Shown: positions 1 to 64,000 of the stretch, piece after piece | How positions within the stretch are numbered: position 1 is the stretch's first letter | Layout: each line of letters begins with the position of its first letter | Assembly (NCBI GenBank): GCA_038243585.1 | Contig: JBBSQY010000001.1 | Location: 120,369 to 184,368, forward strand | DNA from: Candidatus Sumerlaeales bacterium | GTDB lineage: Bacteria > Sumerlaeota > Sumerlaeia > Sumerlaeales > Sumerlaeaceae | Direction: 5' to 3' | Length of the DNA stretch: 64,000 nt | Made by a program: the position numbers and the translations under genes | The notes under the pieces: model-generated | Seen by the model: only the letters and a program-made list of their open reading frames with translations | The model's database searches: none | Told to the model about the DNA's origin: nothing

Positions 1-810
1 AGCCAGGCGTTCGCAATAAGCTGTCGGTGAAGGAGCCAGATCTACGGCCGCGGCAAAACCCACAGCTCCCAGCATATTCTCTGTGCCGGCTCGACGATAT
101 TTCTCCTGGGAACCGCCAACAATCATGGGATCAATATCAAAGCCCGACCGTACATACAAGGCACCGATTCCCTTGGGACCGTAAATTTTGTGGGCAGCGA
201 AACTCATCATATCAAAGGGCCACAGGCGAACGTCCATTTGGATTTTCGTATGCGCCTGCACGACGTCCAGCAGCCACGGTACCTTAGGATAAGCGAATTT
301 CCGCTTTCTCAGCTCATCCACATTCTGAGTCACGCCGGTTTCGTTGTTCACCAGCAGGAATGCCACCAGCGTTGTTTCCGGCGACAGGTATTCGTCAAGC
401 TTCTCCAGGCAAAGTTGTCCGATGCTATCCACCGGAACATAACAAACCTCCAGCGCATCGCCGTGGATTCTTTTCTCCCACGCGAGCCGCGTACGCACGC
501 CTGCGTGTTCGGTTGTTGATGTGATCACCTTTGCCCGGCCATGATTTTTGACCGCGCGAGAGATGGCGCTCGCGATGGCGAGGTTGTTGGCTTCCGTACC
601 GGAGCCGGTAAACACAATCTCCGCCGGCTTCGCGCCAATGGACTCGGCGATGGTCTTTCTGGCCTCCGCCAGCGCGTGAGCTGCCAGCCGTCCCTCATGA
701 TGTATGCTGGACGGATTGCCATGAATTCGCGCCATACAATCAGTTATGGCCGCAGCCACCTCCGGGGCCATGGGGGTCGTGGCGCAGTTATCCAGGTAAT
801 AGCGCTTCAC
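1..810 (-). CDS. iscS: Cysteine desulfurase (IscS/NifS family), 3'-truncated by window edge
   Basis: Not in ORF track; translated by hand from GTG at 810: MKRYYLDNCATTP...GNPSSIH...IVFTGSGTEANN...TEH...VNNETG...DVVQA...AAHKIYGPKGIG...GGSQE...RAGTEN. GTGA overlap with the upstream gene's stop. Confidence 0.93.
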   Translation of the reverse strand, partial: MKRYYLDNCATTPMAPEVAAAITDCMARIHGNPSSIHHEGRLAAHALAEARKTIAESIGAKPAEIVFTGSGTEANNLAIASAISRAVKNHGRAKVITSTTEHAGVRTRLAWEKRIHGDALEVCYVPVDSIGQLCLEKLDEYLSPETTLVAFLLVNNETGVTQNVDELRKRKFAYPKVPWLLDVVQAHTKIQMDVRLWPFDMMSFAAHKIYGPKGIGALYVRSGFDIDPMIVGGSQEKYRRAGTENMLGAVGFAAAVDLAPSPTAYCERLA

Positions 811-1472
811 CGGCATACGATGCCCCAGAACCAGCGATCCTTTTCCAGCATCAACACCGGCCAGCCGGGCTCCATGACAACGGGGCTTTGAAGCTTCATA
901 TGAAACCTCGGAACGCCAGATGGGGCGCCAGGCGCTACCCAGCGATCTGCGGGCTCGGATTCAAACGGAATCCGCTTCATCATATAATAGAACAGCACTC
1001 CGCCGCCTGTCGGCGCAGCGGATCCATCAGGCAACGCAATTTCGTATTCGCGGTTTTGGACTGCCTCCGGCCCGGTAATGATCATGCCCGGCTCCAGCAG
1101 TTCGCTGCCGGCGGCATCGGATTCACAGCCAAAAACAAGAAAAGGATCAACGATCTGGTCCAGCATTGTGCGGCCTTTTTCCCGGCAACGAACCGTTCCG
1201 CTGCGGGTGATGGTCACCGGCAACTGCTTTCCGAAATTCATAACCCGCGCCGACCAGGGAAACTTGACTGTCAGGTTTCCAAAATTAAAGCAATGCAGCG
1301 TCTGATGGCCACGATACCGAACAATGCTGCTGATGATGCCCCAGTAGTGCAGGCCCTCAGGCTCCTGGAGTTCCGCATTGGCCTCTGCCATTGCTTCATA
1401 GCCAGCCTGATCCAGATATGGGAGACGTCCGCCGGACTTTTTCCAGAGCTTTTGAAAAGCGAGCGGATGCAC
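807..1472 (-). CDS. Hypothetical protein in queD-hyp-iscS operon
   Basis: 221 aa ORF, 36 nt below queD, stop overlaps iscS start. Confidence 0.75.
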   Translation of the reverse strand: MHPLAFQKLWKKSGGRLPYLDQAGYEAMAEANAELQEPEGLHYWGIISSIVRYRGHQTLHCFNFGNLTVKFPWSARVMNFGKQLPVTITRSGTVRCREKGRTMLDQIVDPFLVFGCESDAAGSELLEPGMIITGPEAVQNREYEIALPDGSAAPTGGGVLFYYMMKRIPFESEPADRWVAPGAPSGVPRFHMKLQSPVVMEPGWPVLMLEKDRWFWGIVCR

Positions 1473-1508
1473 TAGTTACAGACTACCCGGTAGCAGCAAT
1501 GTACGAGG

Positions 1509-1919
1509 CTACTCACCCCGGTAAAACGCAACATTGTTATCCGTCTCCCACAGCCGTACCTCAAAAAGTCGGCAATTCTCCGGCAGCCTGTTTTCCAGGT
1601 AGCCCCAAAACTTGATTACCATATTTTCCGCAGTCGGAATGACCCCCTGCATGAAGTCGACATCCACGTTCAAATTTTTGTGATCGACCCGATCCACAAT
1701 CTCCTGATCCAGAAGATCCTTCAGAGCTTTCAAGTCCATCACCATGCCAGTATTCTCGCCCACTGAGCCGCATACTGTCACTTCGAGCACATAGTTGTGC
1801 CCATGGCCGTTTGCGCTATTGCATTTGCCATACAAAGCCACATTCTCGGCGTCGGTCAGCGCCGGACTGTGAAGCCGGTGACTCGCACAAAAATCAACTT
1901 TCCTGCTGATATAGATCAT
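1509..1919 (-). CDS. queD: 6-carboxytetrahydropterin / 6-pyruvoyl-tetrahydropterin synthase
   Basis: FCASHRL, KCNSANGHGHNY, DHKNLN, PTAEN, VRLWET motifs. Confidence 0.9.
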   Translation of the reverse strand: MIYISRKVDFCASHRLHSPALTDAENVALYGKCNSANGHGHNYVLEVTVCGSVGENTGMVMDLKALKDLLDQEIVDRVDHKNLNVDVDFMQGVIPTAENMVIKFWGYLENRLPENCRLFEVRLWETDNNVAFYRGE

Positions 1920-2196
1920 CTTTTATCAAGTTCCCGTATCTTAGGATAGTCTTATAGAAAAACGGACGGGTCCCCTATTCGACCTTTGCGCGCTGATTAA
2001 CGTCTTCGGTAAAATAAACCCTTATAAGTCCATCTGCGGTTACGGCTGTTGCTCCGGTTTTTTCAAGATATCGGGAATTTCCATGAATGGAAAGCTGTCT
2101 GAATGCTCTTCGGGTAAGGTTGCACGGGGCTAAACAGAATTTCGCGCCGGAAAACCGCCAAAGTGTATGCGCGTCAGCCCCCGTATTTGCAGATGA

Positions 2197-3570
<1,374 letters not shown>

Positions 3571-3630
3571 CTATTTGACGCACAGCTACAGGGCACAATG
3601 ATAAGCCAAAAACAAAACACCTGGAAATAG

Positions 3631-3663
3631 AAAAGCCCCTGATCATTTCGATCAGGGGCTTTT
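3631..3663. terminator. Bidirectional intrinsic terminator
   Basis: AAAAGCCCCTGATC-atttc-GATCAGGGGCTTTT between convergent genes. Confidence 0.85.
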
Positions 3664-3676
3664 AGTTTAATATTGC

Positions 3677-4018
3677 TTAGTGGAAAATCAGATAGCCCAG
3701 TCCGATGCCAAGCAGACCGGCGGTAAACACATCGCTGCCCACGCCAAATCCTGGACGGCCGTAGGTGTTGCCATAAGGCATTGTTGCACAAGGGCCGCAG
3801 CCATAGCCGGCGTTGTACATCCCTACCGGGCGCGCGTAGTTTGCAGGCATTGGGGGAGCATATGCACCGCTATTATAACCGGTGTAGCTGGAAGTGGCGC
3901 TATAGCCCGTATAAGGCCGCTCGTAACCCTGAAGTTCGCCACCGGCAGATCCGGAGGTTGGGGCCGCGACGCTAAGGGCGGCTAAAGCGATTGCTGCTGC
4001 TAAAGTCTTGATGCTCAT
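3677..4018 (-). CDS. Secreted Gly/Tyr/Pro-rich protein with C-terminal hydrophobic helix
   Basis: Signal peptide MSIKTLAAAIALAALSVA; AGGAG RBS; terminal GLLGIGLGYLIFH. Confidence 0.75.
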   Translation of the reverse strand: MSIKTLAAAIALAALSVAAPTSGSAGGELQGYERPYTGYSATSSYTGYNSGAYAPPMPANYARPVGMYNAGYGCGPCATMPYGNTYGRPGFGVGSDVFTAGLLGIGLGYLIFH

Positions 4019-4158
4019 GATAATCTCCTAAGGTATGTTGTCCACCGAAACCCGGTTTTGACCAGAAGTCGGGGCTATTGCAAATCTAATGGAATAAGGA
4101 CACGGGTGTTATACGACAGGGAAGCGACCAAATCAGATAATGCGACTCAAGGCAATGC

Positions 4159-4503
4159 TTAATTCATGCCAACTGAACAGGAAACAACGCATATCTTGCG
4201 TGGAATCTCGACTTCCTGTTTGTACATTCGTTCGCCGTTGTCCACATACTTATCCGAGTAAACCACTGTCGGATAAAGTTTAAAAGAGCCCTGCGGAACA
4301 GATGAAACATCGAGTTCCACGCCGCCCTTGCCTAGCCAGCCAGTCATGGCTTCGCAGGCAGAACAGCCTTTTATCATGTGAATCATTGAGACACAGACTT
4401 TGGCTGGTTTAGGTTTTGCTTTTGGCGCAGCCTGACTGCTGGAGACGACCAGCAATCCTAATATGCACATCATGCATAGTCTTGTAAAAATTTTCATTAT
4501 CAA
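4159..4503 (-). CDS. Secreted small Cys-rich protein, glutaredoxin-like CxxC
   Basis: Signal peptide (SSSQA), GCSAC, YPTV cis-Pro-like motif. Confidence 0.6.
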   Translation of the reverse strand: MIMKIFTRLCMMCILGLLVVSSSQAAPKAKPKPAKVCVSMIHMIKGCSACEAMTGWLGKGGVELDVSSVPQGSFKLYPTVVYSDKYVDNGERMYKQEVEIPRKICVVSCSVGMN

Positions 4504-4651
4504 CCCTGGTTGCTTCCTTGCCCGCCAGGCAAACTCTCATGATCAGGGTTTGGCGGAATGGAAACTTTTAAATTATTACCAATTCAGTGGGAGAACGCGC
4601 CACGGGGTCGTCAAGGAATTTTTCACACCACGGCATGACGAGTATTTGATA

Positions 4652-4775
4652 AAGTAGTACAGGCGTCTGGCCCGTGGTAAAATCCGTTATTTTATTACGC
4701 GCCTCGACTAAAAAACAGGGATATTGGGGTTGGAAGAGGACTTGTTCATACAGGCGGGATGCCTAAGGCTACTTC
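4652..4775. repeat. Inverted pair of family-A REP copies (REPIN-like)
   Basis: Degenerate aagtagtacaggcgtctggcccgtg at 4652-4676 facing a reverse copy gaagtagccttaggcatcccgcctgtatg at 4775-4747. Confidence 0.6.
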
Positions 4776-4776
4776 A

Positions 4777-4822
4777 AAAAAAAATAGGTCCCGGTATCGC
4801 CTGTTCTAGCGATGCCGGGACC
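4777..4822 (-). terminator. Intrinsic terminator after ECF sigma gene
   Basis: GGTCCCGGtATCGC...GCGATgCCGGGACC stem with A-run (U-tract on minus strand). Confidence 0.8.
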
Positions 4823-4865
4823 ATAAACTTGCCACCCGCTTAACGGGCGATTAATACTTGGGACG

Positions 4866-5531
4866 TCAGTCCAGAATTTCCTTCATCAGTTCCCGCAATT
4901 CCTGGCGGGCGTTAAACAAACGGCTCATTACAGTTCCGATGGGGATGTTTAGTGCTTCCGCGATCTCTTTATAGGACAGGTTATGAAAGTGCTTCATGAT
5001 GATGATCTCACGGAAATCCGGTTTTAGCCGATCAATAGCGCGCCACAGATTAATACGGGTTTCGCTCTCTTCATACATATCCCGCGGCGTCGGCTTATCG
5101 TCCTCAAACTGCGCGAACGTCTCTTCTTCCAGCTCTTCCAGCGAGTCATTGCGGACGCGCTGATTCTTTTTGATGTAGTTCAGGCAATGGTTCTTAATGA
5201 TTTTATAGAACCATGGGAAGAAGGGGGAGTTCAGATCAAACGTCTTGATCGCTTTGAAGGCTTTCACGAACGCATCCTGCGAAAGATCCAGCGCGTCTTC
5301 ATGGTTGCCCACAAAGCCCAGTGCAACATAATAAGCCTTCTGCTTATATGCGTTCACCAGATCTTCAAAGGCGGCGACTTCGCCATATTGCACGCGGCGG
5401 ATGATCTCTTTTTCTTCTTCAGGAGACAGGAACCGCTGGCCTGCATCCTCCTCAAGGGTGCGGGTACGGGTTTCCGGTTTTTCAACCGCCGTCTCGCGTT
5501 CTTCCAGTTCTATCGTTTTCGTTTTTGGCAT
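4866..5531 (-). CDS. ECF RNA polymerase sigma-70 factor
   Basis: Region 2 DALDLSQDAFVKAF...FFPWFYKI; region 4 LSYKEIAEALNIPIGTVMSRLFNAR; start chosen at MPKTK. Confidence 0.93.
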   Translation of the reverse strand: MPKTKTIELEERETAVEKPETRTRTLEEDAGQRFLSPEEEKEIIRRVQYGEVAAFEDLVNAYKQKAYYVALGFVGNHEDALDLSQDAFVKAFKAIKTFDLNSPFFPWFYKIIKNHCLNYIKKNQRVRNDSLEELEEETFAQFEDDKPTPRDMYEESETRINLWRAIDRLKPDFREIIIMKHFHNLSYKEIAEALNIPIGTVMSRLFNARQELRELMKEILD

Positions 5532-5923
5532 AGTATTGTCTTGTGACTCCAGAGTCTCCCGTCGTGTTTCTTGGTATTTCGGGTACCCCCCGTCGAACGG
5601 GAAACGGAGCAAACCCCTTTACAAATTTTTAAGTCGTTCCTGTGTAAACAGAAAGTATATGCATAAATCGTTCCGGCGCAGTGTATTTGGCGCGCTTTAG
5701 ATACAAGACGAACTGCAGTCCCTTACCCAAAGCCCCCGTATCGCTCTGATCCAATTACTCTTATGAAGTGCAGTCCTGTTTTAACTATCGTCCTTTTTAA
5801 TTTATCGGGGTATTGGGCTTAGCAGTTTGCCTCCGATAAAAAACCTCACTTAAGACGTTTTAGACAACATTTCTTCTTTTCAGGCAAAAAACTGGTTCAT
5901 AATGTCACACCGGATGCAGCGAC

Positions 5924-6391
5924 CTACTGATGTTGACCGTAGCGGCCGCCTCGAACCCAGTCGTCGTAGCTGTCCCAGTACCAGTGGCTTCGGCTTGAGC
6001 CACAGAGCTGTCCTGGACAGTATATGCCGCCAGCCTTATAGTTGGCCGTTTTCTGGTCAGGATTCATGAACGGGTAGTAAGTCGGGTGAAGCCCTTCATA
6101 CATATTATGTTCTGAAGGATAGTAGTAAGTAGGACCGTAGAAGTCGTTCATTTCCGCTCCGTGCCCCGTGGGGTGCAGTGGGGCCGGCAAGGGTACACTT
6201 CGAGTTACCTGATCGCCTGCACGATATATGGGGCGAAGCGCGCTGCGTTCAATGCTGCGAGGCGCTGGGAGTTTTTGACGGGTTGGCACAGGCATTTGCC
6301 ATTGCCCCGGCTGCAGCTCGCCACCCGCCAGGGCGGGCGCTGCTACAGCCGATGCCATTAAAAGTACTATCCAGCGCAATTGGATGATCAC
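5924..6391 (-). CDS. Secreted Tyr/Pro-rich hypothetical protein
   Basis: GTG at 6391 after AAGGA; signal peptide ending APALA. Confidence 0.65.
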   Translation of the reverse strand: MIIQLRWIVLLMASAVAAPALAGGELQPGQWQMPVPTRQKLPAPRSIERSALRPIYRAGDQVTRSVPLPAPLHPTGHGAEMNDFYGPTYYYPSEHNMYEGLHPTYYPFMNPDQKTANYKAGGIYCPGQLCGSSRSHWYWDSYDDWVRGGRYGQHQ

Positions 6392-6696
6392 GTTTTTTCC
6401 TTGGTTCCATAGTAACCCAATATATTCAGCGGACATACAAGAGGTTGGAACGCTTGTCTGCGATTGCAAAAGGGTGTTCAATAGAAATCGACAGGTGATA
6501 TGAATTTTTTTCCCTGCGAGGGCACCTGAACCAAAGACCGGGTGGGTAAAATAGAGATGCCAACTAATGGAACGGGACATGATGACCCTCCGTGCAGCAG
6601 AGTAGCGGCGCGTTAATTTTATTAACCCAGCTCTTGACACGCCCTTCGTCCCAGCGCAGCCATTGGATATTCGCCTGTATATAAAGAGGTCGCAAA

Positions 6697-7368
6697 ATGA
6701 ACAAGCCAGCCGGATTACCTAAAGTTCTATCCAGTGCATTAACCATATTTGTGGCGATGTTCGCCGCGAGCGCCGTTGCCCAGACCAGCCCTCATACCCT
6801 CTGGACTGAGCCGGTTACTGAAGCTGGCGTCACCTATCAGCGTCCGCCCAAGTTCAACTACACCCAGCAGGGTCAGCCGGTCATGGAAAAGCGTTTTCCA
6901 TATCTGGAGAGCCGACGTTACTCTCCGCTGAAAAAGTTTCGTTACCTGGAAAACATGGGCGGCGCCGTCGCAATGATGGCCAGCCTGCAGACATTTCCCG
7001 GCGGCGGACAATGCCGCCCCCTGAGTGAACAACAAAACAAGATTCTCCGGGAGTGGGGCGAGCCTGACTACATTCGCGGTCCGTATAAAAGTACCCGCAA
7101 TGATTTCATCATCGACTGGGCTTACCACCAGAGCAATCGCATCTTTCAGTTTGCCGATGCTGTTATGGTTTATGAAGGCCCGCTCACAGATCAGGATCGC
7201 ACCGCCATTACCTACGGCATTCCAGAAGAAGCTATTATTAATTATATGGAACCGAACATCAAACGGGAAACGTGGATTTACAGGCCTGTTTTCATACTCG
7301 GTACTGGTCGGGAAAGACTTTTCAGCTTCTCCAATGGTGAACTTGTCCACCATCAGGAAAGCCCATAA
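6697..7368 (+). CDS. Secreted hypothetical protein with two internal G-x-P-(D/E)...W-x-Y units
   Basis: GAGG RBS, signal peptide; WGEPDY...DWAY and YGIPEE...TWIY. Confidence 0.75.
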   Translation: MNKPAGLPKVLSSALTIFVAMFAASAVAQTSPHTLWTEPVTEAGVTYQRPPKFNYTQQGQPVMEKRFPYLESRRYSPLKKFRYLENMGGAVAMMASLQTFPGGGQCRPLSEQQNKILREWGEPDYIRGPYKSTRNDFIIDWAYHQSNRIFQFADAVMVYEGPLTDQDRTAITYGIPEEAIINYMEPNIKRETWIYRPVFILGTGRERLFSFSNGELVHHQESP

Positions 7369-7427
7369 ACAACCGTATCCCTGCCAGGTGTAAGCCTGGT
7401 CTACGGTGTCATAATTATCGGAGTGTT

Positions 7428-8843
7428 ATGTCGTATTCTAACAATATAACCGCATTGCTTTGCGTCATGTGTCTGGCTGCCAGCCTTACGGCGGCACCAC
7501 CTTCTCGTGCAGCGGGCGGACGTGCGCGCGCAATTGATCTACTTGCGGAGGGCCAGACCCTCGAAAATCAGGGAAACTCCCAGGGTGCATACCAGAAATA
7601 TTATGAGTCAGCCCAGCTGGCCCCCAGCCCATCTGCTTATTACCACCTTGGCAGGGTCGCCCGGCTTTCTGGCCAGACAGATATGGCACGTCAATATCTA
7701 AACTACGCCTTAAACCTGAACCCGACATTCGAGTTAGCTAAAGTCGAACTTATGCAGCTGAACGCCGGCGGGTCAACGCCTAGCGCTGTTGTCAAAACGG
7801 TTTCCGGAGAGCTATCCGGAGAAGTTGCGCCGGGCTCTGCAAATAACGCTGCGGCCTCCATTAATCAGCCCATGAACGTAGACGCGCTCCGCCGCGAAGT
7901 GCTTACAATGCAAAGTCTGGCTCCGCCCGACAGCGCCGTCGCCTCAGCAACAGCACCTGGAACCATCAGCTCGGCGGATGCGGCTCCAGAGCCGGAAACG
8001 CCTATGGATATCGTTTTAGAAGATCCGGCAGAAGAAGACTCGGCCAACTCTGAAGTCTCTGACATGCTTTCTCCTACCATCTCCCCACCTGGCGACGGTC
8101 CTCTGACCCTGCCCTCCCTTGCCCAGGGGCCTGACGCCAGTGTCGAAGGCGATGTCACGGTGGCCAGTTCCACTCCATCTCGCACCGATATTAATGAAGC
8201 CGCTTTTGGCGCAGAATCCCAAAAGACCTCCGGCTCTCTCGGCTACGGGCAGACCTCCAAAGTCGTATTGGGTACATTTGCCTTCCATCGGGAAAAGGGA
8301 GATCAGTATCGCACCGCAAACCGATTTAAGGAAGCCGCGGTTGAATATAAGACAGCCTTGGAAGCGTCGCCAAACGACGCCGAAACCCGCACACTTCTGG
8401 CAGAAATGTATGGCCGGATCGGCGATTCAACTAAGGCGGTAACGCAGTTTGACAAAGCGAAAACCGTTGCGCCGGCAGATGATCGCATTTATTATAAGGA
8501 AGGCAACACCTACTTTGACGAGCAAAAGTATGACTTGGCCATCGGATCATACACGAAAGCACTGGATCTGAATCCAAACAACAAGTTTGCCCTTAACAAC
8601 CTTGGCGTCGCATACATGGAAAAGAAAGATTACTCAAAAGCCGCAGAAAAGTTTAAGCAGGTGCTTAAAATCGACCCTGCATACGAAATGGCCGTGTTAA
8701 ATCTCGGTCTGATATATGACGAGCATATTATAGACCGGGACCAGGCGCTCAAGTACTACGACCGCTATCTGGAACTTAAAGGATCGCGAGCCGGCGAAGT
8801 TCAGCGGTGGGCGGATGCTTTAAAGGCGAAACCGGCAAGCTGA
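7428..8843 (+). CDS. Secreted tetratricopeptide repeat protein
   Basis: Signal peptide, N- and C-terminal TPR arrays (ALDLNPNN, ALNNLGVAY), acidic Pro/Ser linker. Confidence 0.9.
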   Translation: MSYSNNITALLCVMCLAASLTAAPPSRAAGGRARAIDLLAEGQTLENQGNSQGAYQKYYESAQLAPSPSAYYHLGRVARLSGQTDMARQYLNYALNLNPTFELAKVELMQLNAGGSTPSAVVKTVSGELSGEVAPGSANNAAASINQPMNVDALRREVLTMQSLAPPDSAVASATAPGTISSADAAPEPETPMDIVLEDPAEEDSANSEVSDMLSPTISPPGDGPLTLPSLAQGPDASVEGDVTVASSTPSRTDINEAAFGAESQKTSGSLGYGQTSKVVLGTFAFHREKGDQYRTANRFKEAAVEYKTALEASPNDAETRTLLAEMYGRIGDSTKAVTQFDKAKTVAPADDRIYYKEGNTYFDEQKYDLAIGSYTKALDLNPNNKFALNNLGVAYMEKKDYSKAAEKFKQVLKIDPAYEMAVLNLGLIYDEHIIDRDQALKYYDRYLELKGSRAGEVQRWADALKAKPAS

Positions 8844-8861
8844 TAGTTTTGATGTTTTTAA

Positions 8862-10466
8862 TTGGCAGTCTACGCAATGCCACCTGAGGGCGAAGTCGCG
8901 CAGCAGCAGGGCGGCATGCCCGTCGGAGGTGGCAACAAGACAAGACGCGCGTCGAGTCTGGATGCGCTACGGGGACTGGCCATTCTGGGCATGGTGCTCA
9001 GTGGCTTTTTGCCGTATATGAATCATACGTTGCCCGCGTGGATGTACCACGGTCAGTCTCCGCCGCCAACTCATGCCTTTGCACCGCATATTTCTGGCAT
9101 CACCTGGGTCGATTTGGTTTTCCCGCTCTTTCTATTTTCCATGGGCGCTGCCATTCCCCTCGCGCTATCCCGTCGCCTTCATGACGGTGCCGGGCGAATC
9201 GGACTAGCGTTCATGGTATTTGGCAGGGGGTTGCTACTCCTGTTTTTTGCTTTGTACAGGCAAAATTTGCGACCAGATTTGCTGGTCGCTAACCATGGTC
9301 GGCTTGCGTGGGGTATCGGAATCTGCGCTTTTATTGTGCTGTTCGCCATTTTCACGCGCTTGCCGTCCCATTGGCCATCCTGGCGCCGCTTCATGCTTCG
9401 CGCCGTAGGGTGGATCGCCGCTATTGTTCTGCTCGCCTCTGTTCGCCATGCGGACGGAACCAGTTTTTCCGTTCATCGCCACGATATTATTTTAGTACTT
9501 CTCGCGAATGTGGTCGTATCCACATCTCTGGTATGGCTATGGTCGCCGCATCGCTACACAGGACGCCTTTGCGTCATGGCCCTGGTAATAACGGGCCATC
9601 TTGCGCGGCGCTACGCCCCGTGGGGGTTCTCGGTTACCGAACTTAACTTCCTGTCCCCCGTTTTAGGTGAGCGGATATTTAACGGCTTGATCTGGGCCTG
9701 TAGTCCCGCATATCAGAAATATCTGTTGATAACGCTGCCGGGAACCATCGTGGGCGATGTCCTCGTCACCTGGCTCCGGCCGGCAGCGCAGCGTCTCAGC
9801 TTCAGCATACAAGACAGCCGCTGGGGCCAGCTCAGCCTGTTGCGTTGTGCGTGTCTGGCCGCGATATGTCTCGCCATAGTAGTTTTCGGAATAGCCGGCC
9901 TAAGCTTTAACGACTGGCGCTTTGTTGCTTCAATATCGGCAGCCCTCGGCGCCGCCGGATTCATCCTGCTATATAGTCCGCCGGGGCGCAGCCGAATGAA
10001 ATTGTCATCCGCCAGGCAGCGACAGCCTCGCGTTAGTGCCCTGCTATTTAGAGCCCTGTTTGGATGGGGCATGATCTGGCTTGTGTTAGGTCTGGCGCTG
10101 TTTCCATATCAGCAAGGCATCCGTAAAGATCCGGCCACGCTGAGCTATCTGTTCGTCACTGCCGGCCTTGGGCATATGTGCCTGATTTTTTTCGCCGTAT
10201 TGACAGAAACCTTTCACAAGCCCGCACCGCTGTTCCTTTTGAGAGACAACGGGCAAAATCCAATGATAGCCTACGTCGTACCAGGCATGGTAATTTTGCC
10301 GATCCTTCACCTGATACCCGGAACCGACGGACAAACCGCCTGGGAGCTAATACTCGCCCAAACGGCTACGCCATGGGCCGGATTCTGGCGGGCAATTATC
10401 TTGACGCTTTTAACAGCAATCCTTGTTTCCATAATCACCCGCCTGAGAATCTTCTGGCGAACATAA
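8862..10466 (+). CDS. DUF5009 / HGSNAT-like membrane acyltransferase
   Basis: SLDALRGLAILGM, LPAWMYH, GITWVDLVFPLFLFSMG, GIRKDPAT, GQNPMIAY, terminal IFWRT; start uncertain. Confidence 0.85.
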   Translation: MAVYAMPPEGEVAQQQGGMPVGGGNKTRRASSLDALRGLAILGMVLSGFLPYMNHTLPAWMYHGQSPPPTHAFAPHISGITWVDLVFPLFLFSMGAAIPLALSRRLHDGAGRIGLAFMVFGRGLLLLFFALYRQNLRPDLLVANHGRLAWGIGICAFIVLFAIFTRLPSHWPSWRRFMLRAVGWIAAIVLLASVRHADGTSFSVHRHDIILVLLANVVVSTSLVWLWSPHRYTGRLCVMALVITGHLARRYAPWGFSVTELNFLSPVLGERIFNGLIWACSPAYQKYLLITLPGTIVGDVLVTWLRPAAQRLSFSIQDSRWGQLSLLRCACLAAICLAIVVFGIAGLSFNDWRFVASISAALGAAGFILLYSPPGRSRMKLSSARQRQPRVSALLFRALFGWGMIWLVLGLALFPYQQGIRKDPATLSYLFVTAGLGHMCLIFFAVLTETFHKPAPLFLLRDNGQNPMIAYVVPGMVILPILHLIPGTDGQTAWELILAQTATPWAGFWRAIILTLLTAILVSIITRLRIFWRT

Positions 10467-10473
10467 TAAACAC

Positions 10474-10498
10474 GTAGGATGGGCATTCCTGCCCGTCT
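10474..10498 (+). repeat. REP family B copy
   Basis: GTAGGATGGGCATTCCTGCCCGTCT, also at 60034-60203. Confidence 0.8.
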
Positions 10499-10625
10499 TA
10501 GTGGACGTAGTCGAAGAGTTCAACTGCCAGACTTTTCAAAAAAACGCCACCGCGATCACCGGCGCAAAATCCTATGCGATACGCTTGGTATTACCAGCCT
10601 CATCAGCAAAGAGGTCCACGTTCAA

Positions 10626-11423
10626 TTAATTCGCCTGTGATCCTTTTGCGGAAGCCAGGAAACGATCAACCTCTGCAAGAACCTGCTCCGGCGGATCGTA
10701 GGCTTTTACGACTTTTACCGGCGTTACTCCACCGCGTCCATCGGCTGTGCCAAGCACCAGCGTCGGCGTCCCTCGAACACCAAGAGACTGCCCAAGGGCC
10801 TTGTCTTTATTGACCTCAAGCGCGGCCTCGCCACTTCGCATGCAAGCACTGAATGCGCTTTGATCTACCCCAAGTGTTTGTGCGTACTGAGCATAGACAG
10901 GCGCAGATAACTGGGACTGATTGTTCATAATCTGCTGACGCATTTTTTCTGCCGAACTGCCCGCGCATCTGGCGGCAACGGCAGCCTCTGTTGCCTGACC
11001 ATGAACCGGCAACGGGAAATCCCGCCATTGATAGACAGCTTTGCTGCCGCTAACCCGCTCGAGAATAGAATTTTTCAGTCCGCCATTAAATTGGGCGCTA
11101 TCCGGACACTGCAAATCGCTAAACTCCATAATGACTGGAGTTCCCGCCGCTAATGAGCTTTGATTTGCCTGTCCCGTTGCTTTGCTTGCCCCTGCATCTA
11201 TGGGTGCAGACGCACTGCGTTCCGTACCGGCATTGCCAGTGACGGGCGCTGACTGCACCGAAGAATTACCGGGAGCCTGACTTGGGGCGGTCGAACCGGA
11301 TTGAAAGGTTTGTCCTGGCCGACTTCCCAGCGGCTGATTTGCGACCGGCTGCGCTTGCCCTGGTATTGGAAACAAAATTGTTGCCGCCGCCAGGGTTAAA
11401 AATGATCTTGTTAAAATCTGCAT
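10626..11423 (-). CDS. DsbA-family thioredoxin-fold protein (CxxS variant)
   Basis: EFSDLQCPDS, DFPL..H, AARCA, GVRGTPT; signal peptide. Confidence 0.85.
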   Translation of the reverse strand: MQILTRSFLTLAAATILFPIPGQAQPVANQPLGSRPGQTFQSGSTAPSQAPGNSSVQSAPVTGNAGTERSASAPIDAGASKATGQANQSSLAAGTPVIMEFSDLQCPDSAQFNGGLKNSILERVSGSKAVYQWRDFPLPVHGQATEAAVAARCAGSSAEKMRQQIMNNQSQLSAPVYAQYAQTLGVDQSAFSACMRSGEAALEVNKDKALGQSLGVRGTPTLVLGTADGRGGVTPVKVVKAYDPPEQVLAEVDRFLASAKGSQAN

Positions 11424-11536
11424 TTGATACGCCTTTAAAATTGGATTTTTAGCAACTCCAACCTATATCCTGCAGGATTCGTGCCGATTGTATGGTAACA
11501 GTTGAACCATTCGTTCTCAGCAGTGTATTAAGCTGC

Positions 11537-11878
11537 ATGATAAAAACTGAAAAGTGCGCGGTTTGCGATACTGAAGCTGAGCTTCATATGGACGAGCGAC
11601 GCAATCATCATGTGAACTGTCCAAAGTGCGGGGGCTATATCGCCGCTGAAACTTTTGCCCAGCAGTTTGCCAAGCTCGAGCAATCAATACAGCAGACGTT
11701 TGCTGAATGGATGGGGCGTAACAGCGGGAAGCCCAACCGTTTCCTTTACAAAACCAAGCCCCTCAAAAGTAATCCATATTCAGCGGCGGACGGTTTCGAC
11801 ATGATCAGCATTAGCCGCATTCAGTCGGGAACGTTTGATCCCGAAGCAAAAAAAGAGGCCGAGTTGAACAACTACTAG
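11537..11878 (+). CDS. Hypothetical zinc-ribbon protein
   Basis: CAVC...CPKCG pairs. Confidence 0.6.
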   Translation: MIKTEKCAVCDTEAELHMDERRNHHVNCPKCGGYIAAETFAQQFAKLEQSIQQTFAEWMGRNSGKPNRFLYKTKPLKSNPYSAADGFDMISISRIQSGTFDPEAKKEAELNNY

Positions 11879-11971
11879 CCTGAAGCAGACGGCGGTGGTA
11901 TATATCGTCCGGGTATAGTCTTTGCCTAAGCTTCTCCTGAACCTATATTACATACTCAGGAGAACATCACC

Positions 11972-12544
11972 ATGAACCCGTCCACTAACAAACCGAACTT
12001 GCTTGGGTTTTCAGGCAGCCTAAGAAGTGGCTCCCTCAGCACCCGTGTGTTGCACACCCTACCATCCGTTTCTGCTGATAAGGCAGACATAACGATTTTC
12101 AACATTGCCGGAATCCCCCTTTATAATCAGGATACCGAAGACGCAGGCCTGCCGGATTCCGTTCAGAAATTTAAAGATGCCATTTCCGCGTCCGATGGCC
12201 TCGTGATTGTGACTCCTGAGTACAACTACGGGATATCCGGCGTGCTCAAAAATGCCCTGGACTGGGCGTCGCGACCCGGCTACGACTCACCGCTAAAAGA
12301 TAAGCCAGTATTAATGATCGCGACATCGCCAGCGATAACCGGCGGCGTGCGCGCAATCCAACAACTGCGCCAGACACTGTCAGCCACTCTGTCGAAGGTT
12401 GTGGCGGTGCCGGAAATCGTAATTGGTCAGGTTGACAAGAAAATCGAGAACGGTGCCTTAACCGATGAGACATCGCTTAAATATATCAAATCCGGCATTG
12501 ACGCACTGGTTGCAGAAATACGGCTGAAAAAAATAATGAAGTAG
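11972..12544 (+). CDS. NADPH-dependent FMN reductase (ChrR-like)
   Basis: GSLRSGS, TPEYNYGISGVLKNALDWASRP; AGGAG RBS. Confidence 0.93.
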   Translation: MNPSTNKPNLLGFSGSLRSGSLSTRVLHTLPSVSADKADITIFNIAGIPLYNQDTEDAGLPDSVQKFKDAISASDGLVIVTPEYNYGISGVLKNALDWASRPGYDSPLKDKPVLMIATSPAITGGVRAIQQLRQTLSATLSKVVAVPEIVIGQVDKKIENGALTDETSLKYIKSGIDALVAEIRLKKIMK

Positions 12545-12652
12545 CGGGATCGAACGGCTACTTGCGTCTCTATAATTGAACCCTGTCGGACACGGCAGCG
12601 TATTTCGCAACTTGAAACTGCGACCGCAGAGGTGCACCGCGGGGGATCAAGC

Positions 12653-12883
12653 CTATGTAATTGGATCGGTATCCGCTCCGTCATTTTCTTGTGACGTTAT
12701 ATCTTCGCTTGGCTTAGGTTCTGCTTCTACAACGTTTCCATCGCTATCAAGGACAGCATAGATTTCTTCTTCTGGCTCGGATCCGTTGCCTTTTTCAGTC
12801 TTACGTTGCAGCTTTTCTTCTTTTTTCCGGCGCTTAGCCTGATCCTTCTGGTCCTTCTGTCGTTGAAAGTTTGTTTTGGCCAT
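12653..12883 (-). CDS. Small basic/acidic hypothetical protein
   Basis: GGAAGGA RBS; Lys-rich N half, acidic C half. Confidence 0.65.
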   Translation of the reverse strand: MAKTNFQRQKDQKDQAKRRKKEEKLQRKTEKGNGSEPEEEIYAVLDSDGNVVEAEPKPSEDITSQENDGADTDPIT

Positions 12884-13037
12884 GGGCTGTATCCTTCCGC
12901 GTTTGATAGTTGATACAGCAAGAATTGGGTCATCAATGAAGAACGGCCAATTTTCAATAAAAAGCGCGGGTTACCGATCGATGACCTCACAACGTTTCAA
13001 TTACCGACTTGCGTCGTTGTGCCAGTGCGATATTTCC

Positions 13038-14123
13038 TTAATGCGTCTTCTCAACCGCAACTGCAGGCTCGTCCGCGCCGATTTTATTTCCATAGCCGAT
13101 GACTATGGTCGATATAATCAGCACAACAATTCCAGAAGTAATCAGCCTGCGAGTGGCGGAACTTGTGCCCCGCCATTCGTGTAGAGCAAGCGCCCATACA
13201 TTGCTGAACACGATGATAAATGCCATGTGTAGCGTCCAGCTTGAGAATTCATACTTCTCGCCCAGTTTGATCGTGCCCATTCCGTAGAAGAAAAATTGCA
13301 GATACCAGGTGATCCCGGCGATGGCGCAGTAAAAGATATTTAGGAGCACGGGAGCCTGCGACGAAAAATACTCGCGGCCAGTCCCGTTTTTAAAATTCAG
13401 GTACAGGCACCAGATCAGGTTGGTTGTTAAGCCTCCCGCCATCACGATAATATAGACCGGATTGTTAGAAAAAGTGGGATTTGCGCCTGCAGCAACAGCG
13501 GCATCGGCAATGGGTTTTCCGGCGGCAATTGCAAAGGCCATGCAGGCGCTCATAATACCGGCGAACATCGCCACCCAAACGCCTTTTTTAAAACTGAATT
13601 CCTTGATGGTGTTCCGCTTCTCCTCGTCGGTCAGCTCGCGCTCTTTATGAACACCAGCCAGTCCGCAAATAGCGATTCCGCCCAGACAGATTGCCACGCC
13701 CGCCAGCACAATAATGCCGGAGGTGGACTGAAACAGATTTCCGAATTCCCCAAAGTAAATGGGTGGAATCAGAGTCCCAAAGGCAGCACAAGCTCCCAGC
13801 GCCAGGGCATACCCCAGGGACATGCCCAGGTATCGCATGGACAGGCCAAACGTGAGGCCGCCGATCCCCCATAACGCGCCATACAGGTAACACCAGAACA
13901 GGCTGGATGCGGGAGCCGCACGCAAGATGCCGACAGGATCTGGCACTGTCAGAATTGAGGCCACTAACGGCGCGATAATCCAGCTGACAATACCGCCCAC
14001 CAGCCAGAGAGTCTCCCACGACCAGCCGCGCACCCGGGTAAACGGAATGTAAAAACTCGCCGCGGCAAGACCGCCAATGGCGTGAAACAAAATGCCCAGT
14101 TCAGGGTTGGGTGCAATGGCCAT
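13038..14123 (-). CDS. rhaT: L-rhamnose/H+ symporter family protein
   Basis: HAIGGLAAASFYIPF..V.GWSWE, LWGIGGLTFGLSMRYLGMSLG, WYLQFFFYGMG, SSWTLHM. Confidence 0.93.
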   Translation of the reverse strand: MAIAPNPELGILFHAIGGLAAASFYIPFTRVRGWSWETLWLVGGIVSWIIAPLVASILTVPDPVGILRAAPASSLFWCYLYGALWGIGGLTFGLSMRYLGMSLGYALALGACAAFGTLIPPIYFGEFGNLFQSTSGIIVLAGVAICLGGIAICGLAGVHKERELTDEEKRNTIKEFSFKKGVWVAMFAGIMSACMAFAIAAGKPIADAAVAAGANPTFSNNPVYIIVMAGGLTTNLIWCLYLNFKNGTGREYFSSQAPVLLNIFYCAIAGITWYLQFFFYGMGTIKLGEKYEFSSWTLHMAFIIVFSNVWALALHEWRGTSSATRRLITSGIVVLIISTIVIGYGNKIGADEPAVAVEKTH

Positions 14124-14147
14124 GGGTTTAAACCTTCTGTCTTTTGA

Positions 14148-15590
14148 TTAACAAATTACCGCCAGTTCAAGACCGCTGAGCCGGGCAAATTTCTGAATCT
14201 TGGCGGCCTGGTGTCCAATCCCAAGGGCGCAATGATGGGTCGGCCCCTGTTCGCACCACCGGTTCATGAATTCCGCCGGACCCAGCGGAAACTTCAGACG
14301 GGAATTCGTATTGCCAATCTGGAACGTCGGCCCAGGAATACATTCCCCTTCCGCCACCACCATCTTCAGCTTGCCATCCGCCGTCTGCGTCATTCCAAGG
14401 ATGGTGATCGGACCGTTTTTCACGCTGAACTCCACCGACACCCCGCCACCGCGCTTGCCATGATAGAGACCCAGCCCGCGCAATACCGGACGCTCCGCGC
14501 TGATGGCCACGTGCCCCGGTCCGTCGTGACCCATAAGGATAAAATTGTCCACAAAATCCATCGCGTAGAACTCCGTAAAAGAGCCCCCCGCCTCCAGGCG
14601 ATCCATGATCATCATCGCCATGCACGTCTTCAGGTCGCCCTCGCCCGACGCCGGGATGCCACGCGCCGTCAAAAGCGAATTGCCAAGGATCAGTCCCGCA
14701 CCCAGTTGCTCAAACTCATTCCCGTCTACGCCGCGATAATAATAAGTCAGCCCGTCCAGATCGAAATCCTCCGCCAGCTTATCCAGACCAACCCCCACCC
14801 GGCACGCCCAGTTCATGGTGTCGTCATCAATGGATTTCGCTATGGGATCAATGCCCGGATCGGCAATGTCAAAAATCTCAAGCGCTTCTTCCCGCTTTGC
14901 CCTCACCTCGACATCCGTGGCCGCTGCCACACGCGCCGCCAGGTCGTCCATCTCCAGAACCTCGATGTGAGAACCAAGCTGCGCCGAATGCATCGTGAAA
15001 TCCGAATACATATCCAGCATCCCCGGATAAGTGTGTCCCAGGAAACCAACTCGGCTATAATGCAGGCTGCGCTGAACCCCCGCCGCCACGCACCAGTCGC
15101 CAATCTCTCCCCACGCCTTTGCGTCGTCGAACAACATGCCAGACACCACGTTAAACTGAATCCTCGCCCGTGCGAATGCACACGAAATCTCCGGCACCGA
15201 ACAGGCCGAGCATGCCGACAGCCATTCCCCCGTAGTCATGTTCACATAATCCAGCGCCGCCACCGGCTGCAGATTCAATATCAGCACCGGCGCATTAGTC
15301 CGCTGCACCGCCGGCAACACCTGCGACGACGTCGCATACGTCGCCACATAACAGAGAATCAGGTCCACGTTCTGCTGCGCAAACAAGTCCCCCGTAGCCC
15401 GCGCCCCCGGCGCCGTGTCCACCAGCCCCGCCGAAACCACGTCCACGCCAAACCCCGAAACCCGCGCCTCCACCTCCCGCTGATAACCCTCCAGCCGTTC
15501 CTTTAACCCAGGGAACTGCGACCAGTAAGCCTCCAGCCCAATACCAAAAACGCCCACGCGGGGCCTGAGACGAGTTTTGCGTTCAAACAA
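14148..15590 (-). CDS. L-fucose/L-arabinose isomerase family protein
   Basis: GIGLEAYWSQF, YPGMLDMYSD, EGDLK, GGSFTEF, MGHDGP, GPTHHCALG. Confidence 0.88.
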   Translation of the reverse strand: MFERKTRLRPRVGVFGIGLEAYWSQFPGLKERLEGYQREVEARVSGFGVDVVSAGLVDTAPGARATGDLFAQQNVDLILCYVATYATSSQVLPAVQRTNAPVLILNLQPVAALDYVNMTTGEWLSACSACSVPEISCAFARARIQFNVVSGMLFDDAKAWGEIGDWCVAAGVQRSLHYSRVGFLGHTYPGMLDMYSDFTMHSAQLGSHIEVLEMDDLAARVAAATDVEVRAKREEALEIFDIADPGIDPIAKSIDDDTMNWACRVGVGLDKLAEDFDLDGLTYYYRGVDGNEFEQLGAGLILGNSLLTARGIPASGEGDLKTCMAMMIMDRLEAGGSFTEFYAMDFVDNFILMGHDGPGHVAISAERPVLRGLGLYHGKRGGGVSVEFSVKNGPITILGMTQTADGKLKMVVAEGECIPGPTFQIGNTNSRLKFPLGPAEFMNRWCEQGPTHHCALGIGHQAAKIQKFARLSGLELAVIC

Positions 15591-15687
15591 TGGCGGGTAA
15601 TCCTTTTTGAATTGCGACTAAGTATTGCTGAAGCGGCGGGATGGAAATGTCCAGTAACATCTGGCCGACATTGAGTTGCAATGGCGA

Positions 15688-15701
15688 AATGTCCCGACAT
15701 T
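15688..15701. promoter_or_regulatory. Candidate operator upstream of isomerase-rhaT
   Basis: AATGTC-CC-GACATT palindrome; half sites repeated at 15646 and 15667. Confidence 0.4.
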
Positions 15702-15710
15702 AGAAAAAAA

Positions 15711-16619
15711 CTATTGCATCAGATAAATCTCAATTTCTCGCGGTGGCGATTCAAGAACAAGTTCTTTGCCAGAGTTTTTTAAGTGTAACAGGATTTCACG
15801 ATGACCGATTATCTTCTCATGAGAAATCTCTTTCAAGTGAGCCCAAGGCAGAAGCAACCACACGGCCTTTCGCTGAACTGGTTGAAATAACACCATTTCG
15901 GGCGTCCCGCTGGAATCCGCCGCAATACGGAGATACAAACCTGTTGGTTTGGCGAGAGCGGAAAAGCTGACAGATTTTTTCAAAAACCCCCGTGTCTTCA
16001 TGGCGCCTGGGGATACCGGAGGCTTTCTGATTAAAGACCCGTCCAGTAAAAGAATTTCGACGCCTGAAGTAAGCTTTTCCGGAGCACCCGCTCCGGCGAG
16101 ATCTTCGATTATTTCATCCGCCATAAAACTTTGCGCGGCAATCGCCAGCACCGTATTACAAAGGAAAATCGCCAGCGCAAAGAGAAAGATAGGAATCAGC
16201 ACTTGATCAACGGCAAGGAGATCCGAGTACCAAATAAACCAGCATAGCGGTCCAATGATAACAGCCGATGCCAACAGCGTTTTCAAACCGACTTTCCTCA
16301 GGCCGCAAAGGCCCAGCAATACGCCACCGAAGACGCTAGCACAAAATGTAAACAACTCAGGACGCGCTTGGATATTGCTAAAAACAGTGCGCTTTGCTCC
16401 CAAAGCCCCAGATATTGGGCTGACCAACACAACAATCCCAATCATTAATACCGATTGAACGATCCACGACTTAACTTTTGGGATCAACGGCCACACAGGT
16501 TTCCGCCGACACAGGAAGTTGATGAAGATCAACCCGTTAAGCAAACCAGCGGCGGCACACCAGAGTACCAATAAAAGCAGCAACGGGACACCGATTACAT
16601 ACTGTACGATATCTCTCAT
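15711..16619 (-). CDS. Hypothetical membrane protein
   Basis: About 5 hydrophobic segments then a soluble C-terminus; AAGGA RBS. Confidence 0.7.
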   Translation of the reverse strand: MRDIVQYVIGVPLLLLLVLWCAAAGLLNGLIFINFLCRRKPVWPLIPKVKSWIVQSVLMIGIVVLVSPISGALGAKRTVFSNIQARPELFTFCASVFGGVLLGLCGLRKVGLKTLLASAVIIGPLCWFIWYSDLLAVDQVLIPIFLFALAIFLCNTVLAIAAQSFMADEIIEDLAGAGAPEKLTSGVEILLLDGSLIRKPPVSPGAMKTRGFLKKSVSFSALAKPTGLYLRIAADSSGTPEMVLFQPVQRKAVWLLLPWAHLKEISHEKIIGHREILLHLKNSGKELVLESPPREIEIYLMQ

Positions 16620-16764
16620 AATTTAGTTTCCTTGTACCACCGGCGGTGGGGAAGACAACTTTAAGGCAACGACGCTGCGCGTCATAGGAACTTTTCCTGT
16701 TTCCAGACTGCTTTCTTAGTTTGCTGTTCTTCGTGTCTTTGAGTCAATTTTCTTTAAGCTTCCC

Positions 16765-18606
16765 CTATTTCCGCCGAGGCAACACAGACTCCACCGTGCC
16801 CGGCGCCGGCGTGAAATCCTCTCCGGGATTGATAAACTTGTTCGTTTCAAACCGGTACTGTTTGTCATAAAGTTGTTTATACCGACCGCTCGTCGCCAAA
16901 AGCTCATGGTGCGTGCCGCGCTCCACTATCTCGCCATGTTCCAGAACGAGAATTTGATCCGCGCTGATAATTGTCGACAGCCTGTGTGCGATAACAAACG
17001 TCGTGCGCCCCTTCCGCAACGCGTTCAGGCTGTCTTGTATCAGCGCCTCACTTTCGCTGTCCAGACTCGACGTTGCCTCGTCCAGAATAAGAATAGTCGG
17101 ATCCGCCAGAATCGCCCGGGCAATCGCTATCCGCTGACGCTGCCCGCCCGACAGCCGCACGCCGCGCTCGCCGATAATCGACTTGTAACCGTCCTCCAGC
17201 GCCTCCACAAACTCGTCACAGTTGGCGATGCGGCTGACTTCCCGCACCTCATCCATACTTGCCCCCGGACGCGCGAAACGGATATTATCCGCAATAGTTC
17301 CGTCGAACAAAAAGTTATCCTGCAACACAATGCCAAGGTGCTTGCGATAGTCTCGAAGTTTCAGGGTTTCAAGATCGCGCCCGTCCACTTTTACCACCCC
17401 AGTCAGTGGCCGGTTAAACGCCATCACCAGGCTGACCAGCGTGCTTTTTCCAGACCCACTCGATCCCACCAGCGCCGTCGTCGTTCCCGCTGGAGCCTCA
17501 AAACAAATGTCTTTCAGAACCGGCACTCCTGGGTCATACTCAAATCCCACGTTTTCGAATTTAAAGTTCCCCTCAAGCCGACCCACCGGCGCCCGATTAA
17601 TGTCTTCCTGGTCCTCCGTCGCCAGCCCCTTCACTTCGCGAATGCGATCCAGTCCAGCGAAAGCCTCGCTGATTTGCGTTCCGATGGACGAGAGCTGAAT
17701 CACCGGCGAAGCCAGCATCGCGGTAAAGAAAATATACATTACAAAATCGCCAAGGGTCATTGCTCCCGACAAAATCGATCGCCCCCCGTAGCTGATCATA
17801 ACCACGGCCACGGCCCCCGTAACCACGGTCGACAGAGCCGTAATAATGGAAATACCGGTAACAGCGGAGGCGACATTCCGCAACAGGCCATGCGCGCCTT
17901 TCGCAAACACCAGCTCTTCACGTTTTTCCGCCGTGTAAGCCTTCACCACGCGAATACCGCCGAGGGTCTCGCTCAGCCGCCCCGTTACTTCGGCGTTAAT
18001 TTTTCCCCGCTGGCGAAACACCGGGCGAAGCCGCGTGAACGCGTACCCCAGGCATACGCCAAAAATGGCAAGTATAAACAGCGTGATCATAGTCAGCTGC
18101 CAGTTCAGATAGAACAGCACCGTCATAGCCAGGACCGCCGTCACAATACTGCCCGTAAGCTGCGCCAGGCCAGTGCCAACCAGATTCCTGATCCCTTCCG
18201 GATCTGTCATGATCCGCGAAACAAGAATACCCGATTGCGTCGAATCGAAGTACCGAATCGGCAGCCTGGTGATATGCTTCTGAACGCTCATTCGCATATC
18301 CGTTATGGCCCGCTGCGCCGCCACACCCAACACCTGCGACAACGAGAACGAAGTAAAAGCCTGCACAAGAGTCGCCGCGCCCGCCGCTGCGGCCAGGGGC
18401 CATAGCAATTCTCCGTGCCCCTTGCCAATCACGTCATCTATCAAAAATTTGGATGTTGCCGGTAACACAAGTCCCGCCAGGCGGCTAATCAGCATCAGGC
18501 CAAGGCCAAGCGCCAGCCGGTGCCGGTGAGCCCAGATCAGCTCTCGCGCTTCACGCCAGACGCTCGACATTGGCGGCAATTTCTTCTTGCCCGTCGCGGG
18601 CGTCAT
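16765..18606 (-). CDS. ABC exporter, fused permease/ATPase (MsbA/MdlB-like)
   Basis: GSSGSGKS, LSGGQRQR, LILDEATSSLD, IAHRLST; start chosen at MTPAT. Confidence 0.95.
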   Translation of the reverse strand: MTPATGKKKLPPMSSVWREARELIWAHRHRLALGLGLMLISRLAGLVLPATSKFLIDDVIGKGHGELLWPLAAAAGAATLVQAFTSFSLSQVLGVAAQRAITDMRMSVQKHITRLPIRYFDSTQSGILVSRIMTDPEGIRNLVGTGLAQLTGSIVTAVLAMTVLFYLNWQLTMITLFILAIFGVCLGYAFTRLRPVFRQRGKINAEVTGRLSETLGGIRVVKAYTAEKREELVFAKGAHGLLRNVASAVTGISIITALSTVVTGAVAVVMISYGGRSILSGAMTLGDFVMYIFFTAMLASPVIQLSSIGTQISEAFAGLDRIREVKGLATEDQEDINRAPVGRLEGNFKFENVGFEYDPGVPVLKDICFEAPAGTTTALVGSSGSGKSTLVSLVMAFNRPLTGVVKVDGRDLETLKLRDYRKHLGIVLQDNFLFDGTIADNIRFARPGASMDEVREVSRIANCDEFVEALEDGYKSIIGERGVRLSGGQRQRIAIARAILADPTILILDEATSSLDSESEALIQDSLNALRKGRTTFVIAHRLSTIISADQILVLEHGEIVERGTHHELLATSGRYKQLYDKQYRFETNKFINPGEDFTPAPGTVESVLPRRK

Positions 18607-18842
18607 GCCGGCTCGGCCTTCCCTTTTCTGATTAAACGAAGGTTTGAAAGAGATATCTCGGTTTACCCGCAAGCCGCATCCTTTTTGAAACGTTAATTGC
18701 CGCAAAATGTAGTTACAGAAAACGCGGCAGAAGTTCAGAAAAGGTTTCAGCAAACATTCCTTGAGAAGTAATATGTGCGCCCTGCCGGGCAGTCTTTCCT
18801 TTTTTGTTGAAACGCCAGCCCGCTCCACCGCACTTACCCGTT

Positions 18843-19295
18843 ATGTCTATAATTGATATCAAGTTTACTATTGAACCTGGAGCCGCCGATCTGCCGACTC
18901 CGCACTATGCAACCGAAGACTCCGCCGGGGCTGATCTCCGCGCGGCGGTCGCAGCCCCCGTGGTCTTACAGCCCGGAAGTTTTGGCGCGGTATCCACTGG
19001 TTTGCGAATGGCCATCCCGAGAGGGTTCGAAGGGCAGATTCGGCCCCGCAGCGGCCTCGCCGCCCGCCACGGCATAACCTGCCTCAATACCCCCGGCACC
19101 ATTGACGCCGATTACCGCGGCGTCATCCAGGTGCTGTTGATCAATCATGGCCCCGACCCCTTCACCATTAATCACGGAGACAGAATCGCGCAGCTCGTAG
19201 TCGCGCCCGTGACCCGCGCCGCTTTTGTGGCGGCGGAAAGCCTCGATGATACCACACGGGGCGAGGGCGGTTTCGGTCACACCGGCCTTAAGTGA
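18843..19295 (+). CDS. dut: dUTP diphosphatase
   Basis: [41 protein letters not shown]. Confidence 0.97.
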
Positions 19296-19327
19296 AACGC
19301 CATACGCAATCCCGGCCTGACTGAAGT

Positions 19328-20122
19328 ATGAAACTGATTGAGATCAGCGCGGCAGCAGCCGGATATGGAACCCGGCCAGTGCTTCATGATGTGGCCTTTG
19401 ACGTATCTCCGGGTGAACTGATTGGCCTGATCGGTCCCAATGGAAGCGGGAAAACGACGCTCCTCCATTGTATGACAGGGTTCCATCCCCTATCCGACGG
19501 CACGATACGGTTGCGCGGAAAAGACATATCAGGACTAAGCCGACGCGCCATTGTGGATAGCGTCGCTTTTGTGCCGCAACAAACCGAAGCGGTCTACTCT
19601 TACTCCGCACTGGAAATGGTTCTTATGGGCCGCCATGCGTTCGCCGGCCTCGCTTCCGTCGACACGCCACAGGACGTCAGGCTGGCCCACGAAGCTCTTG
19701 AAAGGCTGGAAGTCGCCCATCTTGCAAATCGCGATTTCTCACGATTAAGCGGCGGCGAGAAACAGCTGATTCTTCTGGCCCGAGCATTTGTGCAGCGAGC
19801 TCAGATCTTGATGCTGGATGAACCCCTGACCGGCCTGGATATCCGCCATCAATATCAGCTGATGAACGCAATTAAATCCGAAACAGAAATTGACGGCCAT
19901 GCCGCCGTGGCGACCTTTCATGATCTGGCCGTGGCAGCCCGATGGTGTACCAGACTAATCCTTATCAGAGATGGCCAGATTATCGCGAACGGACCTCCCC
20001 AAGCCGTCATTACCTCACAAAACCTTGCCAAAGTCTATGACGTCACATCGACAGTATCACCCGACACCCACGGCCACCTGACCATCCATGTTACCGGCTA
20101 CTCGTCGCCTGAAACTTCATGA
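19328..20122 (+). CDS. Cobalamin/iron-chelate ABC ATPase (BtuD/FecE-like)
   Basis: GPNGSGKT, VLMGR, LSGGEKQ, LDEP, HDL. Confidence 0.9.
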   Translation: MKLIEISAAAAGYGTRPVLHDVAFDVSPGELIGLIGPNGSGKTTLLHCMTGFHPLSDGTIRLRGKDISGLSRRAIVDSVAFVPQQTEAVYSYSALEMVLMGRHAFAGLASVDTPQDVRLAHEALERLEVAHLANRDFSRLSGGEKQLILLARAFVQRAQILMLDEPLTGLDIRHQYQLMNAIKSETEIDGHAAVATFHDLAVAARWCTRLILIRDGQIIANGPPQAVITSQNLAKVYDVTSTVSPDTHGHLTIHVTGYSSPETS

Positions 20123-20901
20123 AGTTCCCGCCAGGCCACGGCGAGCTCCACAGAACTGCAAAGATGCAGTCTTTCCATTAACCGGGTCCGATATGTATAC
20201 ACCGACTTGATCGCCAGATCCAGAACATGAGCTACCTCCTTGACAGTACACCCCGCCGCCAGAAGATCAAATACTTCCTGTTCCCGCTTTGGCACTGAAG
20301 CCCCATACTTTCGCAACTGATCGATACCAGGCATCGTTTTCGGACGTGCCGAAGAAGCAGTCAGCAGCCTTTCGCGATAGCTGCTGAACCCGCGCAAAAG
20401 CTCCTGCTGCCGGTTATATACCTCGCTCACCTGCGCCCGCAGTCGTTCCGCTTCTTGCAACGAACGCTTCATTTCCGTTATGTCATTCAGGATAATAGCC
20501 ACTCCCAATAGGCTTTGGCCGTTATCCACATCGGTTGTTATTGGAAGACAGTGTCCTTCTGTCCAGCGGCTTCGCCCAGTTTTGCCCCACTCGGCTGGGG
20601 AAAAGTAATCCTCATCGACCACCCCAGGCGTACCTGAAAACGCATTCTTAACCGCATCCCAGATATCCTTACTCTGGACGTTCTTATCTTCGAGACTATT
20701 ATAATCTTTTACACTCGACATATCGAGCTCGTAAAGTTTGCTCCATTGATGATTAGCACTGACGCAATTTCCATCGGCGTCGAACAGGAGGATCCCATAC
20801 CGATGGACATCAAGCTCCCGCAACATTCGCTTTTCCATTTCCTTAAGCGCTTGCTCAGCCTGCTCAGCTTTGTCGTCGTCGAGATAAAATAAATGTCGCA
20901 T
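20098..20901 (-). CDS. PAS-domain LuxR-type transcriptional regulator
   Basis: PAS-like FDADG...AN...DITE; HTH REQEVFDLLAAG.TVKEVA..L....KSVYTYRTRLM. Confidence 0.85.
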   Translation of the reverse strand: MRHLFYLDDDKAEQAEQALKEMEKRMLRELDVHRYGILLFDADGNCVSANHQWSKLYELDMSSVKDYNSLEDKNVQSKDIWDAVKNAFSGTPGVVDEDYFSPAEWGKTGRSRWTEGHCLPITTDVDNGQSLLGVAIILNDITEMKRSLQEAERLRAQVSEVYNRQQELLRGFSSYRERLLTASSARPKTMPGIDQLRKYGASVPKREQEVFDLLAAGCTVKEVAHVLDLAIKSVYTYRTRLMERLHLCSSVELAVAWRELHEVSGDE

Positions 20902-21024
20902 GAAAACTACCCTGCACCAGAATTAATACTATCTGGGCAACAGGGTGGAGGCAGCGAAATGAGCAACTCAAGAACAAAATACAAAAAAAAGTAATGCGAA
21001 CTTATACAGACCCACAGAGCTCAT

Positions 21025-21050
21025 GAAGTAGCATAGGCGTCCCGCCTATG
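21025..21050 (+). repeat. REP family A copy
   Basis: GAAGTAGCATAGGCGTCCCGCCTATG. Confidence 0.85.
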
Positions 21051-21159
21051 TATCGGTTATCAAATCACCAATTGTTATTCACGAAAGTCGCAACCGCCCG
21101 GGAAAACCAAAGAAGAGGCACCAGCAAATTAATCAGCCAACCGAAACGCCTCCGCAACT

Positions 21160-22176
21160 TCACTTCGCAGCAACCGGTACCCTCGACAATCTCTGGTTAA
21201 TGTCCAGCAGCGCCTGCGCTCCGGCGTCGTCGATCACCACAGACTTCACTATGTTCCCTTTGATGGCGGCGCTGAGTGCGGCGGCTCTGTCCGAGCCGAT
21301 AGTGACCGCAATAACCTGCGGCATTTTTTGCAATTGTTCCAGCTTGATGCTCGCCACGCGGTCGCGAAACGACGTGTCGCACTCATCCCCCTCCGCATTG
21401 AAAAAACGACCACAGATTTCTCCAACTGCCTTAGCCTGCACAAGCATCTTCATGTCACGGTCCGTAAAAATGCCGCGCTCGGTGAACATCGAATTTTGGA
21501 GCGTTCCCATCCCTACCAGCGCCAGCTCGCATTTGCCAAACCGGCGGACTACCTCCTGGTTTTCGCCCAGGCTCATAATGGCGTCTCGCGTTCTTATATC
21601 CGGCAGCAGCACCGGCGTGTTCAGCATAAAAAAGGATCCGCCCCATATCGCTGCCATATGACGTCCCAGTTCCAGGGCGTCATAGCCGCTTGGGGTAGAA
21701 CCCACGTTGCCCATGGCCTGCACAACCGCCATGCTGGCCTTGCGCGGCGGCTCTTTAAACTGCTGACATAAATCCTGAAGGGTCCGCCCTCCCGCTATCG
21801 CCAGCGTATGGACCCCGGCCACCAACTGCGCCACGTCCGCCGCCGCGAAATGGGCCACCGTGTAGCGGAGGTCTTTGACTTTGCTGCCGCGAATGGTTTT
21901 TATGACGATTGGTTTATTTAAGCCGAGTTCCGTAACGAGCAGCTTTTCCAGTTCGCGGTCCCGGGGATCGTAATCCGCCACGCTTATCCGAACAATCCCA
22001 CGGTCCCGCGCCAGGGAAAGCAGACGCGATATTTGCGGCTGAGACACCCGCATGACCCGCGCAACATCCGCCTGGGGCAGGCCATCCACATAATACAGCC
22101 GGGCCGTCATCAGCAACATCTCATCGCTAAAGCGGCCTGTGCCTTCCGCTTTCCGCCTCATAATGTCGCCCTGCAT
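21160..22176 (-). CDS. SorC/DeoR-type sugar-binding transcriptional regulator
   Basis: ARLYYVDGLPQADVA...ISRLL..ARDRGIVRI HTH; GGRTL, AVGEICGRFF. Confidence 0.92.
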   Translation of the reverse strand: MQGDIMRRKAEGTGRFSDEMLLMTARLYYVDGLPQADVARVMRVSQPQISRLLSLARDRGIVRISVADYDPRDRELEKLLVTELGLNKPIVIKTIRGSKVKDLRYTVAHFAAADVAQLVAGVHTLAIAGGRTLQDLCQQFKEPPRKASMAVVQAMGNVGSTPSGYDALELGRHMAAIWGGSFFMLNTPVLLPDIRTRDAIMSLGENQEVVRRFGKCELALVGMGTLQNSMFTERGIFTDRDMKMLVQAKAVGEICGRFFNAEGDECDTSFRDRVASIKLEQLQKMPQVIAVTIGSDRAAALSAAIKGNIVKSVVIDDAGAQALLDINQRLSRVPVAAK

Positions 22177-22201
22177 CTTCGATTTAAACTCAATTTACCC
22201 A

Positions 22202-23581
22202 TCAGGCTTTCGGCCTCTGATTCCACGTAAGTCCAAGCAGCGCCATGGCGATAACACTCGATACCATCGCCGCATAAAGAGGTATGCTCCAGGCGGCTTC
22301 TTTTCCCAGCGTCGGGATATAGGTATCCAAAGCCTTTCCCGTCCCCCAGGAATATACGGCCTTTCCGACATACCCGAAGAGGCCGATAAAGCCGGCTGCC
22401 ACGCCAATGGCTTTCTTGGAAGTCAGATCCAGCGCCATGATCGTTATAAAGTTAATGACCGGGTAAATCATCAATCCAATCACAAACAGCAGACTAAGAT
22501 TCGCCCACATCATCCCATAGGTGTTACCGAAAATGGTAATCGTCATTGGCAGCACCGGCAGCAGAGCGAAAGCAGCAATGATCGGTATCATGCAGATTAC
22601 CGCCACCCGACCGCGACGCCCCCCCAATCTGTCTGAAAGATAACCAAGGGCGATCGTGCTGGGAATTCCACCCAATTCAATGGCTGCAATGGCGAAACTT
22701 CCCCCCATGATGTTCGCGTGCTTCACTTCGCGAAGATAGCTTGGACCCCAGTCGATCATCGCATATCGGCTGATATAGGCAAAGAAATTCGCTATGGCCA
22801 AAATCCATACAAACTTGTTTAGGAGTACGTAATCGAAAAAGAGCTCTTTAAAAGTGAAGTCCCGTTCATCGATGCCGTTCGCCCGCTCTTCGTCCGTATA
22901 ATCGTTTTTGTATTCTTCAATAGGTGGCAGACCTTCGGACTGAGGCGTATCCACCATTCGCCAAAACAGGTAGAGAGACATAATGGCGGTAATCGCGCCC
23001 GGCACATAAAAGGCGTATTGCCAACCGCCGAACTTATGAACCGACCAGGCCGCCAAAGACCCGGCTATGGCTCCGCCAAGGTTATGAGAGGTGTTCCATA
23101 TGCTAAAGGTCAGGCCGCGTTCACGTTCACTATACCAGTGGCCCATGCTTCGCCCGCAAGGCGGCCAGCCCATACCCTGCACAAAACCGTTCGCAGCGAA
23201 AATCATCAGATGGAGATTGTAATCAGAAGTCGCACCAAACGCAAAATTCATGATGGACGTGAGCAATAGACCGACCGCGATAAACACCCTCGGATTGCTC
23301 CGGTCTGAAAGCGCGCCCATGAAAAACTTACCGATACCATACGTAATGCCGGTCATGCCTATGATGCTGCCGATCATCTCGTTGGTATAGGCAAGCTGCG
23401 CCTGCATCTCCGGCTTGACGACATTTATGTTGTTCCGCACCAGGTAATAAGCGGCATAACCAAGAAAGGTTGCTTCCATGATGCGCCACCGCAGCTTTGG
23501 ATACTTGCGTTTTACTTCCGCGTCCGGCAGCCGCGGCACATGAGGCGCAGGCGCAAATAAGCGCTGAATGGGATTAGACAT
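22202..23581 (-). CDS. glpT: Organophosphate:Pi antiporter, GlpT-like MFS
   Basis: GYAAYYLVRNN, SDRSNPR, QGMGWPPCGR, WNTSHNLGG, DTPQSEGLPPIEEY, DWGPSYL, GFIGLFGY. Confidence 0.85.
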   Translation of the reverse strand: MSNPIQRLFAPAPHVPRLPDAEVKRKYPKLRWRIMEATFLGYAAYYLVRNNINVVKPEMQAQLAYTNEMIGSIIGMTGITYGIGKFFMGALSDRSNPRVFIAVGLLLTSIMNFAFGATSDYNLHLMIFAANGFVQGMGWPPCGRSMGHWYSERERGLTFSIWNTSHNLGGAIAGSLAAWSVHKFGGWQYAFYVPGAITAIMSLYLFWRMVDTPQSEGLPPIEEYKNDYTDEERANGIDERDFTFKELFFDYVLLNKFVWILAIANFFAYISRYAMIDWGPSYLREVKHANIMGGSFAIAAIELGGIPSTIALGYLSDRLGGRRGRVAVICMIPIIAAFALLPVLPMTITIFGNTYGMMWANLSLLFVIGLMIYPVINFITIMALDLTSKKAIGVAAGFIGLFGYVGKAVYSWGTGKALDTYIPTLGKEAAWSIPLYAAMVSSVIAMALLGLTWNQRPKA

Positions 23582-23714
23582 TTAATTACCAGCCTCAAAA
23601 TTAATAAGCCAGCCCCAAACCGGGCCGCTACGGGTTAAACAACAAAAACAGAACCCCACGCGGTCAACCACCAAATATCAAAACGTCTAATTATTCGAGA
23701 ATTTCCACTACGCA

Positions 23715-23776
23715 GAAGCAGCATAGACAACCGAAGTAGCACAGCCGTCTGAAGTAGCATAGGCGTCCCGCCTGTG
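23715..23776 (+). repeat. REP family A copy preceded by two 18-nt partial duplications
   Basis: gaagcagcatagacaacc / gaagtagcacagccgtct / gaagtagcataggcgtcccgcctgtg. Confidence 0.8.
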
Positions 23777-23863
23777 TAAGCGCAGACACTCGAAGCGCCT
23801 CCGCCTCAAAACCTTCCACGCTTCTCACCAACCTACCAACCAACCAACATTCCCCCAGCCAAC

Positions 23864-24742
23864 CTACCGACCGACTGCCTCCACCATCTTCCTCATCTCC
23901 CGTGCCGTCTCCACCACCGAAGGCCCCAGCAACATCGCGCGCGCGTTCTTCCACTCATACACGTGACCAGACCGCACAGCGCGAACAGTCGAAAGCCCCG
24001 ACCATATACCAGCATCCCTGACCGGCGCGCTCCCGCCTGCCGTCGATTCTCCACCGCTCATATCAATGACCAGCGAAGGATTTGCCCTGATAATTTCTTC
24101 CCGGCTCACGGCCGCGCCTCCGCCCACCGCCAGCCGCCCTCCGGCAATCTCAAAAAGCTCTCCCAGGAAATTGCCCGCAGCTGCCTGATACATCCCCCGC
24201 AAGGCTGCGGAATCACGGCTCACGATTACTAATCCAACAACACAAGACGTCTCCGCAGCGCCACCGAAAGATCGCTTCTCCGCAACCTCATGCAGCCCCG
24301 CCTTTATATCCCGGCCGAGCGCCCCCGCCGCCGCGGTCCTTCCCGTAATTGTCCCCAGCCTGTCAATCGCGCTGTACATATCCGCAAGCGAATCAACCTG
24401 AAACAACTCCGACCTAACGCCCAACTGCTTAAGCCGCGAAGCAAAATCCGTCTGACTCCGATAAAGAAGAACAACAGTGGGGCGCAGGCGCAGGACGGCT
24501 TCAAGCCCCGGATTCACCAGCCCACCCACCGAAGGACGTTCGGACGCGGCAGCGGGAAATCGGCAATAGTCACTTACGCCGACCACCTGATCACCGGCGC
24601 CGATAGCAAACGAAATCTCCGTCAGATTAGGCACAAGAGAAACAATACGCGTGGTGGCATCATCCGCCTGGGGCTCGGCAACAGCTAAAGCCCCGCTCAA
24701 TGACGCCACAACCGCCAGCGCCAGACAAAACAACCGGAGCAT
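23864..24742 (-). CDS. Cobalamin/iron ABC substrate-binding protein (BtuF-like)
   Basis: RIVSLVPNLTEI.FAIGAGDQVVGVSDYC.FP, VGG..NP, AVRSGHVY, GP; start uncertain. Confidence 0.88.
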   Translation of the reverse strand: MLRLFCLALAVVASLSGALAVAEPQADDATTRIVSLVPNLTEISFAIGAGDQVVGVSDYCRFPAAASERPSVGGLVNPGLEAVLRLRPTVVLLYRSQTDFASRLKQLGVRSELFQVDSLADMYSAIDRLGTITGRTAAAGALGRDIKAGLHEVAEKRSFGGAAETSCVVGLVIVSRDSAALRGMYQAAAGNFLGELFEIAGGRLAVGGGAAVSREEIIRANPSLVIDMSGGESTAGGSAPVRDAGIWSGLSTVRAVRSGHVYEWKNARAMLLGPSVVETAREMRKMVEAVGR

Positions 24743-24761
24743 CAGCCTAAGCGGAAACAAC

Positions 24762-25526
24762 TTATCCAGCCAAATCCTCCGGAGCATTTCGCCGAAGATG
24801 CACGGGCGGCTGCTTCTTTGTCCGGATCTTCAGGTTCAGCATTTCTACGCCAATCGAAAACGCCATGGCAAAGTACGTATAGCCCTTAGGAACGTGATGT
24901 CCAAGACCGTCCGCGATCAGATTAACACCGATAAGAATCAGGAACGCCAGGGCCAGCATCTTAACCGTAGGATGCTTCTCCACAAAGTCAGACACCCATT
25001 TAGAAAACAGCAACATGAATCCAATAGCGATCACAACCGCCGCTATCATCACCCAGAGCTCCTTCGCCATCCCCACCGCGGTAATGACCGAATCAAGAGA
25101 AAACACCAGATCAATAACCACGATCTGGGCAATCACGCTGGAGAAAGAAGCATGCACCTTTTTAACCTCGTGCTCATCTTCCCCTTCAAGCTTATTATGA
25201 ATTTCATGAGTAGCTTTTGCAATCAGGAAAAGTCCACCCAGCAACAAAATCAGATCTTTGCCAGACACCCCATGGCCCATAACCGAAAACCACGGTTTCG
25301 TTAAGCCCATAATCCACACAATAGACAGCAATAGCAGAACACGCATAACCATGGCCAGCAGCAGACCCACCACTCGCGCCTTATCCCGCTTCTCTTCCGG
25401 CAGCCGTCCCGCCAATATCGAAATAAACACAATATTGTCAATGCCCAACACAACTTCCAGCAACGTAAGCGTCAGAAGAGCAATCCACGATTCAGGGCTC
25501 GACAGCGCCTGTAAAATCTGATCCAT
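24762..25526 (-). CDS. TerC family membrane protein
   Basis: LEVVLGIDNIVFISI, DLVFSLDSVITAVGM, HPTVKMLALAFL, KGYTYFAMAFS. Confidence 0.95.
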   Translation of the reverse strand: MDQILQALSSPESWIALLTLTLLEVVLGIDNIVFISILAGRLPEEKRDKARVVGLLLAMVMRVLLLLSIVWIMGLTKPWFSVMGHGVSGKDLILLLGGLFLIAKATHEIHNKLEGEDEHEVKKVHASFSSVIAQIVVIDLVFSLDSVITAVGMAKELWVMIAAVVIAIGFMLLFSKWVSDFVEKHPTVKMLALAFLILIGVNLIADGLGHHVPKGYTYFAMAFSIGVEMLNLKIRTKKQPPVHLRRNAPEDLAG

Positions 25527-25608
25527 TATTATCTGAAACTCCGTGCGTGGTTTAGTTAGTTGACGGCATTAGACTACATAGGGCCAAAATCTTCTGCGAA
25601 ATATGCTT

Positions 25609-26394
25609 CTATTGCTTTTGCTCTTGTTCGCGTTTTCGAGTCTTCATGCCAAACTTTACGGCGCCAAATCGCAACATCCACGGCCGAAATACGGCCTCCC
25701 CGATAACCCGCGTCCCCATTTTCGACTGGCCCTCACGTCGCTCCGTATAGATAATTGGCACTTCAACGATCGTCAACCTGCGCAGGTACAAAATATAGAG
25801 AACCTCCGCCAGAAACGAATACCCTACGCTACGCACCCGATTACAGAGCACAGCCTCCACGGCAGTTCGGTTATATGCCCTGAACCCGCTGGTAATATCC
25901 TGCACTGGCATGCCCAGAATTATCTGTAGATAACGGTTCGCAAACAGGCTCAGCAACAGACGAGATATCTGCCAGTTAAGTACCCGCACTCCCTGCGCAT
26001 AACGGGAGCCAATAGCCACATCTGCCCCCCGCAGCCCCTCAAGCAGTTCAGGGATATCCGCCGGATTATGAGAATAATCCGCATCCAGCGTCACGACCTG
26101 GCCGGCTCCCATTTCCAGCGCCAGCTCCAGTCCGGCCAATATCGCCGTACCATAGCCTAGCTTCCCCGCCCGCACCAGCGCCACCAAGCGATCGTTTCCC
26201 TTCATCCACACATCCAGCATAGCCGGAGTTCCGTCTGGCGAATTATCATCAACAACAATGATTTGCACATCGGGGTTATCCCGCAGCAATTGTGGCAGCA
26301 GCTTCTCAAGATTTGGAAGCTCGTTATAGGTCGCAAGCACGATCGCCGTTTTTATGTGTCCGCTCGGTGGGGTGTTCAAACCCTTGTCCTGCAA
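25609..26394 (-). CDS. Polyprenol-phosphate mannose synthase-like GT2
   Basis: TYNE, VDDNSPDGT, GKLGYGTA, DADYSH, GSRY, DITSGFRAY, ERREGQSKM. Confidence 0.92.
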   Translation of the reverse strand: MQDKGLNTPPSGHIKTAIVLATYNELPNLEKLLPQLLRDNPDVQIIVVDDNSPDGTPAMLDVWMKGNDRLVALVRAGKLGYGTAILAGLELALEMGAGQVVTLDADYSHNPADIPELLEGLRGADVAIGSRYAQGVRVLNWQISRLLLSLFANRYLQIILGMPVQDITSGFRAYNRTAVEAVLCNRVRSVGYSFLAEVLYILYLRRLTIVEVPIIYTERREGQSKMGTRVIGEAVFRPWMLRFGAVKFGMKTRKREQEQKQ

Positions 26395-26501
26395 TTAGGC
26401 GGCAAATTGTTCATCGCATGAATAGTTCAGTTCTTGCAGAGTCTGTAGAAATAGTTCACTGGACAAAATACTTCAAACTTGAACAACGTGGAATTAAACT
26501 T

Positions 26502-27014
26502 ATGGTAAATCTAAAGCAGTTACGTTCCCTGAACGATGTTTTCAGCAACGTCATGAAACAAATTTTTCTCACCCCGGCCAGCAGTGACGAAAATCAAAAT
26601 GATGTAACCTGGGCCCAGCGCAAGATTCTTTTGTTAATTGAATCCTGCGGCCCGCAGAAAATGTCCGACATCGCGAAACAGATTTCGGTTACAATGTCCG
26701 GAGCCACAGCCGTTGTGGACAAAATGGTCAAAACCCGCCTCGTAACCCGGGAATTCGACCCTACTGATCGCCGGGTCGTGCTCATTGCCATGAGTGAAGT
26801 CGGCCGCGCCACCATGCTGGAAAGCGTTCGCGTTCAGGAGCGCTGCTTTGAAGCGGTTTTGGATCGTCTGGCTCCGGAAAAACGTACAGAACTTTTAAAG
26901 CATTTTGAGAGAATCCACCAGCTCCTTGAAGAGATTCAAACCTGCGAGGGTGACATCGGCGCTACGGGCATGGATCATCAAGCCGGCGCGGCGATGTCTA
27001 ATCGCGGCGTATAA
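26502..27014 (+). CDS. MarR family transcriptional regulator
   Basis: VTWAQ..IL, ATAVVDKMV, DPTDRRVVLI..SEVGR. Confidence 0.9.
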   Translation: MVNLKQLRSLNDVFSNVMKQIFLTPASSDENQNDVTWAQRKILLLIESCGPQKMSDIAKQISVTMSGATAVVDKMVKTRLVTREFDPTDRRVVLIAMSEVGRATMLESVRVQERCFEAVLDRLAPEKRTELLKHFERIHQLLEEIQTCEGDIGATGMDHQAGAAMSNRGV

Positions 27015-27057
27015 CGAACCCATGCATTCGCAGACGAAAAATGGCGGGATTGATTCC

Positions 27058-28272
27058 ATGAGACTACACAGGTTCACTAAAATACCAGTTCTTTTGGCAC
27101 TGGCGGCAATGCCGTTATTGGCCGCGTGCGATAAAGCCGACGCATCTAAAGCAGCCTTGGGCGAGGCAAAGCCGTCCGTACAGGCAGTTGTAAAAGAAGA
27201 CGTCGCTACCACAACAGCGGAGCAAATCACCATGCCCAAAACGGTCTGGCTAACCGGCTCGCTCGCCGCGGATGAACAAAGCGACGTGGCTGGCAAGCGA
27301 ACCGGCATTATCGGGAAAGTGATGATTGATCGTGGTTCAGTCGTTAAACAGGGAGATGACCTGGTCCAACTGGACACCACCGATGCTGTTAACAACCTCG
27401 AGGCATCAGAAGCAAAGGCAACGGAACTGCTTGTCCGTCTGGGACTGAATTCTCCCACCGATAAATTTAATCCCGCAAAACAGCCTGACGTGCAGGCGGC
27501 CAAGGCCACGCTTGACCTCACACAAAGTAATTTTGAACGCGATCAGCAGCTCATTAAATCAAAGGTTATTTCGCCCGGAGAATTTGACCAGACAAGAAAC
27601 CTCTATAATACAGCCCGGCAAAAGTACGATCTTGCCGTCGCCCAGGCCAATCAGCTTTACCGACAATATCAGACGGCGCTCACAAGCATAAAGGCGTCGC
27701 AACAACAGCTGAAGGACATGACCATAAAAGCGCCTTTTGATGGTGCCGTCGTAGAGCGACTGGTCTCGCCCGGCGAGGCCCTGGCCACTGGCGCACGAGT
27801 GGTAAGCATGGTACGCATCAATCCATTACGATTACTGCTCAACGTCCCCGAACAGGAAGTCGGCAAGATGCATGAGGGACAAAAGGTAAATTTTAAAGTA
27901 GACGCGTTTCCTGACGGCCGTTTTCAAGGCGTCATTAAACGCATTAGTCCCGCCCTCGATGCGGAAACCCGCACCCTTATCATCGAGGCGGAAGTGCCAA
28001 ATGAAGAACGAATCTTGAAACCGGGCCTTTTCGCCACAGCGCAGGTCGAGCTGGAAGCGGAGCGGCCAGGAGTAAGAGTGCCTGCCAGCGCTGTCCGCCG
28101 TCGCAATGATGTTGCTCAGGTTTTTGTGGTGGACGAAGGCGTAGCCCGCGCCGCGATGGTGGTAGCAGGAGAACCCAAACGAGGTTTTGTAGAAGTGGTT
28201 GAAGGCCTCAAAGGCGGAGAAACCATCGTAAGCAATGCCGCCGAAGTAGAAGACGGCATCCGTATCCAGTAG
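27058..28272 (+). CDS. RND efflux membrane fusion protein (lipoprotein)
   Basis: Lipobox LAAC, IKAPFDG, VDAFP, ISPALDAETRT, LKPGLF, GLKGGE. Confidence 0.93.
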   Translation: MRLHRFTKIPVLLALAAMPLLAACDKADASKAALGEAKPSVQAVVKEDVATTTAEQITMPKTVWLTGSLAADEQSDVAGKRTGIIGKVMIDRGSVVKQGDDLVQLDTTDAVNNLEASEAKATELLVRLGLNSPTDKFNPAKQPDVQAAKATLDLTQSNFERDQQLIKSKVISPGEFDQTRNLYNTARQKYDLAVAQANQLYRQYQTALTSIKASQQQLKDMTIKAPFDGAVVERLVSPGEALATGARVVSMVRINPLRLLLNVPEQEVGKMHEGQKVNFKVDAFPDGRFQGVIKRISPALDAETRTLIIEAEVPNEERILKPGLFATAQVELEAERPGVRVPASAVRRRNDVAQVFVVDEGVARAAMVVAGEPKRGFVEVVEGLKGGETIVSNAAEVEDGIRIQ

Positions 28273-28372
28273 GATTAAGATGAACACTCGCGCCCGTCCC
28301 AATCCCAAACACTTTTCACCAGCAAAACGCCAAAACGTCTGCGCTATTTTTGCCAGATAAAGGAATTACCCA

Positions 28373-31300
28373 ATGCAAAAACTCGCTGAAATCTGTATCC
28401 GCCGACCGGTATTCGCCTCTGTACTCGTGCTACTGCTCTGCGTCACTGGCCTGTTCGGCTACTCAAAGCTGGGCATCGACCGCTACCCCGACATCGAACT
28501 TCCCTTTGTTACCGTAAGCACCGCGCTCCCGGGCGCCGCCGTGGAAGAGATGGAGACCGAAGTCACCGACCCCATCGAGGAAGCAATTAACACGGTCAGC
28601 GGCATAAAAGAACTGCGCTCCACCAGCATGGAAGGCGTCAGTCAGATTTTCATCGAGTTTGAACTGGAAAAGGATCCGGACGTAGCCACCCAGGAGGTGC
28701 GCGACCGCATCAGCCGCATCCTTACGCAGTTGCCCGAAGACATTGACGATCCCGTCATTCAGAAAGTTGATCCTGACTCCCGCCCGGTAATAACTATCGC
28801 TATAAGCGCGGATCGCCCCCTGCGAGAGATTACAGAATACGCAGACAAAACCCTGCGCCGCCGTCTTGAAGGCGCCTACGGCGTGGGCGAAGTTCAGGTA
28901 GTCGGTGGCGAAGAACGCCAGGTTAACGTATTCGTAAAGCCCGAACGTCTCCGCGCCGAAGGCCTGAGTATTACCGACATATCCAACGCGCTCCGGAGAG
29001 AAAACGCCCAGTTGCCCGGCGGAACCATCAAACGCGGCGCTCAGGAATTTACCGTGCGTACCCTTGGCCGGGTCATTGAAGTGGATGATCTGAAACGCCT
29101 GCCCGTCGGACGCAAAGGCGATCGCACCGTCACCGTAGCCGACGTCGCCACGGTGGAAGACGGCATCATTGAAAAAAACAGCGTGGCCGAACTCAACGGT
29201 GAACCAACCGTTCTTCTGCGCATCCGCAAGCAATCGAAAACCAACACCGTCGCAGTGGTTGAAGCCGTAAAAGAGCGCATCTCAGAGATGGAGGCCGACC
29301 TGCCCGACGGATACGCCTTCCAGGTGCTGGGCGACGACTCCGTATTCATCAACGCCTCACTGCATAACGTGCAGGAACATCTTATTGTCGGCAGCGCCCT
29401 CGCCGCCCTGGTCGTGCTGATGTTCCTCGCCAGTTGGAGATCGACATTTATCGCGGCTGTCGCAATCCCTATCAGCGTGGTAAGCACCTTCGGTCTAATG
29501 TGGGCCGTGGGCCTCAGCCTCAACGTCGTTACGCTGCTCGCCCTGACCCTGTCTGTGGGCATAGTCGTCGACGACGCCATCGTTGTGCTGGAAAATATTT
29601 ACCGTTTTATAGAAGAGAAAGGTTATGGCCCCTACGAAGCGGCTGTCCATGCCACCCGCGAAATCGGACTGGCAGTTCTATCTATTACCCTAAGTCTAAT
29701 CGCTGTGTTTTTGCCCATCGCTTTCATGGACGGCATAGTCGGCATTTACATGGAATCTTTCGGCGTCACCATGAGCTTCGCCATCGCTGTCAGCTTGTTG
29801 GTCAGCTTTACACTGACACCGATGCTCAGCGCCCGAATGCTGCGCAAGCCGAAACACGACAGCAAGCACACCGGCGAACTGGAAACTGGCAATGATACAA
29901 ATAATGCCTTGGCCATCTCAGCCCCACCGACCAAAAAGAAACGCTGGTATCACCGCTTGGCCCCTTACGCTCTGATCGAATCCACGTATATGTGGCTGCT
30001 GCGCCTGACCTTGAGACACCGCTGGATCATTGTCATTGTGTCCTTTGGCGCTCTTGCGTCCATCCCCTGGCTTACTAAAAACGTGAACAAAAACTTTATG
30101 CCCCAGGATGACCAGTCAGAATTTGAAATCAGCATACGCGCTCCCGAAGGCACCAGCCTGGAATCGACCCAGCTTATAGTTCACCGAATCGCCGCAGAGG
30201 TGTTTAAGCTCCAGGGCGTCGAATACACAGAATCCAGCGCCGGCGGCCGGGATGCATCCAACGAAGGGGAAGTAGATGTGGGTCTCCTCGACGTGGAAGA
30301 TCGCGCCTTCACGCAGTTCGAATTGATGAAACACGTCCGCGAAAACATTCTCCCGAAATACGAGAAGAAACACAACCTGCGCAGCGCAAAAGTAGGCGAG
30401 GGAGGCGGAGGCGGAGGTGGCGGCGGCAGCGCCATCGAGTACGTGTTTACCGGCCCGGAATTCGACAAGCTTGAACAGTATTCCGCCCAGATCATGGCGA
30501 AGCTTAAAGAAGTTCCCGGTGCCGTCGACGTTGATTCCTCCCTTGTTATCGGGAAACCCCAATATGGTATCACCATCAACAGGCCGAAGGCTGCCGAGCT
30601 GGGCGTAAGCGTTACCAACATAGCTCAGACCATGCGAATCCTGGTGGCCGGAAACGAAGTCAGCAGCTACAACGAAGGCGGCGAACGCTACGACGTCAAC
30701 CTGCGCGGATCCCCGGAAATGCGAAATAATCCGGACCTGCTTTCCCAGGTAACAGTCCCCAGCACCCGCCTCGGGACGGTCCCCATTACCGACGTGATCG
30801 ATTTCCAACCCGGCACCGGCCCCACCGAAATCGAACGCCTCAACCGCCGGCGCCAGATCACTGTAAGCGCCGGCGTCGAGCCCGGCTTTTCCCAGCAGAA
30901 GGTCATCGACGTCGCCAACGCCGCCGCAAAAGCCCTGACCCTGGATGCTGGCTACACCACCAGCCTGTCCGGCTCGTCCAAAAATCTCGACGAATCAACC
31001 CAGGCTTTCTTCACAGTCTTTATCCTGTCGCTCGTCTTCATGTACCTGATAATCGCCGCACAGTTTGAAAGCTGGCTGAACCCGTTTATTATCCTGCTCT
31101 CACTGCCGCTCACGGTCCCGTTCGCGCTGTTTGCGGTCTACATCACCAATGAATCCCTGAATATCTTTTCCATGCTCGGCGTCCTCGTGCTGTTCGCAGT
31201 GGTTAAGAAAAACGGTATCCTGCAGATCGACCATACCAACCAGCTGAGAGGTACCGGAATGGAACGTACCGCCGCCATATTGCAGGCAAATAAGGACAGG

Positions 31301-31585
31301 CTTCGTCCAATCCTCATGACCACTATCGCCTTTGTAGCCGGCATGATTCCCCTCGCGGTATCCACCGGCGTAGGTTCCGCAACAAATCACACCATCGCGA
31401 CGGTAGTTATCGGGGGCCAGACCCTCTCCCTGCTACTAACCCTTCTGGCCATTCCCGTAGCCTACTCACTGTTCGACGACGCAGCCACCAGCCGCGTGTG
31501 GAAATGGATCAGTGGCAGATTCGGCGCCATGTTTGGAAACCAGGCAGAAGCCCCCTTAGAAAACCAAACCGCCACAGAAGCCTGA
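28373..31585 (+). CDS. RND efflux permease (AcrB/MdtC-like)
   Basis: IRRPVFA, GIVVDDAIVVLENI, VSFTLTPML, AQFES, KKNGIL, RLRPILMTT. Confidence 0.97.
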   Translation: MQKLAEICIRRPVFASVLVLLLCVTGLFGYSKLGIDRYPDIELPFVTVSTALPGAAVEEMETEVTDPIEEAINTVSGIKELRSTSMEGVSQIFIEFELEKDPDVATQEVRDRISRILTQLPEDIDDPVIQKVDPDSRPVITIAISADRPLREITEYADKTLRRRLEGAYGVGEVQVVGGEERQVNVFVKPERLRAEGLSITDISNALRRENAQLPGGTIKRGAQEFTVRTLGRVIEVDDLKRLPVGRKGDRTVTVADVATVEDGIIEKNSVAELNGEPTVLLRIRKQSKTNTVAVVEAVKERISEMEADLPDGYAFQVLGDDSVFINASLHNVQEHLIVGSALAALVVLMFLASWRSTFIAAVAIPISVVSTFGLMWAVGLSLNVVTLLALTLSVGIVVDDAIVVLENIYRFIEEKGYGPYEAAVHATREIGLAVLSITLSLIAVFLPIAFMDGIVGIYMESFGVTMSFAIAVSLLVSFTLTPMLSARMLRKPKHDSKHTGELETGNDTNNALAISAPPTKKKRWYHRLAPYALIESTYMWLLRLTLRHRWIIVIVSFGALASIPWLTKNVNKNFMPQDDQSEFEISIRAPEGTSLESTQLIVHRIAAEVFKLQGVEYTESSAGGRDASNEGEVDVGLLDVEDRAFTQFELMKHVRENILPKYEKKHNLRSAKVGEGGGGGGGGGSAIEYVFTGPEFDKLEQYSAQIMAKLKEVPGAVDVDSSLVIGKPQYGITINRPKAAELGVSVTNIAQTMRILVAGNEVSSYNEGGERYDVNLRGSPEMRNNPDLLSQVTVPSTRLGTVPITDVIDFQPGTGPTEIERLNRRRQITVSAGVEPGFSQQKVIDVANAAAKALTLDAGYTTSLSGSSKNLDESTQAFFTVFILSLVFMYLIIAAQFESWLNPFIILLSLPLTVPFALFAVYITNESLNIFSMLGVLVLFAVVKKNGILQIDHTNQLRGTGMERTAAILQANKDRLRPILMTTIAFVAGMIPLAVSTGVGSATNHTIATVVIGGQTLSLLLTLLAIPVAYSLFDDAATSRVWKWISGRFGAMFGNQAEAPLENQTATEA

Positions 31586-31636
31586 CAGGCATAAACGCCC
31601 CGCGCGATCGATCAATGGAGGCAACTGTGCTGGTAA

Positions 31637-32467
31637 TTATGACTCATTCGGGCTGAACACGACCTTTGAAGAGACAAAATAATGATCACTCGGATAAATC
31701 CCATTTTCACTATCACGAATGATCTCCCCCTCTTTCGGCTCGACGGTTCCACGGAAGAAAATGTAGTCGATTTTAGCGCCTTTGCCCGCCGCCATTTTAT
31801 CCGCGACTTTAAATCCATGACCGGTGAAGCCAGGCTCTTCTGTGCCATGCACGGCTTCATAGGTATCCTTCCAACCAGCATCACGGAGGATCCCGTGCTC
31901 CCGCGAAGTTCTAAACGAGTTAAAATCGCCACAAAGCAATTGCGGAAAATGCGCCTGATATTGACCGGTTTCTTCAGCAATGATTTTGGCCTCTTCGAGG
32001 CGGAGAACCTCCTTTAAAGTCCAGTGAGTATTAAGAACACGGAACTCTTGGCGAGAACTACGATCTTTCAGCCGCACCCACGTCACATGACGCGGCAGCG
32101 CATCTCCCGGCAATCGAGTTCCGGCAATATGTGGAGTAGAAGAAAGCCAATAAGTCCCCGCCGACGTCCGTTCATAACGGTCTCTCGAATACAGGATTAC
32201 ATTCTTAATGGCCTGAAACCGTCGCGGATCCGTATCAACATAAGGGTCCGCGTATCCGAACGAATCCATTCCCGGAAACGCTTTTTGAAAGTCCAGATTC
32301 TGTTGCCGCCCCACTTCCTGCAGGCAAAGAATATCTGGATTCCGAGACTTGATAATCCTCTCGCAGATTTTCCAACGCCCGGCATTCCAGTCAACAGATG
32401 TGCCTGAATGCTCCGGCAAATCCAACAGAATGTTGCAGCTCAATATACAGTGAAAATTCTCAGTCAT
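31637..32467 (-). CDS. Endonuclease/exonuclease/phosphatase family protein
   Basis: SCNI, PDILCLQE, NTH, GDFN, IDYIF, PSDHY. Confidence 0.92.
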   Translation of the reverse strand: MTENFHCILSCNILLDLPEHSGTSVDWNAGRWKICERIIKSRNPDILCLQEVGRQQNLDFQKAFPGMDSFGYADPYVDTDPRRFQAIKNVILYSRDRYERTSAGTYWLSSTPHIAGTRLPGDALPRHVTWVRLKDRSSRQEFRVLNTHWTLKEVLRLEEAKIIAEETGQYQAHFPQLLCGDFNSFRTSREHGILRDAGWKDTYEAVHGTEEPGFTGHGFKVADKMAAGKGAKIDYIFFRGTVEPKEGEIIRDSENGIYPSDHYFVSSKVVFSPNES

Positions 32468-32545
32468 CAGTTTCCTGCTGTTAACGGCAATCCTAAAATT
32501 AACCCGGCAACACAGTAATTAATCATACCAAGCCATCCCCGCCAA

Positions 32546-32661
32546 GAAGTACCATAACCATCCCGCCAGTGTAGCTTTCAACGCCCCAAGAAGTAGCATA
32601 GGCGTCCCGTCTGTGTCGCTTTCAACGCCCCAATGAAGTAGCATAGGCGTCCCGCCTGTGT
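32546..32661 (+). repeat. Tandem cluster of about 44-nt units each carrying REP family A
   Basis: gctttcaacgccccaa(t)gaagtagcataggcgtcccg(t/c)ctgtgt at 32574 and 32618; degenerate copy at 32546. Confidence 0.85.
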
Positions 32662-32818
32662 AATCCGCTTACCGCCTATCGCTTACCACACAACCCAAGC
32701 AGCCTCTGACCACTTACAATCGGCAATCATTTCAACGCCCGATATTTTAGACGCATCGGTGCCAATTTGTTGCGACTTAATACTACGTGCATAAACAAGG
32801 ACCGCATTGCTTGAAGTA

Positions 32819-33574
32819 TCACATCGATTTGTCCGGTTCCTTAAGCGGCTCCAACGACAAATAAACATTAGAGGTTCGATTTAGACCCAAGTCCGCCACA
32901 TTCTCAAGCGCTTTCCAACTCTTGCCAATACTCTCAGTCCCGACGACCAACATTAACTGGGAATCTTTAATCCGATAAGAATGGGAAACCAAAGAATTGT
33001 TTAATTGAGTAACAATCGGAGCGTTTTTGTATTTATGGCTTACATTCTCCTGCAATTTAGACGCTGTCATTTCAGCTTTCCCCTCAATTTCCCCCTCCAG
33101 AGTAGCGAGTTCAGGCTTAACGATTTTTAACAAGTCATTCCAGGAGTCGGGCGTAATGCCAGGCTTGAAACTTAAGCTGACTAGGCTGGCGTCAGGGTGC
33201 GTTAAGGTAAATTTTTCCATAGAACTGCTCAAAAGAGAAGTAAATGTTTCTACTGAAACGCTCGTCTCAGAATCAGGATGAAACTGCGAAGAAGGCCCAG
33301 AAGAAACATACGGTACCACAATCCACCACTTCTTCTCCTCTTCGGGTGTTCTCGGATCGTTTTCCGGTGAAAACTTGCTAAACCGCACAACAAAGTGTGC
33401 ATCATTATCACCGAGATTCCAGGCATAATGCTCACTCTTTTTTTCCAGTTTATAATGCCCTATGTAGGTCTGTCCGAAGCAATAATTTCCGCAATTTAAA
33501 ATGGCAAAAAGACAAAAAGCCAAACCCAACTCTAAACCACAAGTTTTTTTCAATCCACCAGTCTCCATGCCCAT
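32819..33574 (-). CDS. AT-rich secreted hypothetical protein
   Basis: 251 aa, GGAGG just upstream, N-terminal hydrophobic stretch. Confidence 0.7.
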   Translation of the reverse strand: MGMETGGLKKTCGLELGLAFCLFAILNCGNYCFGQTYIGHYKLEKKSEHYAWNLGDNDAHFVVRFSKFSPENDPRTPEEEKKWWIVVPYVSSGPSSQFHPDSETSVSVETFTSLLSSSMEKFTLTHPDASLVSLSFKPGITPDSWNDLLKIVKPELATLEGEIEGKAEMTASKLQENVSHKYKNAPIVTQLNNSLVSHSYRIKDSQLMLVVGTESIGKSWKALENVADLGLNRTSNVYLSLEPLKEPDKSM

Positions 33575-33819
33575 CCTCCACTATTCAGGTAATTTGGGAA
33601 CCAATCTTTGTACCCTTTCTTTAACTACACCTATATGGCCAGGGGCACCCACGATAATCCTGCTAACCATTATTTCAACCTGCCCGGGCTCACGTCGCCG
33701 AAGCCAACCGTTACCGCTGGCGCTGGAAGGCACGATAGTTCTTTAAATAGCTCATTAAGCACCTGCGCGTAAAAGCTTCTACGGCACCTCAGAAAACGCA
33801 CTGAATACCTAACAATAGG

Positions 33820-34605
33820 CTATAGCAGTGTTAATACCAGCCAACCGCTTATCGTCTTGACCTCTTCTGGATGAACTATATGGAGTTGCAAATTATCACC
33901 TGAATATATGGGTCGTATTTGAAAGGCTCGGCCCATACCATTCCGTTTTGCCAGCAACAATATCTCGTAAATAAGATCTCGAACCGAATGACCTTTTTTG
34001 TCGACCCAAATCACCTTGTCTCCTAAGCGTTTAACAACACCGTCTAGTATGTCTGCTTGCAAACCATAATTCTTTTCTAAAAGTGTTATTGCCTCCGAAA
34101 CTGAATATGGGTGAATTTCTTTCGGCATGAGGACTTTATTTAGAGCCCAATCACTGGAATTAAATATAGACGAATTGTCTCTTAGCGAAACTATACTACC
34201 TTCATAACTTAGTATCAAGTTATTCGAAGTCTTTTTTAGTTCATTTCCAAATGCAAAAATTGTTCTAGCATTTGATAAAGGACTGGAAATCGATTTCGAA
34301 TATGCAACCGAATTCCACTTAAAGGTAGAACCACTCCCCTTGGAATTAGTAGTGATCTGATCGCCTTCTCCAGAGATGCTTGTTACATAAAATCTCTCTT
34401 GGAATCCCTCATAAATAACTAGAAGAGTCGTCGTTAATCTGTCATTTTTGTCGGTATCTGTGTCAGGGGTTCTAAAGGTTTTTAAAAGATGCCTGGACAC
34501 TTCACTTGCCGACACCTTATTAGCGATATTAGTGTCTTTAGCAGATGCATTTTGTCCGTATAATATAGCGCCCGACACAAGTATAAGTATCATTATTTTA
34601 TGCAT
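33820..34605 (-). CDS. AT-rich secreted hypothetical protein
   Basis: AAGGA RBS, signal peptide ending ASA; 13 nt after upstream stop. Confidence 0.75.
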   Translation of the reverse strand: MHKIMILILVSGAILYGQNASAKDTNIANKVSASEVSRHLLKTFRTPDTDTDKNDRLTTTLLVIYEGFQERFYVTSISGEGDQITTNSKGSGSTFKWNSVAYSKSISSPLSNARTIFAFGNELKKTSNNLILSYEGSIVSLRDNSSIFNSSDWALNKVLMPKEIHPYSVSEAITLLEKNYGLQADILDGVVKRLGDKVIWVDKKGHSVRDLIYEILLLAKRNGMGRAFQIRPIYSGDNLQLHIVHPEEVKTISGWLVLTLL

Positions 34606-34618
34606 ATAAATTCCTTAA

Positions 34619-35722
34619 TTATAAGTTGCCACTTTTTGATAATGAGCAATCTTCATACGAAACGGTACAATTGGCACCGCATGGTGGCTCACCTGGGGCA
34701 GGTATTACAACTACATTTTTCTTAATCGTAACTGCAGATGTGCCAAAATTTTTTATTAGCTTACTGTCCGAAGTTCCATAATTGACGTATATTTTTTGAT
34801 CAATCCACTCATGCTTTGCGGTAAAAACATATCTTCCAGGGCCTGCGCAAGGAGCAACGTTGCAATTTCCGACGGCGTCGCAGAAGTGATTAATGTACAA
34901 TTGTCCTGGTGCCCCCTCTTGATCAAAAGTATAACTGTCACCCATCGAAACTTTATTTGGGCCGCTGCATCCGAGTTGAGCGCACACCAATTCCATTGTT
35001 TTAACATATGGATTAGGGCCTACATAAAACTGTTGATAATATAGTGGAGGTCCTCCATCACTACTGTCAATTCGAATTGTCGCTCTCTTAACAATTACTT
35101 CCGTCGATGACAATCCTGTTCCTTGAGGAACACTCCTCAGAGTAAACTCAAAATCGTGTTTATTATTAAACTGCACTGCACCACTGTCTGGCGAGCACCA
35201 CAATCCATTATTGTCATACGGATAGTACCTGTTACAAGTCCATATAACCTGATCAGGAACACAGGAGCCACAAAGCTCTGGATCATCACATGGATCCGGC
35301 GGTTCTCCGCACCCCGCCGCCAAGGCTACCGCCGCTGAATAATTGGCACTGTTAGGGTCGCAGCACGAACCGTCTGGGCAGGGATCTTCACCTCCCCCGC
35401 CGGGCTCGCAGGCCACGAAATACCCCCATTTGTCTTCACATTCTCCTGGAGGGTCGCCGCCGCCGCCATCGTCGTCGTCGTCATCGTCCGGGCAGTCGAC
35501 CGTGTTGTTCCACTTGTCTCGGCACTCTTGGCCCTCGCCGCAATCATTTCCTTCGGGGGGCGGTTGACAGGTGGCATGGAACGGGCAGCAACAAGGTAGT
35601 TCGCAATTCCCCTGCGCACAGAGATTTACAGCGCCCCAAATTGCAACCATTAGAATTATGGCGGCGCGGCTGATGTTTTTTGCGGCGCAGCGCAAGCTTG
35701 AAAGCATTGAGAAATCGGTCAT
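34619..35722 (-). CDS. Secreted Cys-rich protein with GC-rich N-terminus and AT-rich C-terminus
   Basis: GAGG RBS before ATG 35722; signal-like segment; CCCP, poly-Asp/Gly, repeated EC-x-DKW-x5-C. Confidence 0.75.
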   Translation of the reverse strand: MTDFSMLSSLRCAAKNISRAAIILMVAIWGAVNLCAQGNCELPCCCPFHATCQPPPEGNDCGEGQECRDKWNNTVDCPDDDDDDDGGGGDPPGECEDKWGYFVACEPGGGGEDPCPDGSCCDPNSANYSAAVALAAGCGEPPDPCDDPELCGSCVPDQVIWTCNRYYPYDNNGLWCSPDSGAVQFNNKHDFEFTLRSVPQGTGLSSTEVIVKRATIRIDSSDGGPPLYYQQFYVGPNPYVKTMELVCAQLGCSGPNKVSMGDSYTFDQEGAPGQLYINHFCDAVGNCNVAPCAGPGRYVFTAKHEWIDQKIYVNYGTSDSKLIKNFGTSAVTIKKNVVVIPAPGEPPCGANCTVSYEDCSLSKSGNL

Positions 35723-35739
35723 GGTGGATTCGCCTCGCA

Positions 35740-36025
35740 CTACTTCGTCGCCCGGGCTTGCCACTCAGCCCGGCGCTGCTGCATCTTACGTTCAGCCCGA
35801 ATGTAGTCCGCGCGGTGTTGCCACGCGCGGCTGCCGTAGGTGGACATGGCTTCTTGATCGTCTCGTTCGCTTGCACACAGCTTCATGACCTCCAGCCCAA
35901 TCAGCTTGCTGTCGGAAACAGCAAACTCTTCCCCCGACTTCGGCCGATTTTCCAGCATATCCGTCGCCAGAGCCTGGGCCTCGTCGTGCAGGCCAATGAA
36001 ATAACAGTTCTGCATCTGGAGGCAG
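35740..36025 (-). pseudogene. Possible 3' remnant of a helical/TPR-like gene truncated at a REP cluster
   Basis: Protein-like GLHDEAQALATDMLENRP...; stop sits just before next RBS; the 5' part of the track ORF translates from REP repeats. Confidence 0.35.
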
Positions 36026-36109
36026 GGAGGGATGGCTCGCCGAGCCGTCAGTCTCGAAAGGGACATTTCGCCTGCCGTTCGTCCAGGAGGGACACCTCGC
36101 CGAGCCGCC
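36026..36109 (+). repeat. REP family C, three tandem copies (about 30-nt period)
   Basis: ggagggatggctcgccgagccgtc / aagggacatttcgcctgccgttc / ggagggacacctcgccgagccgcc. Confidence 0.65.
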
Positions 36110-36282
36110 CCGCACACCGTTTAACCCAAACCAATGCCCCCGCCACCTCGTCACAATGCCATGCAGATTGAACAGACGCAGCCCGGCGCGTTATTGTTTT
36201 TTACCCTTGATGAAATCTCAACCTACTCTCCACGATACACTGCCAGTATATGATTAAAACCCTCATATCTGCGCCCTTATAA

Positions 36283-39200
36283 ATGGCCGAACCAGGTATA
36301 CACGAAATCGTGGCACAAGGACGCCTGCTTACCCTTGTGTTCACAGACCTCGTCGACAGCGTAGGGCTGAAAACCCGCCTGGGCGACAGCGAAGCCGGCC
36401 ATCTCATTGCCGGCCACCAGGCCGGCATCCGTAAGCTCACCGCAGCGACAGGCGGTCGAGAAATTCTGATCGCCGGAGACGGCTGCTTTCTGACCTTCGA
36501 GGTGCCCAGCAAAGCCGTAGAGTTCGCCCTGCGCCTCCAGGATTTCCATCGACAGCAACCCGCTCTCCCACAGGTGCGCGTGGGCGTCCACATGGGAGAG
36601 GTTACCGAAACAGTCCACGAATCCTCCGCTGGCCGTACCATAGAGGTAAATGGACTCGCCGTTGATATAGCGTCGCGAATTCAATCCATGGCACGCCCCC
36701 GCCAGATACTCATGTCCTATGCGGTTTTTGATAACGCCCGCCAGCGTCTGGACGCGTCAAACCTACAGTTACCGGTAGAGTGGCTTGCCCACGGCAGATA
36801 CATTCTGCGCGGTGCCGACATGGCTCTTGAAATATTTGAAGCAGGTCTAAAAGGGCTGTCCGATTTTACTCCGCCAACCGGCGGCAGCAATGCTCAGCGC
36901 GACGTGCATGGAGAACAGGAAAGCACCCTTGGCTGGCGGCCCGCTCAAGGCCACGACCTTCCCGGACGGCCCAACTGGGTCCTGATAGAAAAGCTGGGCG
37001 AGGGCGGTTTCGGCGACGTATGGCTGACCGAACATCGAAAAACCCGCGACCGTCATGTCATAAAGTTCTGCTATAGCGTCGATCGCCTTCGCACTCTAAA
37101 ACGTGAAGTAACCCTGTTTCGACTGTTAAAAGAAACCCTCGGCGACAGGCCCGATATTGCCCGCGTTCTCGATTATCAATTTGAACACAAACCCTACTTT
37201 CTCGAGATGGAATTCGCCGGTCGCCACAATCTCACCTCGTGGCTTGAAGAACATGGCGGGGCCGAAGCCATTCCTTTGGACACCCGCATTGAACTTGTCG
37301 CCCAGGTTGCCGTCGCCATAGCCGCCGCCCATAGCGTCGGCGTCCTTCATAAGGACATCAAACCTTCTAACATCATGGTCGCTTCCGGCACTCCCACCCA
37401 CCCGCGAATTTGCATGATTGATTTCGGAATCGGAGCCGTTTCAGATCGCAATCTGCTGGACATCCAGGGGATTACTGCGACGGGACTGACAGAGGTTGAA
37501 TCCTCCGGCGACTACGCATCCTCTCTCGCCGGGACTCGGCTTTACATGGCCCCGGAACTGATCGAAGGCAAAAACGCCACAACAAAGTCCGACATCTACT
37601 CCCTGGGCGTGCTTCTGTATCAGATGGTATCCGCCAAGCTGAATCATTCGCTTGCCTTTGGCTGGGAACGGGACGTTGTGGATGAAATTCTCCGCAGAGA
37701 CATCGAAGACTGCGTGGACGGACAACCCGAGAAGCGCCTTGAGTCCGCAGAAATCCTGGCCCATCGACTGCGCAGCTTACCAGAGCGTCGGGCTGAACTA
37801 GCGCGGACTCGTCAGGACGCTCGACACGTCGAAGAGATAAAAAAACGATGGCGTCTTATCTATCTTGGCGCCGCTCTCCTTTTCGTTATGTTGGTAATGA
37901 TCGGACAGTTTGCTCTGCTACAATACCAAAAAGCGCGCTCTGAAGAAAACTTACGAAAAAAGGCGGACGCTGCCACTGTTCAGGCAATGGAGCAGTCAGC
38001 CGAAACAGAAGTGGCGCTGGCCAAAGCGCAACAGGCACGCTATTTTGGCGCGATAGCTCTGGCAGAGTCCAGCCTGAGAGAATCTCGGTTGGAAAAAGCC
38101 CAAAACATTCTGCTTAATGAAGCACCGCGCGATCTTCTTCAACGGGAATGGGGCTGGTTGTTGGCCCAAAGTTCACCGGAAGATGTGGCAATTAAAAACG
38201 CCAATATAAACGATGCTGTATTTACACCGGACGGCAGCCGATTTGTGACTGGTAATCGAGATACCGATGCCAAGGGTCATGTGACAGTATATAACGCAGG
38301 CACGGCGCAACGGCTATCTGATACCCTGACAAACAACCGTCTTGTGTGGAACCTGGCAATCAGTCCGGACGGTTTGACCGCGGCAACCGCATCCAGCGAT
38401 AACAAAATATCCGTAGTGGATTTGACCTCACAAACAATTATCAGAGAGCTGACCGCTCATTCTGGAATCGTCCGTGATGTAGCCTTCAGCCCGGACGGTA
38501 AACTGCTGGCAAGCGTCAGCCGCGACCACACTTTGCGTGTGTGGAATACCAAAAACTATTCCAACGACCACGTATTTACTGTCCAGACCGATAATTTCAC
38601 CGAACTGGACTTCAGCAGAGATTCCAGATACCTGGTCACCGGAAGCCTCGAAGGCCATGCCCGGATCTTCGATACCAGTGGCACCCGCCAGATTTGCGAG
38701 CTGGCGGGAGGAGACGGACGGATCCTCTCCGTTGCTTTTCTAGAAAACGGCGAGGGCGTGGCCACTGCCTGCACTGATGGTGCAGCACGAATATACCCAT
38801 GGCCGCCGCCGGCTGATGCGACAACGCTTGACCCCACAACGGTCATTCGCACCAGGGAAACTTATCCTTCGCAGGTCATATCTTCAATCGACGGAAAAGC
38901 AGTTTACATCGGGAACGATAATGGACTAATTATGAAGTCCGATGCAGTAACCGGAAAATTGCTATTCTCTTGTCGGGTGGATGAACCGCTCTGGAAAATG
39001 AGTCTTAACCACGACGGGAAAAAGCTTCTAACCACCGCTCGATGGAGCCTGCGGTTGCTGGATTTGGAGCGGTTGGAAGGCTCCTTTGAAATTACTGACT
39101 GGCCGATTGCTACTAGTGCACCCTTAAATTCGATGCCCATGAAGATCGCCTCCGTGTCGCGGCTTCGGGATCATACGTGGGATGACGATAAGGCATGGCG

Positions 39201-40104
39201 GACCACCTCGGGCCTGTCACTTGTCTCTACTAAACACGGGGATCACTTCATGGTTCAATCCGCTTCTGACATCTACTCGCCCGATGGCATTTGGCACATT
39301 AAAATTGACCCGGAAAATTCTAAAGCAACTATTCAGTCAAGGAATGGAGACCGCGCTGTCCACATTCTGTCCAACAAGAAAGTCGTCGACGTTATCTTTT
39401 CTCCCGACGGAAAACAGGCTGCCGGGCTATTCGATAAAGAAGGGGTCGCGGTCTACAATACAAGCACCTGGGAGCGCCTATATCAATTGCCGACAAGCGT
39501 TAACCACCCTGTTTATGTAAAATACTCACCCGACTCAAAGATGCTGATCGTTTGCTACTACAATGGCCTTGTCTCCGCTTACGACGTTACCGGCACACAC
39601 TTGCGAGATCTTTTGCCAGCAGATAACGGATCCCCAATGACCCTTGATTTTTCAAAAGACGGTCGACTCCTTGCAGCAGGGCTTAATGTTGACCGCGCTA
39701 TCGTCATTGATCTGGAAACGGGAGATCATATCAGCACTATGACGGGCCATGTTCGATATATATACGGAGTAGAATTTACTTCGGACGACGAGCGCCTGAT
39801 AACTCTCTCCCGAGATGGGACCGTTAAGATGTGGGATGTGAAGTCTGGTCGGGAACTAGTGACTCTCTTCAAACTGCAGGACGGGGAACTGCCCCTTGGG
39901 ATGGTTATTGGATCTAATAGCAGACAATTCAGCATCGCAACTTCGGAACGACGAGTGGTAAGCACAGAAGTTTTCCCATGGAATCTGGCAGTTTACCCTG
40001 ACCCAATTGGTAACTATACCCTTGCGGAACGAGTGGAATTATGGAACAGGCGGGTACGGCTGAATCCAAATCTCCGCATGAAGGACACCAAGGCGAATCA
40101 GTAA
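36283..40104 (+). CDS. Class III nucleotide cyclase-like + Ser/Thr kinase + TM + WD40 repeat protein
   Basis: FTDLVDS/GDG/VRVGVHMG; LGEGGFG, HKDIKPSN, DFG, YMAPE, SDIYSLG; TM LIYLGAALLFVMLVMIG; FSPDG...VW repeats. Confidence 0.92.
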   Translation: MAEPGIHEIVAQGRLLTLVFTDLVDSVGLKTRLGDSEAGHLIAGHQAGIRKLTAATGGREILIAGDGCFLTFEVPSKAVEFALRLQDFHRQQPALPQVRVGVHMGEVTETVHESSAGRTIEVNGLAVDIASRIQSMARPRQILMSYAVFDNARQRLDASNLQLPVEWLAHGRYILRGADMALEIFEAGLKGLSDFTPPTGGSNAQRDVHGEQESTLGWRPAQGHDLPGRPNWVLIEKLGEGGFGDVWLTEHRKTRDRHVIKFCYSVDRLRTLKREVTLFRLLKETLGDRPDIARVLDYQFEHKPYFLEMEFAGRHNLTSWLEEHGGAEAIPLDTRIELVAQVAVAIAAAHSVGVLHKDIKPSNIMVASGTPTHPRICMIDFGIGAVSDRNLLDIQGITATGLTEVESSGDYASSLAGTRLYMAPELIEGKNATTKSDIYSLGVLLYQMVSAKLNHSLAFGWERDVVDEILRRDIEDCVDGQPEKRLESAEILAHRLRSLPERRAELARTRQDARHVEEIKKRWRLIYLGAALLFVMLVMIGQFALLQYQKARSEENLRKKADAATVQAMEQSAETEVALAKAQQARYFGAIALAESSLRESRLEKAQNILLNEAPRDLLQREWGWLLAQSSPEDVAIKNANINDAVFTPDGSRFVTGNRDTDAKGHVTVYNAGTAQRLSDTLTNNRLVWNLAISPDGLTAATASSDNKISVVDLTSQTIIRELTAHSGIVRDVAFSPDGKLLASVSRDHTLRVWNTKNYSNDHVFTVQTDNFTELDFSRDSRYLVTGSLEGHARIFDTSGTRQICELAGGDGRILSVAFLENGEGVATACTDGAARIYPWPPPADATTLDPTTVIRTRETYPSQVISSIDGKAVYIGNDNGLIMKSDAVTGKLLFSCRVDEPLWKMSLNHDGKKLLTTARWSLRLLDLERLEGSFEITDWPIATSAPLNSMPMKIASVSRLRDHTWDDDKAWRTTSGLSLVSTKHGDHFMVQSASDIYSPDGIWHIKIDPENSKATIQSRNGDRAVHILSNKKVVDVIFSPDGKQAAGLFDKEGVAVYNTSTWERLYQLPTSVNHPVYVKYSPDSKMLIVCYYNGLVSAYDVTGTHLRDLLPADNGSPMTLDFSKDGRLLAAGLNVDRAIVIDLETGDHISTMTGHVRYIYGVEFTSDDERLITLSRDGTVKMWDVKSGRELVTLFKLQDGELPLGMVIGSNSRQFSIATSERRVVSTEVFPWNLAVYPDPIGNYTLAERVELWNRRVRLNPNLRMKDTKANQ

Positions 40105-40106
40105 AA

Positions 40107-40183
<77 letters not shown>

Positions 40184-40359
40184 TTCCGTGTTGCTGCACC
40201 TTGTACCACAAAACCCGCGGATGCTTCACCTAAATCTGTGCTTACTCAACACAGAGCAATACCGCTGAAAACGGTGCAGAGAATCAAAGCCAGTTGGCGA
40301 ACTTCCTGAGAACTATCCTGTAAAATTGTCGTGGCAATACGACCATTTGATCGCACAAA

Positions 40360-40394
40360 TAAAAACAGCCGTCGCCCCCACAGGGGCGACGGCT
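40360..40394 (-). terminator. Intrinsic terminator
   Basis: AGCCGTCGCCCC-caca-GGGGCGACGGCT with A-run upstream. Confidence 0.8.
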
Positions 40395-40430
40395 AAAAAG
40401 ACTTCTAAAAAATTCCAGATCGGCTGCTAC

Positions 40431-41309
40431 TTAGATTCCGTAAAGCTGGCTGGTCCGATTGTTGGTGTAATTGATATCTTCAATACCGCCTTCAGGAACC
40501 ACTTCAGAATAGATGTGGGTATATCCCGGTGGCACATAACCTTTAAACTTAATCCGTTTTGCTTTAGGCGTTTTTCCAGGCTTATTCCGAAGCTTCTTCA
40601 CCCATTTCTCATCGAGAAGGTACGCACTATCGTTTAATACGTCGCCGTTGACAACCCAAACTCGCACCAAAGCATAGTTAACGCTAAAGTCTGAGACCAT
40701 GTTTTGCACTTCTACCCGACCAGTCATTCTGCATGCCAGCAATGGAATGCCCTGGCATTTATATTTCCTGAAAAACACAAGGTCACTGCGCAGGTCAGGA
40801 CCGACAAGGGGTTCCGTGCTGCCGTCGCCGCGGATATCGAAAGTGTATTCACCCTCATTCCGGTCGTTATTTGATACGTTTACCGTTGCAAAAGCTTTTC
40901 CTGCAAACGATGGGGTGTAACGAATGCTGAAAGCGGTGCGCTGTCCCGGCGGTACCAACGTGGCTGGCTGTTGCGTGACCGTGAAATCAGCTGCATTTGG
41001 CCCGGTGATGCTAATAGGCGAAGTCACGATGAGATCAGCGTTGTTTACGTTTCTGATTTCAAAAGCGTGCTCCCATACGTTAACGCCAATCTGGGCTACG
41101 CCAAAGTACGTACCATCCAGTTTGAGAGGCTGAACCGATCCATCTTCAATTGGCGAACTCTGGCCCGTGATCAGGATTTCCGGAACAAAGACCGGAGGGG
41201 GGGGCGGAGCCGCCGCCAGTAATGCACACCCTGCTAAGGCCAAAGAACCAGCGATGAAACGTTTTGCACCTGCGTGGGTGATTTTTGCGTGCTGCTTAAA
41301 TTTTGTCAT
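40431..41309 (-). CDS. Secreted protein: choice-of-anchor D (Ig-like) + CARDB-like domain
   Basis: GGAGG RBS; GTYFG...FEIRN...ITGPNAADFTV...FSIRYTP...NNDRNE..YTF.IRG.G; PDL...EDINYTNN. Confidence 0.8.
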   Translation of the reverse strand: MTKFKQHAKITHAGAKRFIAGSLALAGCALLAAAPPPPPVFVPEILITGQSSPIEDGSVQPLKLDGTYFGVAQIGVNVWEHAFEIRNVNNADLIVTSPISITGPNAADFTVTQQPATLVPPGQRTAFSIRYTPSFAGKAFATVNVSNNDRNEGEYTFDIRGDGSTEPLVGPDLRSDLVFFRKYKCQGIPLLACRMTGRVEVQNMVSDFSVNYALVRVWVVNGDVLNDSAYLLDEKWVKKLRNKPGKTPKAKRIKFKGYVPPGYTHIYSEVVPEGGIEDINYTNNRTSQLYGI

Positions 41310-41484
41310 ATTTTACCTCCATTAAGGCACACAATTTGTGCTGGAGGCGGATCATTGCAACGAAAAAATGCATAATCGCAAAAAAAACTTTTCCGGGCAT
41401 CTGGAAATAGCCAACCCCACTATGTTTATAACCTCCCGACGGGTCTGTACGACCTTCCAACGATACGGCAAGAAAGGCCTTATA

Positions 41485-41931
41485 ATGATATTTGGCAAAA
41501 GGGGGCTTGCCTCTACCGCGTTGCTTTTCATCATTTCCACTCCGATCTATGCGGGACCCATTACTTTTACCGGGTCACAGGCAACAACCGGCGGCCTCAG
41601 AATACAGCTTGATGCAGCGGGAAATCTGATTCAGCCGGATCCTGTCCAATTAAATAACGCCCTGCCTGCGTACACCGGGAAGACATCTGGTAATGTCCCA
41701 AAGGTTGTGACCCCGCCGGCAGCATCATCCCTCACTGCCAGCTCTGCCTCTGACGCTCAAAAACATCTTTCGACCGCCGCATCTGAAAACCTAGTTAAAA
41801 GCGGAAAAGTTGTGCGACTTAATGGTCTTTTCCATGCCGCCAGCCGTGCGAACATTAATGCAGACGGGCAATTGGAAAGCGACTGCCATGTCGGCGCAAA
41901 CGGTGACACGGCCAAAGGACACTCCAAATGA
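41485..41931 (+). CDS. Secreted post-PEP-CTERM-1-like domain protein
   Basis: GLRIQLDAAGNLIQP ... VRLNGLFH....NINADGQLESDC; ATGA overlap with the protease gene; family recognised from memory. Confidence 0.65.
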   Translation: MIFGKRGLASTALLFIISTPIYAGPITFTGSQATTGGLRIQLDAAGNLIQPDPVQLNNALPAYTGKTSGNVPKVVTPPAASSLTASSASDAQKHLSTAASENLVKSGKVVRLNGLFHAASRANINADGQLESDCHVGANGDTAKGHSK

Positions 41932-42836
41932 CAAATCTAGTGAAACTGACTGGGGTTTTATTAACAGCAGTAGTTGTGGCCCCTGCAGCGGCATTGCCGG
42001 TTGATATTTCTTATACAGATGTTGACGGGTTTGGATTTAATGATCCAACCCTCGGAGCCCAGCGGCGCGCTACGTTTGAAGCCGCTGTCCACACATGGAC
42101 CGACCAACTCCAGGGAACAGTGCCCCTGGCCGTAGTTGCGCGTAGCGAAGCCATGGGGGGCGATGCAGGCTCAGCCACTCTCGCCTACGCAGGCCCAGTA
42201 AGCGTGGCGCGAGATTTCCCAAATGCGCAACCAGGGACTTGGTACGTTACGGCGCTGGGCAATCAATTAGCGGGCTATGACCTGGACACAGGCGCGGCGG
42301 ATATCGAAGTTGTTATTAACGCAGATGTGGACAATCCAACCGTACTTGGGACCATCGGCTTCTACTACGGTACGGATGGTAACTCCGGAGGAGACATTGA
42401 TTTCAGGACTACTGTCCTTCATGAACTTGGTCATGGCCTCGGGTTTATCAGCCTTATGGACACAAATGGAAATTTTTTCCACGGCCCTGGGGATCCAAAC
42501 CCACTTCCCGATGCTTATACCCGCCGGTTCGTGAAAAGCAAAAAACCTTATATTAGTTCGAAAAATAAGCCAATGGACCGCAAGCGCCCTAAGCAGCGAA
42601 AAAAAGACATCAAGAGCAATAATCTCCGCTGGACCGGCCCTCTTACTTATGCCATTCAAGGATTCGCAACGTCCCTCTACGCACCCAAAAAAGTAGAGCC
42701 AGGCTCAAGCATCTCGCATTGGGATACATCCTATTTCCCAGATCTTCTCATGGAGCCTTTTGCCACCGGACCCAAATTCAATATCGATCTCTCAAAGCAC
42801 GCACTTCAGGATATGGGCTGGCAATTTGTGGATTAA
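41928..42836 (+). CDS. Secreted zinc metalloprotease
   Basis: GFNDPTLGAQR, TVLHELGHGLGF, PGSSISHWD, LMEP, LQDMGW. Confidence 0.88.
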   Translation: MTNLVKLTGVLLTAVVVAPAAALPVDISYTDVDGFGFNDPTLGAQRRATFEAAVHTWTDQLQGTVPLAVVARSEAMGGDAGSATLAYAGPVSVARDFPNAQPGTWYVTALGNQLAGYDLDTGAADIEVVINADVDNPTVLGTIGFYYGTDGNSGGDIDFRTTVLHELGHGLGFISLMDTNGNFFHGPGDPNPLPDAYTRRFVKSKKPYISSKNKPMDRKRPKQRKKDIKSNNLRWTGPLTYAIQGFATSLYAPKKVEPGSSISHWDTSYFPDLLMEPFATGPKFNIDLSKHALQDMGWQFVD

Positions 42837-42893
42837 GATTCATCCCGTCTTTCGAAGTCGCGTTTCGTCTTAAGAATGCGCACGTTGCAAAGT

Positions 42894-42931
42894 TACGCAC
42901 ACGGGTTCCCGTGTGCGTATTTTGTTTATTT
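42894..42931 (+). terminator. Intrinsic terminator
   Basis: TACGCACACGGG-tt-CCCGTGTGCGTA then TTTTGTTTATTT. Confidence 0.75.
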
Positions 42932-44105
42932 AAGCGACTTTTGCGCGAGTTAAAAGCCCACGCTTCTCCACCTGGATCACAAAGACTGTGTAACCAACCA
43001 ACACAAGGCTCGTAAGGATTAAGACTCCAGCTTGCGTAAGAGAGTTGTGCCCGTTCCCCGCGTAGAGCCAAGACAAAATCATCGACAGGATGTACAATCC
43101 AAAGTTCAACCATAAGGTCCTGCCGTGACTCCAGCCCGCAACCATTAGCCGTTGGTATAGATGGGTACGGTGTGCCTTTGTCAGATCCTCATGTCTTCGG
43201 ATTCGCCGTATCAACGTGTAAACAACGTCATAGATAAACGGGCTAAACAAGATAAGCGACGCAATCCAGGGAAACCGACTTTCGGGCACGCCGTCGCCAG
43301 CCTGTAATGCAATAACCGCCAGAACAAACCCGTAAAATTGGCTGCCGCAATCGCCAAGAAATGTTTTTTTTCGGATATCTCGACCCGGCACATTATGAAA
43401 CAGCACACCGATCAGGCTGCCAAATATAACCGCCGCCATGCCCGCCATGTACATACCTGTCCAAGAAATGCCAAAGCCCCGGCTAAAACCATGATTTGCA
43501 AGCCATATGGCCAGCCCAGTAGCCGTGACCATTCCGAAAACCGACGCCTGTCCGTCCATTCCATCCATAAAGTTAAAAATGTTCATCATGAAAAAGGTGA
43601 TGAGGGCCGCGATAATAGAACCCGTAATCGGAGACAAATGAATGTCGTCCCAAAATGGAAGATCAAGGGTTTGCGGGGCAAAGCCAAAGGCCAACACGGA
43701 ACCGCTTGCAGCAATTTGAACCAGAAGTTTCCATCGAGGAGGCAGCTCTTGGAAGTCATCTAATGCTCCGCCAATCAAGGCCCACGCACCGCCAACCAGC
43801 AGGGCCAGACGCCACGGCTCAAGCGGTGAGTGAACGCCCCAGTGGGGCATAAGCAAACAAGTTATATAAAACGCCGCGGCCGCGCCCAGGCCTCCAAGGC
43901 GGGGCGTGGCGATGGAATGACTGCCACGGTCACTGGGGCGTGCCAGCACATCATAATGATGAGATAGCGTAATGCTGAGGCGAACTAGCATGGTAGAAAG
44001 CAGCGCCGGCAGCACTACAAGGCGCAAAAACCACACCGCCAGCATCAGCAACGCCACACTGAAATATTCTGGGTCCCTCAGCAGGCCTATATATGATTCC
44101 GACAT
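42930..44105 (-). CDS. MraY/WecA family (GT4) polyprenyl-phosphate HexNAc-1-P transferase
   Basis: RGSH..TPRLGG, GALDD, NIFNFMDGMDG, FLGDCGS, HRTHLYQRL. Confidence 0.92.
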   Translation of the reverse strand: MSESYIGLLRDPEYFSVALLMLAVWFLRLVVLPALLSTMLVRLSITLSHHYDVLARPSDRGSHSIATPRLGGLGAAAAFYITCLLMPHWGVHSPLEPWRLALLVGGAWALIGGALDDFQELPPRWKLLVQIAASGSVLAFGFAPQTLDLPFWDDIHLSPITGSIIAALITFFMMNIFNFMDGMDGQASVFGMVTATGLAIWLANHGFSRGFGISWTGMYMAGMAAVIFGSLIGVLFHNVPGRDIRKKTFLGDCGSQFYGFVLAVIALQAGDGVPESRFPWIASLILFSPFIYDVVYTLIRRIRRHEDLTKAHRTHLYQRLMVAGWSHGRTLWLNFGLYILSMILSWLYAGNGHNSLTQAGVLILTSLVLVGYTVFVIQVEKRGLLTRAKVA

Positions 44106-44225
44106 ACCGCCATTATCACAACATAGCTGGCTGCGTGTTCAGTCAGGAGTGCCGCGGAAAAGCATTTGTGAAATTTTGTTCGGCAATCTTGACTTGATGT
44201 TATAGTCAGCCGTATCCCATTAACA

Positions 44226-45215
44226 ATGACTACGGGATCGCCAAACCAGGCCGCCGCGCGCGTGCGCATTATGATTGTTGAAGATGAGCCTGACATTGCC
44301 ACGATTGTAGCGCAGATGCTGAGCGCCACCTACGAGGTAGTAAAGGCTGATAATGGGCTGGAGGCGCTGGAGCGTCTTAACTGGTATCAGCCGGACCTTA
44401 CGGTAATGGACCTGATGATGCCAGTGCTGGACGGGTTCGACACCACTCGCGCTATTAAGAAGGATAACGACTACTCCACCATGCCGGTCATGTTCCTCAC
44501 GGCTCGCAAGGATAACCAGGCTGTGCGCGAAGCATTAATGGCCGGCGGCGACGTCTATATGGAAAAGCCGTTTGATCCACCAGAGCTGCTGGTGCGTTTG
44601 CAAGAGATGATTACTCGCAATGGGATCGTTCCGAAACCAAAGCGCTACACTCTGGATCAAATAAAGGAGCATTTCGAAGGTGGCGGAGATAAAACTAGAG
44701 ATTCGCCTCCTCCCATCGCAAAATCGCCCCTGTCCCTCACTGCGCAACTCGCGCGGATCGCGGCCGAACCCCGCGCCCGTCTGCTGCTAATCCATGATTC
44801 TGAGCCGGCCCTTCGGGCGATCAAACAAGCTTTAAAAAACAAGCATGAAGTAATAATAGCACAGGACGCAGAAGCGGCATTAGATAAAATTGCCGCCTAC
44901 CAACCGGATATTCTGATTTTGCAGGCGACCACCGCCACGTTTAACGGGTTTCACCTGGCCCAGCTCCTGCGCGTAAACCGGCAGCTTCGGGTGCCGCGTT
45001 TAATTTTCCTTATGGATTCAGCAGCTAGCGAGACCCAGGAAGCAGAGGCTAACCGGCTCGATGGTATACTCTTGCAAGGAGAACCTCTGGATATATCTGT
45101 GCTTGCAAATCAGGTGGAAGTCATAACGAAGGATCCGGGTTTTCAGCGTCTTCGGAAACGCTTGGATTATAAAGAAATTCTCCGCAGAGAGGAGCCCGGA
45201 GATGATGATTTCTAA
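44226..45215 (+). CDS. Response regulator: receiver + degenerate receiver
   Basis: IVEDE, PDLTVMDLMMPVLDG, FLTA, KPF; second REC PDILILQA. Confidence 0.88.
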   Translation: MTTGSPNQAAARVRIMIVEDEPDIATIVAQMLSATYEVVKADNGLEALERLNWYQPDLTVMDLMMPVLDGFDTTRAIKKDNDYSTMPVMFLTARKDNQAVREALMAGGDVYMEKPFDPPELLVRLQEMITRNGIVPKPKRYTLDQIKEHFEGGGDKTRDSPPPIAKSPLSLTAQLARIAAEPRARLLLIHDSEPALRAIKQALKNKHEVIIAQDAEAALDKIAAYQPDILILQATTATFNGFHLAQLLRVNRQLRVPRLIFLMDSAASETQEAEANRLDGILLQGEPLDISVLANQVEVITKDPGFQRLRKRLDYKEILRREEPGDDDF

Positions 45216-45272
45216 AATTTCGATTGTTAAAAAAGAGAATTCGCTCGATAAAAATATGACGGTACGAACCTT

Positions 45273-46778
45273 ATGAATCCCGAAGCAATAACCGCCATAG
45301 CAGGTGCGACTATGTCTCAAACGATTCTTTGGGATATTTCGGAGTTTGCACTTATCATGTTTCTGGTTTCTCTGAATGGTTTTTTTGTAGCGGCTGAGTT
45401 TGCCATAGTAAAAGTCCGCAGTACTACGATACGCAGCATGGCGGAGAGCGGAAACCGTCGTGCACAAATGACGCAGAACATTTTGACGCATTTGGACGCA
45501 TACCTTAGCGCCACGCAGCTCGGCATAACCATAGCCTCTATTATGCTGGGTGCCATCGGCGAAGAATTTATGCGGGAACGGGTGGTCGAACCGCTTCTGG
45601 GCGGACTGCCGGGAATGACTGAGGGCGCGAAATCGACCATAGGCTTCTTTCTAGGCACGGGAATAATCGTATTTCTTCACGTGGTGCTTGGAGAACTTGC
45701 ACCAAAAAGCCTGGCTATTCAGAGACCGAACGCAGTAAGCATGTGGGTCGCCTATCCCCTTCGCTGGTTCTACGTGCTGCTTTATCCGGCAATTGTTGTA
45801 CTTAACGGTGCGGCGAATCTGATGCTGCGCATGGTAGGTATTCAACCGGCTATGGGCCACGAACTGGCCCACTCTGAAGAAGAACTGCGCATGATCGTTT
45901 CCGAAAGCCAACGCATAGGCAACATTACTAGGGACAAACTTGATTTGCTGGAAAACGTCTTCGGATTTTCCGACGTCACCGTCCGCCAGATCATGGTACC
46001 ACGGGTAGAAGTTGCGGTCTTTGATCTTCAGAAAAGCCTGGGCGAAAACCTGGCGGTGGCTGAGAGAACCGCACACAGCCGATATCCTTTAGTAGAAGGA
46101 GGGCTCGATCATGTAGTTGGCATCATTCACATGAAAGACCTCTTCTGGCAACTAAAAGAACTGGAAATGTCGCCGCAGGAAGCCGCCGCAGCAGTGGAAC
46201 GAAGACACCCCATGATTGCCGGTGGCGATATGAACAAGAAGCCGCCAGCCACAGGGGCACAATTTCTGACGTCGATCGCGCGGCAAGTTCTGTATGTGCC
46301 GGAAACTGCCAAGGTTAACACCCTGCTGACAGAATTCCAGCTCAAACGCATCCACATGGCCATGGTCGTAGACGAGTATGGCAGCACCATCGGTATTGTG
46401 ACTTTTGAGAATGTTATCGAGGAAATAGTAGGCGAAGTTCAAGACGAGTTCGATCAGGAAATACCGCGAATCGAACAACTATCCGAAACAGAGTACATGG
46501 TTGAAGGCATCACTCCCCTTGATGAAGTGAATGATAAGCTGGAACTCGAACTCGACAGCGAAAACGCCGATACTATAGGCGGATACGTACTCAGCGAGCT
46601 GGGTCGTTTCCCAAAACCTGGCGATCAGTTAATCGCAGATAAAGTAGAGCTGACAGTACGCGAACTCCGCCGTCAGCGCATCCACAGGGTTTTAATTAGA
46701 ATCCTGACAGAAGAAGAACTCGAAGGTCATAAACCCGCATTAGAATCAACCAGAGACGAAAACGACACAATGTATTAA
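45273..46778 (+). CDS. CNNM/CBS/CorC (hemolysin-family) Mg transporter-like protein
   Basis: NGFFVAAEFA, LSATQLGIT, GELAPK, IMVPR, HSRYP, VVDEYG, EEIVGEVQDEFD. Confidence 0.94.
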   Translation: MNPEAITAIAGATMSQTILWDISEFALIMFLVSLNGFFVAAEFAIVKVRSTTIRSMAESGNRRAQMTQNILTHLDAYLSATQLGITIASIMLGAIGEEFMRERVVEPLLGGLPGMTEGAKSTIGFFLGTGIIVFLHVVLGELAPKSLAIQRPNAVSMWVAYPLRWFYVLLYPAIVVLNGAANLMLRMVGIQPAMGHELAHSEEELRMIVSESQRIGNITRDKLDLLENVFGFSDVTVRQIMVPRVEVAVFDLQKSLGENLAVAERTAHSRYPLVEGGLDHVVGIIHMKDLFWQLKELEMSPQEAAAAVERRHPMIAGGDMNKKPPATGAQFLTSIARQVLYVPETAKVNTLLTEFQLKRIHMAMVVDEYGSTIGIVTFENVIEEIVGEVQDEFDQEIPRIEQLSETEYMVEGITPLDEVNDKLELELDSENADTIGGYVLSELGRFPKPGDQLIADKVELTVRELRRQRIHRVLIRILTEEELEGHKPALESTRDENDTMY

Positions 46779-46820
46779 CCTTGTCGTTCCTCCGGCCGGG
46801 CGGTGTGCTCAAAGATGCTG

Positions 46821-48101
46821 TTAGCGCCCTACGATCGACGTTGTGACTGACGATGTAGCGGTAGTCTCAAGAGATGACGCATTTTCGGGTAGGGATGGCT
46901 CGCCGAGTTGGTCGCCTAAGAGTGTAGCCGTAGTATCAGCGTGATCAACATTCATCGTCGCAGCCGTTGTAGCTTCCGTGGCAGCGACAGTTCCTGAAGT
47001 CACTTTCACCGCTGCGGGTGGTTCACTCTCCATCTCGCTACCGGCTATCGGCTCCGTGTTTGAAGTGGGCACATCTTCTGTTGCCGGCAGAGGAGGCGGC
47101 GTGATCCTAATAGATTCCGGATCAGGAAACAGCGCTTCCGCAGCCTGCTTGCTTATGATAAAGATGTCAGCCTTGTCAGCACTCTTGGCATACCAGCCAC
47201 CAATCGCCCCAGCGCCAGACGCTACCGCTGCGGGTGGAGGATCCAGTTCGTTGCCTACAAACAGAGTTGCCGAAGTCGGGGTACTGGGAGAAGTGGATTT
47301 GTCCTCATAGTATAGAGAGATAGTCTGGCGAGGCGGTTCCAGGCCCAGACCTGCGAGACCCGGCGTCGCCGTGGTTTCAACAAACCGGTCAGCCTGAAGA
47401 CTAGCCAGCATATTTGCCAGACTGTTGATGCGCGCCGCATCAGCCTCACCAGGTGCCGGCTCGGCGAACAGCCATTTCTCGTCATTGGATTTTGTCACCA
47501 CAAAGGTTGCAGAAATTCCGGTTTCCTCGATGCGAGTAGCGTTGCTGCCAGAAAAGTTAAAGATCCTGCGATCCCGCCAGCCGTCTTCGCGATTAAAAGT
47601 TTTTGCCAGGCTGGCTTGGGCGTTTAGTACTTCTTTCGAGTCCGCCTTACGTACATATGTGGAAAAGACGGATTGGCCGTCTCTACCAATCAGCAGGTCA
47701 AGAACTGGGTTGGTGCTTCCGTTCTGATAAACCTGCACCTTTGTCGAACTGGTTTCGGTAACTTGGTACTCGGCAAAGCTGTTCGGGTTTGAGCTGACCA
47801 CTGTCGCCGTAATAGGTTTTTCGAGCGCCCCCATAATTGCGATAATTGCCCCGGCATCCGCCTCATGCTGACGCTCCACGTTAGTGTACCATTTATCGCC
47901 CGACTTTGTCAGGGTCACAGCGTCCTGATCCGGAGCATTAATCAGGATACGCTCGACCGTGCCGCTTGTGATGGCCGGAAGCGTCTGGACCGGAATGGCA
48001 GCGGAAACAAGCGATTGTTCCTCTTTTTGATTCTGATAATAAATTGCCCCCCCAACCGCCAAAGCGGCCGCAAGCAGCAGGATTGTTCCTTTTGTGTTCA
48101 T
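46821..48101 (-). CDS. DUF4340 domain protein
   Basis: N-terminal TM, WRDRRIF, YVR, GLEPP; usual position after gldG-like gene. Confidence 0.85.
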   Translation of the reverse strand: MNTKGTILLLAAALAVGGAIYYQNQKEEQSLVSAAIPVQTLPAITSGTVERILINAPDQDAVTLTKSGDKWYTNVERQHEADAGAIIAIMGALEKPITATVVSSNPNSFAEYQVTETSSTKVQVYQNGSTNPVLDLLIGRDGQSVFSTYVRKADSKEVLNAQASLAKTFNREDGWRDRRIFNFSGSNATRIEETGISATFVVTKSNDEKWLFAEPAPGEADAARINSLANMLASLQADRFVETTATPGLAGLGLEPPRQTISLYYEDKSTSPSTPTSATLFVGNELDPPPAAVASGAGAIGGWYAKSADKADIFIISKQAAEALFPDPESIRITPPPLPATEDVPTSNTEPIAGSEMESEPPAAVKVTSGTVAATEATTAATMNVDHADTTATLLGDQLGEPSLPENASSLETTATSSVTTSIVGR

Positions 48102-48154
48102 AAGGTTCGTTTCCCGTTAGTTAAAAGTTTAGCGCAAATAGCAGAATTGTTCTG

Positions 48155-49825
48155 CTATGCTGCATTGCCATAGATACGGCGATAGCGAGCCCGACGGCGC
48201 CGATTGTTCATCAATAATCCGAAACCAAAGGCGACAAGCAGCAGCGGTATACCGATAATAATCAATGCCTGTGTCCAGCGCGCCTCCGCCGGAGTAATCT
48301 GTCGCAATTGAGCAGTTCCCATATCGCGTGCGCGAAGCGCCAGCAAATCACCACCACGAGTAAACGCCTCAGCCACGTTCAGCGGAAGCAAAGCGTTCGC
48401 CGGCATCGCCTGAATCGCCTGGTCCACCAGCAACAGCGCCGATCCAACCACAACGACTTCTGCGCTCTCTTTGCTTTTTTTCATGATATCGTCAGCAGCC
48501 ACCGTTTTTGTAGTTCCGTCCTCATTTGTCAGTACGGGCGCCGGCGTCTCCGCATAGCGGCTCGTCAGTGAACCCTTGACCAGCATCGCAAGATCCTGCG
48601 CCTTGGTCTTCTCCTCAGGTGCCGGTGGCTTAAGCTCAGTAGGGTCCAAAGTAAACGGGCCAGCCTGCAGTCGCGAATTCTCCGACGAAGTCAGCAGCGC
48701 TGTAACCGGGGCACTAGTGCCGCGATCGCTCCGGCTTACGCTTGAAGTATACGCGAACATCACCTCAGGAATGTCTTTAGTCAGAGCGCTTTCCTTGGCA
48801 CCCTTAGCCGTAATAAAAACCAGTGGGTCCTTATATCGAATTATGGTGCCAGCACGCGTCATGGCACCCTGTGAACGCCCACCCGTCCAGTCTTCAACCA
48901 GGTCCGCGTTGATCCGCAGGCCATAATACTCGAGAATCGAGTTGATGTTTGGCGGATTAGGAATAACACTATTCATCCCGCCCCGGCTGTTAAGCTGCAC
49001 GCCCGGCGCAGCCACAAAAAGTTTCCCGCCATTCATAACATACTGGTCAATATGAAACAGCGATTCCTCGCTCAGGTCCTGCGGGTCAATAATCATAAGC
49101 ATCTGTAAACTGGCGAGGTCTCCCAGCGCCGTCGCCTGCAATTCAGAAACGCTGAAACCCTCCGCCTCCAGTTGCGACTTAAGACCTGCAAACTGGCTGG
49201 GCTGCCCCATAAGCGGATTGCCCCCCGGCGCTACCAGACCGATAGCCGGGATATTAACAACGGCCGCCTTATTAATCACACGGCTTAACTGGTACTCCAG
49301 CGACTGACTTGTATCCAGGAAGGAAATCGTTTCACCCTTGCCGCGATACTCTGCCGTCATTCCGAAATAACCCTTGTTAAGCTTATACTCGGACGCCGAC
49401 GACTGCTGCATCAGCGATGCTTCCATACCCGCCTCCTGCGCCGCCTTTTCTGACGGGGAGTCCGACCCAGGGCTCACGTCGCGAAAAGTAAACTGGACCC
49501 GGCCATTCGAAACGTTACGATACTCCGTCAACAATTCGCGAAGTTCGTCGCGGCGTTGAGTCCACTCCGGAGGAATATTATCTTCCGTAGCATAAACCGT
49601 AACAGTCACACGGTCTTCCAGCTTCTTAAGCAGAGAACGGCTGCTGTCACTGAGGCTATACATACTGTTGCGTGTCAAATCAAGCCGCATATTGCTCTTC
49701 CCCGCCAGCCAGTAGACTCCCACCAGCACCACGACGATTAGAACGCTTCCGACAACAACATTAAACCCTGATTTATAAACCCGGGACTTACGTTCGCTCT
49801 GATCATAATCTTTTGGTTGCGACAT
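48155..49825 (-). CDS. GldG-family ABC accessory protein
   Basis: RLDLT....YSLS, LEYQL, IDQYVMNGGKL, C-terminal TM + RRRR. Confidence 0.9.
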   Translation of the reverse strand: MSQPKDYDQSERKSRVYKSGFNVVVGSVLIVVVLVGVYWLAGKSNMRLDLTRNSMYSLSDSSRSLLKKLEDRVTVTVYATEDNIPPEWTQRRDELRELLTEYRNVSNGRVQFTFRDVSPGSDSPSEKAAQEAGMEASLMQQSSASEYKLNKGYFGMTAEYRGKGETISFLDTSQSLEYQLSRVINKAAVVNIPAIGLVAPGGNPLMGQPSQFAGLKSQLEAEGFSVSELQATALGDLASLQMLMIIDPQDLSEESLFHIDQYVMNGGKLFVAAPGVQLNSRGGMNSVIPNPPNINSILEYYGLRINADLVEDWTGGRSQGAMTRAGTIIRYKDPLVFITAKGAKESALTKDIPEVMFAYTSSVSRSDRGTSAPVTALLTSSENSRLQAGPFTLDPTELKPPAPEEKTKAQDLAMLVKGSLTSRYAETPAPVLTNEDGTTKTVAADDIMKKSKESAEVVVVGSALLLVDQAIQAMPANALLPLNVAEAFTRGGDLLALRARDMGTAQLRQITPAEARWTQALIIIGIPLLLVAFGFGLLMNNRRRRARYRRIYGNAA

Positions 49826-49834
49826 TGATAACCC

Positions 49835-50575
49835 CTATTTCCACTTCCGACTCTCGATAGTCCGCACGTTGAGAAAAAGAAAAAAGATAATTACAGCCAC
49901 ATAATACACGACATCCTTCAGGTCAAGCACACCCCGGTACATACTCGCAAAGTGGGTCATCAGGCCGAATTGCGCAACGACGTTATAAACTCCCGTCGGC
50001 AAAAGGTTCGCCAGCGTAGGATGGCTGATCAGGATAAGACAGAACGTCACAACACACGTAACGATGAGCGCCACAATCTGATTAACCGTAATGCTGCTCG
50101 CCCAGCAGCCAATCGCTAAAATAGCCGAGCCCATAAGAAGCGCGCCAATATACCCACAAATGATTGGCCCATAATCAACCGGCGTGGCGGGGTCCGCAAA
50201 ATGATGAACCACATAGACCAGCGTCAGTGTCAATACCAGCGCGCACAGCAAAAGAAACACCGTACTAAAAAACTTTCCCAGCACTGCCTCCCAATCCCTT
50301 ACGGGCATCGTCATCAGCAGTTCCTCAGTGCCGCTACGTTTCTCCTCGCTCCAGATGCGCATCGCAATCGCAGGACAAAGAAACAAAAACAACCAGGGAA
50401 TGAACTCAAAAAAGCCATGCAGCGCCGCGAAGCGCGCCTTAAAAAACCCCTGTCCGGCAAAATTAAAAAACAGCGCCGGACCAACAATTAGAAAAACAAT
50501 AAGGAAAATATAAGCCTGAGGCGAGTTGAAATACGTGCCTAGCTCTTTCCTGAAAATCCGATAAATGTTCAGCAT
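49835..50575 (-). CDS. GldF-family ABC permease
   Basis: KEL.TYFNSP.AY, PAIAMRIWSEEKRSGTEELL.T.P, LGKF, RGVLDLKDVVYY. Confidence 0.92.
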   Translation of the reverse strand: MLNIYRIFRKELGTYFNSPQAYIFLIVFLIVGPALFFNFAGQGFFKARFAALHGFFEFIPWLFLFLCPAIAMRIWSEEKRSGTEELLMTMPVRDWEAVLGKFFSTVFLLLCALVLTLTLVYVVHHFADPATPVDYGPIICGYIGALLMGSAILAIGCWASSITVNQIVALIVTCVVTFCLILISHPTLANLLPTGVYNVVAQFGLMTHFASMYRGVLDLKDVVYYVAVIIFFLFLNVRTIESRKWK

Positions 50576-50703
50576 GACAAGCTACTAGCGCTCCCGGTGA
50601 ATTGTTTGTATCGCAGGCGGCGACCTTTTAAAAGGTCGGCTGACACAGCCGCGATCATCATAGCAGGTTGCGTGCTAAAGACGGCAAAAAAAACCATCTG
50701 GAT

Positions 50704-50745
50704 AAAAAACTGCGCCAGCCGACACGTGGAGGTGAAGGCTGGCGC
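50704..50745 (-). terminator. Probable terminator after small lipoprotein
   Basis: GCGCCAGCC...GGCTGGCGC stem followed on minus strand by AGTTTTTT. Confidence 0.55.
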
Positions 50746-50780
50746 TTTAAAACCGGAAGCAAGCTTCCGGAATTAAACTT

Positions 50781-50945
50781 TTACAGGGTCTCGGTGGTTA
50801 CCGTAGAATCTACTTCTACTTCAACAGCTTCGCCATTTGGCGCAACGGTTTCAGTCGTTGATTCTACCGTCTCGCTCTCCTGCTTGTCGCAGGCGCTAAA
50901 AAATAGCGAACCAAAAACGGCCAACAATAGGGCTACTTTTTTCAT
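50781..50945 (-). CDS. Small acidic lipoprotein (54 aa; below ORF-track cutoff)
   Basis: AGGAGG RBS; MKKVALLLAVFGSLFFSAC-DKQESETVESTTETVAPNGEAVEVEVDSTVTTETL. Confidence 0.85.
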   Translation of the reverse strand: MKKVALLLAVFGSLFFSACDKQESETVESTTETVAPNGEAVEVEVDSTVTTETL

Positions 50946-51030
50946 TTGTCTCAACCTCCTCTCGTCTCGTGTATTTAATTTCGTAATGTGCTGGCGCTAC
51001 CGGTCGATAAATGAAAATGCCAGTCTTTTC

Positions 51031-51963
51031 TTAATGCCTCGTCAATTCAGCAAAGACATCCTCAAGAGATGCGACATCTTGACGCAGTTCTGTCATCGTC
51101 CAACCATTATCAACACAGCAGCGAAAAATTTTCTCCGGCAAATTTTGGCCGGATTCCGAATCCAGATGCAGCCGCGTAGAACCATCCTTTAGAGACTCCA
51201 GCTGACGCACCATATCTACTCCGGGGATAGCCGCAAGTTTATGCTCTACGTCCGGCTGAGGCCCCCGAATCACCGTTGTGATACCCGCTACACCCGAGCC
51301 ACGCCGAATAAGCTCATCCGGAGTGCCAGAGGCAACAACAAGCCCGTCACTTATAATAATAGCGCGATCACACGTAGCCGCAACCTCAGGCAAAATATGC
51401 GTCGACAAAATAACAGTCTTTTCTCGTCCAATTTCCCGGATCAGATCACGAATCTCAACAATCTGGTTAGGGTCCAGTCCACTTGTCGGTTCATCCAGCA
51501 CAAGAATATCCGGTTCGTGAATCAACGCCTGCGCCAGCCCCACACGCTGCCGATAACCCTTGGACAGCTCGCCAATATTCTTAGCTACAGCGCTCCCCAG
51601 CCCAGTACGATCAATCACAAGCTTGATGCGCGACGCCAGCCGATTCCCCTTAAGTCCATGCATCCCGCCAGCAAACTGCAAAAAATCCACCACCGCCATC
51701 TCGGAATACAAAGGAGCATTCTCCGGCAGATACCCGATATGCCTGCGCACCTCCAGGCTCTTCTCGTAAGTATCAAACCCCGCCACCATAGCCTGCCCCG
51801 AATCCGCCGGCATATAACACGTCAAAATCTTCATCGTAGTAGACTTCCCCGCGCCGTTAGGCCCCAGGAAACCAACAATTTCACCCTTATTAATAGTAAA
51901 AGAAACACCCTTAAGCGCACGGGTCGTTCCATAACTTTTCGTAAGATTATCCACAGTAATCAT
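51031..51963 (-). CDS. GldA-family ABC ATPase
   Basis: GPNGAGKST, GYLPENAPLY, LSKGYRQRVGLAQAL, LDEPTSGLDPNQ, STHIL. Confidence 0.94.
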   Translation of the reverse strand: MITVDNLTKSYGTTRALKGVSFTINKGEIVGFLGPNGAGKSTTMKILTCYMPADSGQAMVAGFDTYEKSLEVRRHIGYLPENAPLYSEMAVVDFLQFAGGMHGLKGNRLASRIKLVIDRTGLGSAVAKNIGELSKGYRQRVGLAQALIHEPDILVLDEPTSGLDPNQIVEIRDLIREIGREKTVILSTHILPEVAATCDRAIIISDGLVVASGTPDELIRRGSGVAGITTVIRGPQPDVEHKLAAIPGVDMVRQLESLKDGSTRLHLDSESGQNLPEKIFRCCVDNGWTMTELRQDVASLEDVFAELTRH

Positions 51964-52102
51964 GGCCTTGAAACGTCGCCTCTAACAATGATATCAGCTA
52001 AAACCACCAGAACCAACCCTCATTCGCCCCATTCCACCGATAGCTACTCATTTCCCCCCTTCCGGAATTGCTACCCGGCCCTCAGCCTCGTACGCCCGAA
52101 CA

Positions 52103-53113
52103 TCATTGCGCGGCCGTATTCCCCTTCTTATCCCCGACCCACTCCAGTTCCGGTTTTCCATTCGCCAGGATGGCTTCCACCATCTTCTTTAATGTTCCGT
52201 CTTCAATATACTTATAAAGATTATCTCCCGGGCATGACGTCGTTGCAAGGTCACGGTGCCCATAAATCTTCAACGGCTCAATAGAAAATTCAGCTGTGGC
52301 CCACGCCATCAGTCCGGCAATCGATTTAAGCTGCTCTATATTGGGCTCAGCCTCACTGTAATTTCCAAAACAGTTAATCAGGAAATGCCCCCGCGGGTCA
52401 TACCGGGTATTCGTATCGCCCACATAACGATAATTCCGCGCTTCCAGGATAGAGCCGTCGATATCGATCATGAAGTGATAGGGTATGTCGAACCAGTTCC
52501 GATCATTTTCGCCCCACGCCTGCATCTTCTGCAATTTTTCGCCCAGGTTCTGTTCAGCAGTATGGGTCGTTGCACTATGGTGCAAGGTCAGTTTATCGAT
52601 ATCGTGCCTCACACGCAGCCGATACTCGGCTCCATTCGCTTTATCCGACCCCGCCACCTCTTTCGGCAACGAATCCACCATCGCCACTTCAACCACGGTT
52701 GACCCGAATCCGAGTTCGCCTTTCTTACCATAGATCGCCACTATCGCCACATGATAACCGTTCCAGTTAAATGCGGCCCCCTCATCCAGGGTTCGAGTCT
52801 CCGTCGTCCCGCGGCTTCTCAGCGAGATGCTCACCCGGTCCACGTCACCATCCGGCCGAGCCGCCATCATCTGCGTTACCGACAAAGTCAGGTCCCGGAA
52901 AGCAAGCGAATCCCCCGGAGCGAGGTTCATCCGTAGTCCGTCTGCGTCCACCCCCTTCGCCGGGGTTTCGCTCCAGGTCGAGTGTCTATAGACCTTAAGC
53001 TTTACCACATCACTCGTTGCGAGCACTGCGTCCTTGGCCTCTGCCGGAGAACTCGCCAGACATCCCAAAGGTATCAACAACATCGTAAGCAACAGAAACA
53101 AGTTTCGCAGCAT
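52103..53113 (-). CDS. Secreted PGRP-type N-acetylmuramoyl-L-alanine amidase
   Basis: TLHHS, WFDIPYHF, GNY, IYGHRD....SCPG. Confidence 0.88.
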   Translation of the reverse strand: MLRNLFLLLTMLLIPLGCLASSPAEAKDAVLATSDVVKLKVYRHSTWSETPAKGVDADGLRMNLAPGDSLAFRDLTLSVTQMMAARPDGDVDRVSISLRSRGTTETRTLDEGAAFNWNGYHVAIVAIYGKKGELGFGSTVVEVAMVDSLPKEVAGSDKANGAEYRLRVRHDIDKLTLHHSATTHTAEQNLGEKLQKMQAWGENDRNWFDIPYHFMIDIDGSILEARNYRYVGDTNTRYDPRGHFLINCFGNYSEAEPNIEQLKSIAGLMAWATAEFSIEPLKIYGHRDLATTSCPGDNLYKYIEDGTLKKMVEAILANGKPELEWVGDKKGNTAAQ

Positions 53114-53332
53114 GGGTCCAGCCTCGCGTAAAGTATTTTCGAAATAGAGCGACATCTCCACTCAAATAACGAAACGCCAATTCTCCCTGCAAGTGGAAAG
53201 CTCCCTTATCTAAGCGTCCTCGCACAGCGACACCACCACTCATAATTCGTAATTATCCCCCTAAGTATGGCAAAACCAGCCCGATGATAGCGAAAACACA
53301 ACTCTCACCCTCAGAGCAACTAAATGCCATGC

Positions 53333-53369
53333 AAAGAAAAGACCGATGCCGAAAATCCGGCACCGGTCC
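53333..53369 (-). terminator. Intrinsic terminator
   Basis: GACCGaTGCCG-aaaatc-CGGCAcCGGTC with A-rich flanks. Confidence 0.65.
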
Positions 53370-53433
53370 AAAAACAGCTAAGTTACTCAGCGTTGATTCG
53401 ATAAAATGCAGCCTGCACTATCGGCAGATCACA

Positions 53434-54546
53434 TTAATAGATTGTCCAGTCAGAAACGCCACTCGTATTATTAACGCTCAGCCGGAAGATGCTACCTGTG
53501 CTGGTCGGCGATGTTATAGTATTAGACGAATAACCATACACGTTTCCCGTGGCCGGATCCATTGCAATATCTATGGTTGCATTCGCGGCGTCCATATTGA
53601 TTGTGCCTGCATCATAAAGGGCATCGCCATCAGCATCAAGACCTGCGGCTGGAACAATATTATTCCAGGTCAGGCCGTCCACAGCGATGTTGGCTATGGC
53701 AAAACCATCCTGCGTCCCACCAGCTTCAGCCAGGGCGCCAAGAGAGTTGTCGGCATTGACAGCAAGGCCCTGCTTGGCGAAGACGGCATATTGTGACACA
53801 TCGGTGCCGGCAGTTGCGCTAAAGGTGGGAGTATAAGCGACAGTATACTTTTTGATCGCGAGACCTGAGTTGGTTGATGCAACAACATTGAGTCCGTCAT
53901 GAGAACCGATAGAATGGACTTCACCTGCACCTGCGAATCCGGAAGCAAACTGACCCAGATAACTAAACACATTCGGCGTTGCTAGCGAGTTTCCGAAGAC
54001 AATGATTTTGGTGGCTCTGCCAACGAATATCTTGGCTGTGCCTAGTCCGACGTTACCGGTAACTTCAAGAGCACGGGAAGTGCCCGTTATTGCCGGAACA
54101 ATTGTGGCATAATCCGCAGCAGCAATAACAGTCAGAAGTGTTCCAGCCGTGGTATAGCGCTGCACTGTGCCACCAAATCCATTAACGAAGATGTAGCCAT
54201 CCTCACTGGTGGCCAGGCGGTAATGGTCAAGCGGGGCATCGCCGGTTGACTGGGTAGGAAAACTTCCAAAATTCATTCCGTCGCTTGCGCGAAGCATCTG
54301 GATGTCAACCGTAGCCCCCGTGCCTGTGATCGCTGCAACTAGATCAATATTAAGACTATTTTGGGCAGCGCCACCGGCGATAAAATCGATACCGCGACCG
54401 ACGTTGGTCGCAGAATCGATCCAGCCGTTGCCACTGGCAGCACCACTACCGCCGGTGACGAGCCAGTCTTGCTCCACAGTCTGACCCTGTAAAGCGGAAG
54501 GCATCAGCATTGCTGCCGCCAGTAATGATAAATAAATTCGTTTCAT
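53434..54546 (-). CDS. Secreted beta-rich surface protein with C-terminal VSDWTIY tag
   Basis: Signal peptide MKRIYLSLLAAAMLMPSALQG; Gly/Ala/Thr-rich, no Cys; ends TSGVSDWTIY. Confidence 0.85.
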   Translation of the reverse strand: MKRIYLSLLAAAMLMPSALQGQTVEQDWLVTGGSGAASGNGWIDSATNVGRGIDFIAGGAAQNSLNIDLVAAITGTGATVDIQMLRASDGMNFGSFPTQSTGDAPLDHYRLATSEDGYIFVNGFGGTVQRYTTAGTLLTVIAAADYATIVPAITGTSRALEVTGNVGLGTAKIFVGRATKIIVFGNSLATPNVFSYLGQFASGFAGAGEVHSIGSHDGLNVVASTNSGLAIKKYTVAYTPTFSATAGTDVSQYAVFAKQGLAVNADNSLGALAEAGGTQDGFAIANIAVDGLTWNNIVPAAGLDADGDALYDAGTINMDAANATIDIAMDPATGNVYGYSSNTITSPTSTGSIFRLSVNNTSGVSDWTIY

Positions 54547-54737
54547 AAGCAATTATCCCCTAAGGCTAATTTTGATCTTCATTGGAAAACAGGCAGCATA
54601 ACAAGTTGCAACCATATAATCCGAATAACGGAAATGGAAGTGAACCCGGGTATTATTCTAACTAGAAGGCAGAAAGTTAGCGCTCACGTCCAGGATTTTA
54701 CGTCCCGCTTACAGAACGATATACGAATGCGCGAGCC

Positions 54738-55868
54738 TTACACCGCCTGCGGGCGTTCTGCCAGATAAGCCCTATACTGGTTCAGCAGGTCTTCAATCTC
54801 CGAGTAAGTTTCTACCGTCATCAGTTTCGTGCGGAGGGTTTTGCAGCCCGGGATTCCCTTAATATATTGCTGGCTGTGCTTGCGCATTTCTTTCACGGCC
54901 CGGTTCTCGCCCTTGATGTCGATAGTCAGTTTCGTATGCGTCAGGATCAGGTCCAGGCGTTCGTCGATGCCGACTTCTTTCATGTAATAGGGCACCTTGA
55001 TCGGCACGTGCTCACCGTTGTCTTCCACCAAAACCAGCTCGTCACCGGGCACTTCGCTTTCGTGACCGACCCTGCCGGTAAACAAATCATTAACTGCCGC
55101 CTGGCACGCGCGGAGCAGCCAGGGGTTTCCGATGATGCCGCGGCCCAGCATGACGGCGTCGCAGCCAGTCTCGCGAAACATACGCACGGCGTCGGCGGGC
55201 GACATCACGTCGCCGTTTCCGATCACGGGAATGGCAAGAGCTTCCTTCATGGCTGTGATAAGGGTCCAGTCGGCCTTGCCTTTATAGCCCTGTTCACGGG
55301 TACGCGCGTGCAGGGCAACGGCCTGAGCGCCTTCGTCCTGGCACAGCTTTCCGAGGTCAATGGCGGAAATTTCTTTGCCGTTCCAACCGGCCCGCATCTT
55401 TACCGTAAACGGAATGCTGACAGCCCGGCTGACGGCTCGCACAATCTCCGCCACAAGCTTCGTATCCCGCATGAGTGCGCTGCCGCAATCGTTGCCCGTC
55501 ACGTTTCGCGCAGGACAACCCATATTGAGATCGACAATAGTCGCGCCCGCGGCTTCGACCATCTGGGCGGCCCGGGCGAGAGATGTTGGATTGCTGCCCA
55601 GCAACTGCACGGTAACCGGTTGCTCGCTGCGGTCAAGATCCAGCAGTCGCCAGGTGTTCGCGTCATCACGGATAAGCCCCTCGGCTGAGACCATCTGCGT
55701 AGTCACCAGATCGGCTCCCATCGTGCGCGTCAGCCCGCGATATGCCCGGTCGCTGATATTGCACATAGGAGCCGGTATAACGCGGCATTTCAGGTTTACG
55801 TTGCCGATGCTGAAGCCCGGCGTGCGCCCAAGAAGGCTTGTGTTTGTCGGTGTTATTGTTTCAGTCAT
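54738..55868 (-). CDS. dusB: tRNA-dihydrouridine synthase B
   Basis: APM, VQLLG, DLNMGCP, TVKMRAGW, LHARTR, VIGNGD, GRG..GNPW, EMRKH. Confidence 0.93.
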   Translation of the reverse strand: MTETITPTNTSLLGRTPGFSIGNVNLKCRVIPAPMCNISDRAYRGLTRTMGADLVTTQMVSAEGLIRDDANTWRLLDLDRSEQPVTVQLLGSNPTSLARAAQMVEAAGATIVDLNMGCPARNVTGNDCGSALMRDTKLVAEIVRAVSRAVSIPFTVKMRAGWNGKEISAIDLGKLCQDEGAQAVALHARTREQGYKGKADWTLITAMKEALAIPVIGNGDVMSPADAVRMFRETGCDAVMLGRGIIGNPWLLRACQAAVNDLFTGRVGHESEVPGDELVLVEDNGEHVPIKVPYYMKEVGIDERLDLILTHTKLTIDIKGENRAVKEMRKHSQQYIKGIPGCKTLRTKLMTVETYSEIEDLLNQYRAYLAERPQAV

Positions 55869-55963
55869 AATAAAGAATAGGGCAACCGCAGAAGAAACAT
55901 TCCGACAGGAGACCTACCCTATGAACGGCAGCAGGTTACCAGCCCGAAACGCTTTAAAGGCAG

Positions 55964-56737
55964 TTACGTGATACCTGCGAAAAGTTCCTTTTCAATTTCC
56001 GCGTAATAAGCCTTCACCTGCTTCTCAAACGCAGGAGTTCCAGCGACAACTTTAAAGTAACTGGCCGCTTCTGTGTATTTATCTTCCTTCATCGCAATCT
56101 CACCCATGGTAAAATTGGCGCGCATATCGAGCTTGTTAAACTTCAGTGCTGCCTGCAAACTTGTTTTGGCCCCCGCCAGATCTCCCATGTTATACTGAAC
56201 CATGCCAATCATCGTATTAAAATCAACCGGAGGCCGGGGATTTCCCTGCTCGTCAGGTGGGAGATTTGCCCGATTTGCCTGCGCCTTCTGGAAATACTCC
56301 AAGGCCTTGTCATACTTTTTCATATGAAAGTGGGAGTAACCCAGTTCCGAGAGGTACGTGGGGCTTAAAGAAACTTCAGTAATGCCCGCCTCTTCGCCGC
56401 TCTTAACAAGGCTTTCCAAGTGTCTAACCGCCGCCGGCCAGTCACCCTGCTTCTGTGCTTTCAAGCTGCGAAAACGCGTCATGTCGGTCACCCAGTTGTC
56501 CTTCAACAGAAACAGGGTCAGGGCCATAACGACGGCAAAAATGCCGATAAGCAGCCAGGCCGGTATAAGATCCTCTTTCTCCACCGTGTTTACAGGCGCC
56601 GAGGAATCGCTGTCGCCAAGGGGCCTATTCGGAGCAAGAGTGCCGGTTTTTCTGCGAAATGGCGAAGAGCTCTCGCGGTCGCCCGAGGGCGTCTGTGGGG
56701 CCTTGCCCTTGGCTGGTACATCATTGTTGAGGGACAT
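55964..56737 (-). CDS. Membrane-anchored TPR protein
   Basis: Single TM then TPR-like ELGY....KKYDKALEYFQKA. Confidence 0.8.
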   Translation of the reverse strand: MSLNNDVPAKGKAPQTPSGDRESSSPFRRKTGTLAPNRPLGDSDSSAPVNTVEKEDLIPAWLLIGIFAVVMALTLFLLKDNWVTDMTRFRSLKAQKQGDWPAAVRHLESLVKSGEEAGITEVSLSPTYLSELGYSHFHMKKYDKALEYFQKAQANRANLPPDEQGNPRPPVDFNTMIGMVQYNMGDLAGAKTSLQAALKFNKLDMRANFTMGEIAMKEDKYTEAASYFKVVAGTPAFEKQVKAYYAEIEKELFAGIT

Positions 56738-56889
56738 ATTATTTTTCGTCCTTGCTGGGTGCGGTCATGGTCAGCTCCTGCAAATTGCCTTATGGCCGAT
56801 GCGGCGCAAGGCAAGAAGTATAAACTGGAGGGCGCTTTTAATCAGCAAAAGCGGTTGCCAAGGCCGGTTGCCGTGCATGACTTGGTAAA

Positions 56890-57594
56890 ATGAAGATTCT
56901 TGCCACGCTTCCCACTTATAATGAATCCGGAAATATTTGTCCGCTGATAGAAGAGCTGCTCGCCCTCGACCCAATGCTTGAGGTGCTGGTCGTGGATGAC
57001 GATTCGCCGGATGGCACCTGGCGTCTGGTACAGGAAAAATCCACGAAAGAAAAGCGAATTCACCTTATCCATCGCACCGGAGAACGTGGTCGCGGTACCG
57101 CCGGACTAGCCGCTTTCCGATTCGCCCGAGACAACGGCTACGACGCCGCAGTGGAAATGGACGCAGATTTCAGCCACCACCCTCGGTTTATTCCGTCGCT
57201 GCTCGATCCCCTTCGCAAGGGCGATGCGGATATCGTCATCGGCAGCCGATTGGTAGAAGGCGGCGGCGAAACGGGTCGTCATCCGCTAAGACGCTATATC
57301 ACCCTCGCCGCGAACGGCTATATCCGGATGCTGCTGAAATTACCGATACGCGATTGCACCACTGGCTTTCGCGCCTTCAACCGCAAGGCCCTCGAGGCCA
57401 TTCCCTGGGAAACGCTGGACGCGCGCGGTCCGGAAATTGTGCAGGAGGTATTAATCCACGCCCGCGCCGCCGGACTCACCATGGTGGAAAGGCCCATTCT
57501 TTTTGAAGAGCGACGGGCTGGAACCAGTACCTTTAACTACGGCATTATGGCCCGAAGCTTTCAATACGTCTGGCGAAAGAGGGACAGGAAATGA
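56890..57594 (+). CDS. Polyprenol-phosphate mannose synthase-like GT2
   Basis: PTYNE, VDDDSPDGT, MDADFSH.P, GSR, DCTTGFR, FEERRAG.S. Confidence 0.92.
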   Translation: MKILATLPTYNESGNICPLIEELLALDPMLEVLVVDDDSPDGTWRLVQEKSTKEKRIHLIHRTGERGRGTAGLAAFRFARDNGYDAAVEMDADFSHHPRFIPSLLDPLRKGDADIVIGSRLVEGGGETGRHPLRRYITLAANGYIRMLLKLPIRDCTTGFRAFNRKALEAIPWETLDARGPEIVQEVLIHARAAGLTMVERPILFEERRAGTSTFNYGIMARSFQYVWRKRDRK

Positions 57595-57652
57595 AACACA
57601 AGTGCAACCACTGGACTTTTTCCCTCTCCCTTACTGATACTGAGTTTTTTTC

Positions 57653-58150
57653 GTGGCGTTAGGGTCCCTGTTTATCCTTGCCCCGACCATCGGGTGGGCA
57701 GCCCCGCTGGTGTGGCCGCTGGTGCTAACCGCCGCCGGGGCGCTTGGCTACAAACAGGTGACGTCCATAGCCGACAACGCCCCGCTACGCGGCGAAGCAA
57801 ACGCCGCTATTAATGCGCAAAAAATCGTGGAGATTCCCCTGGAAGCGCAGGTGATCGACGCTGTTGAGGATGAGGTCAAACGCGACCAGGTGCTCCGTTT
57901 TGTCAAAGGCGACATTGTTGTGGTGTTCAAACGCGACCTTCGCGGAAAATTTTCCGTTCAGGTTTCCGGTCCTGACACTCTCACTCGCCGGGAACTGGAA
58001 TTCGCCGGCCGGGAGTTTCTTGGTGCCGTTGTACAGCAGTTCGCCTATAACAAAATGGCGGAACAAATGGAACGCCGGGGCGCAAACATTATAGGCGAGG
58101 AAATCACTGAAGAGGGCGATATAGTGCTTAAACTTCGCCGCTGGGAATAA
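57653..58150 (+). CDS. DUF1257/Ycf35-like protein with N-terminal hydrophobic helix
   Basis: QQFAYN......RRG.....EE.TEEGDIVLKLRRW C-terminus. Confidence 0.6.
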   Translation: MALGSLFILAPTIGWAAPLVWPLVLTAAGALGYKQVTSIADNAPLRGEANAAINAQKIVEIPLEAQVIDAVEDEVKRDQVLRFVKGDIVVVFKRDLRGKFSVQVSGPDTLTRRELEFAGREFLGAVVQQFAYNKMAEQMERRGANIIGEEITEEGDIVLKLRRWE

Positions 58151-58284
58151 ACCGGCTTATAATCATAGGTTGCTCCCGAAATCCCGGTCCACATCCGACG
58201 GCGCAGATGGTTTTCCAAACAGGACCATAACCGACGGTTGCGTGGCCGGCTCATTATACAGTTATTTTTTACAAGGAACCACCC

Positions 58285-59091
58285 ATGGAAATAGTCATAG
58301 TTCAAGATCGCGCCGCACTGGCCGATTACGCCGCTCAGATCATAGGAAAACAGATACACACCAAGCCCGACAGCGTGCTCGGGCTCGCCACCGGCAGCAC
58401 GCCGGTAGAGACCTACCAGCGCCTGGTGGAGGCCCACAAATCTAAGGGGCTGGATTTTTCCAAAGTACGAACCTTTAACCTGGACGAGTATCTTGGCCTC
58501 CCCCGCGACCACAACCAGAGTTATCACTTTTTCATGCATGACAGGCTTTTTAATCATGTAAACATAGCCCCGGAAAACGTCAACCTGCCCGACGGCATGG
58601 CCATGGATCCCGAAACCGCCTGTGCTGATTACGAAAACAAAATCGCAGATGCCGGAGGCATAGACCTGCAACTTCTAGGCGTAGGCGGCAATGGCCACAT
58701 CGCCTTTAACGAACCCGGCAGTTCCCTTGCCGGGCCAACAACCATAAAAGTCCTCACCCGCCAGACAGTCAGCGATAACGCACGGCTGTTCTTTGACGGA
58801 AACGAAGAGGAAGTCCCGAAATTTGCCATTACCATGGGCGTCGGTTCCATACTGGCTGCGCGCAAAGTCCTGTTGATCGCCACCGGCACCGAAAAGGCCG
58901 CTATAGTACGAGCTTTCGTGGAAGGTCCGCTCACAGCGTCCGTCACCGCCAGCGCGTTGCAAATGCATCCCAACGCCACAATAGTACTGGATGAAGAAGC
59001 TGCTTCAAAACTGGAAAACATCGAATACTACCGATGGGTCCAATCGCAAAAATCAGAATATGAAAAGCTGAAAAATCGCCTGGCCAAATGA
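58285..59091 (+). CDS. nagB: Glucosamine-6-phosphate deaminase
   Basis: VLGLATGSTP, FNLDEY, GGIDLQLLG.G.NGHIAFNEPGSS, TMGVG, ASALQMH. Confidence 0.97.
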   Translation: MEIVIVQDRAALADYAAQIIGKQIHTKPDSVLGLATGSTPVETYQRLVEAHKSKGLDFSKVRTFNLDEYLGLPRDHNQSYHFFMHDRLFNHVNIAPENVNLPDGMAMDPETACADYENKIADAGGIDLQLLGVGGNGHIAFNEPGSSLAGPTTIKVLTRQTVSDNARLFFDGNEEEVPKFAITMGVGSILAARKVLLIATGTEKAAIVRAFVEGPLTASVTASALQMHPNATIVLDEEAASKLENIEYYRWVQSQKSEYEKLKNRLAK

Positions 59092-59115
59092 AGTAGCATA
59101 GGCGTCCCGCCTGTG
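59090..59115 (+). repeat. REP family A copy overlapping nagB stop
   Basis: GAAGTAGCATAGGCGTCCCGCCTGTG. Confidence 0.85.
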
Positions 59116-59475
59116 TCATTTAAATTGACATCGGCATCCCATAAAGAACGAAGGCCCGCGCCACGTTAAAATTCTGCACACACCATTCGTTTTTCACTTG
59201 CGTATGAGCTGTCATCTGTTATCACCAGATAAGTGCAAGGTCCTTAACATACATCATAGATCAGCTCGACCTGCTTGGCAACCTTGACACCCGTTCTTTC
59301 GTTTAAAACGCATGTAATAATCTGGAGCATTACTTGCGTAAAGGCATTCCAGTCTCAAGCGCCATTGGCGTCATCTGGGGCCAGTTTTAGCGAATGTATT
59401 GCCGTATTCTCTGCCGGGGAAGGACGCGGCTTCCGCATAGCTGACTATTGCAGTCGATAGAAGGGAAATCGAAGC

Positions 59476-59937
59476 ATGGACATTCACGTCCGAAACAAAA
59501 GCAAACACAATATCATCACGACACATCGCCTGAAGAAGATCACCCAGAACGTGCTGAAGCTGATCCTTGAAGAAAAAGGACGCACAACTGCGGAGGTATC
59601 TATCGTATTCGTGGACGACGGCGAGATGCGGAACCTCAACCGTAACTATCGGGGAATCAACAAGTCAACCGACGTCCTCGCCTTCCCTATGAACGAAGGG
59701 CGCTTTGCCTCTATCAACCCGGATCTCATGGGCGATATAGTTATATCGGTACCCCGCGCCCAACTGCAGTCGGAAACCCATGAGCACTCGCTTGAACGAG
59801 AACTGACGACGCTCCTCATTCATGGCCTGCTCCACCTGTTTGGCTACGATCACGGCACAGACAAAGAAGAGGCCGCCATGAAGGAACTGGAAGTCGAATA
59901 CATGATGCTGGTGGAAGAAGAGCTTAGTATCGCCTGA
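59476..59937 (+). CDS. ybeY: rRNA maturation endoribonuclease YbeY
   Basis: LNRNYRG..KSTDVLAF, GDIVIS, HGLLHLFGYDH. Confidence 0.96.
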   Translation: MDIHVRNKSKHNIITTHRLKKITQNVLKLILEEKGRTTAEVSIVFVDDGEMRNLNRNYRGINKSTDVLAFPMNEGRFASINPDLMGDIVISVPRAQLQSETHEHSLERELTTLLIHGLLHLFGYDHGTDKEEAAMKELEVEYMMLVEEELSIA

Positions 59938-59986
59938 TAAAGCACCGCCTCCAATGCGCCATAATTACTCACCTTTGAAATACACC

Positions 59987-60027
59987 GGCCCGGAAATGTC
60001 ACATTGTGACGGTTCCGGGCTGTTTTC
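59987..60027 (+). terminator. Intrinsic terminator after ybeY
   Basis: GCCCGGAA..GTCAC-att-GTGAC..TTCCGGGC then TGTTTT. Confidence 0.65.
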
Positions 60028-60033
60028 ATTTAT

Positions 60034-60203
60034 AATGCAGGATGGGCATTCCTGCCCGTCTCGCACCAGCCCAGGCAAAAAAGTAGTCGCCGAAAGCTCA
60101 AAAACGTTGTTAAACTACTCGTCCTGATTGATGTCAAAGCAGCATTGCAAACCTGTCAAACAACGTCGTCAACTGAGACGGCCAGGAATGCCCATCCTAC
60201 ATT
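60034..60203. repeat. Inverted REP family B doublet (REPIN/MITE-like, 170 bp)
   Basis: aatgcaggatgggcattcctgcccgtctc at 60034-60062 and its near-perfect reverse complement at 60175-60203. Confidence 0.8.
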
Positions 60204-60245
60204 TCCAACCGCGCCAACGCGACACGACAGCCGTGAAATCCCGGC

Positions 60246-60277
60246 AAAAAAAAGACGGGCCTTTTCAGGCCCGTCTT
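60246..60277 (-). terminator. Intrinsic terminator after ahcY
   Basis: AAGACGGGCCT-tttc-AGGCCCGTCTT with A-run. Confidence 0.85.
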
Positions 60278-60299
60278 AATCTAATAGCTGTTTTATTGC

Positions 60300-61736
60300 T
60301 TAGTAGCGATAATGATCTGTCTTATACGGGCCAGATACCGGCACACCGATATAGTCGGCCTGCTTCTTCGTAAGCTCGGTCAGTTTTACACCAAGCTGGT
60401 CCAGGTGCAGACGTGCAACCTTTTCGTCCAATTCCTTTGGAAGCACATAAACCTGACCGGATTCATACTTGCCGGAGTTACGTTCCGTCCAAAGTTCGAT
60501 CTGGGCCAGGGTCTGGTTCGTGAAGCTGTTGCTCATGACAAAGCTCGGGTGGCCGGTGGCGCACCCGAGATTCACCAGGCGTCCACGCGCCAGGATCGTA
60601 ACGCGCTTGCCGTCGGGCCATTCGATCTGATCAACCTGCGGCTTGATTTCAAACGCCTTCAGCTTAGGATCGTTGAACACGGCGTTGACCTGGATCTCAG
60701 AGTCGAAGTGACCGATGTTGCAGACGATAGCCTGGTGCTTCATTTTCGACATATGATCCGCCGTGATGACGTCCGCATTGCCGGTGCATGTGATGAAGAT
60801 GTCTCCATAGGCGCAGGCGTCATCCATTGTCACGACCGAGTAGCCTTCCATGGCTGCCTGTAGTGCGCAGATGGGGTCGATCTCCGTAACACTGACGATG
60901 GCACCAAGACCGCGGAAGCTCTGCGCGGTTCCCTTGCCCACATCGCCATAACCAGCCACGACGACGCGCTTGCCGGCGATCATAACATCCGTCGCTCGCT
61001 TGACAGCATCGACGCTGCTCTCGCGGCAACCATACAGGTTGTCGAACTTCGATTTCGTGCAGCTATCGTTTACGTTGATGGCCGGGAACAGCAGCTTACC
61101 GTCGCGGGCCATTTCGTACAGGCGATGGACGCCGGTCGTGGTCTCTTCGCTCACGCCCTGCATCTTCTCACCCATTACGCGCCAGCAGTTTGGGTTCTCG
61201 TCCAGGGTCTTGTTCAGCAGCGTGTCAATGATTTCGATTTCTTCATTGTCCGTGCTGATGGCTGGCTTAACGCCCGTCTTTTCATATTCCGCTTCGCGCT
61301 CTGCGCCGCGGATGATCAGCAGGGTAGCGTCGCCGCCGTCGTCAACGATCAGGTCCGGTCCGCCGTCTTCGTGGGCCAGAGCCATCTTGGTGTATTCCCA
61401 ATACTCTTCCAGGGTCTCGCCTTTATAGGCGAACACAGGAATGCCGCTCTCCGCGATGGCCGCCGCGGCGTGATCCTGCGTGCTGTAGATGTTGCACGAT
61501 GCCCAGCGGATATCCGCGCCCAGGTCTGCCAGTGTTTCGATCAGCACAGCAGTCTGAATGGTCATGTGCAATGAACCGGTGATCTTAGCGCCGGCCAGGG
61601 GCTTGCTCGCGGCATATTCTTTACGGACGGACATCAGGCCCGGCATTTCGTGTTCCGCAATGGTGATTTCGTCGCGGCCAAATTTCGCCAATGAAATATC
61701 TTTTACGATATAATCGGCAGTTGTTGTTGCGCTCAT
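60300..61736 (-). CDS. ahcY: Adenosylhomocysteinase
   Basis: [73 protein letters not shown]. Confidence 0.98.
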
Positions 61737-61764
61737 TTGTGTTCCCTTTCTGGGTTTCGTTTCT

Positions 61765-62769
61765 CTATTTTTGGCTGCGGTTTGCAGCCTGTAAACTTGA
61801 TGATACAGCGCGCCGCGCGGTGATGGCATACAGCGGCGGCAACGGCGCCAGTTCGTGGCCCGGCAAATCAGGCTGACCCAGCTCGTGGCGTATCACGTCT
61901 TCAAAACCCGCCCGCGCCAGCCGGTCCGACAGGTCATCAGGATCAACGCCGGCACGTTCATCGGCCATGCGAACCTGAAACGTTGAGTTTTTGTGAGGCA
62001 AAAAGTCCACTATCAGCAGGCGCCCGCCAGGTCGGGTTACCCGACTAAGTTCAGCCACCGCTTCATCCAGTTGCGGTAGATGATGAAGCATGAGCACCAG
62101 TAATGCGAGGTCGACATCTGCGTTAGCAAGCGGCAGTTTTTCAAGCCGACCTTCGTGAAACTCAATGGATGTGCCGTTGCGGCCCGCGCCGACGCGGCGT
62201 TCAGCCAGTTCCAGCATCGGCGCGCTGGAATCTACCGCGATAACCCGGTTGAAGTGCCGCGCCAGGTGCGGCAGCAGATACCCTGTGCCAGCGCCAAGAT
62301 CAGCCACCGTCCACTCGTTAGGGAGCAGCGTCATAAACGCTTCCAGATGAAACGCGGCACCAAAACAGGACTCCCGCAAGGCGTCCCACTGGAGCCCAAT
62401 CTGGTTGAAAAACTGCCCCTGCTCCGTTGCGCGCAACGCCACCACGTGATCCATGCGGTCGCGATCAGCAGCAGACATTTGCTCCGGCGACAGCATCTCC
62501 GCAAGCGTCTGCCGCAGACGCCCCTGCCCATTAGCGACCTCCGCGTTAAGGGTGGCGCGGTAATAAGTAGCCGGCCCAACGGCGCGATCCGTTACAAGAC
62601 CTTCACCCCTCAAAGCTTTCAGATGCCGACTCACATTGGATTGCGGAAGATCCACCACGCGCACAAGCTCGCCCACGCTGAGCTCTTCCGTATGCAACAG
62701 ATGGAGCAATCGCAGCCGAATAGGATCGGCAACGGCGCGAAGTAAGAGGCTGACAGAAAGATGGTCCAT
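61765..62769 (-). CDS. ArsR-HTH + SAM-binding methyltransferase-fold regulator (SahR/SamR-like)
   Basis: [36 protein letters not shown]; directly upstream of ahcY. Confidence 0.9.
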
Positions 62770-62779
62770 TAAAATCCCT

Positions 62780-62799
62780 ATATCCAGATTAAAGGATAA
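62780..62799. promoter_or_regulatory. Candidate SahR/SamR-type operator
   Basis: ATATCCAGATTAAAGGATAA, TATCC-N8-GGATA arms, 10 nt upstream of regulator start. Confidence 0.55.
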
Positions 62800-62899
62800 A
62801 GCAGATTTAAACACTATACTGAGAGCGGGTTATTCAGTTTAGCTATCCGGAAAAGCTGTCATTTCTCCTTATTTACCGCCAGCCCGCCTGGGCGCTTTA

Positions 62900-64000
62900 T
62901 TAATAAAGCGCCCAGTCTTTCACTGCCGTTCCGGGAATCACGTCGGCACTAAAATTATCGAAATGAGCGCCACGCTGGGCGGGGAAACCACCGACATTAC
63001 TTGTGTACCCCATTCCGCATCGACCGGAGATGAAGGTGGTATCTGTAACGGAAGCCTTCAAATCACCGTTTAGGTAATACCGGATGGAATCGCCCTGCGC
63101 TTCAATGCGCATGGTGTACCAGCCACTGGTGGTGATGTTAATTTTTGGCAAAGCGAAATCAACAGGCGAATTCAGGGGCCCTCCCGCGCCGTCTATTATT
63201 TTAGCGCACCGGAGCCATCCGTCATCAGAGTCCCAGGTCATGGCGTAGCAGTTGCCGGCGCCCTCAAAGGTTTGATCCCATCCGGCGAAACCGTCATCAC
63301 GCAAAAAGATGCCGTAGCGTTCCCAGGTTCCGTAGGACGGGTTATAGTTCAGGTAGACGTCGGCTTCAACAAAATAGTCCCGGTGCTCCGGACGCCCCAC
63401 TCTCACGGTCTCATAGGCGCCGTCGCCCGTATTGGTTGCGTCTGTCAGTTTCAGAACCTTGCCATCGCCGCCCGGCGAGGCTGGGCTGGAATTGACAACC
63501 TGACAGCGCACGAACTTCGGCTTTCCAAAATCCAGCAGACCCAGCGAATCAAAATTTTCAGTAATTGGAAACTCATTCGAAGGCAATGCCGCCAGATTGA
63601 CGGCGGCATTGTAAAGTTGTGGGTACACGACCATCTTGCTGTCCGCCTGCACCCAGCCCCAATCAGGACGCGGTCCTGGTAGTACGTGTGTAGGAACCGG
63701 TATCGGAATCCGGTACCAGTTACCGGGCGCCTGTTGATCCGCCACAAAACGACCACCGGCAAAAAGAACGTAACCGATAATGGTTGAAGTTGTGTCGGCA
63801 GTGGCCCGTATGGGATAAATGGTGTTAAGCTGAGCGGTATGCACATAAGGGCCTGTATCCGGCAAGGGCTGAATGACCGTACCCGTCAGCACTTCGTCTA
63901 CATCTAACGCACGCACCCAACCGGACCGATTGCCAGGATTGTTCGGGATAAAGATTCGCCAGTACCCGCGCTTGTCAAAGGATGCGAAATACATCTGATC
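62900..64000 (-). CDS. Extracellular-type protein (5'-truncated): SH3-like repeats, lectin-like beta-sandwich, C-terminal VKDWALY tag
   Basis: GYWRI...GWV and NWYRI...GWV units; WYTMRIEAQG..IRYYLNG...VTD....SG..G; frame open to window edge. Confidence 0.8.
   Translation of the reverse strand, partial: DQMYFASFDKRGYWRIFIPNNPGNRSGWVRALDVDEVLTGTVIQPLPDTGPYVHTAQLNTIYPIRATADTTSTIIGYVLFAGGRFVADQQAPGNWYRIPIPVPTHVLPGPRPDWGWVQADSKMVVYPQLYNAAVNLAALPSNEFPITENFDSLGLLDFGKPKFVRCQVVNSSPASPGGDGKVLKLTDATNTGDGAYETVRVGRPEHRDYFVEADVYLNYNPSYGTWERYGIFLRDDGFAGWDQTFEGAGNCYAMTWDSDDGWLRCAKIIDGAGGPLNSPVDFALPKINITTSGWYTMRIEAQGDSIRYYLNGDLKASVTDTTFISGRCGMGYTSNVGGFPAQRGAHFDNFSADVIPGTAVKDWALY

Follow-up and report, generated by a model that had tools for sequence, protein, structure and literature searches.

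Two genes on the minus strand of the window, the 64,000-nucleotide stretch of DNA analysed here, encode proteins with nearly the same last residues, which raises the question of whether this ending is a signal and what might read it. The preliminary description had noticed a common V-x-D-W-x-x-Y tail, and it is indeed seen at both C-termini. The minus-strand ORF 53434-54546 (protein 1) ends ...NNTSGVSDWTIY-stop and the minus-strand frame 62900-64000 (protein 2) ends ...PGTAVKDWALY-stop. The features concerned are the following.

53434..54546, minus strand: tagged protein 1, 370 aa, ATG start, with a predicted Sec signal peptide and no Pfam/NCBIfam family.
54484..54546, minus strand: signal peptide of protein 1, predicted by eye and with a heuristic; its N-region is basic, its core hydrophobic and its cleavage site made of small residues.
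53437..53463, minus strand: nine-residue tail of protein 1, S-G-V-S-D-W-T-I-Y, then TAA; W and Y are invariant in 10/10 aligned members of the protein 1 family.
62900..64000, minus strand: 3' part of tagged protein 2, with a weak C-terminal DUF1080/PF06439-like domain.
62903..62929, minus strand: nine-residue tail of protein 2, T-A-V-K-D-W-A-L-Y, then TAA.

Once their tails were stripped, the two proteins gave no mutual BLAST match (E 1e-5), in line with the earlier statement that they share nothing else. The signal peptide previously described for protein 1 was also predicted here, and the tail was kept in 10/10 proteins of a homolog search with protein 1 (query counted; 39-100% identity). 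Its Atlas features are beta-propeller-like, which we take as a lead only. The frame of protein 2 is broken by the contig end, where the final 141 nt recur unchanged at the end of contig C49; an open ORF on that overlapping contig supplies the 5' part of the protein, in which a signal peptide is predicted and an M23 peptidase domain found. The part within the window matched PF06439 weakly and under the cut-off (E 2.9e-5), and the SH3-like domain formerly attributed to it was not recovered, since no SH3 family was found at E<=0.001.

The motif extends well beyond these two proteins. It is a short C-terminal peptide carried by 88 otherwise unrelated proteins (88/2,569 predicted genes, ~3% of proteins), and 86 tagged proteins form 47 sequence clusters, so that it is not a strand of one shared domain. 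The strict V.DW..Y pattern closes 29 of the 2,569 closed predicted genes for a composition expectation of 0.004 and is found internally 0 times in 994,963 residues. With a tail profile, 69 genes scored at least 13 bits, while the top of 3,402 off-frame ORFs reached 9.6 bits. W is present in 86/88 tails and Y/F at W+3 in 88/88, in a set chosen by a profile that favours both. Tails terminate at Y/F or one residue beyond, this extra residue being usually acidic or amide, and the distance to the C-terminus is fixed. No convincing internal copies hinting at a parent domain were seen. A de novo search by triplets for a second tail class gave nothing clear. Four proteins share another ending, PVSLSG[F/W]TLE, as a second tail class.

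A crude test predicted a signal peptide in 55/70 tagged proteins versus 542/2,091 others. A lipobox was found in 1/70, and a transmembrane or hydrophobic segment past residue 60 in 0/70; the cargo is largely carbohydrate-related. Judging by their signal peptides (Sec and Tat), the tagged proteins would be exported. The three observations that would have refuted the earlier reading (a motif limited to two proteins, as common in cytoplasmic ones, or belonging to one shared domain) were all contradicted. Terminal position, spread and signal-peptide enrichment together support that reading of an export or attachment tag, a role that we infer from sequence. The tail is very probably a sorting or docking tag, and likely an uncatalogued address label.

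As already claimed, it fits none of the well-known signals of this kind. LPXTG, PEP-CTERM, GlyGly-CTERM and MYXO-CTERM (bioRxiv 2023.06.07.544157) are, like the tag, C-terminal signatures on many unrelated exported proteins per genome, but these tripartite signals comprise a transmembrane helix and a basic cluster, neither of which the tag has. Exosortase PF09721 was found in 0/5 genomes (including the closed genome G021), with the control matched in 1/14. The type IX CTD/PorU system (TIGR04183; PF01364; PMC4560394, PMC11285876) likewise combines a signal peptide with a C-terminal signal, the upstream half of the tail resembles a PorU cleavage site in part of the tails and C25 proteins with catalytic motifs are present here. 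However, the type IX CTD is a folded domain of ~70 residues, whereas the tag has 9 residues after the last domain; TIGR04183 gave 0 matches in this genome and 1 weak match in 5 genomes, with no control genome matched. No NCBIfam model matched 22 W-tails, but the library does list one analogue that is built alike. This YLP-box (NF050076 sort_motif_YLP, NF053834 ultrashort_CTERM) is also C-terminal, of ~10 residues, borne by exported proteins and devoid of a transmembrane helix, and it takes the same place in DUF1501 homologs. It differs in sequence (Y/F-L-P versus W-x-L-Y), lies on homologs named Chloroflexota and is labelled only putative by NCBIfam. Its two models matched 0/22 W-tails at E<=10 and recovered the YLP tail in just 1/18 proteins, hence their sensitivity is low. 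No description of a Sumerlaeota C-terminal motif, nor any paper on the YLP-box, was found in the literature searched, subscription journals lying outside its coverage; the main text of PMC8092238 mentions type IV pili and contains the term "C-terminal" 0 times.

The tail exceeded controls in 57/69 genomes of the phylum, which is Sumerlaeota judging by named close relatives, in agreement with the preliminary description. Matches were also obtained in 30/30 genomes of a second phylum, so the tag is not confined to one lineage. The general core is W-x-hydrophobic-Y/F, an optional acidic residue, then the end; of the signature first proposed, the W...Y/F part is general and V-x-D differs by family and lineage. 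S/T-small-V-x-D is strongly conserved in this genome and in the second phylum. W-x-hydrophobic-Y tails are conserved between two species, G021 and G068, and G069 has 1 candidate tail. Counts based on V-x-D patterns under-call diverged tails, because the ORF ends of family f10 bear tails that these patterns miss; an apparent absence of the tag from f10 was overturned when those ends were read. The Hydrogenedentota genome G079 has neither the tag pattern nor C25.

What we infer beyond this concerns the component that reads the tail, docking of the tail as a strand, and cutting and anchoring of the cargo. Of the readings considered we favour a two-part sorting tag, a tentative proposal that is nevertheless somewhat unlikely to hold as a whole. 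Its W-x-hydrophobic-Y/F end would dock by adding a beta-strand to a component of a type IV filament, either a pilus or a type II secretion pseudopilus, and the filament would carry folded cargo out of the periplasm. In the upstream [S/T]-[G/S/A]-[V/I]-x-D half a PorU-like C25 transpeptidase would cut, anchoring the cargo at the surface in lineages that retain the enzyme.

A different receptor, such as a surface-layer scaffold, a catcher lipoprotein, a TPR protein or a chaperone, might instead retain or escort the cargo, as a dockerin or the YLP-box might. DUF1501 homologs bear differing short tails at one same position: among the top 48 there are 19 W-tails and 13 of the form G-hydrophobic-x-hydrophobic, 70 of the last 74 have a loose YLP-like tail, and some ends look dockerin-like by eye. 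This exchange with dockerin-like and YLP-box tails speaks for a sorting role in general and also suits such a receptor, and the fixed end distance with its acidic or amide extra residue would suit an end-binding pocket. Pilins aside, however, no gene family is found repeatedly next to tagged genes in this genome, and we regard this alternative as rather unlikely.

Pilins are the largest family recurring there (12/273 neighbours). A tagged gene adjoins 11/29 GspG-like pilin genes, with permutation p values of 5e-5 against random genes and 1.5e-4 against signal-peptide genes; against a pool of 154 exported-like proteins with a similar composition the adjacency did not reach significance (p 0.08), and only 11/88 tagged genes have a pilin neighbour. 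In other genomes a GspG-like pilin is directly flanked by a tagged gene in 9/80 loci. Tag and pilin family are common to both phyla, their copy numbers are not correlated across 69 genomes (rho -0.09), and one tagged protein consists of a signal peptide and a GspG-like head.

A precedent for reading by a filament comes from PMC13533445 and PMC13711793, where the PilC/PilY1 tail, ~10 residues long and with a conserved W, adds a beta-strand that completes PilK. These tip adhesins resemble the tagged proteins in their last ~10 residues, with a conserved W and a hydrophobic residue at W+3, in having no membrane anchor and in having type IV filament genes nearby. On the other hand, a cell has one or two of these dedicated beta-propeller adhesins, as opposed to ~88 unrelated cargos here, and PilC has W-R-E-hydrophobic rather than W-x-L-Y. 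The PilY1 propeller PF05567 was found in 0/5 genomes, though no control genome matched either, and in none of the tagged proteins scanned. The PilK/GspK-type proteins found here have last strands of their own reading V-L-[Q/D/K/S]-W, in the register of the tag, and W-x-hydrophobic occurs within the last 16 residues of 8/38 small PilK-like proteins versus 119/2,348 controls. In four genomes (G007, G011, G012 and G042) the small PilK is one strand short by alignment and no adhesin ORF follows; these are the clear strand-less cases among the 38, with a few more ambiguous and the majority having the strand. The four large PilK-type proteins and the small PilK of this genome each end in their own candidate strand, and hence no strand-less acceptor was found here (genome 89.7% complete). 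The small PilK model best matched GspI (Z 10.8, rmsd 1.9, 79 aligned) and also matched XcpX (Z 6.2, rmsd 2.4, 75 aligned), the latter alignment being neutral as to a surplus last strand, with nothing in Foldseek at E<=0.001. GspI is complete with a four-strand head, which counts against docking at an incomplete PilK. The GspG-like pilin model (pLDDT 76.9) gave weak pilin-helix matches only, none at E<=0.001, PilX_N a single weak match in 5 genomes, and secretins were non-discriminating, since each of 5 f10 genomes had 8-12 of them among its matches. That a type IV filament reads the tail core is a possibility that we place a little below even.

The tail could also be a generalised PilC/PilY1-type strand and nothing else, uncut cargo being held at or pushed out by filament tips and the upstream residues serving as linker. 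The register match, the pilin adjacency, the four strand-less PilK genomes and the variation of upstream residues between families are consistent with this. It does not account for the strong conservation of S/T-small-V-x-D in this genome and the second phylum, no strand-less PilK was found in this genome, and we consider it unlikely.

For the upstream half, the PorU cleavage site reported in PMC4560394 is X/(GSA)(VLI), for example T/SIAD or D/GVAD. [STND][GSA][VILA] precedes W in 39/74 tails picked by the core alone versus 193/3,523 internal W, and (GSA)(VLI) occurs in 33/74; tails from pilin loci have a PorU-like site in 3/13 cases. C25 with His-Gly and Cys motifs is present in 34/35 genomes of both phyla. 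The C25 tree omitted 5/40 loci without the anchor motif, including the G021 enzyme. Three C25 proteins of this genome carry the GHG and Cys motifs and are candidate PorU-type enzymes; C25 proteins are themselves untagged, and their genes adjoin glycosyltransferases, DUF2298 and O-antigen ligase. The G021/G068 genus lacks C25 types A and B (its one divergent C25 has 22% identity to type A over 156 aa), keeps the tail core and loses the upstream half, with a PorU-like site in 0/12 tails. This contrast represents one genus and one loss. Cutting by C25 at the upstream site in most lineages is a possibility that we also place a little below even. Proteins ending PVSLSG[F/W]TLE could be an alternative C25 substrate.

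The whole tail might even be a minimal PorU-like protease substrate, giving type IX attachment without a type IX translocon, with pilin adjacency a reflection of shared surface-protein loci. The PorU-like site in 39/74 tails, the near-universal catalytic-motif C25, the absence of both C25 and tag pattern from G079 and the glycosylation genes beside C25 speak for it. Yet G021 and G068 keep conserved W-x-hydrophobic-Y tails without types A and B, which makes it distinctly unlikely. Very unlikely, finally, is that the tail is no export signal: a PDZ or tail-specific protease would read it as a mark for quality control or turnover in the periplasm, or it would be a micro-motif that binds carbohydrates or membranes. 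PDZ proteases do read C-terminal aromatic motifs and the cargo is largely carbohydrate-related, but sorting is favoured because the tail exchanges with other anchors and is nearly absent from lipoproteins (1/70) and membrane proteins (0/70).

In its fullest form, which we judge improbable, the two-part proposal would describe a hybrid secretion route in two uncultured phyla: a nine-residue peptide would replace the type IX CTD, its W strand would plug folded cargo into filament tips as in PilC/PilY1, and a PorU-like transpeptidase would cut upstream and anchor the cargo to a surface glycan. We know of no short linear signal for the folded periplasmic cargo of type II/type IV filament machines, and for this reason how these machines choose folded cargo has long been open. 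If true, the hybrid route would give type II-like secretion its first signal that is both linear and portable. Being on 3% of the proteome, portable across unrelated domains and found on Sec and Tat cargo, the tag makes cargo selection testable by means of peptides and some small pilins. It ties in two further orphan tails that exchange with it, the YLP-box and G-hydrophobic-x-hydrophobic, and offers a simple way to predict the surface proteomes of two uncultured phyla.

The preliminary description had noted a common V-x-D-W-x-x-Y end on two otherwise dissimilar extracellular proteins. Both reading frames were confirmed with the ends as claimed, each bearing a V.DW..Y tail, and sequence comparison left this tail as their sole common feature. 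Features of the window are as follows.

36283-40104 (+): 1,273-aa protein in which a nucleotide-cyclase-like domain is fused to a Ser/Thr kinase and a beta-propeller
46821-51963 (-): GldA/GldF/GldG-like ABC transporter cluster, one gene downstream of tagged protein 1
53434-54546 (-): tagged protein 1
62900-64000 (-): tagged protein 2

The frame of tagged protein 2 runs past the contig end; its 5' part lies on contig C49 (141 identical nt), where a signal peptide is predicted and an M23 peptidase domain is present. The GldG model matched the ABC cluster with E 1e-49, below cut-off; genes of the GldA/GldF/GldG type are best known in gliding Bacteroidota.

Gene calls made for this analysis in the genome under study (2,636 genes, 2,569 closed) show that the tag is real. 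V.DW..Y stands at the C-terminus of 29 closed genes, against 0.004 expected, and internal copies in the predicted proteins number zero. An iterated tail profile recovered 69 genes at 13 bits or more, 77 at 11.5 or more and 86 at 5 or more; off-frame ORFs reached 9.6 bits at most. Two further genes, with 4-6 residues trailing the tail, bring the total to 88 (3.4%), a figure that rests on the loose 5-bit cut. Counted from the tryptophan (86/88), these tails carry S/A/T at -5 (85/88), A/S/G/D at -4, V/A/I at -3 (86/88), D at -1 (53/88), L/I/V/M at +2 (80/88) and Y/F at +3 (88/88), followed immediately by the stop in 49 of 88 and otherwise mostly by E, D, Q or N. The 86 tagged proteins fall into 47 sequence clusters; GH43, LTD, M12 peptidase, DUF1501, endonuclease/phosphatase and FAD oxidoreductase are among the families identified in the subset that was scanned.

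The proposed enrichment in signal peptides was borne out. On a crude test, 55 of the 70 complete tagged genes were positive, as were 542 of 2,091 other genes; a looser hydrophobicity test gave 67/80 and 1,022/2,089 respectively. Six tagged proteins lack a hydrophobic segment at the N-terminus. On visual inspection, one of them is Tat-like and two have a later start, another lies 22 nt after a signal-bearing ORF, and the remaining two are unexplained.

One homolog, 62% identical, carries the name Ca. Sumerlaeaceae; numerous related pilin loci are labelled Sumerlaeota. A strict DNA tail pattern matched 17 of 31 relatives (controls 0-1), while two looser patterns gave 598 matches versus 99 in controls and 1,096 versus 352 across 69 genomes of the phylum, 57 of which lay at least five above control. 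In a second phylum, which may be Hinthialibacterota, 30/30 genomes searched matched the tail pattern (4-47 each; controls 0-4); nine genomes from other groups gave 0-2 matches. Residues upstream of the tail core (W-x-hydrophobic-Y/F) differ by family, and three genomes (G021, G068 and G067) looked negative by pattern, yet bear W-x-hydrophobic-Y tails without V-x-D.

Among 120 DUF1501 homologs, the W-tail ends 19 of the top 48. Its position is taken by a third tail type, G-hydrophobic-x-hydrophobic-R/Y, in 13 (among P0025-P0056), by a YLP-like tail in 70 of the last 74 (loose pattern) and, by eye, by a dockerin-like end. In these homologs the position behaves much as an anchor slot would. In G021, F or L replaces W in intermediate tails (L248, L251), which suggests one continuum of strand-like tails. 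Another shared tail, P-V-S-L-S-G-F/W-T-L-E, ends four proteins of the genome under study (C8:4290-7676, C84:1-576, C84:639-1160 and C9:50373-51071). In NCBIfam the YLP tail is listed as a putative sorting motif (1/18 proteins matched), and no match was obtained there for the 22 W-tails searched. The libraries and searches drawn on here contain no entry for the tag, which is of the same class as ultrashort C-terminal motifs, free of a membrane anchor.

The tag is very probably a sorting or docking signal. The type A CTD model (TIGR04183; type IX CTD described in an excerpt of PMC11285876) had zero matches in the genome under study and one weak match among five genomes, with no match in any control genome; no exosortase was found in the five genomes searched (genome under study 89.7% complete). 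The PilY1 beta-propeller family (PF05567) matched none of five genomes, and none of the control genomes either. Binding of the tail by some other receptor, outside the filament and protease systems considered below, is conceivable but rather doubtful.

The genome under study carries a complete type II secretion operon as well as three genes for secretins and several sets of minor pilins; it also encodes 29 paralogous GspG-like pilins and three proteins of the PorU-like C25 protease family. A tagged gene adjoins 11 of the 29 pilin genes, co-oriented in 8 of the 11. This adjacency is significant against random genes and against signal-peptide genes, but not against exported-like proteins (p 0.08); it recurs in 9/80 loci of other genomes. 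The pilin motif is present in 69/69 genomes, and pilin count is unrelated to tag count. GspG-like pilins with the motif Y-D-P/A-T-N-G-T (e.g. L026:6692-7375) number 8-97 copies per genome in all 69, with variable heads; a structural model had no significant match to solved structures past the helix. One tagged protein (C47:7635-8516) joins a Sec-type signal to the head of a GspG-like pilin and, by eye, an IPT-like domain; the head is 30-34% identical to pilins of contig C76 and lacks the membrane helix. PMC13533445 and an excerpt of PMC13711793 describe a W-bearing terminal strand of PilC/PilY1 that completes PilK, the equivalent strand being provided by GspK itself. PilK-type proteins of the genome under study end in V-L-x-W, in the same register as the tag. 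A small PilK family, encoded in a PilB-PilC-PilC-PilI-PilJ-PilK-pilin operon and modelled as a four-stranded minor-pseudopilin fold, has W-x-hydrophobic ends in 8/38 members and, by alignment, is one strand short in four genomes. The small PilK of the genome under study retains a short last segment with no W, which weakens the case. A reading of the tail through the filament alone is unlikely. Other components seen were a minor pilin of the PilX/GspK type, about 800 aa long, with an inserted lamin-tail domain (C15:49439-51850; also L254, L256 and L257), a secretin of 1,692 aa that has TPR repeats at its N-terminus and adjoins a PilM-PilN fusion (L021:10557-15632, contig C32) and secretin frames of 1,980-2,136 aa in G021, G027 and G068.

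A C25 protein occurs in 34/35 genomes, and two conserved types stand out in a tree that left out 5 of 40 loci without the anchor motif, the G021 enzyme included. PorU cuts X/(GSA)(VLI), according to an excerpt of PMC4560394. A PorU-like site is present in 39/74 core-selected tails of the genome under study versus 5.5% of internal W, and in 0/12 tails of the genus that has neither C25 type (G021, a closed genome, and G068), whose tails keep W and Y/F between both species; that C25 alone reads the tail is improbable.

The best single account, offered tentatively, is a two-part mechanism in which the upstream tail site would be tied to C25 and the core would be read by something other than C25. 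Loss of the two C25 types together with the upstream site is a single evolutionary event, yet the pattern is the one that a two-part tag would predict. Two DUF1501-type tagged proteins (C34:32256-33596 and C1:58022-59302) bear twin-arginine-like starts; tagged cargo likely includes Tat substrates, to judge from sequence, and given these starts the proteins on which the tail acts would be folded ones.
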